A stretch of DNA of 63,894 nucleotides, taken from assembly GCA_964517065.1 (NCBI GenBank), contig CAZFBK010000004.1, positions 1-63,894 of the forward strand, in the 5' to 3' direction. The position numbers were made by a program, and so were the translations under genes. How positions within the stretch are numbered: the first letter of the stretch is position 1; each line of letters starts with the position of its first letter. The DNA is from an uncultured Gammaproteobacteria bacterium (lineage in GTDB: Bacteria > Patescibacteriota > Patescibacteriia > UBA1558 > 2-01-FULL-52-15). Shown piece after piece: positions 1-63,894 of the stretch. The notes beneath the pieces were generated by a model. The model worked only from the letters and a program-made list of their open reading frames with translations. It was not told the origin of the DNA and ran no database searches.

Positions 1-239
1 GCTTGAAGGATTGGGTAATGAGACAGTAAGTGTAGGTCATTGAATAACTCTAGCACTACGGTAGAGGGTGTCAAGATTAGGAAGTTCGAAGTTCTAAGTT
101 CGAAGTTCTAAGCAATATCAAAGTTTCAAAATTAAAATATCAAAACGTTGCTCCCCTTGGGTTTCTAAAATTTGAAATTATTAGATTTGAACTTGTTTCG
201 AATTTAGAGCTTTGGATTTAGAACTTTTTTTACTGATTG

Positions 240-248
240 TGCTATAAT
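240..248 (+). promoter_or_regulatory. Extended -10 element (TGcTATAAT) upstream of gap
   Basis: TGC followed by TATAAT at 243-248, about 38 nt before the gap ATG. No convincing -35 was seen. Confidence 0.35.
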
Positions 249-286
249 AAACCCAGTATTAAGCAGTAAGTATAACGTAAAAAGAT

Positions 287-1309
287 ATGCCATCAGCAAA
301 AAAGATTCGTGTCGCTATCAACGGATTTGGTCGGATCGGACGGGCGGCTTTCAAAATTGCCCTGCAGAATAAACGCTTAGAAATTGTGGCCATTAATGAT
401 TTAACTGATGCGGCTACTTTAGCTCATTTACTGCAGTACGACACTGTCTATGGCAAATACGGCAAGAAAGTCACTGTCCGTGGTTCATCGCTGGTCATCG
501 ATAGAGGAGTTTACCCTATTATCGCGCAACCTGATCCGACGAAGTTGCCCTGGAAAAAATATAATGTCGATGTAGTGCTGGAGTGTACCGGACGCTTCGT
601 CAAAGATGGCGCAGCTATGGCGCATATCAAAGCCGGCGCCAAGAAAGTTGTAGTTTCAGCTCCGACCAAAGGCGGTAACGTCATGACCTATCTGTTCGGT
701 GTCAATGCCGAGAAATATCAAGGAGAGAAAATTATTTCCAATGCTTCCTGCACGACCAATTGTATTGCACCAGTAGCAGAAGTGATGCATCGTATTTTTG
801 GAATAGAGAAAGCTATGATGACCACTATTCATTCCTACACAGCAGAACAAAACTTAGTCGATGGTCCGCCACCGGGAGGTAAGTCCGGTGATATGCGACG
901 AGCACGCGCTGCCGCTGCCAACATTATCCCAACTACAACCGGTGCTGCTATCTCCACGACAGAAGTCATTCCGGAATTAAAAGGCTTATTCGACGGCTTA
1001 TCACTGCGCGTCCCAACCTTCTGTGGTTCATTAGCCGATTTCACCTTCGTAGTGAAGAAGCGCACAACAGTCGAAGCGGTGAACAAAGCTTTAATCTCAG
1101 CCAGTAAGACCGCGAAGATGAAGGGCGTCCTGATGTGTACTGATGAGCCGCTGGTTTCTTCTGATGTTATCGGCAATCCGTATTCATCTATAGTCGATCT
1201 GTCCTTGACACAGGTGGTTGACGGTACCATGGTGAAAGTAGTAGCCTGGTATGATAACGAGTTTGGCTATTCCAATCGTCTGGTGCAGATGATTAGCCAC
1301 GTGGCTTAA
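287..1309 (+). CDS. gap: Glyceraldehyde-3-phosphate dehydrogenase, type I
   Basis: 340 aa. It has the N-terminal NAD-binding motif INGFGRIGR and the catalytic-Cys motif SNASCTTNC, and ends in the WYDNEFGYS motif. Confidence 0.95.
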   Translation: MPSAKKIRVAINGFGRIGRAAFKIALQNKRLEIVAINDLTDAATLAHLLQYDTVYGKYGKKVTVRGSSLVIDRGVYPIIAQPDPTKLPWKKYNVDVVLECTGRFVKDGAAMAHIKAGAKKVVVSAPTKGGNVMTYLFGVNAEKYQGEKIISNASCTTNCIAPVAEVMHRIFGIEKAMMTTIHSYTAEQNLVDGPPPGGKSGDMRRARAAAANIIPTTTGAAISTTEVIPELKGLFDGLSLRVPTFCGSLADFTFVVKKRTTVEAVNKALISASKTAKMKGVLMCTDEPLVSSDVIGNPYSSIVDLSLTQVVDGTMVKVVAWYDNEFGYSNRLVQMISHVA

Positions 1310-1364
1310 GCAAGTATCAGGTAGTACGTATAAGGTATTAAGTATTGATGTATCATACATAATT

Positions 1365-1742
1365 ATGAATCAGGTATTAGATTTAGATACTCTGTCGGAT
1401 AAAATTGCGCCCGGTAGCTCTGGTGATGATGAGGCGAATCAACGCGTAGAGAATTTTGATTCTTTGGGAGAGTCTGTGGAGTTGTCGGATGCTATTCACG
1501 ATGCAGCCACATTGGAAGAGCTGGCTCGTGTCGTGGAGCATCGACAGGATTGGGAAGAGTCGAATGGTATGTCTATCGATAGCACGATGTTGGCTCATCA
1601 GCTAAGAGAATTAGACCATCTAATGGGACTTGATCCGAGCGATGAGGTTCAATCCCACATTGATAATCTCATTGCGCTCCTGCCACTACTACCTGATCTG
1701 CAGGATACGGTGGCGAGGATTATGAATAGAGGAGAAAATTAG
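1365..1742 (+). CDS. Hypothetical acidic protein
   Basis: 125-aa ORF, co-directional and Asp/Glu-rich, with no recognisable motif. Confidence 0.45.
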   Translation: MNQVLDLDTLSDKIAPGSSGDDEANQRVENFDSLGESVELSDAIHDAATLEELARVVEHRQDWEESNGMSIDSTMLAHQLRELDHLMGLDPSDEVQSHIDNLIALLPLLPDLQDTVARIMNRGEN

Positions 1743-1916
1743 TAGGCAGCCGACCACTTGGTTTCTGCGAGCCGCACTGGGCGAAGCAGTCCAGTCTATA
1801 TATTGAGTAGTTTTCTATAAGGAATCTATTAGAGATTGCTTTGCTCTGAGTACAGAGCTCGCAATGACCAATTGCGAGGAGGTTACTTTTTGTGTTAACC
1901 TGAACCTATTATACCT

Positions 1917-3317
1917 ATGATTACCTTATACAACAGTTTATCGAGAAAACGCGAGGAATTCGTTCCAGCTGATGGCAAGACAGTCAAACTCTATACCTGC
2001 GGTCCGACCGTCTACGATTTTTTGCATATTGGTAATTTACGCGCTTATACGACGTGGGATGTGCTGAAACGTATCTTGCGCTACGAAGGGTTTACAGTGA
2101 ATCATGTGATGAATATCACCGACGTTGGTCATTTGGTGGCTGACTCGGATGATGGTGAAGATAAGATGGAAGTAGCGAAGAAACGTGAGGGTAAGACAGC
2201 TTGGGATTTAGCAAAGCTATACACCGATTATTTCAAAAAAGACTTCGCAGATTTGGGCATACAGTTGGCTGATCATCTCGTACCAGCTACAGATACTATC
2301 AAAGAACAAATAGCCCTGGCTTTGAAGCTTGACGAAGCTGGTTTCTTGTACAAAACGACTGATGGCATGTATTTTGATACTAGTAAATTCCCGCACTACG
2401 GAGCTTTGGCACGACTTGAGAATGTTGATCTCCAAGCAGGTGTCCGTGTCGAGATGGGGGAGAAAAAATCGCCGACCGATTTCGCCGTGTGGAAATTTTC
2501 CCCAGTCAAAGACAAGCGCGACCCTTCGGCTGGCTCAGGGCGTGATATGGAATGGGAGAGTCCTTGGGGCAAGGGATTTCCGGGTTGGCATTTAGAATGT
2601 TCTGCTATTGCGATGAAGTATCTGGGTGAGACGTTAGACATTCATTGTGGTGGTATCGATCATCTGACGATTCATCATCCGAATGAGATCGCCCAATCAG
2701 AAGCAGTGACCGGCAAGCCGTTTGCCCGCTTCTGGATGCATAACGCTTTCCTGAATTTCGGTGAATTGAAAATGTCGAAATCAGCCGGCACCTATATTAC
2801 GCTAAAAGATATCAAAGATCGCGGTATCAGGCCGTTAGCCTATCGCTATTGGCTACTGCAGACGCACTATCGCAAGACATTGCAGTTCTCCTGGGAGGCA
2901 TTGGAAGCAGCTGCGACTGGTTTGGAGAATCTCTATGAGCAGGTAGCCTATCTTGATGAGCCAAGTCCAGATGTACCTGATAGTCTCTTGGCGGAAGCGT
3001 GGTCAAGCTTGTCTATAGATGTCGGTACACCGCAGGCCTTAGCGCAGATTCCGAAAATTCTGGCTTCCCATCAGACATCAGGAGTGAAGATGGGAGCGCT
3101 GAAAGTATTGGATGAATTATTAGGATTAGGCTTAGTAGCAGAACGTATGCGACGTCGTACTATCCCGCAGATTGCACATGGATTACTGGAAGATCGGCGG
3201 AAAGCCCGCGCAGCGGAGGATTGGGAGCGATCTGATCAGCTACGTGATGAGCTGGATAAATTAGGCGTGACGGTGAAGGATACGAAGGAGGGGCAGGTTG
3301 GGGTGTTGAAAAATTAA
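1917..3317 (+). CDS. cysS: Cysteine--tRNA ligase
   Basis: 466 aa. It has the class I aaRS HIGN (FLHIGNLR) and KMSKS motifs, and a CysRS-like WHLECSAI segment. Confidence 0.95.
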   Translation: MITLYNSLSRKREEFVPADGKTVKLYTCGPTVYDFLHIGNLRAYTTWDVLKRILRYEGFTVNHVMNITDVGHLVADSDDGEDKMEVAKKREGKTAWDLAKLYTDYFKKDFADLGIQLADHLVPATDTIKEQIALALKLDEAGFLYKTTDGMYFDTSKFPHYGALARLENVDLQAGVRVEMGEKKSPTDFAVWKFSPVKDKRDPSAGSGRDMEWESPWGKGFPGWHLECSAIAMKYLGETLDIHCGGIDHLTIHHPNEIAQSEAVTGKPFARFWMHNAFLNFGELKMSKSAGTYITLKDIKDRGIRPLAYRYWLLQTHYRKTLQFSWEALEAAATGLENLYEQVAYLDEPSPDVPDSLLAEAWSSLSIDVGTPQALAQIPKILASHQTSGVKMGALKVLDELLGLGLVAERMRRRTIPQIAHGLLEDRRKARAAEDWERSDQLRDELDKLGVTVKDTKEGQVGVLKN

Positions 3318-3342
3318 AAGTAAAAAGGCAAAACTAAAACAT

Positions 3343-3376
3343 GAACTGCGAAATATAAATTAGCAGTTCTTTTTTT
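3343..3376 (+). terminator. Intrinsic terminator after cysS
   Basis: GAACTGC (3343-3349) pairs with GCAGTTC (3363-3369) and is followed directly by a run of 7 T (3370-3376). Confidence 0.7.
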
Positions 3377-3438
3377 GTGCATCACCAAAGAAACACTATC
3401 ATTTTATTGTATTGTTTGTTAATATTGATAAATAAATA

Positions 3439-3560
3439 AGCCGTCGCTTTTCTATAAGCCGTCTATTTTAAGTAAAAAACGATGAAAGTAAATAAAAAGA
3501 TATCAGGTTAGCCAATAAGTAACAGCCGTCGCTTTCAAGAGCCGACAAAAAATAAGTGGA
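3439..3560 (+). promoter_or_regulatory. AGCCGTC-box intergenic module, copy 1
   Basis: AGCCGTC occurs at 3439, 3457 and 3524, with an AGCCGAC variant at 3540. The core TTAGCCAA..ACAGCCGTCG.TTTCAAGAGC.GACA is nearly identical to 19884-19935. It ends about 20 nt before the 3579 ATG. Confidence 0.5.
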
Positions 3561-3578
3561 TAAGTAATTAATCCTATT

Positions 3579-4382
3579 ATGAACAGACGCAGAGTCTTCA
3601 ATACATCCCCTGACAGGAATATCTTGCCCATAGTGGCAAAGGTATTGAATGATAGAAGAGGGTATATAAGTAAGCTTCCTGAAGCAAGGAAAGCGGTTAT
3701 TATTATATCCGGCGGGTTAGATTCGATCGCAACTTCGGCCTTTCTAATCCAAGAGTTAAAAATGGAATTATACCCACTTCATATACGAAGAGGACAAACC
3801 AATCATGTGGCGGAAGATAGATCGGTTGATTTTTTTACCAATTTTTTTCAAAAGAAATATGGATCTGATAAATTCCACGAACCCCAGAAGATTTCAGTAA
3901 ACATACCTCCGTCTGAGATTAAAAGTGGTTTAATCAACCACATGAAACAATACGGATACCCCATGAGAGATCCGGTCATGCATCTTTTGGGAGTTCAGTA
4001 TGCCATAGCTGTATCAGACAAGATTAGATCTGATATACGGGATGTATATTGCGCCATTGTCCCAGAAGACTATTTCCCTCACAGTAGTCTGGCGGGGTTA
4101 AGAGTTAATACTCTAAACACCTGTATTAATATGAATGACTGGAGGTGGAATCTAAGCGCACCGAATATTGATCCTTTATTGTTGAATAATACCTTTGGCA
4201 AGAAGGAAGAAATTATGTGGTCAATGACAAATGATATACCGATTGGTGAAACGATTTCATGTAATCTGGCAAATAGTGATACTAATTATTTGGCTTGTGG
4301 TACTTGCTCTTCATGTAGCAGAAGAAGTAAGTCATTTTTAGATGCGGGCTTTGATGATCCGACGAGATATTATAAAGAATAA
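3579..4382 (+). CDS. QueC/ExsB-like PP-loop ATPase
   Basis: 267 aa. It has the PP-loop SGGLDS near the N-terminus and a C-terminal Cys cluster (CGTCSSCSRR) like the QueC zinc site. No queD, queE, queF or folE gene is present in the window. Confidence 0.65.
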   Translation: MNRRRVFNTSPDRNILPIVAKVLNDRRGYISKLPEARKAVIIISGGLDSIATSAFLIQELKMELYPLHIRRGQTNHVAEDRSVDFFTNFFQKKYGSDKFHEPQKISVNIPPSEIKSGLINHMKQYGYPMRDPVMHLLGVQYAIAVSDKIRSDIRDVYCAIVPEDYFPHSSLAGLRVNTLNTCINMNDWRWNLSAPNIDPLLLNNTFGKKEEIMWSMTNDIPIGETISCNLANSDTNYLACGTCSSCSRRSKSFLDAGFDDPTRYYKE

Positions 4383-4383
4383 G

Positions 4384-5448
4384 ATGGAAATCTCTCAAGC
4401 AGCACAACGATTCTTTGAATTTAAGTTGGCTCCCTCAAAAGCTTCAAAAGGCAATGAGGATTTGCTTAGATTTGATTTGGCGGAAGGGTTATTAAATTCT
4501 GATAAAAAGTACTCAGCTCTTCCTGATAAGAATCCGCAGCATCTGAAAGAAATTTTGGCGGAATTTGTTTCTTGTGATTCAGACAATATAGCTTTTTTTG
4601 CTGGCGCGGATGAGATTATAGAGATTGTGCCTCGTTTATATCTTAATTATGGAGATGCATCACTTATCGTTACCCCTGTTTTTAGCAGATTAATAGATAC
4701 CAACGTTAAGGTTGGTGCTGAGGTAATTACCTATGCTCTCAGTGAGGATCATAACTTCAAATTAACAGACCAAGATGTGGTAAATATTGTTGAAATCGTT
4801 AAGCTTAAAAAAATAAAGGTTATCTGGCTTTGTTCTCCTAGTAATCCTACTGGCGTTCCGATCGCCGTTTCCAAGATAAAGAGATTGTCGACACTATGCC
4901 CGGACTCATTAGTTGTTGTCAATGAAGTCTACCAAGAATACTATAGTCTAAATCCTAAAGAGTCCGCTGGTTCTCTTATCGATTCCTGTAGTAGTTTAGT
5001 TGTAATTAGATCCTTTTCCAAAGCCTTTGGCTTAGCAGGCTTGAGGATTGGATACGCGGTGGCATCAAAAAGAATCATAGAAAACTTTACTAGGTATAAG
5101 ACCATGTTTAACGTCTCTGCAGTGGCTCAGGAAGAGGCCTTACGGGTGTTAACAACCAAAGCGGAAATAGAGAAATTAATAAGCCTTACAAGTTTATTGA
5201 GAGATCAGATTCAGGAATCGATAGGTATATTGAATAATTTTGAGTTTATAGAATCAAAAACTAATTTTATTTTCATGAGACACAAGACGAAAGATCTGTT
5301 TGAGGAATTATACCGGCGAGGAATATTAGTTTCCGACTGGAGGAATGCTAAAGGGGTTGAAGGTAGAGGTTTTGTTCGTATCTCGGTAAACTCCCAAAGG
5401 TTAAATACGATACTCATTGAATCTCTTAAAGATATTAATAAATCATAA
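4384..5448 (+). CDS. Class I/II PLP-dependent aminotransferase (HisC/CobD-like)
   Basis: It has the PLP-lysine motif SFSKAFGLAGLRIGY and the segment NPSNPTG. I prefer the ATG at 4384 (1 nt after the upstream stop) over the track start at 4342. Confidence 0.8.
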   Translation: MEISQAAQRFFEFKLAPSKASKGNEDLLRFDLAEGLLNSDKKYSALPDKNPQHLKEILAEFVSCDSDNIAFFAGADEIIEIVPRLYLNYGDASLIVTPVFSRLIDTNVKVGAEVITYALSEDHNFKLTDQDVVNIVEIVKLKKIKVIWLCSPSNPTGVPIAVSKIKRLSTLCPDSLVVVNEVYQEYYSLNPKESAGSLIDSCSSLVVIRSFSKAFGLAGLRIGYAVASKRIIENFTRYKTMFNVSAVAQEEALRVLTTKAEIEKLISLTSLLRDQIQESIGILNNFEFIESKTNFIFMRHKTKDLFEELYRRGILVSDWRNAKGVEGRGFVRISVNSQRLNTILIESLKDINKS

Positions 5449-5449
5449 T

Positions 5450-6076
5450 ATGAAACATATTGTAGCGAAGAACACAGGGGAAGCTTGGATTAAAGCATCT
5501 CAAGAAGTAATGCTTAATGGATTACCTGTTAAAGATGGGGAGGTTAATCTGAAAGAGTCGTTACATGTATTTTTAACGATTGAAGATCAGATTTCTAAAG
5601 ATGCAATAACCGAGAAATACGCTGATCCAACAATGATTGACTGGATGAGAAGGAATTTCTTTGATTTTGAACCAGTTTTGGATTGGGGGTATAGTTATGG
5701 TCAGAGGTTTTTCAATTATGATGGTATTAATCAGATCAAAAACGTTATAAAAAAACTAAAGAAGAATCCAGAATCCAAATCAGCAACAATATCACTCATG
5801 AATCCCGATGGTGACAAACATCATATGCCATGTATTGTTGCTATAGATTTCAAAATCAGAGACAATAAGCTTATTACAACTGCTTTTTTTCGAAGTCAGG
5901 ATGTCGGCAAAAAGATATACGCGGACATACTATGCATAGGAGAGATTGGTCAGATGATCGCTTCACAGTTGGATCTGCATTTGGGTGAACTACATATCCA
6001 CATTGTTTCACTACACGTCTATGAGCCTGATTGGGATCGAGTAAATAAGATGATATATCAAAATGAAATACGTTAA
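5450..6076 (+). CDS. Short thymidylate synthase / pyrimidine-nucleotide hydroxymethylase family protein
   Basis: HMPCIVAIDFKIRDNKLITTAFFRSQDV aligns with the ThyA active-site block [27 protein letters not shown], and the catalytic Cys is retained. It is about 208 aa, shorter than canonical ThyA. Confidence 0.6.
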   Translation: MKHIVAKNTGEAWIKASQEVMLNGLPVKDGEVNLKESLHVFLTIEDQISKDAITEKYADPTMIDWMRRNFFDFEPVLDWGYSYGQRFFNYDGINQIKNVIKKLKKNPESKSATISLMNPDGDKHHMPCIVAIDFKIRDNKLITTAFFRSQDVGKKIYADILCIGEIGQMIASQLDLHLGELHIHIVSLHVYEPDWDRVNKMIYQNEIR

Positions 6077-7811
6077 TCTAATAACTTCAAATAAGAATAA
6101 AGTCGAAGAATATGAGCGATATGTAAAATCTTTTGGTATTGATTTAGCTATTGAAATTAAAAACATCGAAGTGCTGGAGTTACAAAGTATGAATTCAGAG
6201 GAGGTTATAGCCGGTAAGGTTGAGTATGTTCAAGCAAGAACAACTCAACCATTCTTAATTGAGGACACATCATTTTTGACCGATAAATATCCAGACTTCC
6301 CGGGGACTAATACGAAATTTATCAACAAAACACTAGGGATCGATGGTTGGCGACAGCTTTTTGATGAAGGAGATAGGATACGTGCTCGTACCAGCTTAGC
6401 CTTCCACTATCTTGGCGAGACTCATATCTTTAGGGGAGAGATTGAAGGCGTTATTACTTTTAAAAATCTAAGTGATTTAAATACAGAAATGCTTTTGAAT
6501 AGCCTATTCTATGTAGAATCAAGCAATGATTTACTTGGTAATCTAATAAAAAAAGATTCATTTCAGAATCACAGAAAGAAAGCTTTTGGTAAATTTATAG
6601 ATTACATCAAAGTATCTGATCAAGAAGAATTTGAGGCTGTAGAGGGTATATCAAAAAAGTGGGGCGATCGAGCAAGTGATTGGGAAAGCGAATTAAGAAA
6701 TCCTAATTCTTATGTTAATTACGAGCAAGGGTATGATAGGTTCTTAGTTTTGATTAAAAAATTCATGCCGGAGATTACTGGAGAGGTATTGGATCTAGGT
6801 TGTGGTACGGGTTATATTGCCAGGCAGATTGCCGAGAAAAAAGATGTTAACGTCACGGGGATTGATATAAGCTTAGAGATGATACATACAGCAATGCCCT
6901 ATGAGAAGGAAAACTTAAAGTTTCGTCAAACTAGATTGAATCAAGTTTTCAAGGAAGATTTCTTTGATGTTATCGTTTCACGGGGAGCAATCATCTCGCA
7001 GATCCCTCAACTGAGTGTTTTTGATTTTATAAAATCTATTGACTGCATGGCTAAAGAGGGAGCTTATTTCTTTTTTGATTTTATTCAAAACCTTGAGAAC
7101 GGCGACTATCCCACAAAAAATATAATAAACCAGTTTTCATTAGATCAGATTACACGGATTATGGAGGAAATGGGTTGGGTAAAGATCTATGCTGAAGAAA
7201 GTGAGGTAGCTCGAGTTAGAATAGTCGGATTTCACAAATCAATGGAAAAGGGCGTGTATTTTGTTACAAGTAACCCCGCAAAAATAGAAGAATTCAAGGA
7301 AGCTATAGGAGAGTCTGACATTACCTTATTTTTTTGTGGCCTGACTATCGAAGAGATCAAATCAGACTCACTAGAAAAGATAGTGGCGGATAAGTTAGTG
7401 AAGAGCTTTGAAGTAATCAAGAAACCTGTTATCTGTACCGATGGAGGAATATTTATCAACGCACTCAATGGTTTCCCGGGCGAAAATTCTAAGCAGGCAG
7501 CTCAAAAGGTTGGAGCTCATGGTTTGTTGAAACTTATGGAGTCCGTGCAGGATAGATCAGCAGTCAGAAGAAATTGTATCGGTTATTATGATGGTGAGAA
7601 GATGGAATTTTTCACATCGGAGATATTGTGTGATATAAGTAAATCCGTTAGAGAAAAATATTCGTCGTATGAGTTAGACAAGATACTAATACCTCTGAGT
7701 AAAAGGAATCCCCAGCTCTTAACCTATTCAGAAATTGATTTGGCATCACGAGTGGCTTTAACTGAACTTCCTCAGTTGGCCGAGTTCATTCAAAAAATAC
7801 TCAGGGGGTGA
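6063..7811 (+). CDS. Tri-domain fusion: Ham1/ITPase-like, class I SAM methyltransferase, Ham1/ITPase-like
   Basis: N-terminal ITSNKNK and IEDTSF...FPGTNTKF resemble ITPA. The middle carries VLDLGCGTGYIA (SAM motif I). The C-terminal part has VTSNPAK and DGGIFINALNGFPGENSK, a second Ham1-like domain. Confidence 0.7.
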   Translation: MKYVNLITSNKNKVEEYERYVKSFGIDLAIEIKNIEVLELQSMNSEEVIAGKVEYVQARTTQPFLIEDTSFLTDKYPDFPGTNTKFINKTLGIDGWRQLFDEGDRIRARTSLAFHYLGETHIFRGEIEGVITFKNLSDLNTEMLLNSLFYVESSNDLLGNLIKKDSFQNHRKKAFGKFIDYIKVSDQEEFEAVEGISKKWGDRASDWESELRNPNSYVNYEQGYDRFLVLIKKFMPEITGEVLDLGCGTGYIARQIAEKKDVNVTGIDISLEMIHTAMPYEKENLKFRQTRLNQVFKEDFFDVIVSRGAIISQIPQLSVFDFIKSIDCMAKEGAYFFFDFIQNLENGDYPTKNIINQFSLDQITRIMEEMGWVKIYAEESEVARVRIVGFHKSMEKGVYFVTSNPAKIEEFKEAIGESDITLFFCGLTIEEIKSDSLEKIVADKLVKSFEVIKKPVICTDGGIFINALNGFPGENSKQAAQKVGAHGLLKLMESVQDRSAVRRNCIGYYDGEKMEFFTSEILCDISKSVREKYSSYELDKILIPLSKRNPQLLTYSEIDLASRVALTELPQLAEFIQKILRG

Positions 7812-7815
7812 CAAA

Positions 7816-8403
7816 GTGCGGAAAAACGTCGTTGTGTTGCTTGGAATCAACGGGGTGGGAAAATCAACCATTGCAGAAAAGTTGATTTGTCGCGTCCCAG
7901 GCTCAGTCGCTCTTTCGGGTTCTAAGATTCTGATGACGATCTTTGGCGGAGTAAGCAGAGAGGAGCTGGAGAAGCTTTCTGCTACAGAAAAGATGTCAAT
8001 GATGGAGCTTGCCTTTGTTGAGATATTCGAAAGACACTCTACGTCTCAACTCGTCGTACTTGATACTCATCTTGTCGTGCCCATCAGAAAGAGCGGGACT
8101 CTGGTCTTAGAGAACATCTGGTCTCCTAGATATGCCCCCTACGTGCGGTCAGTTTGCTTCATATGTGCCTCTCCTGGTGACATTAGGCAAAGACGTCTGA
8201 CTGATGAGAGGCTGACCGGACGCGCTCGCGATACAAACCTCGGAAATATCCGCTCTGACCAGGATCTTAATTTAGCCTCGTTCGAAGAAATCATTGTGCC
8301 AGATTTCGAATCAATGATTCTGCAGAACGCCAACGGGCAGGTTGATCTGGTTGTTGATAGGATAGCTGAGGATATCTGGGACAGCCAGACGCAGGCTGTT
8401 TAA
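7816..8403 (+). CDS. P-loop nucleotide/nucleoside kinase-like protein
   Basis: 195 aa with a GTG start. It has the Walker A motif GINGVGKST at the N-terminus and is the size of an adenylate/dNMP kinase. Confidence 0.55.
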   Translation: MRKNVVVLLGINGVGKSTIAEKLICRVPGSVALSGSKILMTIFGGVSREELEKLSATEKMSMMELAFVEIFERHSTSQLVVLDTHLVVPIRKSGTLVLENIWSPRYAPYVRSVCFICASPGDIRQRRLTDERLTGRARDTNLGNIRSDQDLNLASFEEIIVPDFESMILQNANGQVDLVVDRIAEDIWDSQTQAV

Positions 8404-8411
8404 AAAACAAG

Positions 8412-8438
8412 ACCGCTCTATCTACACGATAGGGCGGT
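8412..8438 (+). terminator. Hairpin terminator after the 3579-8403 operon
   Basis: ACCGCTCTATC pairs with GATAGGGCGGT (11 bp, including one G.U that pairs only in + strand RNA). Two more perfect hairpins follow, near 8476-8493 and 8499-8525. Confidence 0.5.
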
Positions 8439-8530
8439 TATTCATTGAACTCACAGCCTTTATTTGTGAGATGAGAAGTCCCTATCGGGGACTTACCCTT
8501 TGGATAACTGAAGTATCCAAAGGACAAAAC

Positions 8531-8587
8531 TTGACTATTTTCCATCATTCATCTAGTATTAAGACGGCTCTAATAAATTAGACGGCT
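8531..8587 (+). promoter_or_regulatory. Sigma-70-like promoter followed by two inverted GACGGCT boxes
   Basis: TTGACT (8531-8536), a 17-nt spacer, then TAGTAT (8554-8559). GACGGCT occurs at 8563 and 8581, 18 nt apart, and is the reverse complement of the AGCCGTC boxes. This is an operator-like position. Confidence 0.5.
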
Positions 8588-8593
8588 TATAAT

Positions 8594-9271
8594 ATGAATT
8601 TATACCCTTTCTCCCTATTATTAGTGGCTTTCATAAATTTTACCCTCGGTATCTATATATATTTCCGAAACAGAAAAAGCAATTTATATAAGATATTTCT
8701 AGGATTAACAACTTCGCTTGGTTTATGGTGCCTTGGTACTTTTTTTACGGTTCTTTATTCTGGAGATCTTAATCTATTTGGTTTCTTTGAACGTACTACA
8801 TTTGTCAGCGGTCTGTTGATCTCTCTATTTTTTTATATATTTTGCATCAACTTTCCCTATAAGAGCGCCTCATCTGGTAAATACCTCATTAGTTTATATG
8901 GTGCTATTATATTGATTTATACATACGTAATCTTTTTTACTACTTGGTTTGCACAAAACACAATATCTATAAACTCCTACACGACTTTGCAGCATAATGA
9001 TACATGGTTTATTTGTTGGGTGATTGCTTTTCTTCTACCACTTGTTGCTGGACTGCTTCAGCTATTTTATAAATTTAAAGCGACAGATGGTATTTATCGT
9101 GAATATTTATTAACCTTGTTGTTGGTCGCCGCCTTACCCATCCTTTTCAGCTTGTATTTCGATGTTTATCTGGTAGGATTGGAAAATTATCAATATAATA
9201 GTATATCTCCATTTTCATCTTTGCTTTTTGATTTTGCTATTTTAAGAATGATTTTAATTAAACGTCAATAG
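8594..9271 (+). CDS. Stand-alone 7TM membrane protein, paralogue 1 (like a histidine-kinase N-terminal 7TM domain)
   Basis: 225 aa and polytopic. The FRNRKSNLYKIFLGL...W block is shared with the next two ORFs and with the N-terminus of the kinase at 16329. Confidence 0.7.
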   Translation: MNLYPFSLLLVAFINFTLGIYIYFRNRKSNLYKIFLGLTTSLGLWCLGTFFTVLYSGDLNLFGFFERTTFVSGLLISLFFYIFCINFPYKSASSGKYLISLYGAIILIYTYVIFFTTWFAQNTISINSYTTLQHNDTWFICWVIAFLLPLVAGLLQLFYKFKATDGIYREYLLTLLLVAALPILFSLYFDVYLVGLENYQYNSISPFSSLLFDFAILRMILIKRQ

Positions 9272-9276
9272 TTTAT

Positions 9277-9963
9277 ATGGATCAAAGTATATTCGCGCTA
9301 CAACTAATCGGTCTTGCACTGGCAACTATCTTAAATTTGACTCTTGGGTTATTTGTTTTTTTTCGAAATCCAAAGGATTTAATATATAAGATTTTTTTAG
9401 CTCTAGCAGTTTCATTGGCTATTTGGTGTGCATCTATTTTTTTTGATTTATACTTTTACAATATTCCAGATCTATTGAATTTTTTTGATAGATTGCCATT
9501 TATTAGTGGCCTATTGATAGCTTTATTTTTTTACTTGTTTGCATTTCTTTATCCATACAAAAGCTCATCTATTTTTAAGTCAGCAATTTTGATTTATAGT
9601 GGAGTCATATTAGTATTTACTTACATTATATTTAGCTCGCTTTTTTTTATAGAAAATACGCAAAATTTTAATTTACCATTGCGTGCACCTAATCCAGCAA
9701 CCTATATAATTTATTCCGTAGTACTTGTAACTCCATTTATACTAGGTCTTTGGCAGCTTTATAGAAAGATGCGTGATGGTGACGGAGTATATCGCCAGGG
9801 TTTTCCTTTTTTTATTTCTATTGTTGCTATTGTAATTGCTTTGAGTTTCTTTTTTAATTTATTTTTGGCCGGGGTAAATAATAATTCCTTCATATCTGTA
9901 GGCCCTATTTCATCCCTGCTCTTTATTTATGCCATCATGCGCATGATAATTTCTAAGGAATAA
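9277..9963 (+). CDS. Stand-alone 7TM membrane protein, paralogue 2
   Basis: 228 aa, roughly half identical by eye to 8594-9271 (FFRNPKDLIYKIFLAL, FFYLFAFLYPYKSSS). Confidence 0.7.
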   Translation: MDQSIFALQLIGLALATILNLTLGLFVFFRNPKDLIYKIFLALAVSLAIWCASIFFDLYFYNIPDLLNFFDRLPFISGLLIALFFYLFAFLYPYKSSSIFKSAILIYSGVILVFTYIIFSSLFFIENTQNFNLPLRAPNPATYIIYSVVLVTPFILGLWQLYRKMRDGDGVYRQGFPFFISIVAIVIALSFFFNLFLAGVNNNSFISVGPISSLLFIYAIMRMIISKE

Positions 9964-9967
9964 AGTC

Positions 9968-10654
9968 ATGTTGATACAAGATTTACTAATAATTTTTACA
10001 GCTGGCATTAGCTTTGCCGTTGGGTTACTAATTGTTATGAGGGATAGACACGCGATGGTCAATATTATGTATTTTTTATTGACTATTTTCATGTCTTCTT
10101 GGGCGATCTCCCTGCTTATGTTTCGAACATACGAAGCTAACGATGTTGCTGAATTATTTGGTCGCTTCAGCTACATAGCAGGATTATTAATGGTCGTCTT
10201 TTTCTATATATTCACCAGATATTTCCCATATAGAGATCGTATGATTAGTAGAATAACAATAGCTTTCTTAGTGCTGATCTCAGCTATAACCATCTATATA
10301 ATGTTGTTTACTGATGTTCTAGTTAGTCGAGTGGTTGTTATCAACGGTGTTGTCTCTATGGTGACAAATCCATTTGTGCACGGCGCGTATGGTTTAATGC
10401 TACTGACACTTCTTATTTTGGGTATTGCGAACTTATTTCTCAAAAAACATAACAGCGGCGGGGATCACAGGAAGCAAATAGATTCGCTTTTAAGGGTGAG
10501 TTTAGTGGCTGGTATTTTTGGTGCAGTGTTTGATATTTTTCTGCCTATATTTGGTGATTATAGTTGGAATTGGTTAGGGCCGCAATTTTTAGTACTACTA
10601 TCCGTAGCGGTTGGTATGATTATTTATTCTCATAAGTTCACAGTACATGGGTAA
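9968..10654 (+). CDS. Stand-alone 7TM membrane protein, paralogue 3 (more divergent)
   Basis: 228 aa with the same topology and the motif FFYIFTRYFPYRD. Confidence 0.65.
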   Translation: MLIQDLLIIFTAGISFAVGLLIVMRDRHAMVNIMYFLLTIFMSSWAISLLMFRTYEANDVAELFGRFSYIAGLLMVVFFYIFTRYFPYRDRMISRITIAFLVLISAITIYIMLFTDVLVSRVVVINGVVSMVTNPFVHGAYGLMLLTLLILGIANLFLKKHNSGGDHRKQIDSLLRVSLVAGIFGAVFDIFLPIFGDYSWNWLGPQFLVLLSVAVGMIIYSHKFTVHG

Positions 10655-11615
10655 ACGTAAGAAAATAGCTTTAATCTTCGCCACGGGGACGGTTCTGTCG
10701 TCATTGAAGAGCCGCAGTATTGTTTTTGTTGATTCTGATACTGATATGTCGAAATGGTTGGAAGCTATTCCGGAGATTGGGTTGATCGCTGATATTCAAC
10801 CTCATTTTTTCTTATCTGAGTCAGCTACCTTCGGATATGACCAGACATTAGTATTATCTGAGAAGATTCAGCAGTTGACTGCAGAGGTGGACGGTATCGT
10901 TATTCTGATGCGAACAGAAAGCATTGTCTCACAGTCGGTATTACTGAACTTCCTTAATCAAAATCTAGCTATTCCCGTTATACTGACTGGTGCGGTGGTT
11001 TCACCTCAAGCTCTGACGGAAGGGGTCTTGTCAGAAGTATTCAAAAAAAGTGTAGCCTTGAGTTTGAAAAGTAATGTCATTAACGCCATTCAGGTAGCGA
11101 CTCGCGATTTTCATGGTTTTGGTATCATGTACGGCAACCGTTTGATCGAGCCGGTACGTGTCAGACGTGAAAATATTGAAAGTCTTAATATCTTTGCTGC
11201 TGCTGACGGCAAATACGCCGGCCGTGTAGAGTTCGGCATTAGTTTGAATCAAGGCAAAACAACAAGTAGACAGCCCAAACATTATCAGGCTTTTTCACGT
11301 CGGGTAGCTATTTTAGACTCATCTTTATTGACTGTAGATGATTTGAAAAAAGTGACAGCCGAAGCTGTTATTATCAAAATTCGAGAAAATGAACGTCTAG
11401 CAGACGATATCCATCAGGCCATACGTCACCTGAAGCAGCCAGTGATGCTATATAACTTCTGGTATGTATTGGAACATTCCGGTCTCGTGACCGTTGCGCG
11501 AATGACAGAGGCTAGTCTGCTGGCGAAAGTTATGTGGCTTCTGGCGTTGCGTCCGTCCAAGAAAGATTTCGAACGTACGATCACTGAGAACGTGATAGGG
11601 GAGATATTGTCATGA
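10647..11615 (+). CDS. Asparaginase/glutaminase (GatD-like) family protein with a divergent active site
   Basis: KKIALIFATGTV compares with the asparaginase ILATGGTI block, VILMRTES with HGTDT, and IPVILTGA with PVVLTGA. The similarity is at family level only. Confidence 0.4.
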   Translation: MGKRKKIALIFATGTVLSSLKSRSIVFVDSDTDMSKWLEAIPEIGLIADIQPHFFLSESATFGYDQTLVLSEKIQQLTAEVDGIVILMRTESIVSQSVLLNFLNQNLAIPVILTGAVVSPQALTEGVLSEVFKKSVALSLKSNVINAIQVATRDFHGFGIMYGNRLIEPVRVRRENIESLNIFAAADGKYAGRVEFGISLNQGKTTSRQPKHYQAFSRRVAILDSSLLTVDDLKKVTAEAVIIKIRENERLADDIHQAIRHLKQPVMLYNFWYVLEHSGLVTVARMTEASLLAKVMWLLALRPSKKDFERTITENVIGEILS

Positions 11616-12178
11616 GAATCTATTATTTCGCTAATGTGAAGAATCCGACTCAACTGCTGATCTTCCAGGAGACTTCTCAGCTTTTGCGTAAATACGGTTT
11701 ATCCATAATTGATAACGTCAAATCAAAACCAGATTTTGAGATGGGAGAGCAGGGAGGGATTGAGCAAATTGATGCTGTTGTGATCGATTCCAGCGGATTA
11801 GACGCAGAAGCAGGCTATTTATTGGCCGTAGCTATCGCTCATAAAAAGCCGGTTTTATATATGCTACCCACAGGATCTAAGCTTGATGATTCGGTTAAGG
11901 CTTTGACGCTTAATAAATCGATTAAAGAATATTTGCGGGTGGAGTTTTTCCTACCCGGCAATTTTGGCGCTAAGGTCAAAGAATTTTTACATTTTTTGGA
12001 TCAGGACATTGGCAAAGAAGCGCATTCAGTCAAATTCACTCTGCGTCTGACACCGAAGATTGAACGCTATCTGAATTGGAAAGCCGAGCAGAAAAAATCC
12101 AACAAAGCTGATTTTGTCCGTCAACAGTTAGAGGAGATGATGAAGCATGACGAGGATTACCGCAGCCGGTTGAGTTAG
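11612..12178 (+). CDS. Nucleoside 2-deoxyribosyltransferase-like domain fused to a C-terminal ribbon-helix-helix domain
   Basis: N-terminal MRIYYFAN plus IDAVVIDSSGLDAEAGYLLAVAIAHKKPV resemble the NDT/Rcl pattern (YxAG ... D.G...E.G.A...KPV). C-terminal KFTLRLTPKIERYLNWKAEQKKSNKADFVRQQLEEMM looks like a CopG/Arc RHH. Confidence 0.45.
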   Translation: MRIYYFANVKNPTQLLIFQETSQLLRKYGLSIIDNVKSKPDFEMGEQGGIEQIDAVVIDSSGLDAEAGYLLAVAIAHKKPVLYMLPTGSKLDDSVKALTLNKSIKEYLRVEFFLPGNFGAKVKEFLHFLDQDIGKEAHSVKFTLRLTPKIERYLNWKAEQKKSNKADFVRQQLEEMMKHDEDYRSRLS

Positions 12179-12191
12179 TCTGTCATTGTGA

Positions 12192-12248
12192 ACCACCTCA
12201 GGTCTTGGGGACCTGCCCCTCCTTTTAAAAGGAGGGGAACGGGGTGGT
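12192..12248 (+). repeat. 57-nt multi-stem palindromic element, copy 1
   Basis: ACCACCTC-AGGTC..GACCT-CCCCTCCTTTT/AAAAGGAGGGG-GGGGTGGT. It is nearly identical to 19652-19708. Confidence 0.85.
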
Positions 12249-12293
12249 TGCATTTTCTCCGGATTTGTACCATAATTCTGCCAAGTATAGACT

Positions 12294-13121
12294 ATGAATG
12301 GTGTAATAGCTCAACCAGCCAATTCTTCAGTGCTCGACTATGCCAGCAGGACAGACCTGAAGGCTAACGGCCGACCTTTTTTTTACGCCGCTGCTGACGG
12401 TAATCAAAAAACACTCGTAGTGCTGGTTCACGGTTTTAGTGGTTCGCCTTATGATCTGAGTGAATTAGGTCGTTACCTAGCTGATAATAATGTTAACGCT
12501 CGGGGAGTACTCTTAGCCGGTCATGGTGGTGATTATGCCACCTTTGCCCCGACGAGTCATATTGATTGGTGGCATAGCGTCAAGCTGGAGATAGATCGCT
12601 ACAAAGACGGCTATGATCAGATCTTTCTCATGGGCTATTCCTTTGGTTCCAATCTGGTCATCGATATCGCCTGTCGCTTCCCAGAATTAGCCACTGGCGT
12701 AATCTGTATGAGTCCTTCGGTCTACATTCGCAAACACAACAGGGTTCGATTTTTGAACGCTGTTTTTTCTTTATTCACTGACCACGTAGACAAACGCCGT
12801 ATGCCTCGCGAACGGCGCGCTATGTATGAGGCCGGCGGACGACATATCACTGTCTCGACGCGTAGTCTTGGAAGCTTTTTTGATTTTATTGAGTCCTATA
12901 CCAAACGTCAATTACCATTATTTCGTTCACCAATACTGTTGATTCATTCTCGTGATGACTACGCTTCTAGTCCGCGGAGTTCAGAGTACATTTTCGAAAA
13001 AATTGGTAGCGATGACAAAGAGCTCTTCATGATCAATGAGTTTGAACACAATCCATTGAACAGTAATAGCCGAAACGTTATATTTTCTAAGATTTTAGAA
13101 TTCATCGTTGAACATAGCTGA
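12294..13121 (+). CDS. Alpha/beta hydrolase (carboxylesterase/lipase-like)
   Basis: It has the HGFSGSP oxyanion region and the GYSFGS nucleophile elbow (GxSxG). Confidence 0.75.
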   Translation: MNGVIAQPANSSVLDYASRTDLKANGRPFFYAAADGNQKTLVVLVHGFSGSPYDLSELGRYLADNNVNARGVLLAGHGGDYATFAPTSHIDWWHSVKLEIDRYKDGYDQIFLMGYSFGSNLVIDIACRFPELATGVICMSPSVYIRKHNRVRFLNAVFSLFTDHVDKRRMPRERRAMYEAGGRHITVSTRSLGSFFDFIESYTKRQLPLFRSPILLIHSRDDYASSPRSSEYIFEKIGSDDKELFMINEFEHNPLNSNSRNVIFSKILEFIVEHS

Positions 13122-14803
13122 TGAATACTATTTTTCATAGATTCAGAGACATAGCAACTGCCCATAGCTCACGTATCTTTGTCGGGGACATTGTTGATGG
13201 TCGTATACAGCGTCAGACGTATGCTCAGATTTTGGACCAAGTGCAGTGTTTGGCTGCTTATTTTGGTTCTCTGGGTTTGCAGGCCGGAGACCGTGTAGCC
13301 TTGGTAGTGCCAAACTCAGCCGACTGGATTATTATCGATCTAGCCTGCGCGCAGCTTGGTCTGATTGATGTCCCGATCCATACAACGTATAGTTGGAATT
13401 ACATTCGTTACGCCGTTGAGCATTCAGGAGCTTCTGTTCTTGTTGCAGATAGCGTCCAATGGCGCAAGCACCAGACAGAGATTATGAATTTGGGATTACA
13501 GCAAGTGATCGTTCGGGGTGTCGACGACGTTGCTGCACCTGCGATTAGTTTGGCCACCTGCCTACAAGCAGAGCCGCTGAAAGAGTCAGTGAAAGTTTCT
13601 GAACACGACGTGCATACCATTGTCTATACTTCTGGTACTACAGCAGATCCAAAAGGTGTGATGCTGACGCATGATAATATTCTTTTTGATGCTGATGCCT
13701 CTCGACAAGTCATACCAATCACACCAGCTGACAGCTTTTTCTCTTTTTTGCCCTTGTCACATATGTTGGAGCGTACCGGCTGTTACTACACCGTCATGTC
13801 AGTCGGTGCCTCGGTATATTTTGCCAGCAGCAATGACAAGATTGGTGAAGAAGTGACGCTTGTCCGACCGACGATCATGCTCGCTGTGCCACGTATGTTC
13901 GAGAAAATGCATGAGAAAATTTTTGATACTATCGATAGCGGACCGGCTTGGAAGAAGCGATTATTTTTCAGAGCCTTACGAAGCAGACAAGGAGCACATC
14001 CTCTGGCACAGTGGTTCTATGAGGTACTCGTATTCAAAACAATCAAAGCCAAGTTGGGCGGTAGCTTGCGCTTTGTGGTCTCGGGTGGAGCATCACTGGA
14101 CCGCAAGATAGCCAAATTTTTCCAAACGATCGGTTTGCCAATCCTCGAAGGCTATGGTCTGACCGAGACTGCACCAGTTGTGGCTGTGAACCGATTGACC
14201 CAGACAAAAATAGGCACGGTTGGATTGCTTTTACCGGGCGTAGAGGTTACAATAGATAAAGAAAAGCAGATCTTGATCCGCGGTCGCAACGTGATGAAAG
14301 GATATTATAATAATGAAGTAGCGACGCAGGAAGCGATTGATAGTGAGGGATGGTTTCATTCCGGTGATATGGGCTTCATGGACAGTGAGGGTTACCTGAC
14401 GGTCGTTGGCCGGATCAAAGAATTGATCGTGCTGACCAACGGTAAAAAAGTGAATCCTGTTCCATTAGAGATATCACTGAACCGAAGTCGCTATATCAGT
14501 CAGAGTATGGTCTATGGCGATGGCCATAATCATCTGTCAGCTATCATCGTGCCTGATTTCAAAGAGCTGAATCTGTGGTTAGAGTCAGAGCAAATCATGA
14601 AGACGGGGATAGAATCACTAGTCATGTCACAGGTGAAGGAGCTCTTTGCCATGGAGATTAAGGATTGTTTGAAAGAGTATAATAGTATCGAGCAGGTAGT
14701 TGATTTCACATTAATAAGCGAAGAGTTTAGTCAGGAGAATGATTTCGTGACTCCAACACAAAAATTAAAAAGGAAGAAGATACAGAATTTTTTCACACAT
14801 TAG
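13121..14803 (+). CDS. Long-chain fatty acid--CoA ligase (AMP-binding family)
   Basis: It has the AMP-binding motif YTSGTTADPKGV and the motif EGYGLTET. 560 aa. Confidence 0.85.
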   Translation: MNTIFHRFRDIATAHSSRIFVGDIVDGRIQRQTYAQILDQVQCLAAYFGSLGLQAGDRVALVVPNSADWIIIDLACAQLGLIDVPIHTTYSWNYIRYAVEHSGASVLVADSVQWRKHQTEIMNLGLQQVIVRGVDDVAAPAISLATCLQAEPLKESVKVSEHDVHTIVYTSGTTADPKGVMLTHDNILFDADASRQVIPITPADSFFSFLPLSHMLERTGCYYTVMSVGASVYFASSNDKIGEEVTLVRPTIMLAVPRMFEKMHEKIFDTIDSGPAWKKRLFFRALRSRQGAHPLAQWFYEVLVFKTIKAKLGGSLRFVVSGGASLDRKIAKFFQTIGLPILEGYGLTETAPVVAVNRLTQTKIGTVGLLLPGVEVTIDKEKQILIRGRNVMKGYYNNEVATQEAIDSEGWFHSGDMGFMDSEGYLTVVGRIKELIVLTNGKKVNPVPLEISLNRSRYISQSMVYGDGHNHLSAIIVPDFKELNLWLESEQIMKTGIESLVMSQVKELFAMEIKDCLKEYNSIEQVVDFTLISEEFSQENDFVTPTQKLKRKKIQNFFTH

Positions 14804-14808
14804 TATTT

Positions 14809-15516
14809 ATGAGATCATCATCGTCTACAGCGCTAACCACAAAATTTTACCTTGGTGATCAATTAAATGATCTATTAAGTCAAAAAAATAAAGGTTTATT
14901 AGATCAGATTATTCAATGTTATATTGAGGTTTTTAATGAAAGTTGGGGTGAGAAATGGGATTACGAATCTGCGTCAAATGAGATAACAAGCAGTTTTAAA
15001 AACAATAAAAGTAGAATCCCATTAGCCGTTTTTTTATTTGATAAATCTCGAGTAGTTGGGTTTGCATGGGCCATAATTACAGATATTATCCATATCGAGT
15101 CTGAAAAAGACATGCCTTTTAATATTTTAAAAGGTGAGAAAAACGATGGTGTTGATTCTTTGAAATTTTGGATGAAAATATGGGGCAAAAAAAGTATTTT
15201 AGTTTTTCGAGAAATGGGAGTTCTCAAATCATATAGGGGAGGACATGCTCTCTCGTTATTTTTACCAATAATTAAGTCAGCTAGGGAAAATAATTGTGAC
15301 TATATAAATTATTGGACATCTCCAGAAAGTGCGACTTTTAAACTTGGATTGTCAATTGGTTTTTGGCCGATTAAGATTTTTAATAAAAATGACTTAATAT
15401 TATTGATGGGAAATATGAATTATGTATTCTCCTTATTAAAGAAATATAAAAGTCGTAACATATTAAGTAAGATTGAGTTCAAAGGGCGGTTAAGGGGTAA
15501 TATTATTAAATATTAA
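14809..15516 (+). CDS. GNAT-like acyltransferase (weak)
   Basis: VFREMGVLKSYRGGHALSLFL resembles GNAT motif A. The segment is strongly AT-rich. Confidence 0.35.
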   Translation: MRSSSSTALTTKFYLGDQLNDLLSQKNKGLLDQIIQCYIEVFNESWGEKWDYESASNEITSSFKNNKSRIPLAVFLFDKSRVVGFAWAIITDIIHIESEKDMPFNILKGEKNDGVDSLKFWMKIWGKKSILVFREMGVLKSYRGGHALSLFLPIIKSARENNCDYINYWTSPESATFKLGLSIGFWPIKIFNKNDLILLMGNMNYVFSLLKKYKSRNILSKIEFKGRLRGNIIKY

Positions 15517-15531
15517 ATATAGTTAGCACTC

Positions 15532-16323
15532 ATGAATTTAAAAAAAATAATGTCAACTGAGGATAATTTTTGTGAAGGTGCGTTGTTATCAAAATCGGGC
15601 CACTACTTACTCGGTATTAACCTGTCTGTTTCAAAGGTGACAAATAAGTTTTCTGACGAACACTCTCATGTATTAGATGAGATTAATGCATTCGACAGAG
15701 CAGAGGTTGAAAACTTCAATATGGGTCAAATTAATATGATTGTAGTTTCATCATTCTCTGGTCCAAAGGGTGCCATTTGGGGGTTTGACTTATGCTCGAC
15801 TCCGCTAATTAAGAATAACTATTCTATAAATTTAAAGAGTATCGATGTTTATGATCTAGATAATCTAATCGATGCACTTAAAAGTCTTTTTGGCACAGTT
15901 AGTAAACCTAGATTTCCTCTACTCCCAGGTTCACACGTTCCTTGCGCCTCTAAGTCAATTTATAGAGAAGGTCCGGGTATTCTTTATTCCGCGCTTGCTC
16001 TTGGTGTGTCTGAAAATAGAAATAATGCCTGTTTACTAATGGAAGATGTAGGAACTCTGAATTTAAAAGACAGTGTTAGAAATCAAGAAATAAAAATTAC
16101 CAGCAGACTTGTAGATAGTGTCGTCGAGATTGGTAAGAATCAAAATTACAAATTTAAGAAAATATTTGTTGGAATGAAAACCATTATATTGCATGAAGGG
16201 GAGACGGGTTGTGCCTTAGTAGCTTGTCCGTATTTCTTGCTTGCAAAGAAAGCGGTGAAAAAAAGTCACAATTTGGCTAATATATCACTTGAAAAGTGGG
16301 AAAACATACAAAGATTTAAATAG
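15532..16323 (+). CDS. Pyruvoyl-dependent decarboxylase of the HdcA (histidine decarboxylase) family
   Basis: VLDEINAFDRAEVENFNMGQINMIVVSSFSG matches my recollection of Lactobacillus 30a HdcA around the Ser-Ser self-cleavage site (VLDGIVSYDRAETKNAYIGQINMTTASSFTG). The SS pair is encoded at 15748-15753. LPGSHVPCASK and LLMEDVGT also align. Confidence 0.7.
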   Translation: MNLKKIMSTEDNFCEGALLSKSGHYLLGINLSVSKVTNKFSDEHSHVLDEINAFDRAEVENFNMGQINMIVVSSFSGPKGAIWGFDLCSTPLIKNNYSINLKSIDVYDLDNLIDALKSLFGTVSKPRFPLLPGSHVPCASKSIYREGPGILYSALALGVSENRNNACLLMEDVGTLNLKDSVRNQEIKITSRLVDSVVEIGKNQNYKFKKIFVGMKTIILHEGETGCALVACPYFLLAKKAVKKSHNLANISLEKWENIQRFK

Positions 16324-16328
16324 ACTAA

Positions 16329-19229
16329 ATGAATTTGATACTATATCTTTTTCCGTTTTTAGCAAATATTGTCCTTAGCTTCATTGTTCTTGCCAGAAAT
16401 AGACATGTAAAAGTAAATTTCTACTTTTTTCTGGTAGCTTCTAATATGGCTTTTTGGATTCTTACGTTATATTTTTTTTACTATGCTCACCGAGATGTAG
16501 TTTTATTACTTGGAAGATTAAATTTTGCCTTTGCTGAATTAATTGCTTATTTTGCCTTCTATTTTGGCTATTACTTTCCAAGAACGACGTTTAAGCTTAG
16601 TAAAATTACTAATGTTTGTTTAATAGTATGGTTATCAATTCTTATATATATTACACTTTTTACCAATTTGATTGATGCGAATGAGATTATTGGCGCTGAT
16701 GGAATTACAACCGAATTTGGTCCTTTATATTTTTTATTTATATTTCATTTTTCGATTTTAACCATCTTTTTTATTAGTTTTTTGATTGCAAAATATAAAA
16801 AGGTTGAAAGATTACAGAAATACCAGTTACGATATTTGGCTACAGGAGGATTGCTTTCTCTGTTGATCATTTCGACGACAAATATTTTACTTCCATTTGC
16901 ATTCGGATTTTATGGTGTTCAGGATTTTGGACCATTGGCTACACTTTTTTTTGTTGGCTCTGTGACATATTCAATTGTTAAATATCGTTTGATGAACATC
17001 AGGCTGATATTGACCAAAAGTATCCTCTACTTCCTCATGATCGCTCTAGTTTCCAGCTTCTTTGTCTTTACAACTTTCTTAACAACCGATGTATTATCTT
17101 TCAGTAAAGGGGGAAACATTGGCTTCAGTTTACTGGCATCATTTATTATCGTTGTTTTCATTGAGCCACTGAAGAAATTGCTGTCAAAATTAACAGACGA
17201 TATTTTCTATAAAGGCAAGATTAACTACGACAAGATCCTAACCAAGCTCGGTCTGATCGTAGCCAAAGAAATTGACCTAGAGATCTTATTGACCCAGATC
17301 AGTCAAGGATTATTGAATGAGTTGAAGCTCAAACGGGTGGATCTGATTCTTCATTTGAAGCAGGATTTTTTCACGCTGAATAGCTCCGGCCTGACCAAAA
17401 GTAATATTGCCCCAGAGGTTATCAGCTATTTGCGTGAAAGCAATGAGATTACCATTCTCGAAGAGCTCCGTCGCAAAGCCTACGACATGCCTGAGGGTAT
17501 CGCTCGCAAACAGTTGGAAACTATTGCTACTGCTTTTGAGACGCTCAAATGGGAGATGGTAGTCCCGATTATTATTGAGAAGGAACTTTCTGCTATCATC
17601 GGCTTAGACAGCAAGCTGTCAGGTGATATTTATAATAAAGACGACGTCAATTTCTTCACTATCCTCGCGCCACAGGTTGCTGTCGCGATCGAGAAATCCA
17701 AAGCCTTCGAAGAAGTAGATCATCTGAAAGAAGACCTCCAAGGCAAAGTAGAGCGACGTACGGCCGAGCTGAAGAAAAAGTCACTTGATCTGGAAGCTCG
17801 CAACAAATTCCTGACAACCACTCAGAACATCAGTAACCTGATCAGCCGTTCTTTGGATATCAATCACATCATTCAGATCATTGCGGATAGTATCGCTTCG
17901 GAGCTTGGTTATGTGGGCGGGTTGCTGAGCTTCGTCGGGCCACAAGGCAAATATCTTTATCCAGCCGCTATTACACGCTCACCGGCAGCAGATAAGGCTC
18001 TCGCACTCTTACCGAAACATCCGAGCGAATACAAAACGTCACTGACAACCAAAGAAAATTTGGGAGCGCAGTGTTTTATATCTGGTAGCGCTATCACCAG
18101 TGATAAGTTGTCTGATTTCATCTGCCCACCCGTACCGAAGGAAGCAGTAGACAAGATTCAGCACATGCTGGGCATTCAGACCGTCGTCGGTGTACCAATC
18201 TATACGGAGAATCAGATAATCGGTGTCATCGATTTCATGCTAGCAGCACCGGAGCAGGAAATCACCCAGTTGGATTATGAAATGATGAAAAACTTAGCTG
18301 ATCAGATCGGTATTGTCTATCGTAACGTTAAGCTGTATCAGGAATTGCAGAATACTAATGCCGAGCTCCAGCAAGCCAATGCCCATTTGAAACAATTAGA
18401 CACCGCCAAGTCGGAGTTTCTTTCTATTGCCTCTCACCAACTACGTACTCCTATTTCCGCGGTCAAAGGGTATCTGTCTATGCTATTAGAAGGCGACTTC
18501 GGCAAGTTGCAGCCGGAGCAGACCAAGATTATCACTGATGTTTTCGAAAGTTCCTCGCGTCTAGCACGTTTAATCAATATTTTCTTAAACGTTTCACGTA
18601 TTGAGTCTGGACGGTTCAAGCTGACTTTAGCTCCGACCGATATGAATACTATTGTCGAGGGTGTAGTGAAAGAATTGCAGCAGCAGGCTAAGATTAAAAA
18701 TTTGAAGCTTATTCTAGAATTACCGAAGAAGCCGGTAATGATCAATGTCGATAGTGATAAGATCCGTGAAGTGGTATTGAATCTGATCGATAATGCCATC
18801 AAGTATACGCAGCAGGGGAGCATCACTATATCGCAGGAGCTCCGACCGAATGAGTTCCATTTCCAGACCAAAGATACCGGTATGGGAATCTTACCCGAAG
18901 AAGTCGGCGGTTTGTTCAAGAAATTCGTCCGCGGTACTGGTGTGGCGCAGGTGAATACCCAAGGCTCTGGTCTGGGATTATATATTGCACAACGGGTAGT
19001 AGGAGAGCATGGTGGTAAGATCTGGGTGGAGAGCGAAGGCGTAGGCAAAGGCAGTACTTTCCAATTCACCTTGCCGTTGGAGCCGATCGTCAAGCCAATC
19101 GCGACAGATCAAATGCAACAACAAGAGCCAGCAGCCGAGGCTAAGATAGAGAAGAAAGCAGAAGAGTCAGTAGTAAAACCTGAGAAAGCCGCCAAACCAG
19201 CCAAACCCAAGTTGATCACGAAAAAATAA
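16329..19229 (+). CDS. Sensor histidine kinase (7TM N-terminus, GAF-like middle, HisKA, HATPase_c)
   Basis: It has the H-box SHQLRTPISAV, the N-box DNAIKYT, G1 DTGMGI and G2 GSGLGL. The N-terminus is polytopic and the C-terminal tail is rich in Lys, Ala, Glu and Pro. Confidence 0.9.
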   Translation: MNLILYLFPFLANIVLSFIVLARNRHVKVNFYFFLVASNMAFWILTLYFFYYAHRDVVLLLGRLNFAFAELIAYFAFYFGYYFPRTTFKLSKITNVCLIVWLSILIYITLFTNLIDANEIIGADGITTEFGPLYFLFIFHFSILTIFFISFLIAKYKKVERLQKYQLRYLATGGLLSLLIISTTNILLPFAFGFYGVQDFGPLATLFFVGSVTYSIVKYRLMNIRLILTKSILYFLMIALVSSFFVFTTFLTTDVLSFSKGGNIGFSLLASFIIVVFIEPLKKLLSKLTDDIFYKGKINYDKILTKLGLIVAKEIDLEILLTQISQGLLNELKLKRVDLILHLKQDFFTLNSSGLTKSNIAPEVISYLRESNEITILEELRRKAYDMPEGIARKQLETIATAFETLKWEMVVPIIIEKELSAIIGLDSKLSGDIYNKDDVNFFTILAPQVAVAIEKSKAFEEVDHLKEDLQGKVERRTAELKKKSLDLEARNKFLTTTQNISNLISRSLDINHIIQIIADSIASELGYVGGLLSFVGPQGKYLYPAAITRSPAADKALALLPKHPSEYKTSLTTKENLGAQCFISGSAITSDKLSDFICPPVPKEAVDKIQHMLGIQTVVGVPIYTENQIIGVIDFMLAAPEQEITQLDYEMMKNLADQIGIVYRNVKLYQELQNTNAELQQANAHLKQLDTAKSEFLSIASHQLRTPISAVKGYLSMLLEGDFGKLQPEQTKIITDVFESSSRLARLINIFLNVSRIESGRFKLTLAPTDMNTIVEGVVKELQQQAKIKNLKLILELPKKPVMINVDSDKIREVVLNLIDNAIKYTQQGSITISQELRPNEFHFQTKDTGMGILPEEVGGLFKKFVRGTGVAQVNTQGSGLGLYIAQRVVGEHGGKIWVESEGVGKGSTFQFTLPLEPIVKPIATDQMQQQEPAAEAKIEKKAEESVVKPEKAAKPAKPKLITKK

Positions 19230-19237
19230 ATCTAGAC

Positions 19238-19270
19238 AAAAACCTACTCGTTAAGATCAAGTAGGTTTTT
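19238..19270. terminator. Bidirectional hairpin between the kinase and the DUF559 gene
   Basis: AAAAACCTACT pairs with AGTAGGTTTTT (11 bp). It overlaps the last codons of the minus-strand DUF559 ORF. Confidence 0.55.
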
Positions 19271-19627
19271 GTCATCTAAATAATAAATAATAGTATCTAG
19301 TACACCTCCTATATTCTCATAGACATCCGTATTAGTAAATCGCAAGACTCTGAGACCAAAATCCTCGATAAATTTCTGACGACGTTCGTCTCGCTCTTCA
19401 GCTCCATCCTGAAAATGACTATCACCGTCGAGTTCAATTACCAACTTAGCCTTAGGACAATAGAAGTCAACTACGTAACGACCAATACCGTGTTGTCTAC
19501 GAAACTTATAGCCAGATAATCTTTTACCTTGAAGGTACGACCAAACAATAACTTCTGCATCCGGCATATCTCTGCGCAAATATTGGCGGAGTTTTTTAAA
19601 TTCTTGTCTATTATAGAGCAGGCTCAT
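19244..19627 (-). CDS. DUF559 (Vsr-like endonuclease fold) protein
   Basis: It has the RYVVDFYCPKAKLVIELDGDSH and RVLRFTN motifs typical of DUF559. Confidence 0.85.
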   Translation of the reverse strand: MSLLYNRQEFKKLRQYLRRDMPDAEVIVWSYLQGKRLSGYKFRRQHGIGRYVVDFYCPKAKLVIELDGDSHFQDGAEERDERRQKFIEDFGLRVLRFTNTDVYENIGGVLDTIIYYLDDKNLLDLNE

Positions 19628-19630
19628 AAA

Positions 19631-19720
19631 ACAGGGAGATAGTTAATTAGGACCACCCCAGGTCTTGAGGACCTGCCCCTCCTTTTAAAAGGAGGGGAAC
19701 GGGGTGGTCGATCTCCCTGT
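19631..19720 (+). repeat. Multi-stem palindromic element, copy 2, with an extra outer inverted repeat
   Basis: The core at 19652-19708 is near-identical to 12192-12248. It is bracketed by ACAGGGAGAT (19631-19640) and ATCTCCCTGT (19711-19720), and it abuts the DUF559 start codon. Confidence 0.85.
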
Positions 19721-19814
19721 TTATTACTTCCACTATGCCAGAGATTAAGATATTTGAAAAGCTTCAAGAGATCTTGATTTTCTGCGTAATTTTGATAAAA
19801 TAAGCGTATTAAAT

Positions 19815-19935
19815 AGCCGTCCTTTATCATACAGCCGTCGCATTTGTACTCAAATGTGACTCAAAAATAAAAATAGCTACCTAGTTAGCCAAAAACAAAC
19901 AGCCGTCGGTTTCAAGAGCAGACAGAATAAGAGTG
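19815..19935 (+). promoter_or_regulatory. AGCCGTC-box intergenic module, copy 2
   Basis: AGCCGTC occurs at 19815, 19833 and 19901. The spacings of 18 and 68 nt compare with 18 and 67 nt in copy 1. The distance to the downstream ATG (19955) is also the same. Confidence 0.5.
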
Positions 19936-19954
19936 TATAACTAAGTATCTATTT

Positions 19955-20305
19955 ATGACTAAGTATAAAATATCATTATTTCGAGTTAGATCAGAGTATC
20001 GAGAGATAATCTGCGGTCTGGGTATTCACCGAGCTTCATCAATTCGAGAAGCGGTATCGTTACTTGATGCTGATCCCTTGATTCGGGAGACACGAGTGTT
20101 ATTTACGATAGATAACGAATTATTTCTGGGCATGTGGACTCCTGTTGATATTCTCGGTAGGCCGGTATTACTACTACTTGAAGGTTCTCAAGCGAAAGTT
20201 TTGCAACGAGCGTTGGTATCAAGTTCATATTCGTTGGAACGATTGTTACGGGAGGAGTCTGGCAGTATGGGTGTAAGGTGGGAACAGCAGGAAGCGGAGG
20301 GTTAA
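19955..20305 (+). CDS. Hypothetical protein
   Basis: 116-aa ORF immediately downstream of box module copy 2, with no recognisable motif. Confidence 0.45.
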   Translation: MTKYKISLFRVRSEYREIICGLGIHRASSIREAVSLLDADPLIRETRVLFTIDNELFLGMWTPVDILGRPVLLLLEGSQAKVLQRALVSSSYSLERLLREESGSMGVRWEQQEAEG

Positions 20306-20340
20306 GGTTATTTAAAAAATGACGATTGTGCTTGTCTGTT

Positions 20341-20367
20341 CGCTCCCGGTCTCGCGAGATGGGAGCG
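20341..20367 (+). other. Hairpin presenting the palindrome TCTCGCGAGA in its loop (left copy)
   Basis: The stem is CGCTCCC/GGGAGCG. The loop carries TCTCGCGAGA at 20350-20359. Confidence 0.6.
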
Positions 20368-20428
20368 ATCAGCTAAGCATGGTGTTTAGCTGAAACTCCT
20401 CTTTATGGGGAGAAAGTGAGTTCTTTGT

Positions 20429-20548
20429 ATGTTGAACATGGGCGGTACCAACTCGGGTGGTCACGGCGGCGGCAATGGTGGTTCCGGCGGTCAGAGCGGT
20501 GGTCACGGTGGTTCCTCGGGTGGCGGCACCGGAACGCGCGGTCAGTAG
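20429..20548 (+). CDS. Glycine-rich 39-aa micro-ORF (MLNMGGTNSGGHGGGNGGSGGQSGGHGGSSGGGTGTRGQ)
   Basis: ATG at 20429 and TAG at 20546-20548. A purine-rich GGGGAGAAAGTGAG lies upstream, and a perfect 14-bp hairpin follows. It is too short to appear in the ORF track. Confidence 0.4.
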   Translation: MLNMGGTNSGGHGGGNGGSGGQSGGHGGSSGGGTGTRGQ

Positions 20549-20573
20549 TACCCCAGTTCGTTCATGAACGAAG

Positions 20574-20605
20574 GCCGGACTTCTTACGAAAGTAAGAAGT
20601 CCGGC
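20574..20605 (+). terminator. Perfect 14-bp hairpin after the micro-ORF
   Basis: GCCGGACTTCTTAC, GAAA loop, GTAAGAAGTCCGGC. No strong T-run follows, so it may be an attenuator or processing site rather than a full terminator. Confidence 0.5.
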
Positions 20606-20617
20606 ACAAAGTTATAT

Positions 20618-21892
20618 ATGAGGTTTAACCATAAAATTATCAGCGATACTTTATCATCAGGTGACACGCTTGTTACTATTGTTGCTCCTGAAATTGCTAT
20701 CGCCAGTATTGGTATCTTTTTTGAAGCTGGTGCACGCTTTGATCCTATTGGTAAAGAGGGCTTAGCTCATATGTTCGAACATCTTTTGACCAAGGAAACA
20801 GAGAAATTTCACCATCAAATCGACCGTTTACGTGCTATAGAATCTCTCGGTATCTATGCTAATGCCTTCACAGGGTATGAGACAGCTTTTTATTATCACC
20901 TCCAACCTACAGACCAAATTACACCATCACTAGAGCTTTTATTAGATGGTGTTTTTGGATCAACTGTCAGTGAAGCGATGCTAAACAAAGAACGAGCTAT
21001 TATTTTGGAGGAAGAAAGTCGTAATCGACAAGATCCATTCGCCTATATGTGGAGACTTAGTCATCAAGCATTATGGTCTTCTGATACACTCGGTAGAGAT
21101 TTGATGGGCTCATCAGATAGTCTCAAATCTATTTCGATTGAGGATGTACAGGCATTTAAAAAGAAATATTATGACTCAGCGCCTGTTACGTTCGTCCTCA
21201 TCAGTGACAAGTATTCGGATTTACCCAAAACAATAATTGACCGTTATCGACAGCAGCAGAAAGCTGATGTACATAAAATTCAAAGACGGGTTTCTGTTAT
21301 CAACACTAATCCTACTGCCTTACAGTTCAAAGCAGATCATAGAGACACAGAGTCTGTTACCATCGGTGTTCATTTTAAAACAGCTGAGGCAGAGTCCTTA
21401 GATGTCATAGGGTTGGATTTATTGGTTCATATTTTAGCCAACCATTGGGTTTCAATCTTGAATCAAAAATTACGCCTTGAAAACGATATTACTTATTGGG
21501 TTGAGGGAAGTAGTATATATTATTCTGATAGCGGATCTTTGAGCTTAATGTTTAGTTGCCAGAAAGATAAGTCGAGCCGAGCAATTTCTTTAGTATCACA
21601 GGCGGTTAAGCAACTTCGAGACAGTTTGATTGATGATGAGCTTTTAAATACATACAAACAGGCAATGCTGGGCGATACGCTGCGACGATTTACCAACCCA
21701 TTCGCCTGTTTGGAATGGTATGGTAGCGAAACGTATAAGAAGACGATTCTATCTATCGCCGATTATTGTCATCAGATTGAGAAAATTACAGCTCAGGAAG
21801 TCCAGACAATAGCAATAAAGTATTTGCAAAAAGAATCTAGTGCAGTAACCAGTATTGGACCGACAGATGATACATTGAATTTAGATATCTAG
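20618..21892 (+). CDS. M16 (pitrilysin/insulinase) family zinc peptidase
   Basis: It has the HxxEH motif in GLAHMFEHLL. I prefer the ATG at 20618 (MRFNHK) because the track start at 20564 lies inside the upstream hairpin. Confidence 0.85.
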   Translation: MRFNHKIISDTLSSGDTLVTIVAPEIAIASIGIFFEAGARFDPIGKEGLAHMFEHLLTKETEKFHHQIDRLRAIESLGIYANAFTGYETAFYYHLQPTDQITPSLELLLDGVFGSTVSEAMLNKERAIILEEESRNRQDPFAYMWRLSHQALWSSDTLGRDLMGSSDSLKSISIEDVQAFKKKYYDSAPVTFVLISDKYSDLPKTIIDRYRQQQKADVHKIQRRVSVINTNPTALQFKADHRDTESVTIGVHFKTAEAESLDVIGLDLLVHILANHWVSILNQKLRLENDITYWVEGSSIYYSDSGSLSLMFSCQKDKSSRAISLVSQAVKQLRDSLIDDELLNTYKQAMLGDTLRRFTNPFACLEWYGSETYKKTILSIADYCHQIEKITAQEVQTIAIKYLQKESSAVTSIGPTDDTLNLDI

Positions 21893-21900
21893 TTTGTCCT

Positions 21901-21939
21901 GCTACTTTGCCCCAGTCTCGCGAGATCGGGGAAAGTAGC
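21901..21939 (+). other. Hairpin presenting the palindrome TCTCGCGAGA in its loop (right copy)
   Basis: The stem is GCTACTTTgCCCC/GGGGAAAGTAGC. The loop carries TCTCGCGAGA at 21916-21925. Confidence 0.6.
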
Positions 21940-22073
21940 TGGACAAGGTGTCGAGCGAAGAGTACATTCTAACCGGAGCAGAATATGACCGAGTATAAGT
22001 TCCCGTGGCCCTATAAGGGCTAGCTAAGGGTAGGGAGCGGAGAAATCTTCTCCCTACACATAATAAGGTTTAT

Positions 22074-22280
22074 ATGAAAGACGAAACAATAGACAAAATT
22101 CTTGACTGGATACTTAACCACATCATTATGGTGCCATTTATTATCGTTATTTGGTTAATGTTGTTTCATCATTTTTCAGGTTTACCTTCGGCTTTGGTCA
22201 CCTTTGGAGACAAGAAGCCTCCAACCGCCCAATCAGCTCCAGAGCCTTACATCTTCCGAGCTGTAGAGCCTATTAAATAA
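22074..22280 (+). CDS. Small membrane protein
   Basis: 68 aa with one hydrophobic helix. It ends 7 nt before the RHS gene. Confidence 0.4.
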   Translation: MKDETIDKILDWILNHIIMVPFIIVIWLMLFHHFSGLPSALVTFGDKKPPTAQSAPEPYIFRAVEPIK

Positions 22281-22287
22281 ATTAATT

Positions 22288-25200
22288 ATGAACCCTCTTA
22301 TTAACCAATCACTTACTTCTATGAAACGCAGCAATCAGACTCTGCTTCGTGTCAGTATTTCACTGTTCGTTGTCTCGTTGATCGTTATGCCTTTGGCGCC
22401 TGTATGGGCGAGGGAGGCTACTACAGCTGAGCCGGCTGTAGTAGCAAATGATTCTGCCCCGACTGTGGCAGAAGTTGCCGCTCCAGCAGTGGATACGACT
22501 GAATCAGTGAAAACAACTGACGGTCAACAAAATCCTGGTGATGAAATAAATACAGGCGGCAGCGAGCAACCAAATCCTGGTGCTGCTATCTTTTCAGCTA
22601 AACAACCAAATAAATTTGAAATTGGAAAAAATGGACAAGCGCAGGTTGTGGAATCAACCGGCGCTTTTAGCTATTCCTACCCTCTAGAGATTCCCAAAGG
22701 CAGAAATGGTTTACAACCATCATTAGCCTTAACCTATAATAGTCAGCGCAATAATAAAGATTCGCTATATGGTTTGGGTTGGGATCTTGATATTCCTTAT
22801 GTTGAGAGATCAGCACGGCAGGGAACAGAAAAGAGATACACAAATTTTGATTTCACTTTAAATTTTCCCGGTGGGGGAAATTTAGTGCCTCTCTCTGTTG
22901 ATGTTAACGGGTATGGTACCTATGGTTCTGAAGTTGAAAGCCAATTTAATAAAATTGAATGGCTCAGTAGTAAAACGTGGAAGATTACGGACAAGAGTGG
23001 TATTGTCTATACCTTTGGTACGGACGCAGCTAGTCGTCAGGATGATCCGAATGACAGTACACATATATATCGTTGGATGCTGCAGGAGGTGCGTGATACC
23101 AACGATAATTTTGTTCGTTACGAATATTTGAAAGATTCCGGCGCGATCTATCCGAAAGCTATCTATTATACGGGGAGTGGATCAACTGATGGTCTCTACA
23201 AGGTTATCTTTGATCCCATATACTCTGGACCAATAGCCACACGTCCCGATATTACAACTAGTAACGATGCGGGCTTTGGTATTACTACCAAATACACGAT
23301 TAATTCTATACAAGTGCTCGTCGGTGGAGTCGGAAAGAAGAAGTATGATGTAGAAACGATACAGGGAGAGGCTGGTAAGACTGTGGTCAGTAGGATTAAA
23401 GAAGCGGGTAGAAATGGCACCACCTGGGACTACTTACCAGCCACAGATTTTGAATATGGTACGTCATCAAAACAATGGACCACGGATCCTAATTACCAAG
23501 TGCCTTTTGAATTTGAATTCTATGGTCAGCAAAATAGCCAGCAATACAATATCTTTGCTTTTCTCTCTATGGACGTCAATGGGGATGGGTTAACTGATCT
23601 GTTGTACAGTAGTCAAGATTGTCCTTGGGAAATTGACTTAAGGACCTATATCAATAATGGTAACAACGGGTGGTCTACGACAACTGATTGGCAGTTGCCT
23701 TTCGACTTTCCTCTACGGGGAAGAACTTGCACCGGTTATAAGTGGAATTATCAAAACCGCTTTATGGTTGCCGATCTCAACGGTGATTTACGAGATGACT
23801 TCGTTGTTTCATTTGTAGTTTCCGAGGTTGAAACAAAAAAAGTATATATAAGCAATGGCGAGAATGGCTGGACCTTAGATCCAAACTGGACCATACCATT
23901 TAATTTTGGGGACTTCTATTATGACGGAGGGACAATTAAACTTTATAGCCCGAAATATAATCTTTTTGATGTGAATGGTGATAAGCGAGCTGATTTTGTC
24001 GAAGCTTATTATAATGATGACACCCATCAATTCATTCATAATGTTTATATTAATAATGGTGTAAATGGATGGACTGTAGATCCGAGCTGGACCGTACCTA
24101 TTGATTTTGCAATGTATGGACAGGGTAATGTTAAAGATTATAGTGCTAACTATCGCTTAGGAGATGTTAATGGTGATGGCTTAACAGATATTATGTATTC
24201 ACGTTATGAGCAGACTATTGATTCTGATGTGCGTCAAGTATTTATCAATAATGGAAAAAATGGTTGGACTCTTGATCCTAGTTGGCAGATTCCATTTCTT
24301 TTCTCTCAGTACTCCATTGGAGGCTCAGAAACGGATTTCGGATTTAGATTTAAAATGTTAGATATTAATGGAGACGGTTTGAGCGATTTTATTGAATCAT
24401 ATCATAGTTATTGGGCAGGTGATTCTGATATTAAAAATGTCTACATCAATAATGGTCATGGTGAATGGGTAATTGATAGTGCCTATAATATCCCTTTTGT
24501 ATTCGGGGTCTATGAAAGTAATAATAGTACATCTGATCATAATCCACGTTATCGCATGTTTGACGCTGTTGGCAATTTGAGTGTGAATTATCTAAGTTCC
24601 TATGTTGATGAATATCGTAATGATCAGGGCAACTCTGTGAAAGTTCTAGATCAAGCTCCCAGTTGGAATAAATTAAAGAGCATTAAACGTCTGAATCAAA
24701 CAATTATTAGTGCCGACTATGCAGCTTCGGCTCAACTCAAAGATCAAAATCAAAACCTGTTGAATCCTAAAGCCGTTGTGAATGTGCCGGTGGTTTCAAC
24801 TGTCACCTATAATGACGGTCTGGGTCATCAGCAGACTAGTAATTATAGTTATGAAGCTGGCAGCTATTATATAGGTAATTCTCTTAAGCAGAATAAATTC
24901 ACCGGTTTTGGCAAAGTGACGAAGACAGAGAGCGATAATAAGATTACAACGTATTATCATCAAGGTGGTGGTCTCGATGGTGCTGCTCTCGGTGAATATC
25001 AGGATAGCTATGCTAAGATTGGACAATCATTCCGCCAAGAGATTCGTAATGCTTCAGGACAATTATTACAACAAAGCGTTACCAAGGTTGACTCTGCGAC
25101 TTTAGCTGATGGCAGACAATTCCCAACTGTCGCACGTACCACTCAAACAATATTTGGTGCTACGACAAAATCACAGGCTACCCAGTATCAGTATGATGGT

Positions 25201-28200
25201 GTTGGTAATGTTTTACAGGAACAGAATTTAGGGTTAGTGACGGCCAATACTAATACTGGTGATGTCACTGATACTCTAATGGGCGACGAGAAAACCACCA
25301 CCTATGCCTATGCTCTGAATACCGGCAAGCATATCCTCGGCGTACCAAAGACGAAGACTATCAGTAACACGGGGGAAACTAAATCTCAAGATTTCTACTA
25401 TGACACCTATCCTGAGCTCGGAGCGCTGGATAAAGTAAATCTGACCAAAGAAGATTTGAAAGTTAATGTTGTTGATATCGAGACTACGTATAACAATTAC
25501 GGTTTACCTCTGACCAAGAAAGATCCGAAAGATACCACAGCAGTTAGTCTGACGTACGATGTGAATAATCTCTTCGTCACGACCACCACTGATGCTTTGT
25601 CTCGTAAGACAGTGACCAAATACGATCCGGCTACTGGACAACTATTGTATTCTCGCGATCCGAACGGCTATCAAGAAAAAAATACTTATGATGCTTTTGG
25701 CCGATTGACCAAGAAAGAAGTTTCTGATGCCACCAATGTTACTACCTTGAATACCAAGCAGGAAATAACCTATCAGGATACAACTTTCCCGAATTACACT
25801 GAAGTCAAAGATTATTTCAAAGCTGGTAGTTACACTACGTCACGGGAATACTACGATGGTCTTGGTCGGGTGATTCAGAGTGATAAGTCTGATGTCACCG
25901 GACAGTATATTGTTAGTTATAAGCAATACGATAGCCAAGGCAGAGTAGCGAAAGAAACTCTGCCGGCTTTCACCAGTACGATCAGCTACAACCCCGCACC
26001 AAGCTTCAGTACAGCCAAGACGTATACCTATGACGCTTTGGACCGCGTACTGACAGAGGTTACGCCGACCGGTACGACCAGCTATGCGTATGACGGTTTG
26101 GTGACTACTATCACCGACCCTCGTAATAAAGTGAAGAAATTGACTAAAGATGCTTTTGATAACTTAGTAAAAGTTGAAGAGTTTAATAGTGGCTCCACCT
26201 ATACGACGGTCTACGAATATACACTGACCAATAAGCTGAAGAAGATCACCGACGCGCTCGGTAATATCCGCACCTTTACCTATGATGCGCTGGATAATCT
26301 AACGCAGCAGGATATGGTGCATAAGTCTTCTGTCGCCAACCCAGCTCACTGGACCTATACCTACGACAAAAATGGCAACGTCCTAAGTAAGGCTGATCCA
26401 AAGTCACAAACAACAAACTATAGCTATGACGCGCTCAATCGTTTATTGCAGGAGAATTTTACCGGCAAGACCGGTATTGAGTACGCGCTGACCTATGATC
26501 AAGGTAGTGGACAGCTGGGTCGTCTGACGCACGTTGTGGGCAGTGACGGTTTAATTACTGACTACACCTATGACAAGCAAGGTAAACCCTTGACCGTCAC
26601 GCGTACTATCGATGGCACCAGCTATGTCTTGACCTATACCTACGATTGGAACGGTAATGTCACGTCTATTACGTATCCGGAAGGAGAGCGGGTGGATTAT
26701 CTTTACAATTCTGCCGGACAGATCAATCAAGTGAATAAAGTGAAGAATGGTGTGACTACCGTTTTAGCTCAAGGTGTGACCTATTCACCACTTGGTCAGA
26801 TTACCCATTTGCAGCGTGGTAATAATGTCACGACTGATTATACCTATGATGCCAATCAGAGTTATCGTCTGACGCGTCTACGCACAGTGAGCGGTTCTGT
26901 AGTGTTGCAGGATATCGCCTATACCTATGATGCGAATGGTAACATCTTGACACTCATTGATACTTCACAGACTGCACTAGCAAAGAGCGTGACCTATATC
27001 TATGACGATCTTAATCGTCTGACATCAGCTGCGGTCACTGGCTCTGGCTCTGGTGCCAACTATACCCAAACCTACAGCTATGACGCTACGGGTAATATGC
27101 TGACGAACTCCGCTGTCGGTACCTATGCCTATACCTTAGACAATCCACAACAGGCTCGTACTATGGGCGCTACCACCTATACCTATGATGGTAATGGCAA
27201 CGTCAATTATATAAATTCTGATTTCCAGAATTACGACTGGCGCGATCGCATGAACTATAGTCGTTTGGCTGGCTCAGCTGATCATATGGAGTATACCTAT
27301 GATCATACCAACCAACGGGTGAAGAAACATTCAGTTGTCACACCTCCGCCACCTCCAGGTGATTGTGAGAATCATCCAGACCAGTGCCCTGATCCAATCT
27401 TCGGTATTCCGGTAGGTATCACACCTCCGAATCCGAAGTTACCGACTCCGATTGAAGTGGTTCTTCCAGAACCAGAAGTTGGAAGTTTACGGTTACCCGC
27501 CTCGCCAGAGACGAGTCGTGGCGGGGAAGTTGAAGATCCAGCGACAGTGGCTTCTTCTACACCGGCGGTCTCTATTCAGACACTTTCCTCTACATCAACA
27601 GAATCTTTAACCTTAGAGCCGACGGAGATACTACCGGTAGGAGTTTTCGAGATATCTACGACTACGCCCCAATTTGCCTCCGATTCTAACTCCGATCTCC
27701 CAACTCCCAACTTCGAACCTGCTACTTCGACTGATCCTCTTGTTTCACCTGATCCCGTGATAACACCAACGTCAACTGAATCTAGCTTCGAACTCCCAAC
27801 TCCCAACTTCTCCGATGCTACAACCACAGACGCCAATCTCTCATTAGAAAACCCAACTCCCGATACTGCGCCTTCAACTGGCGACGTCATTACCTACTAC
27901 ATCGACAAATACTACGAAAAGCAGTGGAATGGCGTAGCTCGTAATCACTACTTCTTAGGCAACATTAACCTCGCTGTCGATGTTTTGTCCGGTACGAATA
28001 CTGGTGTATACTATGTATTGTCCGATCATCTTGGATCGAGTTCTCTGACAACTAACCCTTTTGGCAACATGATAGACCGTACGGAGTATGCTCCTTATGG
28101 CTCTATTGTAGCTACTGCTGCTACTCAGAATATTGGCAATAACTATAAGTTTACGGGGAAAGAAGCTGACGCAGAGAACAACCTTCAGTACTTTGGTGCT

Positions 28201-29001
28201 AGATATTACGATAACCGTGTTGGCAAATTTACTGCTATAGATCCTTATGGACTGCAAGTCAGTAAAGTAATAGGTATGCTATCCGACCCTCAGAGTCTGA
28301 ATGGCTATGTATATTCTAGAAATAACCCCGTTATATTAGTTGACCCTGATGGTAGAGACTGGCATACATTCGGCCAAGGCTTAGCTAGTCCCTTTGTCTA
28401 TGCATATCAGCATCCGTTAGAAACAGTAGCGACAGTTGCTGTGGTTGTGGCTGTTGCTTCAGTAGCTCCTGTTGCAGTTGCAGTTCTTGGCACGGTTGCT
28501 GGAAGTGTTGCTATCGGTACCGCTCTGGGGAACGCTGCTAATGCTCCCGATGCTAATACGAGAGACTATTATCTTGGAGCAGCTGTAAGTAATACAGCGT
28601 TGACCGCGGTTGCGGTTAAGGGCGCAGGAACACTTTCAACACCAAAACCAGTATCGGCAAGTACGGGTATTGCTGATGATGCCTTGGTTGTACGGGGTGG
28701 CGGTTTATCAAATCAGGCGGCTAATAGATTCAGAATTGAACCAAGTCGAACTCCGGGTGTAATTGGTTATTCCGCTCAGTGTAGTAATAGTTGTACTGAT
28801 ATTAGTCAATTGGGACAATTAGGAAAAAATCTTAAAAACCCCGAACTTTCAGTTGTAAAAGCCAAAGACATAAGAGCTTTTAAAGGAGATGTGATACCAA
28901 CACCGGGACTAGGCGACCACGTTACTATTACTGGATTAGATGGTAATCTTTCCAGTAAATTACCATGGGAGGCATTTAAGAATCCTAATCCACGTAAATA
29001 A
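22288..29001 (+). CDS. Giant secreted RHS/YD-repeat polymorphic toxin, fused TcB/TcC-like architecture
   Basis: 2237 aa. The N-terminus has a signal/anchor sequence. An SpvB-like block follows (GAFSYSYPLEIPKGRNGLQPSLALTYNS). Six FG-GAP-like blades of about 65 aa each carry D(V/I/L)NGDGLxD. Many YD repeats follow (YTYDALDR, YxYDxxGN). The RHS core carries YKFTGKE...YFGARYYD and DPDG at 28342-28353. Confidence 0.9.
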   Translation: MNPLINQSLTSMKRSNQTLLRVSISLFVVSLIVMPLAPVWAREATTAEPAVVANDSAPTVAEVAAPAVDTTESVKTTDGQQNPGDEINTGGSEQPNPGAAIFSAKQPNKFEIGKNGQAQVVESTGAFSYSYPLEIPKGRNGLQPSLALTYNSQRNNKDSLYGLGWDLDIPYVERSARQGTEKRYTNFDFTLNFPGGGNLVPLSVDVNGYGTYGSEVESQFNKIEWLSSKTWKITDKSGIVYTFGTDAASRQDDPNDSTHIYRWMLQEVRDTNDNFVRYEYLKDSGAIYPKAIYYTGSGSTDGLYKVIFDPIYSGPIATRPDITTSNDAGFGITTKYTINSIQVLVGGVGKKKYDVETIQGEAGKTVVSRIKEAGRNGTTWDYLPATDFEYGTSSKQWTTDPNYQVPFEFEFYGQQNSQQYNIFAFLSMDVNGDGLTDLLYSSQDCPWEIDLRTYINNGNNGWSTTTDWQLPFDFPLRGRTCTGYKWNYQNRFMVADLNGDLRDDFVVSFVVSEVETKKVYISNGENGWTLDPNWTIPFNFGDFYYDGGTIKLYSPKYNLFDVNGDKRADFVEAYYNDDTHQFIHNVYINNGVNGWTVDPSWTVPIDFAMYGQGNVKDYSANYRLGDVNGDGLTDIMYSRYEQTIDSDVRQVFINNGKNGWTLDPSWQIPFLFSQYSIGGSETDFGFRFKMLDINGDGLSDFIESYHSYWAGDSDIKNVYINNGHGEWVIDSAYNIPFVFGVYESNNSTSDHNPRYRMFDAVGNLSVNYLSSYVDEYRNDQGNSVKVLDQAPSWNKLKSIKRLNQTIISADYAASAQLKDQNQNLLNPKAVVNVPVVSTVTYNDGLGHQQTSNYSYEAGSYYIGNSLKQNKFTGFGKVTKTESDNKITTYYHQGGGLDGAALGEYQDSYAKIGQSFRQEIRNASGQLLQQSVTKVDSATLADGRQFPTVARTTQTIFGATTKSQATQYQYDGVGNVLQEQNLGLVTANTNTGDVTDTLMGDEKTTTYAYALNTGKHILGVPKTKTISNTGETKSQDFYYDTYPELGALDKVNLTKEDLKVNVVDIETTYNNYGLPLTKKDPKDTTAVSLTYDVNNLFVTTTTDALSRKTVTKYDPATGQLLYSRDPNGYQEKNTYDAFGRLTKKEVSDATNVTTLNTKQEITYQDTTFPNYTEVKDYFKAGSYTTSREYYDGLGRVIQSDKSDVTGQYIVSYKQYDSQGRVAKETLPAFTSTISYNPAPSFSTAKTYTYDALDRVLTEVTPTGTTSYAYDGLVTTITDPRNKVKKLTKDAFDNLVKVEEFNSGSTYTTVYEYTLTNKLKKITDALGNIRTFTYDALDNLTQQDMVHKSSVANPAHWTYTYDKNGNVLSKADPKSQTTNYSYDALNRLLQENFTGKTGIEYALTYDQGSGQLGRLTHVVGSDGLITDYTYDKQGKPLTVTRTIDGTSYVLTYTYDWNGNVTSITYPEGERVDYLYNSAGQINQVNKVKNGVTTVLAQGVTYSPLGQITHLQRGNNVTTDYTYDANQSYRLTRLRTVSGSVVLQDIAYTYDANGNILTLIDTSQTALAKSVTYIYDDLNRLTSAAVTGSGSGANYTQTYSYDATGNMLTNSAVGTYAYTLDNPQQARTMGATTYTYDGNGNVNYINSDFQNYDWRDRMNYSRLAGSADHMEYTYDHTNQRVKKHSVVTPPPPPGDCENHPDQCPDPIFGIPVGITPPNPKLPTPIEVVLPEPEVGSLRLPASPETSRGGEVEDPATVASSTPAVSIQTLSSTSTESLTLEPTEILPVGVFEISTTTPQFASDSNSDLPTPNFEPATSTDPLVSPDPVITPTSTESSFELPTPNFSDATTTDANLSLENPTPDTAPSTGDVITYYIDKYYEKQWNGVARNHYFLGNINLAVDVLSGTNTGVYYVLSDHLGSSSLTTNPFGNMIDRTEYAPYGSIVATAATQNIGNNYKFTGKEADAENNLQYFGARYYDNRVGKFTAIDPYGLQVSKVIGMLSDPQSLNGYVYSRNNPVILVDPDGRDWHTFGQGLASPFVYAYQHPLETVATVAVVVAVASVAPVAVAVLGTVAGSVAIGTALGNAANAPDANTRDYYLGAAVSNTALTAVAVKGAGTLSTPKPVSASTGIADDALVVRGGGLSNQAANRFRIEPSRTPGVIGYSAQCSNSCTDISQLGQLGKNLKNPELSVVKAKDIRAFKGDVIPTPGLGDHVTITGLDGNLSSKLPWEAFKNPNPRK

Positions 29002-29003
29002 TT

Positions 29004-29276
29004 ATGGATATTTCAAACACAGAACCAATTTGGGTCGACTTTAATAACTCTGATGAAGATAGAGCTGTGCGATTATTTCTCCCGTTGAAGACTATGGCGT
29101 TAAAAGATATGGATCTTGAATTGGTTGAAGGATTGAACGTTTGGATTACAGATGGTGAAATAGAGGCCATCGGTACAACCACTTTTCGAGATGGTATTTG
29201 GGTGGCAGTATTAGACGAAGATTCGTTAAAATCCCTTGATAAGAATTCTCCTTATCATATTGATAACCAGAAATAG
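29004..29276 (+). CDS. Candidate cognate immunity protein
   Basis: 90-aa acidic ORF starting 2 nt after the toxin stop. The call rests on position only. Confidence 0.45.
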   Translation: MDISNTEPIWVDFNNSDEDRAVRLFLPLKTMALKDMDLELVEGLNVWITDGEIEAIGTTTFRDGIWVAVLDEDSLKSLDKNSPYHIDNQK

Positions 29277-29372
29277 TTACTTCCTCAATACGATGAGCGA
29301 TGATATCAGTTGTGGCTATAATATGGTGAGTTATGATAGCTTCCAAACCTCAAAACTGCTACCATTAAGCCC

Positions 29373-30830
29373 ATGATAAAGCTCTTCAAGTCCCGTCAAG
29401 AATTAATGTTGTGGCTTAGTGTTGGTCTTTATAGTGTTATCTTCATCACAATTTCCTGTCTGCGTCACAATTTTTTCTTGACGCAGACGTGGGATCTGGG
29501 AGCATTTACCCAGATGTATTGGCGGGCGACGCATGGCTTGGGTTTTGGTACGCCTATTGAGCAAGCGGCGAATCATCTTGGTGTACATATGAGCCCTTTT
29601 TTGTATCTGCTGATACCTGGCTATTGGCTATTTCAATCTCCGGTCTATCTGCTCGTTGTGCAGACGTTAGCCTTAGCTTTGGGAGCTATACCACTGTACT
29701 ATATTGGTAAGTTAGTGTTACCGCAGAGCAAGTGGCCGTTGACTGTCGCCATTGCGTATCTGTGTTATCCATCATTGCATTGGATAAATCTATTCGATTT
29801 TCACGAAGTGCCTTTTTTTATTCCGCTGGTTTTCACCGCGGTTTATTTTTTCTTGAGACAACGCTGGTGGTGGAGTGGGATATTTTTTGTCCTCGCGGCC
29901 AGTGTCAGTGAGAACTCCATTGTAGCTATCAGTGCCTTGGCTCTGTACTTGGCTTTCATGCGACGTCCACTCCATGGTTCAGCAGGACACTCTCGGAAGC
30001 GACAGATGTTGTTCGGACTGGGAGTATTTCTGATATCTCTGGTGTATTTCGTCGTAGCAGTGAAGATATTGATGCCGGCTGCGGGCGGAGGGTTCTTCCG
30101 TATTGACCGGTATACGCAGTTTGGAGGTTCTCTATCGGAAATAGCGGTAAACATGGTGACGAAGCCTTCGATCCTGTTCTCGACCATCTGGCAATGGAGC
30201 AGATTGCAGTATCTGGCAGGGTTATTTTTGCCGTTATTATTACTGCCGTTTTTTTCTGGTTGGGGTATCATAACGCTGATCCCGGGGTTGGCTCAGAATG
30301 TACTCTCAACTTTTAGTTTTCAGACGTCGAGTTATTACCAATATGACGCTACGTTACTGCCGGCTTTGTGGCTGACGGTCCTGATCGGACTCCAACATCC
30401 GTGGATAGCCAAGGTGCGAGAGAAAAAATGGTTTTACTGGATATTCTGGTTTGCGATCGTGCTCGCTTTGGCAGTACGTTCGCCGCTCAACCCGTTCAGC
30501 TTATCGTCTCTGATCTCGCAACCAGCGGAGCGTCAGACAGCTTATCGGGATTATATTGATCTTGTGCCGGATACTGCTTCAGTCACTGCACCAACGAATC
30601 TAATCCCACACCTGTCAAATAGGCCATATGCTTTCATGCTCGGCAGGCAGCAATTTGATACCGATATTATTATTGTCGACACTCATGATTATTTTGGTTA
30701 TGACACCCAAGAGAGCTTTATTGCCTATGTTCAGAGTATTGGTCAATCAGGTACGTATGAAGTCGGGAAGGTAGCAGACGGCTATTTGTTGTTTTATCGT
30801 AAAGGCACGCAATTAAAAGAGAGTAAGTAA
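29373..30830 (+). CDS. Polytopic membrane protein, DUF2079-like
   Basis: 485 aa with about 12 predicted helices. The N-terminal LRHNFF..TWDLGAFTQMYW..HLGVHMSPFLYLL pattern matches my recollection of DUF2079. Confidence 0.5.
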   Translation: MIKLFKSRQELMLWLSVGLYSVIFITISCLRHNFFLTQTWDLGAFTQMYWRATHGLGFGTPIEQAANHLGVHMSPFLYLLIPGYWLFQSPVYLLVVQTLALALGAIPLYYIGKLVLPQSKWPLTVAIAYLCYPSLHWINLFDFHEVPFFIPLVFTAVYFFLRQRWWWSGIFFVLAASVSENSIVAISALALYLAFMRRPLHGSAGHSRKRQMLFGLGVFLISLVYFVVAVKILMPAAGGGFFRIDRYTQFGGSLSEIAVNMVTKPSILFSTIWQWSRLQYLAGLFLPLLLLPFFSGWGIITLIPGLAQNVLSTFSFQTSSYYQYDATLLPALWLTVLIGLQHPWIAKVREKKWFYWIFWFAIVLALAVRSPLNPFSLSSLISQPAERQTAYRDYIDLVPDTASVTAPTNLIPHLSNRPYAFMLGRQQFDTDIIIVDTHDYFGYDTQESFIAYVQSIGQSGTYEVGKVADGYLLFYRKGTQLKESK

Positions 30831-30906
30831 AGAACAGCTTTTGCAGTCAAAAACATAGCCACCAAATCCCAAAAATGCTATACTAAGGTCATCAAAAGGC
30901 CTTTTT

Positions 30907-31296
30907 ATGGTACACAAATTTATATATCATCCGGCGCTCGCTTTTTTCTTGCTGATATTGGTATTAGTAGCTGCTTTATGGTTCTGGGCGCCTGCTACCT
31001 TCCATCCTTCGACCCAAGCCACACTACGCGATCGGCTCAGCTGTCAGACTGACAAATTTAGCTCAGCTATACTCAATACAACCTTGGCGCAGAGTAGTGG
31101 TCAGATCAAATTACTCGTTTCTTTCGATACTAAACCTGATAATGAGGCTATTGCCCGTTTCACCGCTGCCGGCATTCAGCTCTATCCTGAGTCCTGGGTC
31201 TTGGATTATCTGGTCGGCGAAGCGTCTAACGAACATCTGTGCACGTTAGCGACAGATAGTCAGGTCACATTTATTGATATCGTACCGTCGTCATGA
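30907..31296 (+). CDS. Hypothetical membrane-anchored protein
   Basis: 129 aa with an N-terminal TM helix. Its end overlaps the pgk start by 4 nt. Confidence 0.45.
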   Translation: MVHKFIYHPALAFFLLILVLVAALWFWAPATFHPSTQATLRDRLSCQTDKFSSAILNTTLAQSSGQIKLLVSFDTKPDNEAIARFTAAGIQLYPESWVLDYLVGEASNEHLCTLATDSQVTFIDIVPSS

Positions 31297-32465
31297 AACT
31301 ACGAACATTACAAAGTATTCCGGTGAAGAAGCTACGTGGCAGTCGTGTGCTGGTGCGTTTGGATTTGAACGCGCCTATCGTCAATGGTAGATTGGAGTCT
31401 GCTGATCTCTGGAAGCTGAAGTCATCAGTCAAAACCATCGACTATCTCCAGCGATATGGTGCGCGGATTATTATCGTCTCGCATCTCGGACGTCCGGACG
31501 GCAAGAAAGATCCTCAGACCAGTCTGAAACCGATTTTGAAAAAGTTTAGTCAAATGATCGGACAGAAGATTGAAGTTTGGACGAAACATCCAGGAAAGTT
31601 GGAAGTTGAAAGTAGGAAGTTGGAAGAAGGACAAGTCGCTGCTCTGGAGAATATCCGCTGGCACAAAGAAGAGGAATCTTGCAATCTGACATTTAGTAAA
31701 CAATTGGCCAAGCTGGCAGATATCTATGTCGATGATGCTTTTGGTGTCATTCAGCGGCCACATGCTTCAAACTATGGCGTCACGAAATACCTACCAAGCT
31801 ATGCCGGTTTTTTACTTGAATATGAAGTGAAACAGCTGTATAATCTAATACCCCGAGCTGATAGACCGATCGTAGCTATCATGGGTGGTAGTAAGATCAG
31901 TAGCAAAATGGTGCTGATCAAGAAACTGTTGAAACAAGTTGATTATGTGCTTTTCGGCGGAGCTCTGGCCAATAATCTCTTGCAAGCCAAAGATATCGGT
32001 ATCGGTAAATCTCTGGTAGATAGTGATGCCAAAGTGTTACATCAATATCTGGTTAGCAACAAAATCCGTCTGCCAGTCGATGCGCGAGTGGCCACCAGCC
32101 TTGATAAGCCAAGTAAGATCGTAGCCATTACCAAAGTTGCTTCACTGGATCATATTTACGACATCGGACCGGATACGGTGGAACTCTATAGCCAGATTAT
32201 CCGACAAGCGAAAACAGTGATCTGGAATGGCCCATTAGGATTGTTTGAAGATCCACGCTTTGGCAAAAGTACCCGTGAATTAATCCAGATCTTGTCAGAC
32301 AGTAAGGCTAAGGCCTATGTCGGAGGCGGGGAGACGGTCAAGGCGGTGTTGCAAAGTAGACTGGAAGACACCCTGCACTTCGTTTCCACCGGAGGAGGAG
32401 CAATGTTGAGCCTGCTGGAAGATACTGACCTGCCGGCCTTGCAAGCCTTAGTTATTAAAAAATAA
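31293..32465 (+). CDS. pgk: Phosphoglycerate kinase
   Basis: 390 aa with the RLDLNAP, SHLGRP and GGGAM/STGGGA motifs. Confidence 0.95.
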   Translation: MKLRTLQSIPVKKLRGSRVLVRLDLNAPIVNGRLESADLWKLKSSVKTIDYLQRYGARIIIVSHLGRPDGKKDPQTSLKPILKKFSQMIGQKIEVWTKHPGKLEVESRKLEEGQVAALENIRWHKEEESCNLTFSKQLAKLADIYVDDAFGVIQRPHASNYGVTKYLPSYAGFLLEYEVKQLYNLIPRADRPIVAIMGGSKISSKMVLIKKLLKQVDYVLFGGALANNLLQAKDIGIGKSLVDSDAKVLHQYLVSNKIRLPVDARVATSLDKPSKIVAITKVASLDHIYDIGPDTVELYSQIIRQAKTVIWNGPLGLFEDPRFGKSTRELIQILSDSKAKAYVGGGETVKAVLQSRLEDTLHFVSTGGGAMLSLLEDTDLPALQALVIKK

Positions 32466-32488
32466 TCTAAACATTAAATAATAAATAT

Positions 32489-33256
32489 ATGGATATGGAT
32501 AAATGGTTCGTAGCAGAGTGGCGCAGAACATTGTTAATTTTAGCTGCTGCTTTTTTCTTGATCATGGGTGGCGTCAATAAGGTGAAAGAAAATCACTACA
32601 TTGGTAAATCACCCGATTTCCAACCGACGATCTATGTCAGCGGCGAAGGCAAAGTTCAGGCTGTACCGGATGTAGCCAAGATTACTTTTGGCAACACCGT
32701 GACCAAGCCAACAGCAGCCGAAGCACAGACGGAGAATACTAATACGATGAATGCTTTCATCGCAGCAGTGAAAAAGACAGGAATCATTGAGAAAGATATT
32801 AAGACGGCCAATTTCAACGTTTATCCGGAGTACAACTATGTCAACGGCAGGCAGGAACCTCGTGGCTTCACGGTAACGCAGAATATTGAGGTTACCGTAC
32901 GCGATACCAACAAAACGCAGGATTTGATTCAGTTAGCGGGTACTAATAATTTGAATCAGGTCGGTGGATTGGTTTTCACCGTTGATAAGACTGACACATA
33001 TATTGATCAGGCTCGTCAGATTGCTATGGCACAGGCTAAGGCGAACGCTGAGTCTATTTCCCGCAATGCTGGCTTCCGACTCGGACGCTTGACCAACTAC
33101 AGTGAGAGTACTAATCCTAATGGCTATCCAACGCCAATGTATGCCACTGATAAGGCTATGGGTATGGGCGGAGCTGCAGTACCGACACCGACGATCAATC
33201 CGGGAACGAACGAAATTTACGTGCAAGTTAACTTGAACTACGAGATCCAACAGTAA
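32489..33256 (+). CDS. SIMPL/DUF541 family periplasmic protein
   Basis: It has an N-terminal TM helix and the VSGEGKVQAVPDVAKITFG opening typical of DUF541. Confidence 0.7.
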   Translation: MDMDKWFVAEWRRTLLILAAAFFLIMGGVNKVKENHYIGKSPDFQPTIYVSGEGKVQAVPDVAKITFGNTVTKPTAAEAQTENTNTMNAFIAAVKKTGIIEKDIKTANFNVYPEYNYVNGRQEPRGFTVTQNIEVTVRDTNKTQDLIQLAGTNNLNQVGGLVFTVDKTDTYIDQARQIAMAQAKANAESISRNAGFRLGRLTNYSESTNPNGYPTPMYATDKAMGMGGAAVPTPTINPGTNEIYVQVNLNYEIQQ

Positions 33257-33263
33257 TATTTCC

Positions 33264-34532
33264 ATGGCTGCCACCATCAAACGGATTACTGCCAATGAAA
33301 TCTTAGACTCACGAGGTAACCCGACGGTTGAAGTTTTGGTTACCTTAGACAACGGCATTGAAGCTAGTGCTTCGGTGCCCAGTGGAGCTTCGACGGGAAC
33401 GTTCGAAGCTTTTGAGTTACGTGATAATGATGAGCGCCGTTATAATGGTAAAGGTGTTTTGCAAGCTTGTCAGAATGTCAAAGGAGAGATTCAATCGGCT
33501 TTGGAAGGTAAAGGTATCACTGAGCAACGAGATATTGATCAGACGATGATCAAGCTGGATGGAACCGAGAATAAATCCCGTCTGGGAGCCAACGCTATCT
33601 TGGGAGTGTCACTGGCCTGCGCTCGGGCAGCTGCCTTATCAGAAAATCTGCCGTTATATCGTTACATCGGTCAGCTCTATGGTGCGAGTCAATTTCAGCT
33701 GCCCATACCGCTGATCAATATTATTAACGGCGGCTTGCATGCCAGTACAAACCTTAATATTCAGGAGTTCTGGGTGATCCCGACTCAAGACAGCAGCTTT
33801 CAGGAACGTTTGCGCTGCGGCAGCGAAGTGTTTCAACAGCTCGGTACTATTCTGCGCAAAGATTCGCGTGATACTGATCTTGGTAATGAAGGTGGCTATG
33901 CACCGAATCTAGACAATCATCGGCAGGCTTTCGACTATGTCTTGCGCGCTATCGAGCAGGCAGGATATAAACCAGCTGATAATTGTTTTTTAGGCTTTGA
34001 CGCCGGCGCTTCAGTTTTGTTTGACCCGAAGACCAGTCTCTATGAATTGAAGCTGGAGCAGAGTCACTATACCAGTGCAGAATTTCAGAAATATATGATT
34101 CAGTTGTGGCGTGATTATCCCATCAATGTCTGTGAAGATCCGCTGGCCGAAGAAGATTGGGACGGGTGGAAAGCGCTGACAGTCGAGATGAGGAAAGATT
34201 TTGCCAAAAGTATCCTGATCGGTGATGATTTATTTGTTACCAATAGTCAGCGTCTGCAAAAAGGCATTACTATGGGAGCAGCCAACGCTATCCTGATCAA
34301 ACCCAACCAGATCGGCAGTCTGACAGAAACTTTGGAGACTATTCGCTTAGCTAAGAAGTCCGGCTATGCTACGGCAATATCTCATCGCAGCGGTGAGACG
34401 ATTGATTCGTTCATCGCTGATTTGTCAGTAGCAGTTGCCTCTGAATATATCAAAACCGGCTCCGTCGCTCGCGGTGAGCGTTCAGCCAAGTACAACCGAT
34501 TATTAGCTATTGAACGTGAATTACATGGATAA
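33264..34532 (+). CDS. eno: Enolase
   Basis: 422 aa with ILDSRGNPTVEV, the SHRSGET motif and IKPNQIGSLTE. Confidence 0.95.
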   Translation: MAATIKRITANEILDSRGNPTVEVLVTLDNGIEASASVPSGASTGTFEAFELRDNDERRYNGKGVLQACQNVKGEIQSALEGKGITEQRDIDQTMIKLDGTENKSRLGANAILGVSLACARAAALSENLPLYRYIGQLYGASQFQLPIPLINIINGGLHASTNLNIQEFWVIPTQDSSFQERLRCGSEVFQQLGTILRKDSRDTDLGNEGGYAPNLDNHRQAFDYVLRAIEQAGYKPADNCFLGFDAGASVLFDPKTSLYELKLEQSHYTSAEFQKYMIQLWRDYPINVCEDPLAEEDWDGWKALTVEMRKDFAKSILIGDDLFVTNSQRLQKGITMGAANAILIKPNQIGSLTETLETIRLAKKSGYATAISHRSGETIDSFIADLSVAVASEYIKTGSVARGERSAKYNRLLAIERELHG

Positions 34533-36162
34533 ATCTCGCACCAGTTTTAATTCTAATAACACTAGTCAATCAAATATGAGTGATAGTCTGTCTTCTGCTA
34601 AACTGGTGCGGGATAAAAAACCAACAGTCTTAATCATCATGGACGGTTGGGGCATAGCTCCGGCCAGTGCTGGCAATGCAATTACTTCGGCGAAATTACC
34701 AGTCTATAATAAGTTACTGAAAAAATACGCCTGGACAACGTTACGCGCTTCCGGTAAAGCAGTGGGCTTGCCGGCTGGGCAAGATGGTAATTCTGAAGCG
34801 GGTCATATGAATATCGGTGCCGGACGTCTGGTGGAGCAGGATGCTGTGGTGATTTCCAAAAGTATTGATAATGGCACGTTTTTCCGTAATCCGGCTTTCA
34901 CCGGTGCCATCGCTCATGCCAAGAAAAATAAATCAGCCGTGCATCTCGTTGGTATGATTACGGCCAATCAGAGTGCACATTCTGATCCCGATCATTTGAT
35001 CTCATTAATTATTCTTTTGAGTCGCAGCAAGGTCAAAAATATTTACCTGCATCTTTTCACCGACGGACGCGACAGCCCCAAATTTTTAGCGCAGAAAATT
35101 ATGGACTCATTCAAGGGTTTCTTCGCTAATTATGTCACGGTGGCGACCGTCATGGGACGATTTTATGGCATGGACCGCAAGAAAGAATGGTCAAGGACGG
35201 AGCTGGCCTATAATGCTATGGTGCTAGGCGAGGGAATTCATGAACACACAGCCCAAGATGCCGTACTTCACGCTTACGCCCGAGGGGAGAGCGATGAGTT
35301 TATCAAACCGACAGTCATTGTTGATGATCAGGATAAGCCTGTCGGGCTAATCTCAGATAATGACTCGGTGATATTTTTTAATTTACGTTCTGATCGTGCC
35401 CGTCAAATGTGCAAACCGTTTGTGCAGGAGAATTTTGAGCAAGCCAACAAGGGTTCGTTCAAACGTCAGGTTAAGCCGAAGAATCTTTTCATGGTCGCCA
35501 TGACTGATTTTGGCCCTGATCTTGGTGATCTGATCACCGCTTTTCCTAGCAGAGAAATACCTGATAGTTTACCTATGGCTCTGCGTAAGTATCGTCAGTT
35601 GGCTATTGCCGAGAATGAGAAGTACGCTCATGTGACCTATTTTTTTAACGGCGGCTACGCTGATCCCGTAGCAGGTGAGAAGCGGGTAATTATTAAATCT
35701 CCGGATATGAAAGTCTACGATGACGCTCCTGCTATGAGTCTCGAAGTAGTCACGAAGGTCGTCGTGGAAGGCATTGAGAAGCAGCAATATGATTTCATTA
35801 CCATGAATATCGCTAATCCTGATATGATTGCCCACACCGGCAATCTCGGGGCAACGATCAAAGCTTGTGAATATACCGATGTAGCTTTGGGGAAAATAAT
35901 CGACGCCACATTGAAGCGAGACGGTCTGGTCATCGTCACTGCTGATCATGGTAATGCTGAAGAAGTGATTAATATTGAAACAGGTGAAGTGGATACAGAG
36001 CATTCAAATAATCCCGTACCGTTTATCGTTGTCAAGAAAGGACCTTTGCCCAAACTGCGGGCTTCAGGTAAGCTAGGAGATGTAGCCCCGACTATTCTAC
36101 AGCTTCTCGGTGAACCGAAACCAAAATTAATGACCGGTAAAACTTTATTAGAACGATCATGA
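34525..36162 (+). CDS. gpmI: 2,3-bisphosphoglycerate-independent phosphoglycerate mutase, divergent paralogue
   Basis: It has MDGWGI, GNSEAGH (catalytic Ser), TADHGNAE and NPDMIAHTGN. The start is ambiguous (34510, 34525 or 34576). The GGVHS block is replaced by NQSAHS. Confidence 0.85.
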   Translation: MDKSRTSFNSNNTSQSNMSDSLSSAKLVRDKKPTVLIIMDGWGIAPASAGNAITSAKLPVYNKLLKKYAWTTLRASGKAVGLPAGQDGNSEAGHMNIGAGRLVEQDAVVISKSIDNGTFFRNPAFTGAIAHAKKNKSAVHLVGMITANQSAHSDPDHLISLIILLSRSKVKNIYLHLFTDGRDSPKFLAQKIMDSFKGFFANYVTVATVMGRFYGMDRKKEWSRTELAYNAMVLGEGIHEHTAQDAVLHAYARGESDEFIKPTVIVDDQDKPVGLISDNDSVIFFNLRSDRARQMCKPFVQENFEQANKGSFKRQVKPKNLFMVAMTDFGPDLGDLITAFPSREIPDSLPMALRKYRQLAIAENEKYAHVTYFFNGGYADPVAGEKRVIIKSPDMKVYDDAPAMSLEVVTKVVVEGIEKQQYDFITMNIANPDMIAHTGNLGATIKACEYTDVALGKIIDATLKRDGLVIVTADHGNAEEVINIETGEVDTEHSNNPVPFIVVKKGPLPKLRASGKLGDVAPTILQLLGEPKPKLMTGKTLLERS

Positions 36163-37745
36163 TAGAAACATCCACCAGACCAAAACCGTTAGTGCTGATT
36201 ATCCTCGACGGCTGGGGTATTGCGGCGCCGTCACGTGCCAACGCTATTTCCTTAGCCAAAACGCCGAACATCGATAACTATCTCACGACCTACCCTGGAT
36301 TGTCGCTGCAGGCTGCCGGTGAATCTGTCGGTCTGGCGTGGGGAGAAATGGGGAATTCGGAAGTCGGGCATTTGAGTATGGGATCGGGCCGTATCGTCTA
36401 TCAGAGCCTGCCGAGAATTACTCACAGTATTTTTGATAAAAGCTTTTTTTCTAATCCGGCGCTGATAGCAGCCTGCCAGCACGTCAAGCAAAAGAAATCA
36501 GCGCTGCATCTGATCGGTATGGTCAGCTCCGGTGGCGTCCATAGCTATAATGAACATTTATACGCTTTACTAGAATTAGCAGCAGAACAAAAAGTAGAGC
36601 AGGTTTTTGTTCATGTCTTCTTGGATGGACGTGATACGCCGTTCAATAGCGCGGCGAATTTCATCGCCAAGCTGAAGGATAAAATGAAGCAGGTTGGAGT
36701 GGGTAAGATTGCCAGTCTGTCCGGCCGTTTCTATGCCATGGATCGTGATAATCATTGGGAGCGCATTGTGAAAGCCTATAAAGCAATGGTAGAAGGCGAA
36801 AGTAAAGCTTATTTCAAAGACGCCAGTGAAGCCATTGAAGCTTCTTATGCCGCTCAAGTATTTGACGAGCAGTTTGAGCCGGCTGTCATCACCGACGGTT
36901 CCAAACCGATCGGTCTGATCAAAGACGGTGATGCGGTCATCAGTTTCAATTTCCGCGCGGATCGCATGCGGGAGATTACCAAAGCCTTCGTCCTGCCGGG
37001 CTTTGATAAATTTCCCCGAACGTACATGCAAAATCTGTTTTATGTCTCAATGACGGAATATGAGAAAGATTTACCCCTGCAGGTTGCCTTCGCGCCCGAG
37101 GTGGTGGAGTCACCAGTAGCCAAGGTGATCAGTGACGCCGGTCTGGCGCAGCTGCATATTGCTGAGACAGAGAAGTATGCCCATGTGACGTATTTTTTCA
37201 ACGGCGGACAGGAAAAAATGTTTCCCAAGGAAGATCATGCGTTGATCCCTTCTCTGAAAGTGGCATCATACGATCAGAAGCCGGCCATGAGCGCTCGTGA
37301 GATTACGACACGGGTCATTTCTGAAATTCGCGAGGTTAAATATGATTTTATAGTGGTGAATTTTGCCAACGCTGATATGGTGGCGCACACTGGTAATCTA
37401 GCGGCCACGATTGAAGCAGTGGAGGTATTGGACGACTGTATTGGCAAGATAGTTGAGGTGGTCTTATCATATGAAGGAGCAGTCATGATTACCGCCGACC
37501 ATGGTAATGCTGAAGGATTATTCAATCTACAGACCGGAGTGATCGACAAAGAGCATTCCAATAATCCCGTGCCCTGTATCATGATTGGTCGCGCTTGGGA
37601 ACATAAGAATATTGTCGGTGGAGTAGTAGGGACAGACCTGAGTCAGGCCGTATCGTCAGGTGTTTTGGCTGATGTTGGACCGACCGTCTTGAAAGTTCTA
37701 GGTTTGAAGAAGCCACCGGAGATGACGGGAGCGCCGCTTATTTAG
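36159..37745 (+). CDS. gpmI: 2,3-bisphosphoglycerate-independent phosphoglycerate mutase, canonical paralogue
   Basis: It has LDGWGI, GNSEVGH, SSGGVHS, TADHGNAE and NADMVAHTGN. Its start forms an ATGA overlap with the upstream copy. Confidence 0.9.
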   Translation: MIETSTRPKPLVLIILDGWGIAAPSRANAISLAKTPNIDNYLTTYPGLSLQAAGESVGLAWGEMGNSEVGHLSMGSGRIVYQSLPRITHSIFDKSFFSNPALIAACQHVKQKKSALHLIGMVSSGGVHSYNEHLYALLELAAEQKVEQVFVHVFLDGRDTPFNSAANFIAKLKDKMKQVGVGKIASLSGRFYAMDRDNHWERIVKAYKAMVEGESKAYFKDASEAIEASYAAQVFDEQFEPAVITDGSKPIGLIKDGDAVISFNFRADRMREITKAFVLPGFDKFPRTYMQNLFYVSMTEYEKDLPLQVAFAPEVVESPVAKVISDAGLAQLHIAETEKYAHVTYFFNGGQEKMFPKEDHALIPSLKVASYDQKPAMSAREITTRVISEIREVKYDFIVVNFANADMVAHTGNLAATIEAVEVLDDCIGKIVEVVLSYEGAVMITADHGNAEGLFNLQTGVIDKEHSNNPVPCIMIGRAWEHKNIVGGVVGTDLSQAVSSGVLADVGPTVLKVLGLKKPPEMTGAPLI

Positions 37746-37864
37746 GTGTGGGTGATAATCGATACCGCTGTAATAAAGCAAAAATGAAAGTGCAAAAATA
37801 TAAATTAAAATTTAAAAAACCTCCATTTTTTTGCTTTTTGCATTTTAACTTTTAATTTACAATC

Positions 37865-38719
37865 GTGCCTGAATTGCCCGAAGTCGAAACAATCCGTCGT
37901 GGATTATTATCACTCCAAAAACAACGTATCAAAGACGTTGTTATTCATCTACCCAAAATTATCCGTCCGGCAGATGCGAGGAAGCGGTTGACAGGCCAGC
38001 GAGTAGAGACGATTGATCGGCGTGGAAAATTACTGATCTTCAGCCTCAACTCTGGGGATTATTTGCTCATTCATTTGAAGATGACCGGTCAGCTGGTCTA
38101 CCGGCCGAAATCAGGAGAGCTATTTGTCGGCGGACATCCTATTATCAACGTACTCGATGTGCCGAATAAATTTACCCATGTGGAGCTACATTTTCATGAT
38201 AAGGGAGTGTTGTATTTCAATGACGTGCGTCGTTTTGGTTATCTAAAATTAACAGACGAAGCGGAAGTACAGAAGATTAAGTCCAGTTATGGACCTGAGC
38301 CGCTTGATCTGTCACTAACCACGAAACAATGGCTAAAGATTTTGGAACAGAAACCACAATGGTCAGTCAAGAAATTACTTCTCGATCAAGGTCAGATAGC
38401 TGGTATTGGTAATATTTACTGCGACGAGGCTTGCTTCTATACCGGTATCAGGCCGATGCGCTTGGCCGGTAGTTTGAAACCGATTCAGAAAACTGCCTTG
38501 TTGAAAAATATCCGTAAAGTATTGAATTTGTCTATCAAGTACGGCGGCACGAGCTTTAACTCCTATGTGCAATCACAAGGACATCAAGGGAAATTTTATG
38601 ATCTGCTGAAAGTTTACGGACGCGGTGGGAAGCGGTGCCAGAAGTGCAAAAAAACCAGCATCATGAAAATCAAATTTGCAGGTCGCGGTACGCACTATTG
38701 TCCTACCTGTCAAAAATAA
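37865..38719 (+). CDS. mutM: Formamidopyrimidine-DNA glycosylase
   Basis: GTG start, N-terminal PELPEVE, and a C-terminal CxxC...CxxC zinc finger. Confidence 0.9.
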   Translation: MPELPEVETIRRGLLSLQKQRIKDVVIHLPKIIRPADARKRLTGQRVETIDRRGKLLIFSLNSGDYLLIHLKMTGQLVYRPKSGELFVGGHPIINVLDVPNKFTHVELHFHDKGVLYFNDVRRFGYLKLTDEAEVQKIKSSYGPEPLDLSLTTKQWLKILEQKPQWSVKKLLLDQGQIAGIGNIYCDEACFYTGIRPMRLAGSLKPIQKTALLKNIRKVLNLSIKYGGTSFNSYVQSQGHQGKFYDLLKVYGRGGKRCQKCKKTSIMKIKFAGRGTHYCPTCQK

Positions 38720-39141
38720 GGTAAACCGTAGGCCAAAAGAAAGGTTAATATCACACCTGAAATGGTACCGACCGTGACCTGCCACGGGGTATGGCCGAGG
38801 CGTTCATTCAGTACCGGATATTTATATTCTTTAGCTCTATCCAAATCCTTCACTACCATGTTGATTAGTTTGGCATGTAGCCCTAGCTGACGTCGGAAGC
38901 CTGTAGCATCACGGACCACGATAAAGAAAAGAATAATGGAAACGGCTAGCGCTGTGTCGTCCCAACCGCGATCAATGAATAAGATAGTAGCCAGTGAGCT
39001 GGCCAGAGCCGCGTGAGCTGAGGGCATGCCACCATAATTATTCAGATGTTCCCAAGAAAAATTGCCGCGAGCCGCTTCGAGCAAGAGCTTGATGCCTTGG
39101 ACCAGCACCATTACCAGAAGCGGAATGATAAATAGACGCAT
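38710..39141 (-). CDS. Divergent PAP2 family membrane protein (PF02681-like)
   Basis: It has the GGMPSAHAALASSLA motif. 143 aa. Its 3' end overlaps the mutM 3' end by 10 nt. Confidence 0.7.
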   Translation of the reverse strand: MRLFIIPLLVMVLVQGIKLLLEAARGNFSWEHLNNYGGMPSAHAALASSLATILFIDRGWDDTALAVSIILFFIVVRDATGFRRQLGLHAKLINMVVKDLDRAKEYKYPVLNERLGHTPWQVTVGTISGVILTFLLAYGLPYF

Positions 39142-39193
39142 AGTATGATATTAGCTATAATGCTGTATATAAGTATAGCATAATTAGAATCAC

Positions 39194-39946
39194 ATGATAG
39201 CTTGGTTGCAGTATATAGTTCTTGGTCTGGTACAGGGTGTTACTGAGTGGTTGCCTATTTCCAGTGACGGTCACCTCTATCTGGCTCATAATCTTCTCGG
39301 TATACCAGAGGATTTGCCTCTGGACGTTTTTTTGCATGGAGCCAGCCTGATTGTTTTAGTGATCTATTTCAGAAAACAGTTGGCAGAGTTGATTCGTGGT
39401 GTATTGACTCGCAATAAAGCTGACGTACTCTATGTCTGGTTTGTCATCCTGACTACTATTGCTACGATCACTGTCGCCCTGTCGATTGAAAGATGGTTGC
39501 CGCAACTACAAAATAATAAAGCGGTAGCTGTAGGGTTTTTCCTGACGGGACTTTTGGTTATTAGTACACGGTGGACAGCTATTGGTAGTGCCAACAAACA
39601 ATTGACCTGGCCCAAGGCAGTGATTTTAGGTTTAGCTCAAGGTGCAGCAGTGCTGACAGGACTATCACGGAGCGCTTCCATGCTGGCTGTTGGTTTGGCT
39701 TTTGGCTTTTCCAAAGAATTAGCTTTTCGTTACACTTTCATCGCTGCCATCCCGGCCATTGCCGGAGCCTTTATCCTCGAGGTGCCGAAATTAGCAATCC
39801 AGCCTTTACACTGGCTAGCCTTCGTTGTGACGCTTATTTCCGGTTATATTGCCTTGAAGTTATTAGATGTGTTGGTGCGTAAAGAAAAAATCTTTTATTT
39901 TGGTGTCTATACTATTATTTTGGCAGTAGTTTTATTCTTCCTATGA
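39194..39946 (+). CDS. uppP: Undecaprenyl-diphosphatase
   Basis: N-terminal GLVQGVTEWLPISSDGHL motif. 250 aa and polytopic. Confidence 0.9.
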   Translation: MIAWLQYIVLGLVQGVTEWLPISSDGHLYLAHNLLGIPEDLPLDVFLHGASLIVLVIYFRKQLAELIRGVLTRNKADVLYVWFVILTTIATITVALSIERWLPQLQNNKAVAVGFFLTGLLVISTRWTAIGSANKQLTWPKAVILGLAQGAAVLTGLSRSASMLAVGLAFGFSKELAFRYTFIAAIPAIAGAFILEVPKLAIQPLHWLAFVVTLISGYIALKLLDVLVRKEKIFYFGVYTIILAVVLFFL

Positions 39947-41001
39947 AGATCAAGGTAGCAATTATCGCCGGGGGAGTCGGTACTCGTCTGTGGCCGGTTT
40001 CTCGTGAGCAAGCGCCGAAACAAGTCAGCGCTTTGTTTGGTGGCCAGTCAGTACTCCAGACAACCTACAAACTATTGCGTCAGAAGATTTCGGCTGCCAA
40101 CATCTTGGTTGTCACTGGCCAACGGTTCGCCGCTACGGTGCTCGATCAATTACCTATTGCCCGATCGCAGGTACTGGTTGAGCCGTGTCGTCGTGATACA
40201 GCTGCAGCTATTGGTTTGGTGGCGTGGCAGGTAGCGGCGCAAGATCCCGAGACTATTCTGATCACGGTGCATTCTGATCACGCTATTGCCAAGCCGGCCG
40301 AATATATCCGAACCTTACTATCCGCGGCCCACATGGTGTCCAAACAACCTGAACGATTGGTCACGATAGGGGCGAATCCGACCTATCCGGAGACGGGCTA
40401 CGGTTATATTTGTCTCGGTGCAGAAGTAGCGCGTCAGGGCAAAGACCATTTTTATAACGTGGCGCATTTCACCGAGAAGCCGAAACTGGCAACAGCTAAA
40501 AAATATGTAGATGATTGGCGGTATCTCTGGAATACCGGCATGTTTGTCTTTCAGGTTGGCCAACTGCAGCGCTGGTATAAGCATTATTTACCGAGCCACT
40601 ATCGTATCTTCGAGACTATTTTCAGTACCAAATCAGGCAGACCGGCCCGGCTGCAGAGATTTTTCGGCAAGGTGCCAGCTATTTCTATTGATTATGGTTT
40701 ATTAGAAAAAATGGATAATCTGCTCGTGCTGCCTGCTTCCTTTGGTTGGCAGGATATCGGCAGTTGGAAGGTGGTGGCTGGATTAGTCAAAAAGAAGATT
40801 ACTGACAGACGTATTCTGCTAGAAGCTCATAATAATTTCGTTATTTCCGATCCCAAGAAACTAGTAGCGATCGTCGGGCTGGATGATTACATCGTCGTCG
40901 ATACTGAGGATGCCTTACTTATCTGTCCGAAAGATAAGAGTCAACAGGTCAAACAGATTGTTGCTGAAGTTAAGCAAAAAAAATGGAACGAATATTTATG
41001 A
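39943..41001 (+). CDS. Mannose-1-phosphate guanylyltransferase-like nucleotidyltransferase
   Basis: It has the sugar-nucleotidyltransferase signature AIIAGGVGTRLWPVSR and is 352 aa. Confidence 0.8.
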   Translation: MKIKVAIIAGGVGTRLWPVSREQAPKQVSALFGGQSVLQTTYKLLRQKISAANILVVTGQRFAATVLDQLPIARSQVLVEPCRRDTAAAIGLVAWQVAAQDPETILITVHSDHAIAKPAEYIRTLLSAAHMVSKQPERLVTIGANPTYPETGYGYICLGAEVARQGKDHFYNVAHFTEKPKLATAKKYVDDWRYLWNTGMFVFQVGQLQRWYKHYLPSHYRIFETIFSTKSGRPARLQRFFGKVPAISIDYGLLEKMDNLLVLPASFGWQDIGSWKVVAGLVKKKITDRRILLEAHNNFVISDPKKLVAIVGLDDYIVVDTEDALLICPKDKSQQVKQIVAEVKQKKWNEYL

Positions 41002-42032
41002 TAAAGAAAATTCTCATTGGATTGGTCATTATTATCGCTGGAGCAGTGGTCGTCGTAGTTTTCAGTTTGGTACAGTTCGTCCGGCCGGCCGGTAGTGCTA
41101 GAGAGATAGCTTTCACTATTGAGCCGGGAGAGGGCGTGCATGCGATCAGCCGTAATCTGAAGCAGGCAGGTTTAATCGATAGTTCGTTTATTTTTGAAAG
41201 TTATATTTGGCTCTTGCGCTCGGATCAGAAGATTATCGCCGGCCGCTATCAACTAAACCGAAATCAAAATATTCCCCAGATTACCAAAGCGATCATGGCC
41301 GGTCCGGATCAGCAGCCGGATCAGCTGACCTTTATCGAAGGTTGGAACCGCCATGAATACGCTGATGCGTTGACGAAGGCTGGATTTCACGGTGACGCCT
41401 TTTTGACCATTACGGCCTCGAGTACCCTCTGGCGTGATGACTACCAATTGACCGACGCTGTACCTCTCGGACATACGTTGGAAGGCTTCCTTTTCCCAGA
41501 CACCTATCAGGTAGCGCGAGATTCTGATGAGATTACTTTGGTTAGCAAGATGCTGGCGAATTTTGAACGTAAAGTTACTCCGCAGATGATTCAGGATATG
41601 ATCAAACAAAACAGATCACTGTACGAAGTGATCACGATGGCGTCTATTATCGAGAAAGAAGTGCCACAGGCCAGTGATAGGAAGATGATAGCTGATATTT
41701 TTTGGAAACGCCTCGAAGCAAATATCGGTCTCCAATCTGACGCTACGGTAAATTTCGCTAAATGTAGCCGGTCAGATGATTTTGTCGCCTGTGAGAAAAC
41801 CACGCGCTCGACTGCTTCTGATCTGCAGATTGACTCACCATACAATACGTATAAGTATCGTGGTTTGCCTCCAGGACCGATTAGCAATCCTGGATTAGAC
41901 AGTATCATGGCGACGCTGTATCCCACAGCCAATGATTATTATTATTTTCTTACTGATCTCAAAGGGAAGGTTTACTATGCTCGCAATCTCGAGGAGCATA
42001 AGAAGAATAGGGAGTTGTATTTAGGAAAGTAG
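40998..42032 (+). CDS. mltG: Endolytic murein transglycosylase (YceG family)
   Basis: N-terminal TM helix, then YceG-like EGFLFPDTY and ASIIEKE motifs. I prefer the ATG at 40998, which forms an ATGA overlap with the upstream stop. Confidence 0.85.
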   Translation: MIKKILIGLVIIIAGAVVVVVFSLVQFVRPAGSAREIAFTIEPGEGVHAISRNLKQAGLIDSSFIFESYIWLLRSDQKIIAGRYQLNRNQNIPQITKAIMAGPDQQPDQLTFIEGWNRHEYADALTKAGFHGDAFLTITASSTLWRDDYQLTDAVPLGHTLEGFLFPDTYQVARDSDEITLVSKMLANFERKVTPQMIQDMIKQNRSLYEVITMASIIEKEVPQASDRKMIADIFWKRLEANIGLQSDATVNFAKCSRSDDFVACEKTTRSTASDLQIDSPYNTYKYRGLPPGPISNPGLDSIMATLYPTANDYYYFLTDLKGKVYYARNLEEHKKNRELYLGK

Positions 42033-42055
42033 GTTGGTAGAGTGGTAGTTTTGTA

Positions 42056-42082
42056 GGGATAGGTCGTGACCTGTCCCTTTTG
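42056..42082 (+). terminator. Intrinsic terminator after mltG
   Basis: GGGATAGGTC pairs with GACCTGTCCC, with one U.G that pairs only in + strand RNA, followed by TTTTGG. Confidence 0.55.
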
Positions 42083-42164
42083 GTTTAAAGCTTAGAGTTG
42101 AAAGATTAAAGTTAAAAGTGGTGCAACTGCTAACAACTATCAACTTACAACTTAAATCTAAAGT

Positions 42165-42217
42165 AAAAAAAGTGCGCCGCCCTTCTTTGCTTCTTGCGAA
42201 GCATTGAAGGACGGCGC
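42165..42217 (-). terminator. Nested intrinsic terminator of the GC-rich minus-strand unit
   Basis: The minus-strand RNA reads GCGCCGUCCUUC..GCUUC-GCAA-GAAGC..GAAGGGCGGCGC, then AC and U7 (42171-42165). The U.G pair and the GNRA loop exist only on the minus strand. Confidence 0.7.
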
Positions 42218-43302
42218 GCCGTTACTATTACCGGATCTGTCCGAGTCCCTTCCAGCCATGCGGCCGGAATGCGCGGGTTTGCCGCGACACAGGGATTACG
42301 GATACTGCAGTCCGGATACCTGACGTAGTCAGTATCAGCAACGGGTACTGCGCAGGCGTTCGCGAGCAAGACGCTCGTGAAACCCGTTAGAACAATATCA
42401 TATATTCACTGTTTGTGAGCAGAGTCGATACCGGGGGTTTGGTGTCTTTCGAATTTGACCGGTATCGTTTACAAAGAACTACTAGGGCGGATCTCGCGGC
42501 ACGTCGACCTCCATGAAGGGGCCAGACTAGGGGCGGCAGTGCCCCTGGCGACAAGTCCGGCATAAGCGCCGGGTCGAATCCCGAGCGAAGGCGGCGAAGG
42601 CCTCGGCGAGCTCGGGGTAATGCTGACGCTCAGGTGCAGCGTCAAAAGATTTGATTTGCTGGCGGTGGCTAACCCGCCTCAGCCATGTCCGCAAGGAGCG
42701 GAACCGTCGTCACGGAGGGTGCCGAGAGGTCACTTTGTACCTCCAACGATCGATACGGTGATATCTACGGCGGGGTTGCCGGCGTGCAAAGCCCGGGTGC
42801 GAAGGCGATTGACCATCCGCGACTCGGGGTGATATTTCCTTTTTTTAAATTTGTTTGTTTGGTTGCGTGTCCATGCCTGAGTCCGACACGCGAGGACTTT
42901 TGACTTTCAGACGGATGAGCTCCGCATGCAGAGCTGACTCCGATCCCATGGCCGTGGGATGCCTACATTTCAACGGAGTAGGTAACCGTATGTGCGTGGA
43001 CGCTTCGTTGGCTAACGTCCTGAGCCCGCGACCTAGAGTAGGATCGCGTCTACGTTCCCTCGTAAGGGAACACTAACGTTATCGGAAAACCTTCTCTTCC
43101 ATCGCCTTGCCTCCTCCGATGGAGTTGGGCGGGTTCTGGATTCCGGTGATCCGACGTGGATCACCGGCCGCGCGCGGGGCTGATCAGCCCCTGCCGCCGC
43201 TTTCGATATAGGAAATCATGAGGTGCGTGAGGACATTCATAGGGGATTTCTCCTTTTCTGATGTCTTACACCATACTCTGCCGGGCCGAGTGCCAGTAGC
43301 AT
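42165..43302 (-). ncRNA. Candidate large structured non-coding RNA (about 1.1 kb, GC-rich, family unknown)
   Basis: It is bounded by a near-consensus promoter and a terminator on the minus strand. It contains only short, multi-frame, non-protein-like ORFs and many perfect 7-10 bp local helices. Its base composition is strikingly different from the flanks. Confidence 0.45.
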
Positions 43303-43309
43303 TAACGGC

Positions 43310-43338
43310 ACTGTAGCATGTATCAAGATTCTTGTCAA
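43310..43338 (-). promoter_or_regulatory. Near-consensus sigma-70 promoter driving the GC-rich unit
   Basis: On the minus strand: TTGACA (43338-43333), a 17-nt spacer, then TACAGT (43315-43310). Confidence 0.6.
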
Positions 43339-43452
43339 GCCATCAAGCGTAATATTTGTCAATATTTGGCTAAGATTAGGTAAAAGTTGATAGTTGAAAG
43401 TTGTAAGTTAGAAAGGGATTCCTGACAACTTTCAACTTACAACTGATAATAA

Positions 43453-43480
43453 TTGACTTTATCTAAAATTCTGGTATACT
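43453..43480 (+). promoter_or_regulatory. Promoter of the rplJ-rplL operon
   Basis: TTGACT (43453-43458), a 16-nt spacer ending in TGg, then TATACT (43475-43480). Confidence 0.5.
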
Positions 43481-43502
43481 GCCTATACAAATCAATCAGT
43501 CG

Positions 43503-43630
43503 CCACAGACAGTGGGTGCACCAAGCAAATTGGGGCTTAATCAGGACGTCAAACGTCCAGACCTACCGAGGCCAAACCTAGCTTTATTAGCTAGAAACCT
43601 TATATGTCTGTGGAAATCACAGATTTTTTG
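43503..43630 (+). promoter_or_regulatory. Ribosomal protein L10 leader-like attenuator
   Basis: A long-range helix forms between CCACAGACA (43503-43511) and TGTCTGTGG (43605-13), enclosing GGGGCUUAAUCAGGAC. A terminator CTGTG-GAAAT-CACAG plus T6 (43608-43629) shares 43608-43612 with that helix, so the two structures exclude each other. Confidence 0.5.
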
Positions 43631-43746
43631 TTTAAAATGCAGTACTTAGTAACTAGTAATCAGTAATTAGTCCAAAACTTTACCGATTCCTAATTACTAA
43701 TTTCCAATTTCTAGTTACTAATCCCTAATTACTAATTACTACTCTA

Positions 43747-44268
43747 ATGCCAAAATCCAAAGCCCAGAAGCAAGAGGAGTTGGCCATTGTCCAATCCAAG
43801 GTCAATGCCAGCCAAGGTGTAGTCTTCACTGCGGACCAAGGTCTGACGGTGAAAGACAGCGAAGATCTGCGCAAGAAGCTCCGCGCTGAGCAAGCTGGTT
43901 TGCAAGGCATCAAAAAAACCTTACTGATCAAAGCTCTGGCAGAAGCTAATATTACCAGCGCTGATATCCAAGGAACCGGTAATGTCGCTGTAGCTTTCTC
44001 TGAGACCGATGCTGTCGCTCCAGCTCGTATCGTCCAGAGTATCGCCAAGACCAACGATAAGTTAGTCATTCTTGGAGGATTGCTAGACGGAATGTTCATT
44101 ACGAAAGAAAAAGTCATTGCCTTAGCCAAGTTACCAAGTCGTGATGAATTGCTGGCGCAGACCGTTGGTACTCTACAGGCTCCTATCACTGGTTTTGTCC
44201 GCGTTATGGCTGGTAATCTACGGGGATTGGTGACGGTATTGAACGCTGTGAAGGAGAAGAAGGTTTAA
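43747..44268 (+). CDS. rplJ: 50S ribosomal protein L10
   Basis: 173 aa, L10-like throughout, immediately upstream of rplL. Confidence 0.95.
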   Translation: MPKSKAQKQEELAIVQSKVNASQGVVFTADQGLTVKDSEDLRKKLRAEQAGLQGIKKTLLIKALAEANITSADIQGTGNVAVAFSETDAVAPARIVQSIAKTNDKLVILGGLLDGMFITKEKVIALAKLPSRDELLAQTVGTLQAPITGFVRVMAGNLRGLVTVLNAVKEKKV

Positions 44269-44358
44269 CCACCCTTTGGTTCCCTCCTTGAAAAGGAGGG
44301 AAGAGCGATACTCATTAACTTTTATTTATAAAATTAAATTAATTTAAGTAACAACAAT

Positions 44359-44763
44359 ATGTCAGAAGAAAAAGTAATTGAAATCCCTGCCAAATTCCAA
44401 TCAATCGTCAGTGAGATTGAGAAGATGTCAGTCCTAGACCTTTCTGAATTAGTGAAAGTTCTAGAAGATAAGTTCCATGTCTCAGCTGCTGCTCCTATGA
44501 TGATGGGTGCTATGCCAGCTGCCGGTGGTGCTGCTGAAGCCGCTGAAGAGAAAAGCTCATTCAACGTAGAGCTGACTGCTACTGGTGACAACAAGATCGC
44601 TGTCATCAAAGCTGTCCGTGAAGCTACTCAGCTTGGTCTGAAGGAAGCTAAGGATATCGTTGATGCTGCTCCCAAGATGGTCAAAGAAGGCGTAGCCAAG
44701 GCTGACGCTGAAGCCATGAAAGCAGCTCTCGAAGCTGCCGGTGCTACCGTTACTTTGAAGTAA
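44359..44763 (+). CDS. rplL: 50S ribosomal protein L7/L12
   Basis: 134 aa with an Ala-rich hinge and the C-terminal domain [24 protein letters not shown]...VTLK. Confidence 0.95.
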
Positions 44764-44822
44764 TAATTCCATTTGAATCAATGATCTAGTCATCCATACG
44801 TGGACGGATTAGATCAGGGTTG

Positions 44823-44863
44823 ACCCCGTTAGAGATTTATCTCTAACGGGGTTGACTTTTTTT
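44823..44863 (+). terminator. Intrinsic terminator after rplL
   Basis: ACCCCGTTAGAG pairs with CTCTAACGGGGT (12 bp), followed by a T7 run at 44857-44863. Confidence 0.7.
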
Positions 44864-44940
44864 ATATTAAATAGTATATTAGCGAGTTCCATTCGTTCAT
44901 GTTGTAAGTATGTAAGTCCTCCAAACAGGGAGCTCTATCA

Positions 44941-45348
44941 ATGACATTGGGATTTTTGCGACGCAAAACCTTGATTCCGACCGCTCCGTTCAAGGTCAGC
45001 ATCAAGGATCAGAGAGCTGGTCACATGGGGAGGCGACGTATTACCATGTATCTGCAATCTCTGGTGACGGCCAGAGCAGAGACCATTACTGGGCTCAATC
45101 TGGACTGGCAGGACGATCAAAATGCCAGTTTTAGACTAGAGTACGGTGGTGGCCAGTTTGTCACTGGTACGGTTAAGATCGAGGTTGGTCTGATCTGTCT
45201 GACCTGTGATCTACCGGTGCGCTGGGGTCAGATCTATGGTTCCATACTCGAGGCTTTCCGCCGACAGATGAGGGAGGAGTACTGTAACTACGGTCAGTCT
45301 GTAGTGCTTCAGTACTCAGCCAACGGGCTGGTGGCGGTCAGGCACTAA
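44941..45348 (+). CDS. Hypothetical protein
   Basis: 135-aa ORF followed by a terminator, with no recognisable motif. Confidence 0.4.
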   Translation: MTLGFLRRKTLIPTAPFKVSIKDQRAGHMGRRRITMYLQSLVTARAETITGLNLDWQDDQNASFRLEYGGGQFVTGTVKIEVGLICLTCDLPVRWGQIYGSILEAFRRQMREEYCNYGQSVVLQYSANGLVAVRH

Positions 45349-45370
45349 CGAGTTGCTACATTGTTCGAAG

Positions 45371-45407
45371 GCGAGGGTTCGTGGTGGATCCTCGCTTTTT
45401 CTTTTTT
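45371..45407 (+). terminator. Intrinsic terminator
   Basis: GCGAGG pairs with CCTCGC, followed by TTTTTCTTTTTT. Confidence 0.55.
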
Positions 45408-45440
45408 CACAAGAAATTTTGTAGTATAATAATAGAAATT

Positions 45441-45974
45441 ATGTATTTAACAGTCCATGCTACTATCGGCGCGCTTATAGCCACACAGACACATAATCCT
45501 GCACTAGCCTTCGGTGCTGGCTTTGCTTCGCACTTTCTTTTTGACTTCATCCCACACGGCGATGAGAAAGTAGGAGAGATGATTACTTCACATAAGGCGA
45601 AATTTATCTTTGTTGCTAGTGTTGACTTGGTTCTGACGATCTGCCTGACGATATTAATATTGGCGATGGCCGGAGACTTCAGCCAGAGGCATTTGGTGTT
45701 ACTAGTAGGTATCATTGGGGCTGTCTTGCCCGATTTCATATCTATGGCCTTTCCGGAATTTCATAAATTATTGCGGGCCAATAGCATTGTGGCATTTTGG
45801 TACCGGGCGTTACGCTGGATCTATATACCTCAGGCAGCGGAACAATTAAATAGATTCCATCATTGGATTCATTCCATTATCTTGCGACGCACTGGTTTCA
45901 AGCTTAGCTTCCCTCAAGGACTTGTTTTCCAAGTAGCTTTTTTGTGCCTGCTCCTAGCAAAATTATTTAATTAG
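45441..45974 (+). CDS. Membrane protein, possibly a DUF457/YdjM-like metal-dependent hydrolase
   Basis: I prefer the ATG at 45441 because the track start at 45381 lies inside the upstream terminator. It has four or five helices and a HFLFDFIPHGDE motif. Confidence 0.4.
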   Translation: MYLTVHATIGALIATQTHNPALAFGAGFASHFLFDFIPHGDEKVGEMITSHKAKFIFVASVDLVLTICLTILILAMAGDFSQRHLVLLVGIIGAVLPDFISMAFPEFHKLLRANSIVAFWYRALRWIYIPQAAEQLNRFHHWIHSIILRRTGFKLSFPQGLVFQVAFLCLLLAKLFN

Positions 45975-46098
45975 TATTCAGTTAATCTTGACAGTGACGA
46001 TAGCCTCGGCTATAATTTTTTTTCGCTCTTTCACGAATCAAATCACACCTGGAGTAAGGAACTTCAGGTAGCAACGCTTCACTGTAGAGGAGGAAGAT

Positions 46099-46380
46099 TT
46101 GCTGCTGTATCAACAAACTGGACTAAACAAAGTGGCGGCCGCGCTTCATGCTGCAGACATGCTTATCCCTAGCAAGACTACACAGAGTGATATCGAGGCA
46201 GCTATTCGTTCCTTGTCCCGACCGCGACGGCTTCTGTTGGAAAAACTCTACGGTTTACAGCCGGGTACTACGGCTAAATCCGCCCAAGCGATCGCTCGCG
46301 AAACGCGCAAGTTCCTCAGCTTTGTTCAGCAGGATCAGCAGATCGCTCTGCGAATGCTGTGGACGAAGCTGACCTCCTAA
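46099..46380 (+). CDS. Small HTH protein resembling sigma-70 region 4
   Basis: 93 aa with a TTG start after GGAGGAAG. RRLLLEKLYGL...SAQAIARETRKFLSFVQQDQQIALRML resembles a region-4 HTH. Confidence 0.35.
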   Translation: MLLYQQTGLNKVAAALHAADMLIPSKTTQSDIEAAIRSLSRPRRLLLEKLYGLQPGTTAKSAQAIARETRKFLSFVQQDQQIALRMLWTKLTS

Positions 46381-46445
46381 GTCACAAAATGTTCATATGA
46401 AATAGGGCGCGTCTCATCAGAGGCGCGCTTTGTCTATAAAAAAGC

Positions 46446-46475
46446 GCCACCCAGAGTTAACGTGGGTGGCTGTTT
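46446..46475 (+). terminator. Intrinsic terminator
   Basis: GCCACCCA pairs with TGGGTGGC, followed by TGTTT. A second GC hairpin precedes it near 46405-46428. Confidence 0.5.
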
Positions 46476-46684
46476 CCGCTATTGACCTCTCGAGTCCAGA
46501 GTTAGTCGCTTGTTTAAGGCGACTATTTGGTGTCACAGCAGAAAATGGCGATCATATATTAGTACAAGCTGGATGCGGTCCTCTCAGGCTCGGCCAGTGT
46601 CCCACGATGGGACGAAAAAGACCTGATCAAACCGCATCCATATGGTTAACATAGTAACAAAGTAAGCGGAGGTATGCAAATTCA

Positions 46685-48775
46685 TTATTTATTCACCGCC
46701 AGCTGAAAGATGGTGCTACCGTTCAACAAGTAGATGATTTTTTCTTGGCTATCCACGGCGAAGCTCTTGAGATTGTCGAATTTTGGTGAAGTGTACTGAT
46801 CTTTGATATTTCCTGTCTTATCGATAATAGCTACACGTTTATTCGCTGGATCAAGGATATAGAGATAGGGTGATTTGGTGGTAGTCATAATACTGCTGCC
46901 TGTACCAAAGAGCGGTGACGGTCGCTGATAGTCGAAATTTTGTCTCTGGCCTTTGAACAGCTTGACGATTTCTCCCTGATCATTGATCAGCCAGATATTG
47001 CCATCAATAGTGAAGTCTTGAGCGCTTGAAAGTAACGCTTGGTCGTTGAGCCAGACAGAGCTAGCGCTGAAGCTATCGCCATTACCGGTTTGTTTGTAAA
47101 TACTGCCACTGGCACGATCGAGGAGATAGAGATTATCGGAGTAGACTAAAGCTTTGTCGATATTTTGTAGACCGCTATTTAGATTCAGTGTGGTTGTTTC
47201 GAGCGAGCCACCGTTGAGACGCAACAAGGCTTTGTCATTAAGCACGAAAAGATTTTTGGACGTTTGTAACAGTCGTCCGTTCGCCAAGGTGGAGGTAGCG
47301 ATTTTTTGTAATGAATTCGTTAGCTTATACAGACCATCGCTGGCAGTGATATAGGTTTCTGTACCGGAGACGGAGACATACTGAATATTAGCAATGGCTG
47401 ACAGGTCCTGATATTGCAGCGGAGCGGCGACATAGTTGATATGACGGACTTCATTCAGTTGGCGGACAACTTTGTCCTTGACGTCATCTAGGTCGGCTCG
47501 TTGGCTAGCTCCAGTTGGCTGTAACTTGTCTAACATCTCAGACATGGAGATCAGCAAAGTTTCGGCCTGTTTATCGTCTTTGTATTGACGACTGCTATCA
47601 ACCTTGGCTTGGAGATCCGCGATAGAGATCAAGGTTTCATTATAGGTATTTTTTTGTTTGCTGATTTGTGCTCCTAGACCGGTGACGATGATGAGGTTGA
47701 AAACGATCAGGACAATAATGCCAGTACCGGTGACGAGCCAACGGCTAAGCGCAGACTGACTTCGCCAGGTTTGGCTCCAGTTGGTCACGAGTGATTCTAC
47801 TTTGTCCCAAGCTGCCTGCTCACGAGGTTGACGATAGCGTGGATTAGCTATGAAGAGGATCGTGGCTAGTAGGTATTTAAAAGCTGTAGTTAAGATTTTA
47901 GCGATTAAGCGAATATAGGTAATGATTGATCGTCCTATGAAGCTGAGTGTCGGTATAATTTGGAAACCGTGTCCAGCGGCATTTCTTCTGGTTCGTGGTT
48001 GTTGTCGTTCCTGTATAGCAGGATAATCAGGCTCTGAGGTAGATAGTGGAATCGCTGCTGCTTGACGACGTGCCGGAGCGACTGTTTCACGCTGTGGTAT
48101 TTCAGTCTCAGTGGCCATCTCCATCATTTTGATCAAAATAGCAGCGAAACTAACAAAAGTTGGCACTGGCTGTAATAAGACATCGAATTTTTCCACCATT
48201 TCCGCCGGAGAGCCGTGGCTGAGAATTTGTTTGATCTTGACCTCAGAGATATAGTCAGTCAAACCAGAGGTAGTGAAAAGTAAGACGTCGCCTTTGCTGA
48301 TCGAGCCGCTGGTGACATCGGTAAAAAGTTTTAAAGGATTGACCATCTTACTGCCGCTCGTCAGTTGGGAGAGGCTGCCCTGATGCAAGAGCCAAGCAGA
48401 CATGACGCCGATGGCGGCGAAGTGCGCTTCGTCTCGATGTAGCAAGCCAACCACGATGTTCAGATTCTGAAGCCAGATTTTATTTTTTTTCGGAGTTATT
48501 TCTGGCAGGAGGTAGTTGAGATCATCGAGGATTTTTTCTAGAGCAGTTTCCGCCTTGATTTCAATCGTTTGGTCGAACGACTCCACACATTGTTTGATAA
48601 TAGCATCAAGTAGATAGGATTGATCTTGTCGACTTTTCGGAAAATCGCAAATAAGCAAGAGCTTTTTGGCTGGTTGAGCTTCTGAGGATCCGACGAAAAT
48701 TTCGGTTTCACTTCTGCTGGTAGTGGTATCGTGGATAAATAATTTACTGAGTTTTATCATGATTTTTGTGCCCAA
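46685..48775 (-). CDS. Large membrane-anchored hypothetical protein (PPM/SpoIIE-like N-terminal region, TM segments, coiled coil, beta-propeller-like C-terminus)
   Basis: 696 aa. The N-terminal HFAAIGVMSAWLL...KGDVLLFTTSGLTDYI pattern is PP2C-like. The C-terminus carries repeated LYLLD/LYILD/IYLLN strand motifs. Confidence 0.5.
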   Translation of the reverse strand: MGTKIMIKLSKLFIHDTTTSRSETEIFVGSSEAQPAKKLLLICDFPKSRQDQSYLLDAIIKQCVESFDQTIEIKAETALEKILDDLNYLLPEITPKKNKIWLQNLNIVVGLLHRDEAHFAAIGVMSAWLLHQGSLSQLTSGSKMVNPLKLFTDVTSGSISKGDVLLFTTSGLTDYISEVKIKQILSHGSPAEMVEKFDVLLQPVPTFVSFAAILIKMMEMATETEIPQRETVAPARRQAAAIPLSTSEPDYPAIQERQQPRTRRNAAGHGFQIIPTLSFIGRSIITYIRLIAKILTTAFKYLLATILFIANPRYRQPREQAAWDKVESLVTNWSQTWRSQSALSRWLVTGTGIIVLIVFNLIIVTGLGAQISKQKNTYNETLISIADLQAKVDSSRQYKDDKQAETLLISMSEMLDKLQPTGASQRADLDDVKDKVVRQLNEVRHINYVAAPLQYQDLSAIANIQYVSVSGTETYITASDGLYKLTNSLQKIATSTLANGRLLQTSKNLFVLNDKALLRLNGGSLETTTLNLNSGLQNIDKALVYSDNLYLLDRASGSIYKQTGNGDSFSASSVWLNDQALLSSAQDFTIDGNIWLINDQGEIVKLFKGQRQNFDYQRPSPLFGTGSSIMTTTKSPYLYILDPANKRVAIIDKTGNIKDQYTSPKFDNLKSFAVDSQEKIIYLLNGSTIFQLAVNK

Positions 48776-48982
48776 ATTATAACATCTTTACCAGATTTTT
48801 TCCACAAAAGTAGAATGAGAAGCTAGGAGTTTGAAGTTGGGAGTTAGTTTAGAGTAGTGGATTATTTACATGAAGCTCTGTATTGACCAGGAAGTCTTTT
48901 AGCAGGAACTTTATACTTACTACTTTATACATCCTACTATAATCCATACTCCTTTCTCCTTGCTCCTGTCTCATGCTACAAT

Positions 48983-49549
48983 ATGATCATTATGCTAAAA
49001 CTCTTATTCGGCTCCAGCCTGCGCGCCGGTCTTGTCACCTGGTTTATCAAGCAACCCGATGCTCAATCAACACTTGACCAACTCATTGGGGAGCTGCGTC
49101 AGCCGGCCAAAAAACTTTTGCCAGAATTAGCCGGTTTGGTGGATATGGGTTTGATCGAGAAGGAACAGATCGACGGTGACTGGGTCTGGTATTTGAATGC
49201 GGAGTTTCCACTTTTGCCAGAGTTCAAGTCGTTGATTTATAAAGCTGTCATCGTCTTGGAGCAACGCTTAGCTCAGCAGTTGGCCGGTATCAAAGGAATA
49301 CAGCTGTTGATTTTGACAGGAGTTTTCAACGGTAGCGAAGTGCTAACTGATATTTTTATGGTGGGGACGATAGATAAAAAAGCAGTAGAGAACGTCTTGA
49401 ATAAATTAGGTTCTGATTTCCAAGACAGCCTGCGTTACACCATTCTGACCAAAGCAGAATTTACCTATCGTAAAGAAATGACTGATAAGTTTGTCTATCA
49501 GGTATTAAATATCCGACCAACGGTAGTTATTAATAAGTTGACGACGTAA
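48983..49549 (+). CDS. Hypothetical protein with a possible N-terminal winged-helix domain
   Basis: 188 aa. LDQLIGELRQPAKKLLPELAGLVDMGLIEKE resembles a wHTH recognition region. Confidence 0.35.
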   Translation: MIIMLKLLFGSSLRAGLVTWFIKQPDAQSTLDQLIGELRQPAKKLLPELAGLVDMGLIEKEQIDGDWVWYLNAEFPLLPEFKSLIYKAVIVLEQRLAQQLAGIKGIQLLILTGVFNGSEVLTDIFMVGTIDKKAVENVLNKLGSDFQDSLRYTILTKAEFTYRKEMTDKFVYQVLNIRPTVVINKLTT

Positions 49550-49551
49550 CC

Positions 49552-49935
49552 ATGTCTACCTTGCTCGTTTCATGGACTGCGGCTGGTAAGCTGACGTTGT
49601 TCCTCGAATATCGGGGGAAGACCAGTCATTTGCATATAACAGATAAACATTTGGATCAGGTTTTGCTGTTTGGTATTGACGCTATCTATAAGAAGCAGAG
49701 GATTCCCTTTTCGTCTTTGAAGCGTATCGGTGTGGTGAAACAGGAGATGAGTCTTGCTTCCTTGAGATTATTGCTCTCAGCAGTAAATAGTCTGGTTTGG
49801 GCGCTGGGCCTATCAGTTACATGGATCAGTCAGAAACAGTTCGATCATCCGGAGTCTATTAAATGGCCGAAAAAGACAGTGTTATTGAAACCGAAATATG
49901 ATCGGCCAGCGGTGATAACTAAATCAAAGAAGTAG
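49552..49935 (+). CDS. Hypothetical protein whose 3' end is duplicated downstream
   Basis: 127 aa. The C-terminal coding segment at 49866-49925 recurs at 50454-50513. Confidence 0.45.
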   Translation: MSTLLVSWTAAGKLTLFLEYRGKTSHLHITDKHLDQVLLFGIDAIYKKQRIPFSSLKRIGVVKQEMSLASLRLLLSAVNSLVWALGLSVTWISQKQFDHPESIKWPKKTVLLKPKYDRPAVITKSKK

Positions 49936-49943
49936 CTTGTATT

Positions 49944-50444
49944 ATGATTTATTTTTTTGAAACTTTTTTTGTCCTTCTCTACACTTCTTACAACTTTTCA
50001 TTATTGGCTTTTTTGCTAGTTTTTTTTATTTTTCATCTCAAAAAATACAAAAAGGTTATGGCATCGGGAAAAGGTCGTTCAATCTACGTTATTCGACTTA
50101 TTCTTGATTATTTCCTGCCAATTATTATGGCTGCATTTTTGTGGTCTGCTTTTTTGCCCAATGCTCTTTCTAGTGCTAGTGGCGGCGGTTTAGGAGACGT
50201 ATTAATTGTGCCATTTTGTTGGGCATCGGCGATAGTTTTATTAATCCTTTCGCCTTTTACTCTAGATCGTTTCTTGCGAAAATCTAAGACTCTGGGTCAG
50301 CTCGTGCAACGCAGTTTGATTATTTTATCTATATTGGTAGTTGTAGGTGGTCTACTTAATATTTGGAGCAATAAAATACAAAGAGATTCTGCTGCTGGAT
50401 TGCAGAGATGGAACCAAGAAAGAGCATCTGATGAACAGCTATAA
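49944..50444 (+). CDS. Small polytopic membrane protein (inserted cassette)
   Basis: 166 aa with four hydrophobic helices. It is bracketed by the direct repeat described at 49866 and 50454. Confidence 0.5.
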   Translation: MIYFFETFFVLLYTSYNFSLLAFLLVFFIFHLKKYKKVMASGKGRSIYVIRLILDYFLPIIMAAFLWSAFLPNALSSASGGGLGDVLIVPFCWASAIVLLILSPFTLDRFLRKSKTLGQLVQRSLIILSILVVVGGLLNIWSNKIQRDSAAGLQRWNQERASDEQL

Positions 50445-50453
50445 TATCAAATA

Positions 50454-50527
50454 GCCGAAAAAGACAGTGTTATTGAAGCCAACATATGCTCGACCGGCGG
50501 TGATTGTAAAAAAAGCAGCGAGCCGTA
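50454..50527 (+). pseudogene. Displaced remnant copy of the 3' end of ORF 49552-49935
   Basis: It reads (stop)PKKTVLLKPTYARPAVIVKKAASRNS(stop), compared with WPKKTVLLKPKYDRPAVITKSKK(stop) in the intact gene. The TGG codon is TAG here. Confidence 0.6.
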
Positions 50528-50668
50528 ATTCGTAATGTAGAAGAAGTTATTCCTAATTTCTAGTTACTAATTACCCCTATTCTTCATATTTGACATAATG
50601 TAAAAATTATGTTATTTTATTATATTCCAAATTTTTTGGCTTGTTCTCTCACAAATGAGGGTTTCTCA

Positions 50669-51136
50669 ATGAAACCGAAATACTGCTATATCTTTCGTGG
50701 TCTGCCTGGGAGCGGTAAGTCTTACTTGGCGGAGAAGCTGAGGGTACTGCTTGATGCTACTATTGTTAGCGCTGACCTGTTCTTTGGGCGCTATAACGGT
50801 GGTAAATACGATGCCTCACAGTTGTGTCTGGCCCACGCATACTGTATGACTGATTTCAGTTTGGCTTTGCGCCGAGGGCAGGCAGTCATCGTTGACAACA
50901 CAGGATCTCGCATCTGGGAGTATAACAAATACGCTCAGATGGCGACTGCTTATGGCTACGAAGTTCGTATCATCGAGATGGTTCATGAGTCGTTTGAAGA
51001 TCTGGTTCGATTCCACCAGCGCAACCAGCATGACGTCAGTTGGCCCAAGATGCTGACGATGGCTATGCGCTGGCAGGAAGATTTTCGTGCACTGATCATC
51101 CGCGGTTCTGATATCAACGTCTCACACAGGAGGTAG
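50669..51136 (+). CDS. P-loop ATPase/kinase (AAA_33-like)
   Basis: Walker A motif GLPGSGKS directly after the ATG at 50669, with GAGGG 8 nt upstream. GC-rich codon usage. Confidence 0.6.
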   Translation: MKPKYCYIFRGLPGSGKSYLAEKLRVLLDATIVSADLFFGRYNGGKYDASQLCLAHAYCMTDFSLALRRGQAVIVDNTGSRIWEYNKYAQMATAYGYEVRIIEMVHESFEDLVRFHQRNQHDVSWPKMLTMAMRWQEDFRALIIRGSDINVSHRR

Positions 51137-51139
51137 TAC

Positions 51140-51721
51140 ATGTTCCGCAATGTCCGTAGTTCGCTCTGGCTCGTGCTCGTCGCGTTCTTGTTTGTCGGTT
51201 GTGGTCAGGACTCGTGTCCGACCGCGCCGAAGCCGGGAGTTCTGGACTTTGAGTTCCAGGACATGGTCATGTCGCACAATTTCATGGGGCATACCGCCGT
51301 TTTCATGTCTGACGGTAGCGAGGTGCGCGTGACGCGCTACAGTCAGGAGTTCTCGAACTCTATGGACGTTCTGCCGCGCCTCGGTGGTCATACCTTCGGG
51401 GTGATCATCAGCGATCTTCAGGGTCGCACGCTGGCGGAGTCGTACGGCGTTTACTGTGGCGGCTTCACCATCACGGAGAACGTCGCGACCGTCGAGCTGC
51501 GCCGTGAAGTCTTCAGCTTCGGTGAAGCACTTGACCGCATGAGTCGGCTGAAGTCGTATGTCCTGAATCATACGCTGGATTTCGAGATTCCGGCTGATGG
51601 TCAGCCGAAAACCTTCGGAACCTACAGCACTTTGTTGTCGCATTCAATTCCCGTTGACGGACTCGTCGGCTGTGCGCTCCGCAGCGGCAACATCGACAAT
51701 CCGGCTACGGGCTGTCAGTAG
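51140..51721 (+). CDS. Putative lipoprotein
   Basis: Signal peptide with a lipobox-like LFVGC. AGGAGG lies 8 nt upstream. GC-rich. Confidence 0.55.
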   Translation: MFRNVRSSLWLVLVAFLFVGCGQDSCPTAPKPGVLDFEFQDMVMSHNFMGHTAVFMSDGSEVRVTRYSQEFSNSMDVLPRLGGHTFGVIISDLQGRTLAESYGVYCGGFTITENVATVELRREVFSFGEALDRMSRLKSYVLNHTLDFEIPADGQPKTFGTYSTLLSHSIPVDGLVGCALRSGNIDNPATGCQ

Positions 51722-51745
51722 CAACATTTCGAAAGGATGTGTTCA

Positions 51746-52156
51746 ATGACGGAAACTGTCCTGAAGAAGAACTGGCACGGACCGCTGACGGTCGATAACA
51801 TCGAAGGGGTTGTGACCTTACTTCGACAACTGCTCGGTGGACGACGTTATACTTTCATCAGTGCTCATGAGAGGTATAAGTTCAAGCCCGAAGCGCGAAC
51901 CGGTCAACGTCTGGGCAAGGGCGGTCCGACAAAGGAGGTTGGGTTTCACATCGATGAAGATCGGGCTCGTGCCAGTATGTTCATTCATGACAGCTACGGA
52001 ATCTGCACTCTTGCGAGCAGTTTGAAAGATGGCGATTCCTATACGTCGGAAGAGAACCCATATCTCGAGTTTCGTGAGAATCAGGTTACGATTACTCACC
52101 AATCCGATTCTGGGCACAAGCTGTACTGGATGTATGTTCTGGAAGACGAGGAATAG
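51746..52156 (+). CDS. Hypothetical protein
   Basis: 136 aa from the ATG at 51746, which is preceded by GAAAGGA (the track start is 51737). GC-rich. Confidence 0.45.
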   Translation: MTETVLKKNWHGPLTVDNIEGVVTLLRQLLGGRRYTFISAHERYKFKPEARTGQRLGKGGPTKEVGFHIDEDRARASMFIHDSYGICTLASSLKDGDSYTSEENPYLEFRENQVTITHQSDSGHKLYWMYVLEDEE

Positions 52157-52190
52157 TCGCGATCAGTGCGATCCTCAAATAAAGTTCTCG

Positions 52191-52229
52191 CCGCCGGGTG
52201 CGCAATATGCGTGCTCGGCGGTATTTTTT
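52191..52229 (+). terminator. Intrinsic terminator ending the GC-rich islet
   Basis: A 13-bp stem forms between CCGCCGGGTGCGC and GCGTGCTCGGCGG, with three G.U pairs that pair only in + strand RNA, followed by TATTTTTT. Confidence 0.7.
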
Positions 52230-52404
52230 CTCCTCCAAATATCCATCGTTTCGCTAAGCGAGACGAATATCAAAAAAAGAGAACCACCCGAAGCCTTGGC
52301 GAAGGGTGGTTAAGTTCAAATTAAATTAAATTATTCCTTATGGTTTATGAGTGTTTTGTTTCTAGTTGCCATTTTACTCATAAGATGTTGTAACATTGTG
52401 TATA

Positions 52405-52473
52405 AAAGTGGTTGAAAAAATATGATGAGTGGAGTATAATGGTTTCAAGAGGTAAGAAAGTGGATAAAAGTGG
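52405..52473 (+). promoter_or_regulatory. dcw promoter with MraZ-box-like AAAGTGG direct repeats
   Basis: TTGAAA (52412-52417), a 17-nt spacer, then TATAAT (52435-52440). AAAGTGG occurs at 52405, 52457 and 52467 (the last two exactly 10 nt apart), with TGAGTGG at 52426. Confidence 0.55.
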
Positions 52474-52546
52474 GGATAAGTATTACTAACTGTGTATAAC
52501 TTCGCCTACTTCCTAATTTCTACTTCCTAATTTCTAATGCCTCACC

Positions 52547-52978
52547 GTGTTTATTGGAGAATATCAGTACAACATAGATGACAAAAACCGTTTGCTGATA
52601 CCGACACGGTTCCGTCCAGAATTAGCCGAGGGAGCAGTCGTTACCCGCGGACTTGATAATTGTCTGTTCATTTACACGCATAGTGAATGGTTGAAGCTTT
52701 CTACCAAGTTAGCTGATTTGCCGCTCGGACAAGCCAAGTCACGTGCTTTTGCCCGTCTGATGTTGGCTGGTGCTATGGAAGTTGATTTGGATAAGCAGGG
52801 GAGAATCATCTTGCCTGATTATCTGAAGCAATTTGCCGGACTGAATAAAGCAGTGGTTGTCACTGGACTCTTCAACCGTTTGGAAATCTGGGATCAGAAG
52901 ACCTGGGAAGCATATAAGCAAGGCACAGAAGAACAAAGCGGTGAGATCGCTGAAACCTTAGGAGCATTGGGGGTCTAA
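52547..52978 (+). CDS. mraZ: Transcriptional regulator MraZ
   Basis: GTG start, FIGEYQYNIDDKNRLLIPTRFR, and a second DxxGR-type motif (DKQGRIILP). Confidence 0.9.
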   Translation: MFIGEYQYNIDDKNRLLIPTRFRPELAEGAVVTRGLDNCLFIYTHSEWLKLSTKLADLPLGQAKSRAFARLMLAGAMEVDLDKQGRIILPDYLKQFAGLNKAVVVTGLFNRLEIWDQKTWEAYKQGTEEQSGEIAETLGALGV

Positions 52979-53916
52979 TGTCAGAGTTTCAGCATATTCC
53001 TGTCCTGGTAGCGGAGGTACTAGAACATTTACAAGTAGCGAAGAACAAAAACTTTATCGACGGTACTGTCGGTGGAGGCGGTCATGCTGCGGCTATTCTG
53101 GCGGCGACCGGGCCTCACGGTAAGGTCTTAGGCTTAGATTTAGATCCAGAGGCAATGAAAGCCTCGGAAATTAAATTAAAAAAATATGGCGCACGAGCAA
53201 TCCTGCGCCGGGTAAATTACAAACAAATAACCAAAATACAAACAGATGTATCTTCAGTTGGCCCAATTAGCGGCGTACTACTTGATCTTGGTCTATCATC
53301 AGATCAACTAGACCGTCAGGGGAGAGGATTTTCATTCAACGACCCCGCGCCGCTGGATATGCGCTTTGATCCGGTCGATGGACAAACCGCAGTAGCGTTC
53401 ATTCAAAATAGTAGCGAAGAACGATTAGCTCAAGTTATTCACCAGTATGGTGAAGAGCGTCAAGCGAAAAAATTAGCCCGTGTGATCAAAGGTTTAGCTG
53501 ATCAGTGGGGTGATGAGCTGACAGCTGACGTCCTAGCAAACGCCATTGAAGAAGTAGAGCCCCGTCGCGGTCGGCGGATTCATCCGGCTACCAAGACCTT
53601 TCAGGCTCTGCGCATGGCTATCAATGATGAGTTAGGCAATATTCAAACCTTCCTAGACACTATGTTAGACTGGTTACCTTCCGGAGCACGCATTGTCATC
53701 ATCTCCTTCCATTCGCTGGAAGATAGGATGGTGAAGCAGTTTTTCAAACAGCAAGCACTGACCTGTATCTGTCCGCCGGAGCTACCGGTTTGCCGTTGCA
53801 ACCATCAGCCTCGTTTAAAAATTATTACCAAGCATGTAGTGACCGCTTCAGAGGCGGAGCTCCAAGCGAATCCTCGCAGTCGCAGCGCGGTACTCCGCGC
53901 CGCCGAAGTCATCTAA
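52978..53916 (+). CDS. rsmH: 16S rRNA (cytosine1402-N4)-methyltransferase
   Basis: It has HIPVL, DGTVGGGGHA and LDLGLSS motifs. 312 aa. Confidence 0.9.
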   Translation: MSEFQHIPVLVAEVLEHLQVAKNKNFIDGTVGGGGHAAAILAATGPHGKVLGLDLDPEAMKASEIKLKKYGARAILRRVNYKQITKIQTDVSSVGPISGVLLDLGLSSDQLDRQGRGFSFNDPAPLDMRFDPVDGQTAVAFIQNSSEERLAQVIHQYGEERQAKKLARVIKGLADQWGDELTADVLANAIEEVEPRRGRRIHPATKTFQALRMAINDELGNIQTFLDTMLDWLPSGARIVIISFHSLEDRMVKQFFKQQALTCICPPELPVCRCNHQPRLKIITKHVVTASEAELQANPRSRSAVLRAAEVI

Positions 53917-53953
53917 CTAGTAATGCCTCGAAAGAGGTAAAAACAAAAATAAA

Positions 53954-54229
53954 ATGCGTCGAATCAATATCTTGCTCCTGATCCTGCTGATTGGCTCGTT
54001 CCTGATGCGGTTAGTTTTTGCTAACTGGTCAGCCAGCCAAAGCTATGAAATGTCGGAATATACCAACAAAGTACAAGATTTGAAAGCTTCTAGTGATCAA
54101 TTGGCGTTGTCCGTTGCCGAGCTACGATCTATTGAGCGTTTGACTGCCGTTAGTAATCAATTAAGTCTGGTCAAAGCTGATCACGTCATGTATCTCGAGC
54201 CTCGTGGTGCCGTTGCTATTAATCGTTAA
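53954..54229 (+). CDS. ftsL: FtsL-like cell division protein
   Basis: 91 aa with a single TM helix plus a coiled coil, in the conserved position between rsmH and the PBP gene. Confidence 0.6.
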   Translation: MRRINILLLILLIGSFLMRLVFANWSASQSYEMSEYTNKVQDLKASSDQLALSVAELRSIERLTAVSNQLSLVKADHVMYLEPRGAVAINR

Positions 54230-54234
54230 CTACC

Positions 54235-55968
54235 ATGATCTACGGCTTGGATCGAGCTGATCATCTACGCCTAGACCGAAGAATAACCATAGTAAGTTTG
54301 GTTATTTTTTTGCTATTTATAGGGATCGCTGCCAGATTGTTTTGGTTACAGGTTATGTTACATCAAAACTTCGTGGCTCTGGCAGATAAGCAACATGTCG
54401 TAGTCAGTACCGTCGATCCTGCTCGCGGTGAGATTTTGGCCCGTGACCATACCAATGTGTCACAAGAAGATCTGTATCCATTAGCTGCCAATAAAGTCTA
54501 CTATGAAGTGTATGTTGACCCAGCCAAAATTACCCAACCACAGAATACTGCCGATGCTTTGGCGGGTGCTTTAGGTTTGCAGTCGGCTGATATTATAGAA
54601 CGTTTGAAAAAAACAGGGGACAACTATGAGCCGATCAAACACAAAGTTACAGAGGAACAGTTAGCAGCCATCAAGAAAATCAACTTGCCGGGTATCGCCT
54701 ATAAGAAAGAGACCTGGCGTTTCTACCCTGACAAAGATATCGGCGCTCAACTCTTAGGTTTTTATGGTGTTCGTGCTGACAAGAAACAGGGCATTTACGG
54801 CTTGGAAGCCTTCTGGGATAAGGAATTATCAGGGCAGAGTATTACTTCCAAATTTGAACGTACCTTGAAGAATGGTTTGGTGCCGGATAATTCCGTGGCC
54901 GATGGTGTAGTGGACGGTGCTGATCTGGTCTTGACTATCGATCGTACGATCCAATATCAGGCTTGTAGGGCTCTTGATCGGGCAGTGGCCAGCCTTGGCG
55001 CTGAGAATGGTAGCTTAGTCATCGAAGAATCAGCTACTGGTCGCATTTTATCTCTCTGCAATAGTCCAAGTTTCGATCCAAATAATTATGGTGAGGTCAG
55101 TAACGTCAGTGATTTTAATAATAACGCTGTCTATGAAGCCTATGAGCCGGGCTCTGCTTTCAAAGTTATTGCTATGGGTATCGCGCTTGATAGTGGTAAG
55201 GTCACACCATCAACAACCTACGAAGATACTGGCGTAGTTAAGCTCGCAGGCTATTCGATCAAGAATTCGGATAAATTAGCTCATGGCACTGTCACGATGA
55301 CTGGCGTATTAGAAAAATCTCTCAATACAGGAATGATTTTTGCCACTGAGAGTGTGCCGAATACTCAGTTTGAAAAATATATTAAAAATTTTGGCTTCGG
55401 TCAGTTGTACAATGCGCAGCTTGATCAGGAGGTCAAAGGCGATATCAGCACATTATCCAAGAATGGAGAAATCCATAAAGCTACAGCCTCTTTTGGTCAG
55501 GGTATTACCGTCACGCCGTTGCAGTTGGTCAATGCAGTCAATGTCATCGCCAATGAAGGTAAGCTGATGCAACCATACATTGTCGAAGAAGTACGTTATC
55601 CTGATGGTAGAGTGGTCAAGACACAGCCGAAGGTTCTGCGACAAGTCATCAAACCGCAAACAGCCAGCCAAGTCGGCGCTATGATGGTCAGCGTGGTTGA
55701 TAACGGCTTCGGTAAGAAGGCTGGTGTGTCAGGCTATTACATCGCCGGCAAGACAGGTACGGCTCAAGTGGCTGAGAATGGAGCCTATGGAGGCAAGACC
55801 GTGCAGTCTTTCGTCGGTTTCGGTCCTGTGGACAAGCCACGCTTCACTATGGTGACGAAACTGACTAATCCGTCGGGAGCAGGCTGGGCCGAGAGCAGTG
55901 CTGCCCCGCTATTCGGTGAGTTGGCCAGCTTCCTGATGAAGTACTATCAGATTGCTCCGCAGCGCTAA
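54235..55968 (+). CDS. ftsI: Penicillin-binding protein (FtsI/PBP2-type transpeptidase)
   Basis: N-terminal TM helix, SxxK (GSAFKV), an SxN-like IKNSD, and KTGTA. Confidence 0.85.
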   Translation: MIYGLDRADHLRLDRRITIVSLVIFLLFIGIAARLFWLQVMLHQNFVALADKQHVVVSTVDPARGEILARDHTNVSQEDLYPLAANKVYYEVYVDPAKITQPQNTADALAGALGLQSADIIERLKKTGDNYEPIKHKVTEEQLAAIKKINLPGIAYKKETWRFYPDKDIGAQLLGFYGVRADKKQGIYGLEAFWDKELSGQSITSKFERTLKNGLVPDNSVADGVVDGADLVLTIDRTIQYQACRALDRAVASLGAENGSLVIEESATGRILSLCNSPSFDPNNYGEVSNVSDFNNNAVYEAYEPGSAFKVIAMGIALDSGKVTPSTTYEDTGVVKLAGYSIKNSDKLAHGTVTMTGVLEKSLNTGMIFATESVPNTQFEKYIKNFGFGQLYNAQLDQEVKGDISTLSKNGEIHKATASFGQGITVTPLQLVNAVNVIANEGKLMQPYIVEEVRYPDGRVVKTQPKVLRQVIKPQTASQVGAMMVSVVDNGFGKKAGVSGYYIAGKTGTAQVAENGAYGGKTVQSFVGFGPVDKPRFTMVTKLTNPSGAGWAESSAAPLFGELASFLMKYYQIAPQR

Positions 55969-55971
55969 GCA

Positions 55972-57261
55972 TTGTACTATTCATCTATGAATCTTGGAGT
56001 GAAAACTTTGGGTTGGTTAGCACATGGCGTCATCAAACGCTATCGTCCTTTAGTTATTGCAATTACCGGTAGTGTGGGCAAGACATCAGCCAAAGAAGCG
56101 ATCTACACGGTCTTGGCATCAAATGGAAGTGTGCGCAAAACTGCCAAAAATTATAACAATGAGCTGGGCGTGCCTTTGACTGTGCTCGGTTTGGAAGCTC
56201 CCGGCAAAAATCCGTTGGCTTGGCTCTCTGCCATAGGTCATGGTTTGAGTTTGCTGGCCTCTGAGCATCCGTATCCAAAAATATTGATATTAGAAATGGG
56301 TGCTGATAACGTCGGTGATATCGCCTATCTGACAGAAATGACCCAGCCGCATATGGGTATCCTGACCGGTATCGGCGCTTCACATTTAGAAAAATTTGGA
56401 TCGTTAGAAAATATTGTCAAAGAAAAAACCAGCATTATTTCCTGTTTGCCGGCCGACGGTGTGGCTATTGTCAACACTGACGATACGGTGGCGATGACTG
56501 TCATCGGCAAGACCAAAGCGCGTCTCGTCACGTATGGTTGCAATGAGGAAGCTGATATCTACGCTCAGGATGTTCACCTGTCGCAACGGGGTGAAGAGAT
56601 TGGTTTAGCTTTCAAAATTCACTATCAAGGTTCGACCGTGCCGATGTTTATCCCTGGGCTGGTCGGGCAGCATCAGATATCTGCCATCTTAGCCGCGGTG
56701 GCTGTAGCAGTGAATCGCAACGCGAATTTATTGACTATTGGCGAGCGTCTAAATCGTTGGCAACCAACGTCTGGCCGTATGCGATTGATATCAGGCCGTC
56801 AGCAGTGTCTATTAATTGATGATACGTATAACTCAGCCCCACAATCAGCCAAAGCAGCGATTAAGGCGTTAGCAGAGGTAGGTGCGTTGCGCCAATCTAC
56901 CACCTACGCTATTTTGGGAGATATGTTAGAGCTGGGGGATTATTCCCAAGCCGGTCATGAGGAAGTTGGACATTATGTTCAGCAACATACAATTGATTAT
57001 TTACTTACCTGCGGTAGCAGAGCAGCGGATACTGCTAAGGCAGCGACGAAAGCTGGAATGGATCCAAGTCATGTACTGCCGTTCAAAAGCACAGCAGAAG
57101 CTATTGCTTGGCTGGAGCAGCACCTGCAGCAGGGGAGTACTGTCTTAATTAAAGGCTCACAAGGTGCGCGTATGGAGAAGGTTACCAAGGCTCTGATGGC
57201 TGATCAGAGTCAGGCGGGGGAGTTGTTGGTACGGCAGACGGCTGAATGGCTTAGGAAATAA
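55972..57261 (+). CDS. murF: UDP-N-acetylmuramoyl-tripeptide--D-alanyl-D-alanine ligase
   Basis: TTG start, Mur ligase P-loop ITGSVGKTS, DDTYNSAP, and C-terminal IKGSQGARMEKV. Confidence 0.8.
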   Translation: MYYSSMNLGVKTLGWLAHGVIKRYRPLVIAITGSVGKTSAKEAIYTVLASNGSVRKTAKNYNNELGVPLTVLGLEAPGKNPLAWLSAIGHGLSLLASEHPYPKILILEMGADNVGDIAYLTEMTQPHMGILTGIGASHLEKFGSLENIVKEKTSIISCLPADGVAIVNTDDTVAMTVIGKTKARLVTYGCNEEADIYAQDVHLSQRGEEIGLAFKIHYQGSTVPMFIPGLVGQHQISAILAAVAVAVNRNANLLTIGERLNRWQPTSGRMRLISGRQQCLLIDDTYNSAPQSAKAAIKALAEVGALRQSTTYAILGDMLELGDYSQAGHEEVGHYVQQHTIDYLLTCGSRAADTAKAATKAGMDPSHVLPFKSTAEAIAWLEQHLQQGSTVLIKGSQGARMEKVTKALMADQSQAGELLVRQTAEWLRK

Positions 57262-57330
57262 ATATTAATATTCAATATCCAAAATACAATAATCAAACAA
57301 TAATTAATAAAAAATAGGATCAAATAATAA

Positions 57331-57353
57331 AAACACCTCATGAGCAGGTGTTT
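57331..57353. terminator. Bidirectional terminator between murF and msrB
   Basis: AAACACCT pairs with AGGTGTTT, flanked by A-rich and T-rich runs. It sits at the centre of a longer AT-rich imperfect palindrome. Confidence 0.6.
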
Positions 57354-57400
57354 AATTATTTAATATTTTTTATTGTTTGAATTTTGGCTATTGATTATTG

Positions 57401-57793
57401 TTATTTTTTCGTCTCTAAACGAAGGCACGCCGAATTAATACAATACCGTTGTCCTCCCTTATCCTTCGGTCCATCATCGAAGACGTGTCCCAGATGCGAG
57501 CCACAGTTTTTACACGTTACTTCAGTTCGTTTCATACCCATGGAAGTGTCGGTATGCAGCTCGACATGTTCTAGATTTGCCGGTTCGGTGAAGCTGGGCC
57601 AACCGCTGCCTGATTCAAATTTGGTATCAGAAGAGAACAGCTCAGTACCGCAGGCAGCACAGTGGTACATACCTGCTGTTTTTTCATTGACATACTTTCC
57701 GCTAAAAGGCGCTTCAGTGCCTTTACCACGCATGATGTCATATTGTTCAGGAGTTAGCTTCTCTTTCCAGGGGTCAGTTGTTGTCTTATTCAT
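57401..57793 (-). CDS. msrB: Peptide-methionine (R)-S-oxide reductase
   Basis: 130 aa with two CxxC pairs, GWPSF and a catalytic RYCINS motif. Confidence 0.9.
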
Positions 57794-57832
57794 GGAATTG
57801 GTTATTATGGTATCATTATAAATAATTAAACT

Positions 57833-59317
57833 ATGGAAGTAAAATCATCTTTTCGGTTATTTTTGAGCAAATATAGTACCGTGATCGTTATTGTAATTTT
57901 GGGAATTATTTCTCTTCTGGTGTTTCTACCAAACCTTGGGAAATCACCATTAGTCGATTACGATGAAGGTACCTATGCCCGCGTTATCCATGATACGCGT
58001 GTTAGTGGTGATATTACCACGTTACAGTATTTTGGCAGACCCTGGTTCGAGAAACCACCGCTCTATTTTTGGACAGCCATAGCTTCAGTTTCAGTATTTG
58101 GAGAAAATGAGTTTACTATGAGGCTATCTGCAGTCATATTTAGCCTTTTGACTTTGCTGTTTACTTTTTTAATAGCAAAGCGATTATCAAATATAAAAGT
58201 TGCTATCGGTGCGACATTAATCCTTCTTTTTTCGCCATTGTATCATTATTATTCAACAGAAATACGTGTTGATACAGGCGTGCTGATGGGTATGATGGCA
58301 GCACTTTATTTTTTCATTAGCGGCTGGGAGAAGCCCAAATTTTTACTCGGTGTCCTGCCCGCGATAGCTGTAGGTTTTATGATGAAAGACGTGATTGCGT
58401 TGTTAATTATTCCTATAGCCTTATTCTTTGCCTTCTTTTATAAACAGTGGCGCTGGTTACGTTCTAAGTTTTTCTGGTTTGGTCTCCTACCAATGGCTAT
58501 TGTCGCTATACCGTGGCATTTGGAACAACATCTGAGATTTGGTAGCGCATTTTGGAATGATTATATTGGTTATCACGTTGTCGACCGTGCAGTCAAAGGT
58601 TTGGGTATAGGTATTGAAAAATCGACAGGTAATTATTGGGGCTACTTTCAATATTTATGGGTTTACGCGCAACCACTGTGGATAATTTTTATCCTGCTAT
58701 CAATTTTCTACTTTGGTTATTGGCTGATAAAAAAGAGACAACAAGATCCTTTGATCGTAGCCTCATTTATCACAGTTTTGTTCTTCATTACCATTTTCAC
58801 ACTGGCTCGGACTCAAATTATAACCTATATTTTGCCAATTTTTCCTTTCATAGCAATAATCTTGGCTGGAATTCTAGCTAAGATATTTGAAAAGAAATTT
58901 CAAATCTATATTATAGTGGTAGCTCTTTTTGTGGGTCTCTTGATCGTAACGGACCATTTTTCACAAAATGTTGTATTTCCTTATCATATGGCAGAGAAAT
59001 CGGTTGCGACAAAGTATAAGCAGTTATCATCGGGTCAGCCATTATATGTTGTTGAGTGGCCGATCCATGAATCAATTAGATATTATAGTGGCACAAAGCC
59101 GAATTTTATCGGCTTTGCCAAAGATCACGATGTTGCAATACCTGCTGATTCATACTTTATTTTGAATCGCTATTATTTAGCTTATTTTCTTGATAGCAAA
59201 GGCATTGCTCTGCCCGAGTATGGTAATCTAGAGGTAAAAGATGCTGATGACTATTTGCTCTTGTTATATACCAACAAAGAGATTTCGCTCAAGAGTTCTG
59301 GGTACAAGGAGCAATAG
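57833..59317 (+). CDS. GT-C fold glycosyltransferase (family 39, ArnT/PMT-like)
   Basis: 494 aa and polytopic, with a DYDEGTY motif in the first loop. Confidence 0.65.
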
Positions 59318-59476
59318 AGGAAAAGGAGCTGCGTCAAAACAAAAAAAGCCTGTGGCTATTTTTTTTTACTTTTTACTTTTTACTTTTGACTTCCAGCCTC
59401 CCCTCGGGTCTGAGGCTCGGGGTCGAAGACTGGCTGGTGGTGGGACGCTGAGCGTCCCTTCTCACCACGCTGAGCG

Positions 59477-59551
59477 TGGTGGCCCCACGGAGAATCGAAC
59501 TCCGATTACAACGTTGAGAACGTCGTGTCCTAACCGTTAGACGATGAGGCC
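59477..59551 (-). tRNA. tRNA-Glu (anticodon CUC) with genomically encoded CCA
   Basis: The cloverleaf folds by hand: acceptor GGCCTCA/TGGGGCC, D arm GTCT..GGAC, anticodon arm CGACG-TTCTCAA-CGTTG, T arm CGGAG-TTCGATT-CTCCG, then A-CCA. Confidence 0.85.
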
Positions 59552-59735
59552 AATGTTAGAGATTAGTAATTAAGTGACTAGTAATTAGGAGCTTCTAGTT
59601 ACCAGTTACTAATTACAAATTACTCCTCCCAGACTATCCCATATTTGACTTTTTTTCAAGAGCGTGGCTTGACCAAAGCACGAAAAGTCCGTATTTATTG
59701 ATTTTTACCAGCAGACTTGCTACTATCAATGAACT

Positions 59736-60425
59736 ATGTCCGAATTAATCACCGTACCACAACACATCGGTATTATCCCTGACGGCAATCGCCGCTGGGC
59801 CAAAGCCAAAGGCCTACCGGGGATCAAGGGCCATGAACAAGGCTTCAAGATCTTCCCGGATATTGCCGAAGCTGCCTTTGACGCTGGTGTCAAAGTGTTT
59901 TCTGCTTGGGGGTTTTCTACAGAGAATTGGAGTAGAGCAGAGGAAGAAGTATCTTATCTGATGGATTTATTTGTTTATTATTTGGCCAATGAAGCGAAGG
60001 ATTTACACGCCAAAAACATTAAATTATTGATTAGTGGTTCACGGGCCGAGCTGAGCGACAAATTAAACGCAGCTATAGACGAGGCGGAGAAGCTGACGGC
60101 CAGTAATAGTAGGGGAGTGATTAATATTTGTTTGAACTATGGTGGACGCCAAGAATTAGTTGATGCGGTCAATAATCTTATGAAAGAAGGCAAAACTGCT
60201 GTCACAGCCGAAGATCTGTCGCAGCATTTATATCACGATTTGCCAGATGTGGATTTGATTATCCGGACAGCAGGGGAGCGGAGATTGTCCGGCTTCATGC
60301 CTTGGCAAGGAGTCTATAGCGAATTGTATTTCAGTGATAAGTTTTGGCCGGACTTCACACCGGAGGATTTGAGATTAGCCTTAGAAGACTTTGCAAAACG
60401 AAAAAGAACTTTTGGCGGAAGCTAG
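59736..60425 (+). CDS. uppS: Isoprenyl transferase (undecaprenyl diphosphate synthase)
   Basis: It has GIIPDGNRRWA and RTAGERRLSGFMPWQ motifs. Confidence 0.9.
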   Translation: MSELITVPQHIGIIPDGNRRWAKAKGLPGIKGHEQGFKIFPDIAEAAFDAGVKVFSAWGFSTENWSRAEEEVSYLMDLFVYYLANEAKDLHAKNIKLLISGSRAELSDKLNAAIDEAEKLTASNSRGVINICLNYGGRQELVDAVNNLMKEGKTAVTAEDLSQHLYHDLPDVDLIIRTAGERRLSGFMPWQGVYSELYFSDKFWPDFTPEDLRLALEDFAKRKRTFGGS

Positions 60426-60574
60426 GGCAGTATTAGGTATGAGGTAGGAAGTATGAAGTGGGTGCCGTTACGACGTGATACAGGGATACTAAATAATATC
60501 ACTAAAGTCTGGTAGGACGGCATTTTATACTTAATACATAATACTTTATACTTGATACTTATATAAAATATTTT

Positions 60575-60898
60575 ATGACGCATGACCGCTGGTTAGAAAT
60601 CAAGAAGCTGATCGACAGCCAATATACCATCACCGACAGCTACACCGAAGACCTCGACCCCGGTCAAGCTGAATGTTTAGAATTTCAATCTGCTCAAGGT
60701 TTATTACGTGTTTGTTTTGTTACTCAGCCCAAAGTTTTAAATAAAAAAACGCTGTATTCCAATCGTGCCGGCGGTGAAACGACCACAGACTATCAATATT
60801 CAGATACGGAGGTTGCGACGCATCTAGAAGTCTGGCTTTGGGTAGATTCGCTCCAAGACTGGCAAGAATTACAGGCAGACGCATTACTCAAGGGCTAG
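60575..60898 (+). CDS. Hypothetical protein
   Basis: 107-aa ORF with no recognisable motif. Confidence 0.4.
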   Translation: MTHDRWLEIKKLIDSQYTITDSYTEDLDPGQAECLEFQSAQGLLRVCFVTQPKVLNKKTLYSNRAGGETTTDYQYSDTEVATHLEVWLWVDSLQDWQELQADALLKG

Positions 60899-61017
60899 GT
60901 TTGTGGTATAATATAAGAAATTAGAAAGTAGAAATTAGGTCAACAGGGATCAAATGCCCGAAATTTCTAATTTCGACTTTCTAATTTCGACTTTCTAATT
61001 TCAAATTTCTCAAAACA

Positions 61018-61440
61018 ATGAACAAATCCTCCCAGCTTCGTCTTATCCAGATCAGTCTTGTTCTGGGTATTATTTTATACCTTGGAAATATCATCATGGG
61101 TCTGAATGCGGCGCCTTTCATGACAGCCACCTTGGCGACACCTGATGCTTTTATCGTGCCATCATTTTGGAAGCTTTGTAGCTATCTGGTGACCGCTCTG
61201 ATTTTCGTCTTTGGTTACGCTACTTTCTATAGTGCTATCCCAGCACGCGGTCTGCAGAAAGGCTTGCAATATGGCTTCTGGATCTGGGTTATCGGTTGGT
61301 TACCGGCTATGCTGATGGTTATTGCTAACCTTGCTTTGCCTATTGATGTGATCTTCACCTGGCTGGTGACGAGCCTGGGTACGAGCATTGTCTTTGGTTT
61401 ATTGACAGGTTGGATGTATCATCCAGCCAAACAAAAATAG
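61018..61440 (+). CDS. Small polytopic membrane protein
   Basis: 140 aa with four hydrophobic helices. Confidence 0.5.
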   Translation: MNKSSQLRLIQISLVLGIILYLGNIIMGLNAAPFMTATLATPDAFIVPSFWKLCSYLVTALIFVFGYATFYSAIPARGLQKGLQYGFWIWVIGWLPAMLMVIANLALPIDVIFTWLVTSLGTSIVFGLLTGWMYHPAKQK

Positions 61441-61441
61441 C

Positions 61442-61876
61442 ATGTCACGACAGCTTCGTTTCATTATCTTCACACTAGCTATCGTTGTTGTTATTGGCCT
61501 CGTCAGTTGGACTGTTTGGCTCAGACCCAAGACTCCGGCTGTAAGTACCACTCAGGAGCAATCTCAGGCCTTGGCTGATGACCAATATCAGCAACAGGTT
61601 TCCACCCTGCTAGCCAGTATAGCTGCAGCGTCAGATGATACTCGACCAGAACAGCTGGCGACAGCTGTCAGCTCACTACAGGCATTGAAAGTCAGTGGGC
61701 AGATCAAATACGACCATTTATTGCTCTTTACTGCTCTTGATGTCTGGAAGTCTGATGATTTGACCAGCGCCAAAAAAACTAATGTCAAAACCAAACTGCA
61801 GACCTTTGCTAGTCATCAGCCTTGGTCCAAGACCATGATCGAGACGCTGGTGACGAATGGCAGTTTAGCTAGTTAA
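61442..61876 (+). CDS. Membrane-anchored hypothetical protein
   Basis: 144 aa with a single N-terminal TM helix. It starts 1 nt after the upstream stop. Confidence 0.45.
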   Translation: MSRQLRFIIFTLAIVVVIGLVSWTVWLRPKTPAVSTTQEQSQALADDQYQQQVSTLLASIAAASDDTRPEQLATAVSSLQALKVSGQIKYDHLLLFTALDVWKSDDLTSAKKTNVKTKLQTFASHQPWSKTMIETLVTNGSLAS

Positions 61877-61880
61877 CACG

Positions 61881-62624
61881 ATGATCCGTTGGATAGCCTA
61901 TTATAGTTCAGTGCTTTTCTTGGTGGCAGGTATGATCCTGCTGTTTTATCAATCTGCTTGGCTGCCCTGGGAGATTTTTGGGCTGATTATCATCTCATTA
62001 GCCGGTTTCCGCCTTATCAGTCGCAAAAGCTTCACTTCCTTCTTACCAACGTGGATTGCTTTTACCTTATACCTTGTAAGTACCGTACTGCAGCTGTCTA
62101 TTATTGAAAATCCTTCGGCGCAGCAATGGTTCATTGTTGTCGCAGGGTTGCTGTGGTTTAGTATTCTCTATGCGGTTGCTTATTACTTCACTAATAATCG
62201 TGAGTTTGTCGGCAAGCAATTTTTAGAAATAACACAGGCAGTTCATTTTATAACTTTATGGCAGATACTGAATGTTTTGAACTTTACCCTGATTTTCATT
62301 CATATTCCCATCTGGCAAGCTTGGCTGATTGTAGTCGCTGTTACCTTGCTCTTGGGCTATCAGCTTCTAACCTTTCATGGTTTACGCAAAGGTTCAATTT
62401 GGCTGTCATTGATCGCGCTGACGCTGACATCACTGGAGTTGTTTGTCACTATTAATCTTTTACCTCTGCATTTTTATGTACAGTCAGCACTGGTGACGTT
62501 GTGGTTTTTCTTCGTTATTCGTCTGACACTGCAGGGGCAAGAAGTTACGAGCCGCAAAAAACTGTTTTTTTCCAGCTTGATTTTTATCCTTATAATTGGT
62601 ACGCTCCTCATCTTAGTCAGCTAA
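61881..62624 (+). CDS. Polytopic membrane protein
   Basis: 247 aa with about eight helices. Confidence 0.5.
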   Translation: MIRWIAYYSSVLFLVAGMILLFYQSAWLPWEIFGLIIISLAGFRLISRKSFTSFLPTWIAFTLYLVSTVLQLSIIENPSAQQWFIVVAGLLWFSILYAVAYYFTNNREFVGKQFLEITQAVHFITLWQILNVLNFTLIFIHIPIWQAWLIVVAVTLLLGYQLLTFHGLRKGSIWLSLIALTLTSLELFVTINLLPLHFYVQSALVTLWFFFVIRLTLQGQEVTSRKKLFFSSLIFILIIGTLLILVS

Positions 62625-62626
62625 CT

Positions 62627-63724
62627 ATGGCACCACAAATACAGCATTTTATCCGTCCTACCAGCGAACGACCACCGTCCTTGGTCAGTGTTACTATTGT
62701 CAGCGCTTTGGTTGGTCTAGCCACAGGAGCTGCTGGTTTTAGTCTGTTGAAAGCCTGGTATCCCTCTGATAGTGCTTTTAACGGCTCTATAATCGGTAGT
62801 AACACCGTCACGATCAAGACAGAGCAAAGTTTAGCCACAGCTGTGCTAGCGCTGAAAGACACTGTCTTCGGAGTGTTCCAAGGTAACGCAACCGATGGCG
62901 GACAGTTATCACAATGGCATACCGATAAAGATTACCTAGGCTCAGCGGTACCGGTTACCTCAGATGGCTGGCTCATGCTTCCTACTGGTGTTCCGATCGC
63001 TCTTCCGCTTGAGGTTGTTATTAACCAAAAGGCATACGCAGTGACAGATCATTACACTGATAGTTTGACAGGGTTAGTATTTATCAAAATTTCCGCTTCA
63101 AATCTCCACCCTATCCAGTTTGCTCGAGCAGAGCAGTTGTTGGCTGGCTCTACCTTAGTGTATCAGCAGGTAAGTGTCGCTGGTTTGCCGGTGTTTAATC
63201 GTGCCCTCCTGACGAATATCAATCAGATTGATACCAGCAGTAAGAATAGCCAGATTCATACCACAGAGAGTTTGGATAGTTGGGCGACCTTAGATACTGC
63301 CAGTGTGCGTTCGGATATCATGTTTACACCGGATGGCTCATTAGCTGGTGTGGGTTATGGCAGTGGTCGTTTGCTGAAAGTACGCTTTGTCCAAAACGCC
63401 GTGGATAAGCTACTGACTCGTTCCCCCTACGTAACGTTTGGCTTTAGCTATGTTGATCTGTATCGACTACCCCAATCTCAGACGGCGGATAAACCTTCTG
63501 TCGGTGCTCTCGTCTATGCTAACGGCCGCTCAGCAGTCAGCGCTGGCTCACCAGCTCAGAAGGCCGGTCTGCGTTCAGGAGATATTATTCTTTCTATTGG
63601 CGGAGAGACAGTCGGTTATAATGCTAGCGTTATGGAGTTACTAACGAGCAAAAAAGCGGGAGAAACGGTTACGGTGAAAATCATGCGTCAGGATAAGGAG
63701 CAAGAATTACTATTCCAGCTCTAG
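62627..63724 (+). CDS. Membrane-anchored PDZ-domain protein (HtrA-like, catalytic triad not evident)
   Basis: I prefer the ATG at 62627, 2 nt after the upstream stop, over the track start at 62501. It has a C-terminal PDZ domain (GSPAQKAGLRSGDIILSIGGETV). No GNSGGP-type serine motif was found. Confidence 0.6.
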   Translation: MAPQIQHFIRPTSERPPSLVSVTIVSALVGLATGAAGFSLLKAWYPSDSAFNGSIIGSNTVTIKTEQSLATAVLALKDTVFGVFQGNATDGGQLSQWHTDKDYLGSAVPVTSDGWLMLPTGVPIALPLEVVINQKAYAVTDHYTDSLTGLVFIKISASNLHPIQFARAEQLLAGSTLVYQQVSVAGLPVFNRALLTNINQIDTSSKNSQIHTTESLDSWATLDTASVRSDIMFTPDGSLAGVGYGSGRLLKVRFVQNAVDKLLTRSPYVTFGFSYVDLYRLPQSQTADKPSVGALVYANGRSAVSAGSPAQKAGLRSGDIILSIGGETVGYNASVMELLTSKKAGETVTVKIMRQDKEQELLFQL

Positions 63725-63757
63725 TGTTGGTTCTGCTGGTTCAGGTTCATTAATAAG

Positions 63758-63779
63758 ATCTCCCGCTGGGAGGTTTTTT
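63758..63779. terminator. Terminator hairpin
   Basis: ATCTCCC-GCT-GGGAGGT followed by T6. It lies between the PDZ gene and a converging partial ORF. Confidence 0.6.
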
Positions 63780-63780
63780 G

Positions 63781-63894
63781 TTAGTTCGGGAGGAACAACG
63801 GGGCTGTATTTTGTATTGGTGATATTCCAGCTAGTGACAAACTGACCAATACCTCCTTTGGTGAGCTGATTACGCCTTCTGGTACTTCGTTGGC
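63781..63894 (-). CDS. 3' end of a minus-strand gene that continues beyond the window
   Basis: An open frame runs from the window edge to a TAA (complement of 63781-63783), encoding ...ANEVPEGVISSPKEVLVSLSLAGISPIQNTAPLFLPN. Function unknown. Confidence 0.3.
   Translation of the reverse strand, partial: ANEVPEGVISSPKEVLVSLSLAGISPIQNTAPLFLPN

Follow-up and report, generated by a model that had tools for sequence, protein, structure and literature searches.

Paired GCCGTC boxes behind predicted sigma-70-type promoters as candidate operators of a DNPH1/Rcl-like ribbon-helix-helix protein in a wastewater MAG

Three intergenic control regions of the window, which is the whole stretch of 63,894 nucleotides analysed here and represents a chromosomal segment of a wastewater MAG, carry the heptamer AGCCGTC in closely spaced pairs. 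These boxes are probably (at roughly 70%) the operators of a 188-aa protein encoded in the same region, composed of an N-terminal DNPH1/Rcl-like domain and a C-terminal ribbon-helix-helix (RHH) domain, which would control its own operon and two neighbouring operons. We infer this binder from the co-occurrence of box pairs with its gene and from its being the product with the sole DNA-binding-type domain in a conserved gene pair, whose other member encodes an asparaginase-like protein. The window also carries gap, cysS, pgk, eno, ribosomal protein genes and the mraZ division cluster. The control regions and the genes associated with them comprise the following features:

3417 to 3425, plus strand: extended -10-like element TGtTAATAT (P1 of array 1), aligning with TGaTAAAAT of array 2 and of relatives, 13 nt before box 1
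3439 to 3463, plus strand: array 1 pair A, AGCCGTC at 3439-3445 and 3457-3463, 18 nt start to start
3524 to 3546, plus strand: array 1 pair B, AGCCGTC at 3524-3530 and degenerate AGCCGAC at 3540-3546, 16 nt start to start
3555 to 3565, plus strand: motif aGTGGATAAGT, 9-10 nt beyond pair B and 14 nt ahead of the ATG
3579 to 8403, plus strand: putative target operon 1, five genes, between cysS and the 7TM promoter
8531 to 8559, plus strand: promoter of the regulator's own operon called by the promoter scanner, TTGACT, 17 nt, TAGTAT
8563 to 8587, minus strand: putative autoregulatory operator, two minus-strand boxes, GACGGCT at 8563-8569 and 8581-8587
8594 to 10654, plus strand: three small 7TM membrane proteins, first genes of the 8594 operon
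10647 to 11615, plus strand: asparaginase-like protein, its gene overlapping the regulator gene by 4 nt
11612 to 12178, plus strand: candidate box-binding regulator, 188 aa, DNPH1/Rcl-like at residues 1-131 and RHH at about 139-180
19774 to 19801, plus strand: array 2 P1 called by the promoter scanner, TTGATT, 16 nt with TG, TAAAAT
19815 to 19839, plus strand: array 2 pair A, AGCCGTC at 19815-19821 and 19833-19839, 13 nt after the -10
19901 to 19923, plus strand: array 2 pair B, AGCCGTC at 19901-19907 and degenerate AGCAGAC at 19917-19923, 16 nt start to start
19933 to 19942, plus strand: GTGTATAACT, variant form of the motif at 3555-3565, downstream of array 2 pair B
19955 to 21892, plus strand: putative target operon 2, a 116-aa protein and an M16-type peptidase

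All eight exact boxes lie where the preliminary description had placed them (3439, 3457 and 3524 as well as 19815, 19833 and 19901 on the plus strand, 8563 and 8581 on the minus strand), with the near-identical spacings it had given for the arrays ahead of 3579 (18/67 nt) and 19955 (18/68 nt) and with a distance from the third box to the ATG of 55 and 54 nt, as against the stated value of about 55 nt. It had counted three boxes per array, and the boxes themselves stand, but the count has to be raised, since a degenerate fourth box follows 16 nt after the third and each array consists of two pairs. The shared core, put at about 50 nt, was likewise underestimated, as the similarity between both upstream regions extends over about 170 nt, from the -10 element through the ATG. 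The degenerate box of array 2 is conserved as AGCnGAC in three related loci (L123, L126 and L129), and in distant relatives pair B consists of two exact GCCGTC halves 16 nt apart.

Each array follows a predicted sigma-70-type promoter, and the order of elements is promoter, pair A, pair B, a conserved 10-11-nt motif and a start codon without a Shine-Dalgarno sequence. Fourteen distant arrays keep P1 of array 2 in the form TTGACA-N17(TG)-TAAAAT, and TTGAC and TG-TAnnnT are invariant in their alignment; P1 of array 1, with a weak -35, was not called by the promoter scanner. In both arrays pair A occupies about +7 to +31 of the predicted transcript, and pair B lies about 85 bp beyond it, the end of the box being about 33 nt from the start codon. 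In front of the 8594 operon, the scanner called the very TTGACT-17-TAGTAT promoter that had been noted ahead of the boxes, and a TTGACA/TTGACT-17-TAnnnT promoter is kept at the same position in L123, L126 and L129. The minus-strand pair starts 3 nt past this -10 and ends 6 nt short of the ATG. Readings of the boxes themselves as ECF-sigma, sigma-54 or Bacteroidota-type promoter elements were discarded by eye, as their spacing is wrong for such elements and canonical sigma-70 hexamers immediately precede them.

The heptamer is present in 14 copies in the window versus 4.67 +/- 2.1 expected from shuffles, none of 100 of which reached 14. Eight of these copies fall in the three intergenic arrays, and the other six are single sites at about the chance number. 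Counting pairs with up to one mismatch and 15-21 nt apart, five were found versus 0.09 expected from 200 Markov shuffles (maximum of two in any shuffle). Four of the five are the sites described above or parts of them, while the fifth (36207/36226), which falls among the LDGWG codons of a phosphoglycerate mutase gene, is probably due to chance. A scan of a genome collection for the three-box pattern gave at least 120 matches, of which none of those listed is at a locus related to the window and nearly all are coding repeats of high-GC Myxococcota or Actinomycetota, so that this listing has no bearing on relatives.

Relatives of the window were found through homologues of the 188-aa protein, which range from 98% down to 31% identity, one of them labelled Candidatus Woesebacteria. 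Comparison of about 70 loci encoding such homologues (31-84% identity) revealed that (A/C)GCCGTC(G/T) pairs with 16-19 nt spacing recur at two places, namely the predicted transcription start of the asparaginase-like/regulator operon and, as a two-pair array, the region ahead of an adjacent operon of variable content. From 161 distinct sites the box consensus is W-W-g-(A/C)-GCCGTC-(G/t)-c. In close relatives (59-84% identity) the 7TM genes, asparaginase-like gene, regulator, hydrolase, ligase, variable enzymes and kinase follow directly after cysS, with AGCCGTC-N12-GACGGCT or GACGGCT-N11-GACGGCT after the -10 of the 7TM operon, and with a two-pair array past the kinase gene having spacings of 18-19 and 68-69 nt. 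In distant relatives (31-38% identity, GC 26-56%), among them 68 metagenome loci, the sole constant is the asparaginase-like/regulator gene pair. Of the 46 distant loci with sufficient upstream DNA, 30 have two exact GCCGTC boxes at a spacing of 17-19 nt immediately ahead of this gene pair, and most of the rest show a pair with one mismatch; in sampled distant loci this pair begins about 3-13 nt past a TATAAT-like hexamer. Just past the regulator gene, 20 of 53 loci carry the two-pair array, with an 18-nt pair followed by a 16-nt pair about 90-120 nt further on.

In 678 kb of related loci, pair density amounts to 0.62/kb in the two expected zones versus 0.023/kb elsewhere. Hence neither outcome that would have spoken against the idea of a regulon was observed: pairs are not similarly frequent elsewhere, being about 26-fold denser in the expected zones, and the shared core is not a dispersed repeat, being tied to promoters. 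On this comparative evidence the AGCCGTC pairs are real and deeply conserved sites, placed just past predicted promoters, and the corresponding intergenic regions of relatives, whose comparison had been recommended, bear out the view of operator-like sites of a small regulon, as pairs lie just past predicted promoters in the window and accompany homologues of the 188-aa protein across approximately 70 related loci.

The operon at 3579-8403 encodes enzymes of nucleotide-metabolism type, namely a QueC-like PP-loop ATPase, a HisC-like aminotransferase, a thymidylate-synthase-like protein, a methyltransferase-Ham1/ITPase fusion and a P-loop kinase, and has a GC content of 0.37 versus 0.44. It is absent in close relatives, where cysS leads straight to the 7TM promoter, and because these relatives keep the cluster directly after cysS, gene order identifies it as a lineage-specific insertion that would have brought its own diverged copy of the array. 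By exact look-up, the QueC-like protein is on record solely in the source wastewater run, and no match was returned for ORF 19955 or GAPDH. Contigs of related wastewater runs offered no usable strain variation at 3250-3650.

Duplication of a module of about 170 nt within the window, one copy of which heads an inserted operon of lower GC, together with a 57-nt repeat that flanks the 12.2-19.7 kb segment and is separate from the array modules, might suggest that the arrays are non-regulatory remnants of a repeated or mobile element, or recombination sites. This is very unlikely, since invariance in the modules is confined to the boxes, the promoter hexamers and a single additional motif, with drift in the remaining sequence, and since positions relative to the -10 and to start codons are fixed across phylogenetically distant loci. 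Also, annotation of the 3-22 kb region and of the relatives' clusters revealed no gene for a recombinase or transposase. The array appears to behave as a portable control module with variable cargo, such as a GreA-C-terminal-like protein of about 78 aa in many loci, a radical-SAM enzyme in L173, and a radical-SAM/SPASM enzyme accompanied by a 56-aa Cys-rich peptide in L126 and by a 50-aa peptide in L133.

Orientation of the boxes bears on the question of whether DNA or RNA is recognized. Autoregulatory pairs, at a spacing of 17-19 nt, occur as ++ (15), -- (8), +- (5) and -+ (2), so that all four combinations are seen at orthologous positions, and these flips can be argued to indicate recognition of double-stranded DNA. 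Array pairs, however, are ++ in 44 of 46 cases, thus in sense orientation downstream of the predicted start, and such boxes could act in RNA as GCCGUC repeats of 5' leaders or of a small RNA, bound by a protein or by a pairing RNA; the complementary GACGGCU would then be present in the 8594 transcript. Distant relatives lend this some substance, as their strong promoter, two boxes, A-rich stretch and covarying terminator look like an RNA gene of about 105 nt. When examined sequence by sequence, 12 of the 14 distant arrays have a covarying hairpin with an upstream A-tract and a T-run between pairs A and B, a terminator hairpin that RNAalifold missed on the MAFFT alignment, and hence P1 may give an RNA of about 105 nt or an attenuated leader in these organisms. 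If so, transcription of the gene behind pair B may depend on a further promoter close to that pair, at which the protein could activate and not repress. In addition, metatranscriptome contigs of related strains contain the arrays and cover 19789-19924 deeper than the neighbouring genes, a depth signal by which transcript starts cannot be placed. Nevertheless, recognition in RNA is quite improbable. Besides the free orientation at autoregulatory sites, some autoregulatory pairs begin 3 nt past the -10 and hence ahead of the transcript, the hairpin and terminator are absent from the window lineage, the four leaders of that lineage share no fold and are on the whole no more stable than shuffles (z of -0.70, -2.64, -0.05 and +0.62, three of them close to 0), and only tRNAs reach the Rfam gathering score in the window and eight related loci.

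The preliminary description had proposed an RHH-domain protein encoded by the 8594 operon as the binder. The RHH assignment is retained for a model of the C-terminus, yet the product has to be redescribed as a two-domain protein, DNPH1-like plus RHH. Residues 3-131 match the DNPH1/Rcl profile (hmmsearch E 3.2e-8 to 4fyh) and the fold of DNPH1/Rcl (Foldseek E 1.5e-6, probability 1.0), so that the N-domain has both the flavodoxin-like fold and the family profile of the DNPH1/Rcl-nucleoside 2-deoxyribosyltransferase superfamily. The Glu of GYELG, which we take to be the catalytic nucleophile in Rcl, corresponds to Leu70 (GYLLA), invariant in 17 homologues; this replacement makes an enzymatic role unlikely and suggests one in binding or sensing. 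The domain is therefore probably a non-catalytic small-molecule sensor and dimerisation module.

For residues 132-188 (57 aa), the AF2 monomer model (pLDDT 85) shows two helices preceded by an extended N-terminal segment, which is the strand-helix-helix fold of about 45 residues expected of an RHH domain. Top Foldseek matches are Arc, CopA antitoxin, ORF56, CopG, AmrZ, ParG, TacA and NikA, nearly all of them RHH proteins, with probabilities of 0.8-0.96, target TM of 0.7-0.8 and rmsd of 1.4-1.7 A over 39 residues, at E-values of about 0.5-3 that are weak because the domain is small. HicB, NikA and TraY are ribbon-helix-helix families, and sub-threshold Pfam matches of the C-terminus were to HicB in eight of 14 homologues (best E 2e-4), to NikA-like in two and to TraY in one; a sequence search of the PDB with the C-terminus gave no match. 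KFTLR is the putative DNA-reading strand, and it is invariant in 17 of 17 aligned homologues and in 16 of 17 further loci, the remaining one having KYTLR. The invariance of this strand runs parallel to that of the GCCGTC core and would fit an RHH dimer inserting its paired strands into the major groove at a short repeated subsite. Because both are invariant, a test of their co-variation gives no information.

The conserved gene pair is followed in the window, at 12294-19229, by genes for a hydrolase, an AMP-dependent ligase, an unknown ORF, a pyruvoyl histidine-decarboxylase-like enzyme and a 7TM-GAF histidine kinase (16329-19229), and a reverse-strand DUF559 gene lies between the kinase gene and array 2. 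Of the three 7TM proteins, two match the HisKA_7TM sensor module and the one encoded at 9277-9963 has no significant match. A 2237-aa RHS/SpvB protein starts at 22288, after target operon 2, and everything from target operon 1 up to this gene is located between cysS and pgk. This setting allows for a different binder, either a response regulator of the 7TM-GAF kinase or the asparaginase-like protein. The kinase has no adjacent response regulator, sites of response regulators are typically direct repeats, the products of ORFs 14809-15516 and 19955-20305 (the latter of 116 aa) have no family match, and the asparaginase-like gene, which adjoins the regulator gene in all annotated loci and in L157, is linked to the boxes as tightly as the RHH gene. 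Binding by such a factor is unlikely all the same. The pair is kept upstream of the asparaginase-like/RHH genes where kinase and 7TM genes are missing, as in L134-L136; both unmatched ORFs are not conserved, relatives carrying other enzymes there; and scanned ORFs, covering most of the window, contain no receiver domain and no DNA-binding-type domain besides that of MraZ. As to the asparaginase fold, we know of no DNA-binding role for it. The RHH protein is thus upheld as the candidate binder, in that pairs travel with its homologues down to 31% identity and stand at the start of the operon encoding it.

Under the preferred reading, in which the boxes are operators of the DNPH1/Rcl-like-RHH protein, one (A/C)GCCGTC(G/T) box would be read by one RHH dimer, and the N-terminal domains would join two such dimers into one oligomer sitting on two boxes 16-19 bp apart in either orientation. 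Tolerance of both orientations requires a flexible linker, which is assumed here, and the centre-to-centre distance of 16-19 bp, a non-integral number of helical turns, counts against the operator model. The predominance of ++ in arrays, as compared with the free flips at autoregulatory pairs, could mean that orientation matters in arrays. At its own operon (8594-12178, perhaps read through to the kinase gene) the protein would act as a repressor from the box pair, since the sites at 8563-8587 extend from about -4 to about +22 at a strong predicted sigma-70 promoter and their binding should hence repress it. At 3579 and 19955, the protein would occupy pair A just past the start and a weaker second pair about 85 bp downstream, near the start codon, a distance of about eight helical turns, at which cooperative binding or looping could take place. 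Occupancy would be altered by a ligand of the DNPH1-like domain, plausibly a nucleotide-like one.

The conserved motif beyond pair B adds a further element to the arrays, being invariant as TG.G.ATAA.T after pair B in 14 arrays. Its 11-mers are found again at 52471 and 52491, within the mraZ promoter, and its sequence is similar to a DnaA box or to a single MraZ-box unit (AAAGTGK). An MraZ operator consists of three or more AAAGTGK units repeated every 10 nt (PMC5282649). Two perfect units and two degenerate ones are present in the mraZ promoter at 52457-52501; each array has a single unit, at 3555-3565 and 19933-19942, and so falls short of such an operator. TG.G.ATAA.T was also considered as part of a sigma-70 promoter near pair B, and no promoter was called there because the critical last T of the -10 is replaced by G or C and the TG is out of register.

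A wider interpretation, offered as speculation and doubtful when all its parts are taken jointly, would regard the DNPH1-like/RHH protein and its asparaginase-like partner as a widespread small-molecule switch of Patescibacteria-like lineages, probably sensing a nucleotide derivative and acting through a portable module with interchangeable cargo. Such a module would comprise the promoter, both pairs, the MraZ/DnaA-like box and, in many lineages, a terminated RNA about 105 nt long between the pairs, and its cargo would be the GreA-C-terminal-like mini-protein or Cys-rich peptides with radical-SAM maturases in other loci, and a nucleotide-modification-like operon and a peptidase/RHS locus here. 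In the window lineage, 7TM sensors, amine-forming enzymes and a kinase would have been added to the switch, in the manner of a cell-to-cell signalling circuit.

To our knowledge, very little has been learned so far about how transcription is controlled in uncultivated bacteria with small genomes, to which this MAG appears to belong. What is gained here is a candidate regulator family, an operator consensus of (A/C)GCCGTC(G/T) in 16-19-nt pairs, an autoregulatory site and a movable module that marks targets. The motif can be used for reading regulons straight from metagenomes, and it flags unannotated cargo as co-regulated, such as small peptides with radical-SAM enzymes and the nucleotide-modification-like operon. 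A DNPH1-like fold lacking its catalytic residue and combined with RHH would represent a novel type of sensor domain among RHH repressors.

RHH repressors with repeated subsites or with fused sensor domains are well known. Neither Pfam nor Rfam nor the literature yielded the combination of DNPH1-like and RHH domains, the GCCGTC operator or this regulon; literature searches on the motif, on RHH plus deoxyribosyltransferase and on Patescibacteria regulons returned nothing relevant. With the DNPH1/Rcl 2'-deoxynucleoside 5'-phosphate N-hydrolase, the present protein has fold and profile in common over residues 3-131 only, and differs from it in the invariant Leu at the position of the GYELG Glu. 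In the omega repressor of pSM19035 and inc18 plasmids, an RHH dimer reads a 7-bp unit, and such units form arrays in direct or inverted orientation; these heptads are contiguous with a 7-bp period and recur at multiple promoters belonging to one gene set. Omega itself lacks a sensor domain. The 7-bp units, their free orientation and their presence at several promoters are matched here, whereas the boxes are 9-12 bp apart and the protein has a sensor-like domain. HicB-type antitoxins, HicB being the closest, though sub-threshold, Pfam signal for the C-terminus, similarly combine a globular N-domain with a C-terminal RHH, and like them the present protein appears to repress its own operon; unlike them, it has an asparaginase-like partner in place of a HicA-like toxin, a DNPH1-like N-domain and a putative regulon extending beyond its own operon.

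One oligomer of the nickel-responsive RHH repressor NikR probably spans two short hemi-operators about two helical turns apart, or 20 nt centre to centre in H. pylori (PMC5385501). As in NikR, an RHH domain is fused to what would here be a ligand-binding oligomerisation domain, the sites overlap promoters including the regulator's own, and two hemi-sites lie about two turns apart (here 16-19 nt start to start). The architecture differs from that of the NikR family, with its N-terminal RHH and C-terminal ACT-like domain, in that the sensor-like domain is N-terminal and the RHH C-terminal, and in that the former is DNPH1/Rcl-like and not nickel-binding ACT-like; also, the half-sites are GC-rich (GCCGTC) and arranged as direct or inverted repeats with no fixed dyad. 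It is by analogy with the probable spanning of two hemi-operators by NikR that one oligomer on two boxes is proposed here.

Behind the first of the two arrays of AGCCGTC-type boxes lies a five-gene operon (3579-8403) that is missing from the relatives, and the best matches of its products are archaeal-type enzymes, all of them below the family cut-offs:
QueC/QatC-like PP-loop ATPase
HisC-like aminotransferase
methanogen-type thymidylate synthase
methyltransferase fused to an XTP/dITP diphosphatase
adenylate-kinase-like P-loop protein

As judged from sequence, this gene content looks like that of a modified nucleotide or nucleoside pathway. The regulator that would control it, the candidate box-binding protein, carries a DNPH1-like (hydroxymethyl-dUMP hydrolase-like) domain, which makes this placement suggestive. 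Three hairpins occupy the interval 8404-8530, between this inserted operon and the promoter of the regulator's own operon:
8410-8440, terminator-like hairpin lacking a clear T-run
8479-8495, hairpin GTCCCtatcGGGGAC
8497-8524, hairpin CCTTTGGATAactgaagTATCCAAAGG

In distant relatives, a hairpin followed by a T-run is located within the arrays themselves, between box pairs A and B, at the loci L152, L153, L155, L157 (10790-10850, as an example), L159, L163, L165, L167, L169, L170, L172 and L173. Such arrays are arranged in the order of a strong TTGACA-17-TAAAAT promoter, two boxes, an A-rich stretch, the conserved TTGAAAAT, the hairpin and the T-run, with the sequence of the hairpin arms varying by locus and their complementarity being kept. 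The hairpin and T-run look like an intrinsic terminator, which would define a putative RNA of ~105 nt, with no match for it found in Rfam. This element is absent from the window and its close relatives.

A 57-nt direct repeat, internally palindromic with the centre CCCCTCCTTTTAAAAGGAGGGG, is present in two copies that are 96% identical, and no third copy was found within the window:
12192-12248, first copy, 3' of the regulator gene
19652-19708, second copy, 5' of array 2

The two copies bracket a segment of 7.4 kb, with the hydrolase gene at one end and the DUF559 gene at the other. The 7TM proteins, hydrolase, AMP-dependent ligase and 7TM-GAF kinase are constant across the loci compared (window 12294-19229; L122-L130 and L133), and the enzymes encoded between ligase and kinase vary among relatives:
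window, an unknown ORF and a pyruvoyl histidine-decarboxylase-like enzyme
L122, methyltransferase and acetyltransferase
L126, aminotransferase and amidohydrolase
L129, acetyltransferase and phosphatidylserine-decarboxylase-like enzyme

Such a pattern would fit one small acylated-amine product, made in lineage-specific variants and sensed by the 7TM modules.

Short peptide genes lie under the putative control of arrays at L126 (19331-19501; 56 aa, with the C-terminal end KCAGECTCRCCK) and L133 (2234-2386; 50 aa), each followed by a radical-SAM/SPASM enzyme, and these look like candidate ribosomal peptide natural-product loci. In the window, the array-2 operon is followed on its 3' side by a 2237-aa SpvB/FG-GAP/RHS-repeat protein and then a 90-aa ORF (22288-29276). 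Such an order is the one usually seen for polymorphic toxins and their immunity proteins.

The sole box pair found within a gene (36207/36226) falls on the LDGWG codons of the second of two adjoining cofactor-independent phosphoglycerate mutase-like genes (34510-37745; 550 and 528 aa), the first assigned by domain scan and the second by its LDGWG motif.

The motif located 3' of pair B in the arrays has two forms, the 11-mers TGGGGATAAGT and TGTGTATAACT, and both are also present in the promoter of mraZ (52547-52978; Pfam MraZ, E 7e-42), where each repeat unit agrees with a DnaA box at 8/9 positions as well. A further copy of this MraZ/DnaA-like core, TGGATAACT, is included in the hairpin at 8497-8524. 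The region upstream of mraZ (52435-52501) contains TATAAT and then AAAGTGG-ATA-AAAGTGG-GGA-TAAGTAT-TAC-TAACTGTGT, and an identical sequence precedes mraZ in the distant relative L136 (2476-2520; 56% GC). The repeat units 5' of the window mraZ agree with the MraZ core site, published as (AAAGTGK N3)3 (PMC5282649).

Follow-up and report, generated by a model that had tools for sequence, protein, structure and literature searches.

The peptide gene, the hairpin and the peptidase gene

The whole stretch of DNA that was analysed (63,894 nt, hereafter the window) carries on its + strand a short glycine-rich open reading frame (ORF), a hairpin and a peptidase gene, with one further hairpin element at either end:

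20322..20400, + strand: hairpin element H1, stem 20329-20347/20361-20379, apex GTCTCGCGAGAT at 20349-20360
20407..20416, + strand: putative Shine-Dalgarno-like purine-rich stretch, GGGGAGAAAG, from reading of the sequence
20429..20548, + strand: glycine-rich micro-protein gene, 39 aa, from ORF reading and homologue comparison
20574-20587/20592-20605, + strand: perfect 14-bp stem with a GAAA loop, from an inverted-repeat search, -25.6 kcal/mol
20618..21892, + strand: M16B (insulinase-family) zinc metallopeptidase, 424 aa, from Pfam, active-site residues and a structural model
21888..21966, + strand: hairpin element H2, paralogue of H1, stem 21894-21912/21928-21946, apex GTCTCGCGAGAT at 21915-21926

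The 39-codon ORF, the perfect 14-bp hairpin behind it and an M16 peptidase with an intact HxxEH motif had been described in the first-pass annotation, and all three were found again, the translation of the ORF included. That no heterocyclase or other tailoring enzyme is encoded here was likewise borne out by the neighbouring genes, which are a histidine kinase, a DUF559 protein, a 116-aa unknown ORF and an RHS toxin.

The product of ORF 20429-20548 (+), MLNMGGTNSGGHGGGNGGSGGQSGGHGGSSGGGTGTRGQ, consists of a short variable N-terminus (MLNMGGTN) and a conserved core in which a decapeptide (GGSGGxxGGx) is imperfectly repeated about three times and which closes with TRGQ-stop. Glycine takes up 20 of the 40 codons of the ORF, and the peptide contains a single Arg and no more than one Lys. 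The micro-protein is wholly hydrophilic and is predicted by AlphaFold to be disordered (pLDDT 52.6), with no hydrophobic or helical binding element. Its putative ribosome-binding stretch, GGGGAGAAAG, lies 12-16 nt upstream of ATG 20429, while relatives have GAGGAG or AGGAG placed 6-9 nt ahead of the ATG.

The peptidase most likely starts at ATG 20618 and not at 20564. Pfam domains Peptidase_M16 (7e-18) and M16_C (2e-12) were both identified, giving the two-domain half clam-shell of an enzyme of about 400-450 aa. The active site is complete (H51, E54, H55, E125, E132, R286, Y293), with the inverted HxxEH motif reading H51-M-F-E54-H55 and the distal Glu ligand expected about 76 residues downstream of it. 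These residues (H51-M-F-E54-H55, E125 and E132) are invariant across the 43 members of the clade to which the enzyme belongs, as are the catalytic and substrate-binding residues in general. Ligand spacing agrees with the H46..H50-E126 arrangement of BH2405 (PMC12731061). The AlphaFold model (pLDDT 92.7) was matched by Foldseek to MPP-beta and B. halodurans BH2405 (1hr6 and 3hdi) with TM scores of 0.86-0.88. The enzyme sits in a distinct and sharply bounded Patescibacteria clade, whose 43 clusters all reach 331 bits or more, against at most 216 for the next one.

The 14-bp hairpin between the two genes lies 25 nt past the micro-ORF stop and 12 nt ahead of the M16 start. A strong hairpin (-13 to -34 kcal/mol) is found 3' of the micro-ORF stop in all 17 distinct loci, beginning 2-43 nt beyond it, and the stem in the window is the counterpart of the terminator hairpin that follows every family member. 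At least four T within the 8 nt after the stem were counted in 10 of these loci, all of them among the 16 equivalent hairpins in relatives. In the window, H1, H2 and the hairpin at 20574-20605 have the G+C-rich stem of an intrinsic terminator, starting 2-25 nt past a stop codon, but all three lack a T-run, for which reason their function as terminators is assumed. A strong terminator between the micro-ORF and the peptidase gene could equally mean that the two are independent transcription units.

Conservation of the micro-ORF

About 20 homologues of the micro-ORF were identified in Patescibacteria/Parcubacteria DNA (loci L001, L043, L060, L074, L086, L088, L089, L091, L092, L093, L094, L096, L097, L099, L100, L101, L104 and L106). 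A first genome-wide DNA pattern search had returned mostly chance matches in G+C-rich genomes, with only L043, L060, L074 and L086 being genuine. Among 1.84 billion representative proteins the family has only 17 matches. Profile searches of Pfam, NCBIfam, PADLOC and PDB with the micro-protein gave zero matches, as did a scan of viral contigs with the peptide pattern, and nothing relevant was found in the literature on the core motif or on Gly-rich small proteins or RiPPs in candidate-phyla-radiation (CPR) bacteria. Members of the family are almost always missed or mis-extended by gene callers. RNA-seq runs were also searched, and none contained the window locus.

The core is nearly invariant and follows the consensus GSGGHGxGNxGSGGQ[SR]GGxGGS[ST]GGG[TS]GxRG[KQSR]-stop. 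In an alignment of 10 micro-proteins, 24 columns of the 30-aa core are invariant, and the 4-15 aa of the N-terminus are variable. Cys is absent from every core sequence, as are Glu and Tyr from the core, and in most members G or GG immediately precedes it. Mean pairwise difference per site between homologues is 0.126 and 0.138 at codon positions 1 and 2 and 0.62 at position 3, and differing codon pairs are synonymous in 774 cases versus 203 non-synonymous. Serine codons alternate between TCN and AGY, and through the many synonymous changes conservation extends to residues other than Gly (H, N, Q, S, T, R) and to the exact C-terminus. Frame, stop position and Shine-Dalgarno site are likewise kept across loci whose DNA has diverged, and peptide identity is 67-85% between loci where the M16 proteins are only 27-39% identical.

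This pattern bears on whether the G+C-rich stretch codes for a protein at all. A structured non-coding RNA, or an ORF that arose by chance, would be in keeping with the local G+C peak (0.69 versus 0.43 for the window), with folding better than that of shuffled sequence (z = -4.4) and with the frequent omission of the ORF by gene callers. It is contradicted by the third-position variation, the synonymous excess and the switches of Ser codon family, as well as by the retention of frame, stop and Shine-Dalgarno site in diverged DNA. Rfam also gave nothing relevant, whether for the whole window at gathering thresholds or for 19600-22300 at permissive ones, and we give a non-coding origin hardly any credence. 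The first-pass annotation had named a lack of amino-acid conservation in relatives as grounds for rejecting its proposal; since the micro-ORF is conserved at that level, the proposal withstood this test. Comparison of the homologues thus shows selection on the micro-ORF at the amino-acid level: it is a genuine small-protein gene of CPR bacteria, strongly conserved and not annotated until now. Substrates and secreted peptides are usually far less conserved than its core, a difference that hints at a further conserved partner.

Association with peptidases and possible functions

The association of the micro-ORF with peptidases was counted from both sides. Among the 17 distinct loci on the peptide side, 10 have an adjacent peptidase of M16, C39-like or ClpP-like type. 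An M16 gene is directly downstream on the same strand in five of the 17 (the window, L001, L093, L099 and L100), the L001 enzyme being only 39% identical to that of the window. A C39-like cysteine peptidase takes this position in three; the L074 protein matches Peptidase_C39 at 1e-10, and those of L043 and L088 are DUF3335-like and homologous to each other. In two loci a ClpP-like peptidase adjoins the micro-ORF, again with both proteins homologous, and this gene is convergent in L094 and divergent in L091, so co-transcription is not general. In the remaining seven of the 17, no neighbour is recognisable as a peptidase: three (L060, L086/L087 and L089) have a conserved, uncharacterised protein of 115 aa next to the micro-ORF, and four (L092, L096, L097 and L101) have unrelated or unknown neighbours.

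On the peptidase side, three members of the M16 clade (P0037, P0035 and P0063) were picked without reference to the peptide, and all three have an upstream micro-ORF and hairpin, one of the micro-ORFs being divergent. The most divergent M16 is paired with the most divergent peptide. Taking all examined loci of the M16 clade together, micro-ORF and hairpin are directly upstream in 8 of 8, which, along with the C39-like and ClpP-like cases elsewhere, upholds the earlier suggestion of a dedicated protease. The layout of ORF, hairpin and M16 gene recurs in L107 with a micro-ORF of different composition. The analysis thus shows a micro-ORF linked to peptidases, a hairpin architecture that is conserved, and a peptidase with an intact active site. 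Neither in the window nor in the other loci examined was a tailoring enzyme, ABC exporter or immunity gene found beside the peptide gene. Of note, L106 has a radical-SAM gene (264-971) about 1.8 kb upstream of the micro-ORF; it stands side by side with an NRDD gene and its product is therefore probably the activase of that protein.

M16 enzymes act on peptides of 30-70 residues, and little is known of the physiological substrates of the prokaryotic M16B enzymes, which have mostly been assayed on non-physiological ones alone (PMC12731061). In various systems, ribosomal peptide precursors are processed by proteases of several families, C39 and M16 among them (PMC10885120). As the conserved micro-ORF sits next to the peptidase gene, its product is a likely natural substrate of a bacterial M16B enzyme, and we put at about even the chance that the locus is a two-gene module whose micro-protein is the dedicated endogenous substrate of the peptidase. 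The first gene would supply a disordered Gly-rich micro-protein from its own ribosome-binding site, with its own strong 3' hairpin, and the second a cytoplasmic metallopeptidase of the M16B type, whose members close like a clam-shell on unstructured peptides of roughly 30-70 residues. The small gene may be abundantly transcribed with most transcripts ending at the hairpin, and lower amounts of peptidase would then come from some read-through or from a weak promoter inside the hairpin tail. We infer cleavage of the peptide, its site and the role of the product along these lines: the peptidase would either trim the variable N-terminal extension and so release the invariant core, or set the lifetime of the peptide. 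In other Patescibacteria lineages an unrelated C39-like cysteine or ClpP-like serine peptidase may have taken over this role. The three unrelated peptidase classes share only the hydrolysis of unstructured peptides, so a shared substrate would fit them better than a shared inhibitor or cofactor.

Stated in full, the proposal is that the nearly invariant Gly-rich CPR micro-protein, with its approximately three GGSGGxxGGx repeats and RG-X end, serves a co-evolving M16B 'peptidasome' as its dedicated natural substrate, with C39-like or ClpP-like replacements elsewhere, and that the two make up a minimal maturation or turnover system without tailoring enzymes, serving a conserved cellular function rather than producing an antibiotic. 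In this wider form we advance it tentatively, at somewhat below even confidence. The locus offers a whole clade of M16B peptidases a concrete, genetically linked candidate substrate. CPR bacteria have small genomes and much unknown biology, and the micro-protein adds to them a family that is more conserved than its partner enzyme. In placing one peptide gene beside three unrelated peptidase classes, nature has run a clean experiment of its own, and it points to proteolysis as the step that matters.

The strongest competitor of a substrate is a micro-protein that regulates, adapts or inhibits proteolysis, or that is an independent housekeeping protein acting on conserved machinery and found near peptidases through co-regulation or shared physiology. 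The far greater conservation of the core than of the partner enzyme, as expected for contact with a conserved partner, would suit this, as would the seven loci that lack an adjacent peptidase and the micro-ORF's own terminator. A single inhibitor or adaptor is, on the other hand, difficult to reconcile with metallo-, cysteine- and serine-type peptidases of unrelated folds. The fully disordered prediction and the strict link to the M16 clade also speak against such a function, which we regard as rather unlikely. The micro-ORF might also be a regulatory leader peptide, in which stalling on Gly codons at scarce glycyl-tRNA would block the terminator and turn on the peptidase for amino-acid scavenging. 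Half of the codons encode Gly, a terminator-like hairpin follows closely in all loci, peptidases are often downstream and the L107 layout is kept despite the different composition of its micro-ORF, all of which resembles trpL, hisL and thrL, where a micro-ORF rich in the codons of one amino acid precedes a terminator and a regulated gene. A leader that counts codons would nevertheless have no need of conserved non-Gly residues and C-terminus, and unlike in those systems no sign of an antiterminator emerged: by a coarse test, the upstream 90 nt of 8 of 10 loci paired with the 5' arm of the terminator no more favourably than with shuffled versions of it, and in the other two the advantage was marginal. 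Nor is the downstream gene always co-oriented, the next gene being convergent in L094, L096, L097 and L101. Attenuation of this kind appears very improbable.

The first-pass annotation had likened the locus to microcin- or RiPP-type ones, microcin B17 included. On such a reading the peptide would be secreted, as an antimicrobial or a signal akin to RiPPs, microcins or class II bacteriocins, and the adjacent protease would remove its leader. In its favour, precursors and their enzymes are usually arranged in this way, with a short peptide gene and its hairpin ahead of the gene for the protease, a dedicated protease is present by both counts (10 of 17 and 3 of 3), C39 peptidases cleave after Gly-Gly, and pairs of M16 enzymes process subtilosin and class III lanthipeptides (PMC10885120, PMC12731061). 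Yet the comparison lends the analogy no support. The pattern of a conserved leader and variable core is reversed, with a variable 'leader' of 4-15 aa and a nearly invariant 'core', tailoring, export and immunity genes are missing from beside the peptide gene at every locus, and reading of the M16 and C39-like proteins revealed no signal peptide or transporter domain; the peptide itself is wholly hydrophilic. The lack of Cys excludes a microcin B17-type product, and unlike the thiazole-oxazole microcins, with their Cys/Ser/Thr-rich core and McbBCD-type synthetase, the locus encodes no synthetase. We therefore consider a secreted product of this type quite improbable.

For the substrate reading that we prefer, several known systems offer partial parallels. 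SboA with AlbE/AlbF (subtilosin A) and the class III lanthipeptides with PttP1/PttP2 share with the window an M16B-type zinc peptidase that is encoded or correlated with a short ribosomal peptide substrate, and in such systems the substrate is enclosed in the M16 clam-shell (PMC10885120, PMC12731061). They differ in needing tailoring enzymes (the radical-SAM AlbA and LanKC), of which the window locus has none, and in being heterodimeric M16 pairs where the window has one M16B gene; the window peptide, moreover, is Gly-rich without Cys and is conserved in its core, not in a leader. PqqA with PqqF/PqqG is similar in that a very small conserved peptide gene precedes a hairpin and is linked to the M16 protease by which the product is cut out, and a conserved peptide sequence suits a cofactor-type product better than an antibiotic. 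However, PqqB, PqqC, PqqD and PqqE are absent, the core lacks the Glu-X3-Tyr motif of PqqA, and the window M16 reaches only a weak 21 bits against the NCBIfam PqqF model (cutoff 320). Double-glycine leaders and their C39 peptidases (class II bacteriocins, microcins, PCAT) recall the C39-like genes directly downstream in three lineages and the G or GG ahead of the core. The C39-like proteins of the family are, in contrast, stand-alone and without an ABC transporter, its 4-15 aa leaders do not show the hydrophobic pattern at -4/-7/-12, and the core is invariant and hydrophilic.

In Firmicutes, the Prp cysteine protease is encoded beside its small substrate bL27 and removes a short N-terminal extension from it, freeing a highly conserved, Gly-rich and functional N-terminus. 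The window resembles this arrangement in having a putative dedicated protease that adjoins the gene of a small candidate substrate, but Prp belongs to another protease family and acts on a known ribosomal protein, while the window locus bears no sign of ribosome association.

Three further ideas were dropped. An exposed N-terminal Gly-Gly-His site for copper or nickel does not agree with the residue ahead of GGH, which varies and can be Pro; for a ubiquitin- or Pup-like C-terminal tag there are no ligase genes; and what likeness there is to the release-factor GGQ loop or to the glycine-rich loop in alpha-MPP is a low-complexity resemblance only.

The flanking hairpins H1 and H2

Two hairpins flanking the genes had been reported at 20341-20367 and 21901-21939. 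Both are real, but these extents are too short, as the arms of H1 and H2 are each 19 nt long. The identical 12-mer GTCTCGCGAGAT with its 10-bp palindrome is indeed found in both loops. In contrast, the description of the stems as unrelated does not hold, since an ungapped alignment of 79 nt is 57% identical, and 46 nt within it are 72% identical. In about six pairs of the stem, both bases differ between H1 and H2 with pairing kept. Alignable stems, the same geometry and these two-sided changes indicate that H1 and H2 go back to a single element of about 80 nt, specific to this genome, and have since diverged. H1 lies 24 nt past the stop codon of ORF 19955-20305 and H2 lies 2 nt past the M16 stop codon, each thus just 3' of the stop of a + strand gene, and most likely they act as terminator or transcript-stabilising hairpins. 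The short 3' tail of H1 (GGTGT..AGC) can alternatively fold into a small hairpin.

Exactly two copies of the 10-mer palindrome are present in the 63.9 kb, in the same orientation, versus 0.056 expected, and 98 other loci have none. A covariance model, R1, was built from H1 and H2; the 98 bits that H1 scores against it therefore follow by construction. Searching with R1 revealed no third copy in the window, with filters off, and none in 22 related loci, and the two matches to the hairpin apex among viral contigs are chance ones inside G+C-rich coding sequence. Being absent from all relatives examined, H1 and H2 are not part of the conserved module, and the idea that they bracket it as components of the system finds no support.

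Should they nonetheless be functional boundaries, they might delimit a mobile cassette, or a dimeric protein or a factor recognising the loop might bind the pair of them and control the module. In favour of this, the 12-mer apex is identical, against about 50% identity over the rest of the element; for homologues at that level, a run of this kind has an estimated chance of about 0.02. The apex is also a perfect 10-bp palindrome, well in excess of expectation. The L001 module is bracketed as well, by a 24-nt direct repeat at 867-890 and 2594-2617. A bracketing repeat is, however, absent in five other M16-type loci, the element is confined to its two copies in the window, no transposase or integrase is nearby, other repeated intergenic palindromes also occur in the genome, and the position of both hairpins directly after stop codons is that of terminators. 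We therefore think it unlikely that they mark boundaries.

Synteny of L104 with the window is limited to the upstream kinase, which has the same domain architecture and is 31% identical in the kinase domain, so insertion boundaries are not definable from this locus. Metagenome contigs over 19000-23500 contained no joints or deletions suggesting excision of the module. Comparison of the metagenome contigs also brought to light another palindrome, present in multiple copies, at about 19624-19704.

The micro-ORF and its homologues

The window is A+T-rich (G+C 43%), and its G+C content rises sharply to 0.69 at 20450-20549, a peak that coincides with a 39-codon ORF. The succession of micro-ORF, hairpin and M16 peptidase described in the first-pass annotation was confirmed:

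20429-20548, + strand: glycine-rich micro-ORF encoding MLNMGGTNSGGHGGGNGGSGGQSGGHGGSSGGGTGTRGQ
20574-20605: perfect 14-bp stem with a GAAA loop, 25 nt past the micro-ORF stop, -25.6 kcal/mol
20618, + strand: likely ATG of the M16 gene, 12 nt beyond the 14-bp hairpin

The resulting 424-aa protein matches Peptidase_M16 and Peptidase_M16_C (Pfam); the alternative listed ORF start at 20564 would put the hairpin within the coding region. Glycine is encoded by GGT or GGC at 19 of 20 positions in the micro-ORF, compared with 69% for the same two codons in the other genes of the window.

The protein database holds a single close homologue of the M16 enzyme (39% identity), encoded on L001, a metagenome contig of 2.7 kb. 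Directly upstream of that gene we found MSKGGSGGHGGGNAGSGGQSGGHGGSSGGGSGTRGK followed by a stop and a hairpin; the gene caller had skipped this micro-ORF and annotated an M16 gene that extends too far, over the micro-ORF. Searches with degenerate DNA patterns of the conserved core identified further members, after filtering, in Parcubacteria, Taylorbacteria and other Patescibacteria genomes (loci L043, L060, L074, L086) and in metagenomes (L088, L089, L091, L092). Profile searching yielded 13 called proteins, of which most carry a spurious extension at the N-terminus. The core consensus is GSGGHGxGNxGSGGQ[SR]GGxGGS[ST]GGG[TS]GxRG[KQSR]-stop, built of about three imperfect 10-codon repeats and preceded by 4-15 variable residues. 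GAGGAG or AGGAG is clear 6-9 nt ahead of the ATG in the relatives, and in 17/17 loci the micro-ORF is followed by a strong stem-loop of -13 to -34 kcal/mol that begins 2-43 nt past the stop, with at least 4 T within 8 nt after the stem in 10 of them.

Among 10 genes, the mean pairwise difference per site at codon positions 1/2/3 is 0.126/0.138/0.62, differing codon pairs are synonymous in 774 cases and non-synonymous in 203, and at conserved Ser positions the codons switch from TCN to AGY or back. Judged by these substitution patterns, the micro-ORF is a genuine gene, conserved and under amino-acid-level selection, so the question raised in the first-pass annotation, whether relatives conserve the peptide itself, is answered in the affirmative. 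Structure prediction gives a disordered micro-protein lacking secondary structure (pLDDT 52.6). It has no match in Pfam, NCBIfam, PADLOC, PDB or Rfam, literature searches on it found nothing, and 1.84 billion representative proteins, searched exhaustively with a profile, yielded only 17 matches. The family is therefore essentially unannotated and appears to be undescribed so far.

The micro-ORF at L099 652-849 carries an extra C in a C-run (ACCCCGGGG), which shifts the frame just ahead of the usual RGK-stop, so that the ORF stays open as far as the M16 start; this reflects either a pseudogene or an error in the assembly.

Genes adjoining the micro-ORF

Neighbouring genes were tallied at 17 distinct loci reached from the peptide side. 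An M16 peptidase is directly downstream in five (window, L001, L093, L099, L100) and a C39-like cysteine peptidase in three: L074, whose protein matches Peptidase_C39 at 1e-10, and L043 and L088, whose DUF3335-like proteins are 33% identical to each other. Two loci have an adjacent ClpP-like peptidase, convergent in L094 and divergent in L091, the two proteins being homologous. A conserved 115-aa protein of unknown function is adjacent in three (L060, L086/L087, L089), and other or unknown genes in the remaining four (L092, L096, L097, L101).

The ~115-aa protein (motif KNKYPLVxVxWRDSNIYRxQDS...NIDQRCSxVIP) stands in the peptidase position, 3' of the micro-protein gene, in Taylorbacteria-like genomes, and has no match in Pfam, NCBIfam or PADLOC. 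Its genes are:

L060: reverse strand
L086/L087: about 902-1255
L089: 591-935

Approached from the peptidase, a profile built from five M16 sequences retrieved 43 clusters at 331 bits or more, the next scoring at most 216 bits, a drop that marks a distinct M16 clade. H51, E54, H55, E125, E132, R286 and Y293 are invariant within it. Three members were chosen without regard to the peptide, and a micro-ORF and hairpin lie immediately upstream of M16 in all three. The upstream peptides are MMFFRNRSGGGSGSSGGHGGSSGGHGSGNSGSGGQRGGGSGSSGGGTGNRGK in L104 and MQKGLFGGKGGHGNGNAGSGGQRGGGSGSTGGGTGTRGK in L106, while L107, the most divergent M16, is preceded by a divergent basic 42-aa micro-ORF (MGNKSSQKRSRPVPGTGYKGQRNVNKASGSRQKGTSGKRIKK, about 2752-2880) and a terminator; this peptide may be a highly diverged homologue of the Gly-rich one. 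Together with the five M16 loci from the peptide side, the pairing is found in 8/8 clade loci examined, counting the divergent micro-ORF of L107. Peptide identity is 67-85% while the partner enzymes share just 27-39%. The predicted M16 model is confident (pLDDT 92.7) and aligns structurally with MPP-beta and with homodimeric BH2405 from B. halodurans (TM 0.86-0.88); sequence matches were found alongside these fold matches.

In L106, a Peptidase_C39_2 protein and a YgjP-like (metallohydrolase-type) protein are encoded just upstream of the micro-protein gene (1014-2654), in addition to the downstream M16, peptidase-type genes clustering round the locus. A histidine kinase of unusual 7TM-GAF-HisKA-HATPase architecture, which may be a conserved neighbour, is upstream of the module in the window (16329-19229) and in L103/L104 (1-2246).

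Possible function of the module

The first-pass annotation likened the locus to a RiPP or microcin precursor with its leader peptidase. This fails on several defining features, as tailoring, export and immunity genes are absent, the peptide lacks Cys, and a variable N-terminus with an invariant core is the reverse of the expected pattern. The many Gly codons and the terminator make an attenuation leader peptide attractive, but that reading is contradicted by the retention of non-Gly residues at the amino-acid level, by the convergent downstream genes in several loci, and by the absence of any apparent antiterminator complementarity.

The proposed link between peptide and peptidase itself holds, given the consistent M16 pairing and the C39-like or ClpP-like peptidases elsewhere. 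The module is taken to be a micro-protein and a peptidase that putatively cleaves it. With three unrelated catalytic classes at one position, the simplest account is non-orthologous replacement of an enzyme with a shared substrate. M16 enzymes are suited to unstructured peptides of about 30-70 residues (PMC12731061), and C39 enzymes cut after Gly-Gly (PMC10885120). With a hairpin between the two genes the peptide:enzyme ratio would be high, and cleavage could either mature the peptide by removing its variable N-terminus or limit its lifetime. A core conserved to this extreme points to a cellular rather than an antibiotic role. The micro-protein is a testable native-substrate candidate for a clade of bacterial M16B peptidases.

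Outer hairpins and other elements of the window

Two hairpin elements, H1 and H2, flank the module:

20322-20400: H1, starting 24 nt past the stop of the + strand ORF 19955-20305
21888-21966: H2, starting 2 nt past the stop of the + strand M16 gene

Both are real and share the identical 12-mer apex GTCTCGCGAGAT; each has 19-nt arms, larger than first reported. Their stems, earlier described as unrelated, are in fact related: ungapped alignment gives 57% identity (72% over 46 nt), arm lengths, register and 3' tail are common to both, and at about six stem pairs both partners differ. The 10-bp palindrome within the apex occurs twice against 0.056 expected, and none of 98 other loci contains it; TCGCGA shows no depletion as a hexamer (13 copies against 13.8 expected). 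A covariance model of H1/H2 found no further copy in the window or in 22 related loci. The alignment, the paired stem changes, the lack of copies elsewhere and the positions 3' of stops lead us to regard H1 and H2 as a diverged pair derived from one 3'-end hairpin specific to this genome, which has no U-run and probably terminates or stabilises transcripts. Both lie outside the conserved peptide-peptidase module, and the suggestion that they bracket it as part of the unit is not supported. Conservation is higher in the apex than in the stems, and a loop- or palindrome-binding factor is possible.

In L001, a 24-nt direct repeat (CTAATTTTCTCCTCYAAATACCAC, one mismatch) at 867-890 and 2594-2617 brackets the module; it is unrelated in sequence to H1/H2 and, on this short contig, may be either a local or a genome-wide repeat. 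Other repeated intergenic palindromes occur in the source genome. A nested palindrome of ~90 nt (19624-19722; AACAGGGAGAT...CCCCTCCTTTTAAAAGGAGGGG...ATCTCCCTGTT) is present in multiple copies in the source metagenome, with a depth of ~107 against 11 for its flanks and several contigs ending within it; its 22-nt core has a second window copy at 12216-12237, and the whole resembles an intergenic repeat of the REP or MITE type. Long imperfect A+T-rich intergenic hairpins at 43383-43460, 43641-43719, 59573-59624 and 60913-60988 are built of the short repeated words AGTTGAAAGTTG, ACTAGTAAT and GAAATTAGAAAG.

Directly downstream of the module, behind a structured G+C-rich 127-nt leader (21947-22073), is a polymorphic-toxin-type gene (22074-29276; 2237 aa with SpvB, FG-GAP and RHS repeats), with a 68-aa ORF ahead of it and a 90-aa ORF after it that may be an immunity gene. 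Cofactor-independent phosphoglycerate mutase (iPGM_N and Metalloenzyme domains) is encoded twice at 34510-37745, by overlapping genes in tandem.

Follow-up and report, generated by a model that had tools for sequence, protein, structure and literature searches.

A candidate lineage-restricted, modular RNA gene with serial SD-led mini-ORFs between mltG and rplJ in Komeilibacteria-like bacteria

In leader-peptide attenuators of the ermC, cat and tnaC type, and in the bar minigenes of phage lambda, an SD and a very short ORF are followed by hairpins. The RAPP arrest peptides known so far are longer than the peptides described below, depend on a tunnel segment at their N-terminal side, lie upstream of a regulated gene (Sec/YidC or other) and are often secretory or membrane proteins. 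RAPP and RDPP have been described as ribosome-arrest motifs (PMC10951233, PMC12992588), the RAPP-like set comprising RAPP, RGPP, RAPG and RAGP, with RDPP and RSPP being partly permissive (PMC12992588); RDPP is reported to be arrest-competent in part, and proteomes strongly avoid it (PMC12992588, PMC10951233). OLE, GOLLD and ROOL were found as long GC-rich intergenic regions through this composition signature (PMC8723152, PMC11109978). In the full-text literature, no lineage-specific RNAs of CPR/Patescibacteria were found, and few appear to have been described.

The locus presented here lies in a stretch of DNA of 63,894 nucleotides, referred to as the window. The block at 42165-43338 has a GC content of 56.2%, against 43.1% for the remainder, and contains the top-GC 1.1-kb stretch of the whole window (0.572; window mean 0.433, sd 0.045). 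A previous sequence-only reading had described it as far GC-richer than its flanks and as holding short ORFs only, and both statements hold, the longest ORF having 74 aa (42145-42369, minus strand) and each of the six frames containing 10-17 stops. All three stop codons are present and break every frame, which discards an alternative genetic code for the block. The six-frame search of the block gave no match in Pfam, nor did its six-frame concatenated query against 5.8e9 proteins at E<=0.01, and these results, together with stops everywhere, rule out a decayed foreign gene or pseudogene. Long ORFs were not found in the homologous units either. The earlier statement that the block has no credible ORF thus stands for long ORFs; it does not for short ones, since an SD-led small ORF lies near the 5' end and SD-led mini-ORFs occur in excess, two of them conserved in a codon-like manner. 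The features of the locus are collected in Table 1.

Table 1. Coordinates of the features at and around the RNA unit in the window.
Feature	Position	Strand	Basis or remark
mltG terminator	42055-42078	+	
Decayed heptad-repeat (AGTTGNA)n hairpin between mltG terminator and RNA terminator	42096..42152	.	Boundary mark, outside the RNA
Intrinsic terminator, nested 12+6 bp hairpin then U7	42165..42217	-	Fold
SD GGAGGU and mini-ORF 4, GTG 42502 to TAG 42482, MPRDPP, RDPP directly before the stop	42482..42516	-	
SD GGAGGU and mini-ORF 3, GTG 42733 to TGA 42710, MTSRHPP	42710..42748	-	
Conserved core common to the window and L038, with SD GGAGGAGG and mini-ORF 2	42871..43134	-	Alignment
Core helices	43054-43071, 43027-43048, ~43017-42995, 42960-42943, 42935-42918, 42890-42872	-	
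Mini-ORF 2, MEEKVFR, ATG 43102 to TAA 43079, SD GGAGGAGG	inside core 42871..43134	-	
Two perfect hairpins directly after small ORF 1	43143..43191	-	Fold z -2.5 (43176-43191) and -4.3 (43143-43167, 10 bp)
SD AAAGGAG (~43255-43250) and small ORF 1, ATG 43240 to TGA 43184, MNVLTHLMISYIESGGRG, 18 aa	43184..43255	-	
Predicted transcript start (~43302) and 5'-terminal hairpin P1	43273..43302	-	Start inferred from -10
Sigma-70-type promoter, TTGACA / 17-nt spacer / extended -10 TGcTACAGT	43310..43338	-	Consensus scan
Upstream conserved block ACCTAATCTTAGCCAAATAT	43362..43381	-	Nearly invariant in L002, L014, L015, L031, L038, L039, L040
Heptad-repeat hairpin between RNA promoter and divergent rplJ promoter + L10 leader	43385..43444	.	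Boundary mark
rplJ promoter	43453-43480	+	
Probable L10 leader (RF00557)	43485-43638	+	Covariance-model score 41.7 bits, gathering score 44

The mltG terminator and the rplJ promoter, between which the block had been placed, were both found, and the probable L10 leader, just below the gathering score in the window and with 50-52 bits in relatives, is a neighbouring element separate from the RNA unit. The proposed minus-strand promoter is the top promoter-like match of the region in a consensus scan (TTGACA-17-TACAGT, 10/12 matches plus the extended TG), and its -35 and -10 are kept in register across all homologues; in a metagenome scan with the promoter pattern, 10 of the 12 hits were attributed to chance. 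In relatives, the upstream block, placed 22 nt ahead of the -35, consists of a palindrome, GGCTAAnnTTAGCC, and then AAATAT. The window has its best motif match here, and the sole other site with <=3 mismatches is at 41750, inside mltG, and the same block and promoter precede a tRNA cluster in L018, a related metagenomic contig, and a short terminated RNA in L020. It is presented as a candidate regulator or UP-type site.

A hairpin occupies the P1 position in every homologue. In the window it has a lower stem UGCU/AGUA and an upper stem CUG/CAG; family-wide, the lower stem UUGCU/AGCAA is kept, the window showing a G-C to G.U change and L031 a C-G to U.G change, and the upper stem is swapped among homologues (CUG:CAG, GGC:GCC, CUGGC:GCCGG). 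At the other end, the nested terminator folds as had been described: its loop is GCAA, its stem contains one U.G pair and its tail is U7 (-34.9 kcal/mol, z = -8.3). The unit also terminates in a GC-rich hairpin and a U-rich stretch (U7-8; interrupted in L040) in the full-length L002, L014, L015, L031, L039 and L040, and likewise in the fragment L012. The terminator stems differ in sequence between homologues and their position is kept family-wide, as are the promoter block, the 5' terminal hairpin and the high GC. The separate minus-strand transcription unit that had been proposed is upheld, and the strand is assigned because conserved promoters and U-tailed terminators are present in every homologue. 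The GNRA and UNCG loops previously taken to mark the strand do not do so, as only 2 of 19 tetraloop hairpins in five homologous RNAs belong to those classes, approximately what chance would give, and the UACG loop of 43054-43071 is not kept in the closest relative, L038. We infer that the unit is expressed as an RNA of ~1.14 kb, from ~43302 to 42165.

A search for homologues, which the sequence-only reading had suggested, found the unit at the same locus in independent assemblies. Thus, at least seven other Komeilibacteria-like assemblies carry the same promoter-to-terminator unit, of 0.65-1.2 kb, in the interval from mltG to rplJ (homologous loci L002, L014, L015, L031/L032, L038, L039 and L040, from independent GTDB, JGI, NCBI, ENA and Logan assemblies). 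The GC content of the unit is 51-58% across all lineages, and in the more distant CPR genomes L007 and L010 the mltG-rplJ gap is only 260-500 nt. Exact matches to the mltG and L7/L12 proteins of the window itself were also sought, and neither is on record. As the unit recurs in this way, the block is neither an artefact nor a pseudogene. The sharp GC jump, and border repeats that break other assemblies, might have pointed to an assembly chimera or artefact; however, the same architecture at the same locus is seen in seven independent assemblies from different projects, two of which align to the window interior or ends, and the probability of this explanation is practically negligible. The best reading of these comparisons is that the unit belongs to a family without earlier description, restricted to a Komeilibacteria-like CPR clade.

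The interior evolves very differently from the ends. It is unalignable even to a relative with a 90% identical L10 protein, global alignment of the interiors was uninformative, and the window and L002 have only short collinear islands in common. The body is modular, with modules gained, lost and duplicated between species, including a 242-nt duplication in L015. A module of subclade B, CCGCGCGUAGAkGwGCGC, is absent from the window, and its four matches in viral contigs were discarded as chance similarity to GC-rich coding DNA.

Such differences between the bodies of close relatives, the many contigs that break at this locus, the short, AT-richer variant of L013 and the direct copies of a heptad hairpin flanking the block in the window would all fit foreign or junk DNA without function, sitting at a hot spot of recombination (an insertion remnant or a GC-biased conversion tract), with the promoter-like block kept only as a control region of rplJ. 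The hairpin at 42096..42152 is indeed the direct-repeat partner of that at 43385-43444, an inverted repeat with 87% complementary arms that is conserved in place in L015 and L038, and its motif is also found at 31597-31622. However, it is a common intergenic element and is unduplicated in L002, and because this relative carries a different hairpin on the rplJ side, an attachment-site duplication was rejected. Neither an integrase nor any ORF for mobility was found in the block, and a blastn search in distant mode gave no similarity to phages or plasmids, so that, taken with the unduplicated repeat, what is found is not an integrated mobile element or cassette. The lack of a match to any phage, plasmid or protein, the maintenance of terminators with different stems, and a core conserved far above neutral sites and carrying compensatory changes make the junk-DNA explanation highly improbable.

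With respect to known RNAs, cmscan against Rfam gave no match inside the block, either with the window at gathering thresholds or with 41900-43800 at E<=10, in line with the earlier proposal of a novel RNA; the same search on L002, L014 and L015 recovered only the L10 leader, and ARAGORN found no tRNA or tmRNA in the block. OLE, GOLLD, ROOL, HEARO, raiA, RNase P, tmRNA, 6S, SRP, rRNA and group I/II introns were discarded, their covariance models giving no match. Like OLE, GOLLD and ROOL, the block is long, GC-rich and gene-free in an AT-richer genome, has its own promoter and terminator, and has a body that folds beyond its composition, the MFE z against dinucleotide shuffles being -4.6 for the window and between -2.9 and -7.3 for homologues (six tested). 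On the RNA strand of five RNAs, the body gives -4.6, -5.2, -2.9, -7.3 and -6.8, each stronger than its own reverse complement; reverse complements also give negative z, and L040 shows no strand difference. Unlike those RNAs, which have conserved sequence and a multi-helix architecture, the unit has an unalignable body and a roughly twofold length range, occurs in one CPR subclade and carries SD-led mini-ORFs. The likeness to OLE, GOLLD and ROOL that had been drawn is therefore not sustained, with an interior unalignable at 90% L10 identity and a length of 0.65-1.2 kb.

The seven interior helices listed in the sequence-only reading all fold where they had been placed, although 42580-42616 and 42521-42549 do so no better than shuffles (z ~ -1). 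Of the two hairpins that follow small ORF 1, the first contains the stop codon of this ORF in its loop and is not kept in L038, and the second, of 10 bp, survives there, two of its pairs having changed on both sides in a compensatory way and one having gone from U-A to U.G. The ~260-nt core has 84-100% identity to L038 in 50-nt windows, against 60% at rplJ fourfold sites, and 8 of the 9 pairs that changed in its helices are still paired, a count in which the two double changes of 43143-43167 are included. By nhmmer, the core was found only in the window and L038, and since the next relative, L002, lacks it, the high identity could reflect recent exchange instead of constraint. Between L014 and L039, just 9 of 20 changed hairpin pairs remain paired. 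An MFE-wide substitution test between the window and L038 counted 10 pairs kept and 23 broken, which is attributed to long-range MFE pairs that are not reliable and to poor alignment of the 5' part, and only the local-hairpin analysis was used. The alignment-based fold of module copies recovered only an invariant GCGC stem. The interior is unalignable between subclades, and covariation is seen only in individual local hairpins between close pairs. The proposal of a novel large structured RNA is thus partly borne out, by the null result in Rfam, the folding excess and some compensatory helices, and fails in that there is no conserved multi-helix architecture.

The other component of the body consists of very short reading frames. 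The SD of small ORF 1, its spacing and the sequence AUGAAUG are conserved in L002, L038 and L040, and the SD and AUG are kept in L031 and L015. Its peptide and its length (16-33 aa) are unconserved beyond MN(V), and the ORF is absent in L014 and L039; a tyrosine at position 11 that seemed kept in four sequences fails in L038 and L040. Mini-ORF 3 has orthologues in L014 (AUG GUC UCG CAG CAC CCG CCG UAA, MVSQHPP) and L039 (AUG AUC UCU CGG CAC CCA CCG UAA, MISRHPP), and across this family, which includes the other subclade, start and stop are retained, and the Ser and Pro codons differ in their third positions; at the nucleotide level, the window and L014 match weakly (31 nt, 74%; E = 0.027 in a small search). 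Mini-ORF 4 reads GUG CCG CGA GAU CCG CCC UAG (MPRDPP) in the window, AUG CGC GAU CCG CCG UAG (MRDPP) in L038 and AUG GAU CGC GCU CCG CCU GCG UAG (MDRAPPA) in L002, and in the three-way alignment the changes are mostly at third positions and the indels are in frame. These two Pro-Pro-stop families, MxS[R/Q]HPP* and M(x)R[D/A]PP* (the asterisk being the stop), rest on three sequences each.

SD motifs followed by a start are far more frequent than expected: five RNAs contain 21 of them, whereas 1000 shuffle sets gave 4.8 +/- 2.3 (maximum 14) and the reverse complements contain 4. The ORFs of the 21 sites mostly have 5-8 codons. Thirteen of these 21 open ORFs of 2-8 codons, against 1.07 +/- 1.05 expected (maximum 5). 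All four mini-ORFs of L014 have positional counterparts in L039, with 73% nucleotide identity. AAAGGA is the most enriched hexamer common to all the RNAs, and the density of GGAGG/AGGAG is highest in the unit on its own strand (7.0 per kb vs 1.27 per kb). It has to be noted that an SD-like motif precedes only 4 of 47 long ORFs of the window, so ribosomes here may use the SD little, and the GGAGG motifs could serve otherwise. From these sequence comparisons, the modules appear to be under purifying selection for local helices and SD-led mini-ORFs.

A purely non-coding structured RNA (a scaffold, a protein-binding RNA or a ribozyme) would account for these motifs as side effects, never translated, of helix strands rich in purines and of a GC-rich composition. 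This alternative agrees with a body that beats shuffles in all homologues, with the compensatory helix changes, with SD motifs that are mostly predicted to be paired (mean unpaired probability ~0.3) in an organism whose genes are rarely SD-led, and with the Pro codons of the HPP ends of mini-ORF 3, which overlap a CCUCC able to pair with its own GGAGG. However, dinucleotide shuffles fail to reproduce the excess of SD, start and short ORF, two mini-ORF families keep start, stop and frame across indels, with third-position changes, and the expected multi-helix architecture, Rfam match and conservation of the interior at 90% L10 identity are all missing. We consider this explanation unlikely.

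If the mini-ORFs are read, their products could be what matters, and the unit would then be a polycistronic micropeptide mRNA encoding small ORF 1 and peptides of 5-16 aa, with the GC-rich remainder as untranslated spacer. The SD and AUG of small ORF 1, conserved in most homologues, and the synonymous-type changes in MxS[R/Q]HPP, R[D/A]PP and MKKKK[L/P]ARL (the last in L002/L038) are in line with this proposal, which is nevertheless very unlikely. The peptide of small ORF 1 is neither conserved in sequence or length nor always present, 5-7 aa peptides without partner genes are unlikely effectors, and a spacer would not retain 56% GC, excess folding and compensatory helices. Moreover, several modules keep a closed ORF in differing frames with different peptides (SARR* vs IRA*), and in subclade B a UAGAUGA motif keeps the stop in either frame, a pattern that points to the act of translation and not to its product.

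Several likenesses to regulatory peptides follow from these observations. As in the RAPP-type arrest peptides (ApdA, ApdP, ApcA; SecM with RAGP), mini-ORF 4 ends in a C-terminal R-[A/D]-P-P, RAPP in L002 and RDPP in the window and L038. Unlike them, its peptides have 5-7 aa and no tunnel, signal or membrane segment, and several different mini-ORFs lie on one RNA. No regulated gene was found 3' of mini-ORF 4, the window having no ORF before the terminator and L002 and L038 just a 16-aa ORF. The parallel with ermC, cat and tnaC attenuators and lambda bar minigenes is that conservation seems to apply to translation as such and not to the peptide; the unit differs from those attenuators in having no cargo gene and up to four or five serial modules in a 1-kb stable-RNA-like transcript.

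L014 and L039 have an FHA-like ORF of 102 aa beyond the RNA terminator, in the same orientation, and this suggests a vestigial leader or attenuator, in which an ancestral promoter and arrest-peptide leader preceded a cargo such as this ORF, and the lineage of the window lost the cargo and retains a decaying leader. The resemblance of the SD mini-ORF and hairpin modules to translational attenuators, and the fast turnover of the body, would be consistent with such a history. However, the RNA and the FHA-like ORF of L014 are set apart by a strong terminator and ~85 nt, no remnant of this ORF was detected in the window by the six-frame query against 5.8e9 proteins, and lineages without cargo retain the promoter, the 5' hairpin, the terminator, the GC content and a strongly constrained core, which leaves this explanation with little likelihood.

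Two stable regulatory RNAs also offer partial parallels. Staphylococcus RNAIII (hld) is likewise hairpin-rich, with a 5'-proximal small ORF, divergent orientation from the neighbouring operon and fast evolution except for some hairpins; the present unit is longer, and its C-rich, anti-SD-like loops are not enriched (24 observed vs 29 expected). With the CsrB/RsmZ sponges it shares a modular, repeat-expanding body, fast evolution, a conserved palindrome upstream of the promoter and A(A)GGA enrichment, whereas its GGA motifs are mostly base-paired (unpaired probability 0.17-0.23 vs 0.38-0.40 overall). Thus, neither CsrB-like exposed GGA nor RNAIII-like C-rich loops are supported.

Taken together, the unit is very probably a real, conserved, non-protein RNA gene. 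The overall explanation that we favour, at somewhat better than even chances, is a new minus-strand RNA gene that is restricted to one lineage, modular in build and engages ribosomes; a more tentative and rather doubtful proposal is that its function centres on the engagement of ribosomes at the mini-ORFs. Translation of the mini-ORFs, ribosome stalling and any downstream effect are likewise predictions. In the proposed mechanism, the strong promoter and the conserved upstream block would drive a transcript that begins with a protective 5' hairpin and ends with the intrinsic terminator. Small ribosomal subunits would load at the SD sites, which stand out in a genome where genes are almost never SD-led. 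After a few translated codons the ribosomes would pause or stall on reaching the Pro-Pro-stop ends, with the surrounding hairpins setting access to the SD and mini-ORF sites. The output could be the sensing or titration of translation capacity beside the divergent rplJL operon, or a ribosome-dependent remodelling and stabilisation of the RNA itself. A more specific and speculative version, to which we give a low probability, is that this hairpin-gated stable transcript, with an array of SD-led arrest-type mini-ORFs (Pro-Pro-stop, RAPP/RDPP) and no cargo, represents a new kind of ribosome-engaging RNA, which would park or titrate ribosomes, or report the status of EF-P, release factors or Pro-tRNA, and in this way tune translation capacity together with rplJL.

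CPR/Patescibacteria genomes are tiny, so a kept, strongly promoted, GC-enriched and gene-free unit of ~1 kb should pay its way. On the conservative reading, this is a new RNA family with clear boundaries, and a covariance model can be seeded from the eight homologous loci, of which seven come from other assemblies. If the mini-ORF reading is true, RAPP-class motifs would occur outside the setting of a monitoring substrate upstream of a cargo gene, and this locus would provide a concrete RNA whose conserved feature is the loading and stalling of ribosomes.

The block between mltG and rplJ (42165-43338) has a GC content of 56.2% vs. 43.1% elsewhere in the window, and the highest-GC 1.1-kb stretch of the 64 kb falls within it (0.572; mean 0.433, sd 0.045). 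Its longest ORF has 74 aa, as expected from the sequence-only reading, which had described a GC-rich block without long ORFs. Each of the six frames contains 10-17 stops and, since all three stop codons are used in the broken frames, an alternative genetic code is excluded and no gene is rescued by recoding. The minus-strand promoter proposed in that reading ranks first among promoter-like sites of the region, the nested terminator folds precisely as claimed, and the mltG terminator and rplJ promoter flank the block as it had stated.

Features of the RNA unit and its flanks in the window
Feature	Coordinates	Strand	Remarks
mltG end	42032		
mltG's own terminator	42055-42078		
Heptad-repeat hairpin (AGTTGNA)n, direct copies either side of block	42096-42152 and 43385-43444		
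Nested intrinsic terminator + U7	42217-42165	minus	-34.9 kcal/mol, z = -8.3
Mini-ORF 4, MPRDPP*	42502-42482	minus	window GUG CCG CGA GAU CCG CCC UAG; L038 AUG CGC GAU CCG CCG UAG; L002 AUG GAU CGC GCU CCG CCU GCG UAG
Mini-ORF 3, MTSRHPP*	42733-42710	minus	window GUG ACC UCU CGG CAC CCU CCG UGA; L014 AUG GUC UCG CAG CAC CCG CCG UAA; L039 AUG AUC UCU CGG CAC CCA CCG UAA
Small ORF 1, 18 aa	ATG 43240 - TGA 43184	minus	strong Shine-Dalgarno (SD) AAAGGAG upstream, near RNA 5' end
Promoter TTGACA-17-TGcTACAGT	43338-43310	minus	top-scoring of region
rplJ promoter	43453-43480		
Ribosomal protein L10 leader, 5' of rplJ	43485-43638	plus	41.7 bits

None of 4227 Rfam models, a search proposed in the sequence-only reading, matched inside the block even at E<=10, nor inside the units of three homologues, and ARAGORN found no tRNA or tmRNA in the block. 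Its six-frame translations matched no Pfam family, the concatenated six-frame query gave no match at E<=0.01 against 5.8 billion protein clusters, and blastn in distant mode returned no phage or plasmid match. Thus, a known RNA family (Rfam, ARAGORN), a recognisable pseudogene (Pfam, protein clusters) and recognisable mobile DNA (blastn) are excluded.

The L10 leader scores slightly below the Rfam gathering score of 44, its copies in relatives reaching 50-52 bits. The heptad-repeat hairpin, with a third site at 31597-31622, is a general intergenic element and is unduplicated beside the unit in the relative L002, so it is no insertion mark. A TAATTAC-type heptad run lies at 43640-43720, immediately 5' of rplJ. 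The contigs of L001, L012, L029/L030 and L033 terminate at or beside heptad repeats, which therefore probably break assemblies. Elsewhere in the window, the second most GC-rich block (50600-51750, ~54%) is coding, with an AAA_33/zeta-toxin-like ORF (50609-51136) and, starting at 51140, one of the few window ORFs with a strong SD (CAGGAGGT). The SpvB, FG-GAP and RHS-repeat domains of a 2237-aa protein (22288-29001, plus strand) suggest that it is polymorphic-toxin-like.

Homologous loci were collected via L10 and mltG relatives, the mltG homologues bearing source names from Candidatus Komeilibacteria. The order mltG, gene-free block, rplJ-rplL was found in seven other assemblies. The unit is complete in L002 (GTDB MAG; L10 90% aa identity), L040 (Logan; L10 76%), L039 (NCBI; L10 72%), L015 (NCBI Komeilibacteria MAG; L10 72%), L014 (JGI; mltG 58% identity) and L031 (ENA, L031/L032; mltG 54%); in the closest relative, L038 (JGI; L10 94%), the sequence covers the promoter and ~770 nt of RNA from its 5' end, and L012 and L033 carry fragments of the unit. 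As independent assemblies share an identical architecture, an assembly chimera, an artefact the sequence-only reading had wished to see excluded, is ruled out. The RNA is ~1138 nt long in the window and 851, 845, 861, 1214, 920 and 650 nt in homologues, with a GC content of 51-58% vs. 42-48% for the contigs. Taking into account that the mltG-rplJ gap is just 260-500 nt in more distant CPR genomes (L007, L010), the unit is a clade-specific insertion that has been retained. L013 (6896-7296; mltG 82% identity) carries at the equivalent place a far shorter (~330 nt), AT-richer unit with a 5' hairpin, an SD and 13-aa ORF (MSIARRESVTRRK) and hairpins, its promoter coinciding with the contig end.

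Upstream of the RNA, a fixed order is conserved, consisting of GGCTAAnnTTAGCC-AAATAT, exactly 22 nt, CTTGACAAgAA and an extended -10. Scanning metagenome data for this block yielded 12 hits. In the two that have the full palindrome, palindrome and promoter block drive a tRNA cluster (L018) and a short terminated RNA (L020), suggesting that this promoter type also serves stable-RNA genes. The L018 cluster (9261-10370) holds four called tRNAs; a ~400 nt RNA without assignment lies upstream of it, and two tRNA-like stretches (~9940-10050, ~10190-10290), called by neither ARAGORN nor Rfam, may contain intervening sequences. At L020 (10500-8950, minus strand) the terminated RNA is ~190 nt long and is followed by repeated GGGCGCGC..ATTCGAAA..GCGCGCCC hairpins and by two small membrane-protein ORFs with a common repeated 5' leader (AAUCCGCUUUAGGCGGAGAA).

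Across the family, a 5'-terminal hairpin stands directly at the inferred transcript start, its lower stem conserved and its upper stem swapped between homologues (CUG:CAG, GGC:GCC, CUGGC:GCCGG). In all full-length homologues the unit closes with an intrinsic terminator: the hairpin is rich in GC, its stem sequence different in each, and the tail rich in U (U7-8, with an interruption in L040). L040, alone among relatives, has a second small promoter-to-terminator unit between this terminator and the mltG end (~160-385, minus; TTGACA-17-TATTCT, ~190 nt, GC hairpin and U6). Immediately 3' of the RNA terminator, on the RNA strand, L014 (7175-7483, minus) and L039 (3280-3588, minus) each have an FHA-like ORF of 102 aa, whose Pfam match (Yop-YscD_cpl, E = 1.2e-3) does not reach the curated cut-off; the window lacks this ORF. 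An origin of the unit as the relic leader of a cargo gene since lost, which the ORF would favour, is considered less likely.

The seven interior helices of the sequence-only reading all fold at their coordinates, five clearly beating shuffles. Whole-body MFE z-scores, computed without the terminator, are -4.6 (window), -5.2, -2.9, -7.3 and -6.8 on the RNA strand vs. -3.3, -3.0, -1.2, -5.3 and -3.9 on the reverse complement, the RNA strand being stronger in all five; the L040 body gives -3.2 vs. -3.4. The strongest signals of the window RNA in 150-nt windows are the terminator and 43050-43275. Compared with L038, rplJ has 84.5% nucleotide identity (60% at fourfold sites), and the core common to both (43134-42871) has 84-100% in 50-nt windows. 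Within the local helices of the aligned region, leaving out one hairpin that is not conserved, pairing survives at 8 of the 9 pairs that changed; two double compensatory changes lie in the 10-bp helix 43143-43167, immediately 5' of the core, and three wobble-preserving ones in helix 42890-42872. Given this excess folding, constrained core and pair-preserving change, the interior is not simply neutral DNA, and junk DNA is among the less likely explanations.

Beyond L038, the core was not found by nhmmer in L002 or any other locus. The L014/L039 pair (73% full-length identity) shows a conservation mosaic, with 9 of 20 changed hairpin pairs kept; L015 contains an internal 242-nt duplication; and CCGCGCGUAGAUGAGCGCC, a motif of 19 nt, is present in L014, L015, L031, L039 and L040 (two copies each in the first three) and missing from the window. 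Thus, the RNA body behaves in a modular way, with modules that may each be under selection but are nonetheless gained, lost and shuffled. The interior could not be aligned between subclades, and what window and L002 have in common is limited to short collinear islands close to the 3' end, unlike OLE, GOLLD and ROOL, which are ornate conserved RNAs. Of the proposed structured orphan RNA, a structured, non-protein transcription unit of a family not previously described stands, but not the likeness to those RNAs.

The sequence-only reading had seen no credible ORF, a view that SD-led mini-ORFs contradict. SD-like motifs followed 4-10 nt downstream by ATG/GTG/TTG number 21 in five RNAs vs. 4.8 +/- 2.3 in 1000 dinucleotide-shuffle sets (maximum 14), and 4 on the reverse complements. 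Thirteen of the 21 lead ORFs of 2-8 codons (1.07 +/- 1.05 expected, maximum 5), 32% of start codons in the real RNAs begin ORFs of <=8 codons, and AAAGGA is the most enriched hexamer common to all RNAs. The four mini-ORFs of L014 all have positional counterparts in L039. The conserved subclade-B module carries GCGCGUAGAUGA, which provides stops in two frames, and copies differing by indels still close the ORF (MSDSSARR* vs. MSDEIRA*; MSVPSARR* vs. MIGIIRA*).

For small ORF 1, L002, L038 and L040 retain both the SD and AUGAAUG, L031 and L015 an SD and an AUG. Its peptide is not conserved (16-33 aa; absent from L014 and L039), and a micropeptide mRNA is likewise a less likely reading. The mini-ORF 3 and 4 families, of three sequences each, show codon-like conservation: in the latter, 4/5 substitutions in the codons common to its members are synonymous and fall at third positions, and its indels preserve the frame, and the former is the sole interior element common to both subclades. 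The main rival is a purely structural ncRNA, with the folding described on one side and these SD-led, codon-like ORFs on the other.

Most SD motifs of the RNAs are paired in predicted structures, and the Pro codons of mini-ORF 3 overlap a CCUCC able to pair with GGAGG. A CsrB-like mechanism is not supported, the GGA motifs not being exposed in loops, nor is an RNAIII-like one, anti-SD-like motifs not being enriched. An SD-like motif lies upstream in just 4/47 long ORFs of the window (>=150 aa, <=18 nt before a plausible start) vs. a 5.5% background; translation initiation in this organism seems to be mostly SD-independent. This near-absence makes the SD density of the unit, the top window with 7.0 per kb vs. 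1.27 per kb on its strand, conspicuous, and the organism's ribosomes may also respond to SD weakly or not at all.

R-A-P-P and R-D-P-P are both RAPP-like ribosome-arrest motifs; RAPP is said to short-circuit the peptidyl-transferase centre, and RDPP is described as retaining part of the arrest activity and as one of the tetrapeptides that bacterial proteomes, those of Patescibacteria included, avoid most (PMC10951233, PMC12992588). The mini-ORF 4 peptides carry R-[A/D]-P-P at or next to their C-terminus. Known RAPP peptides have a greater length and control a gene encoded 3' of them; in the window, no gene follows the unit.

Judged from sequence comparison, the locus is very probably a genuine conserved RNA gene of a new, clade-restricted family. 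Its best-supported reading is a modular RNA which ribosomes would engage at SD-led mini-ORFs, with hairpins gating this engagement and Pro-Pro-stop ends that may be prone to arrest.
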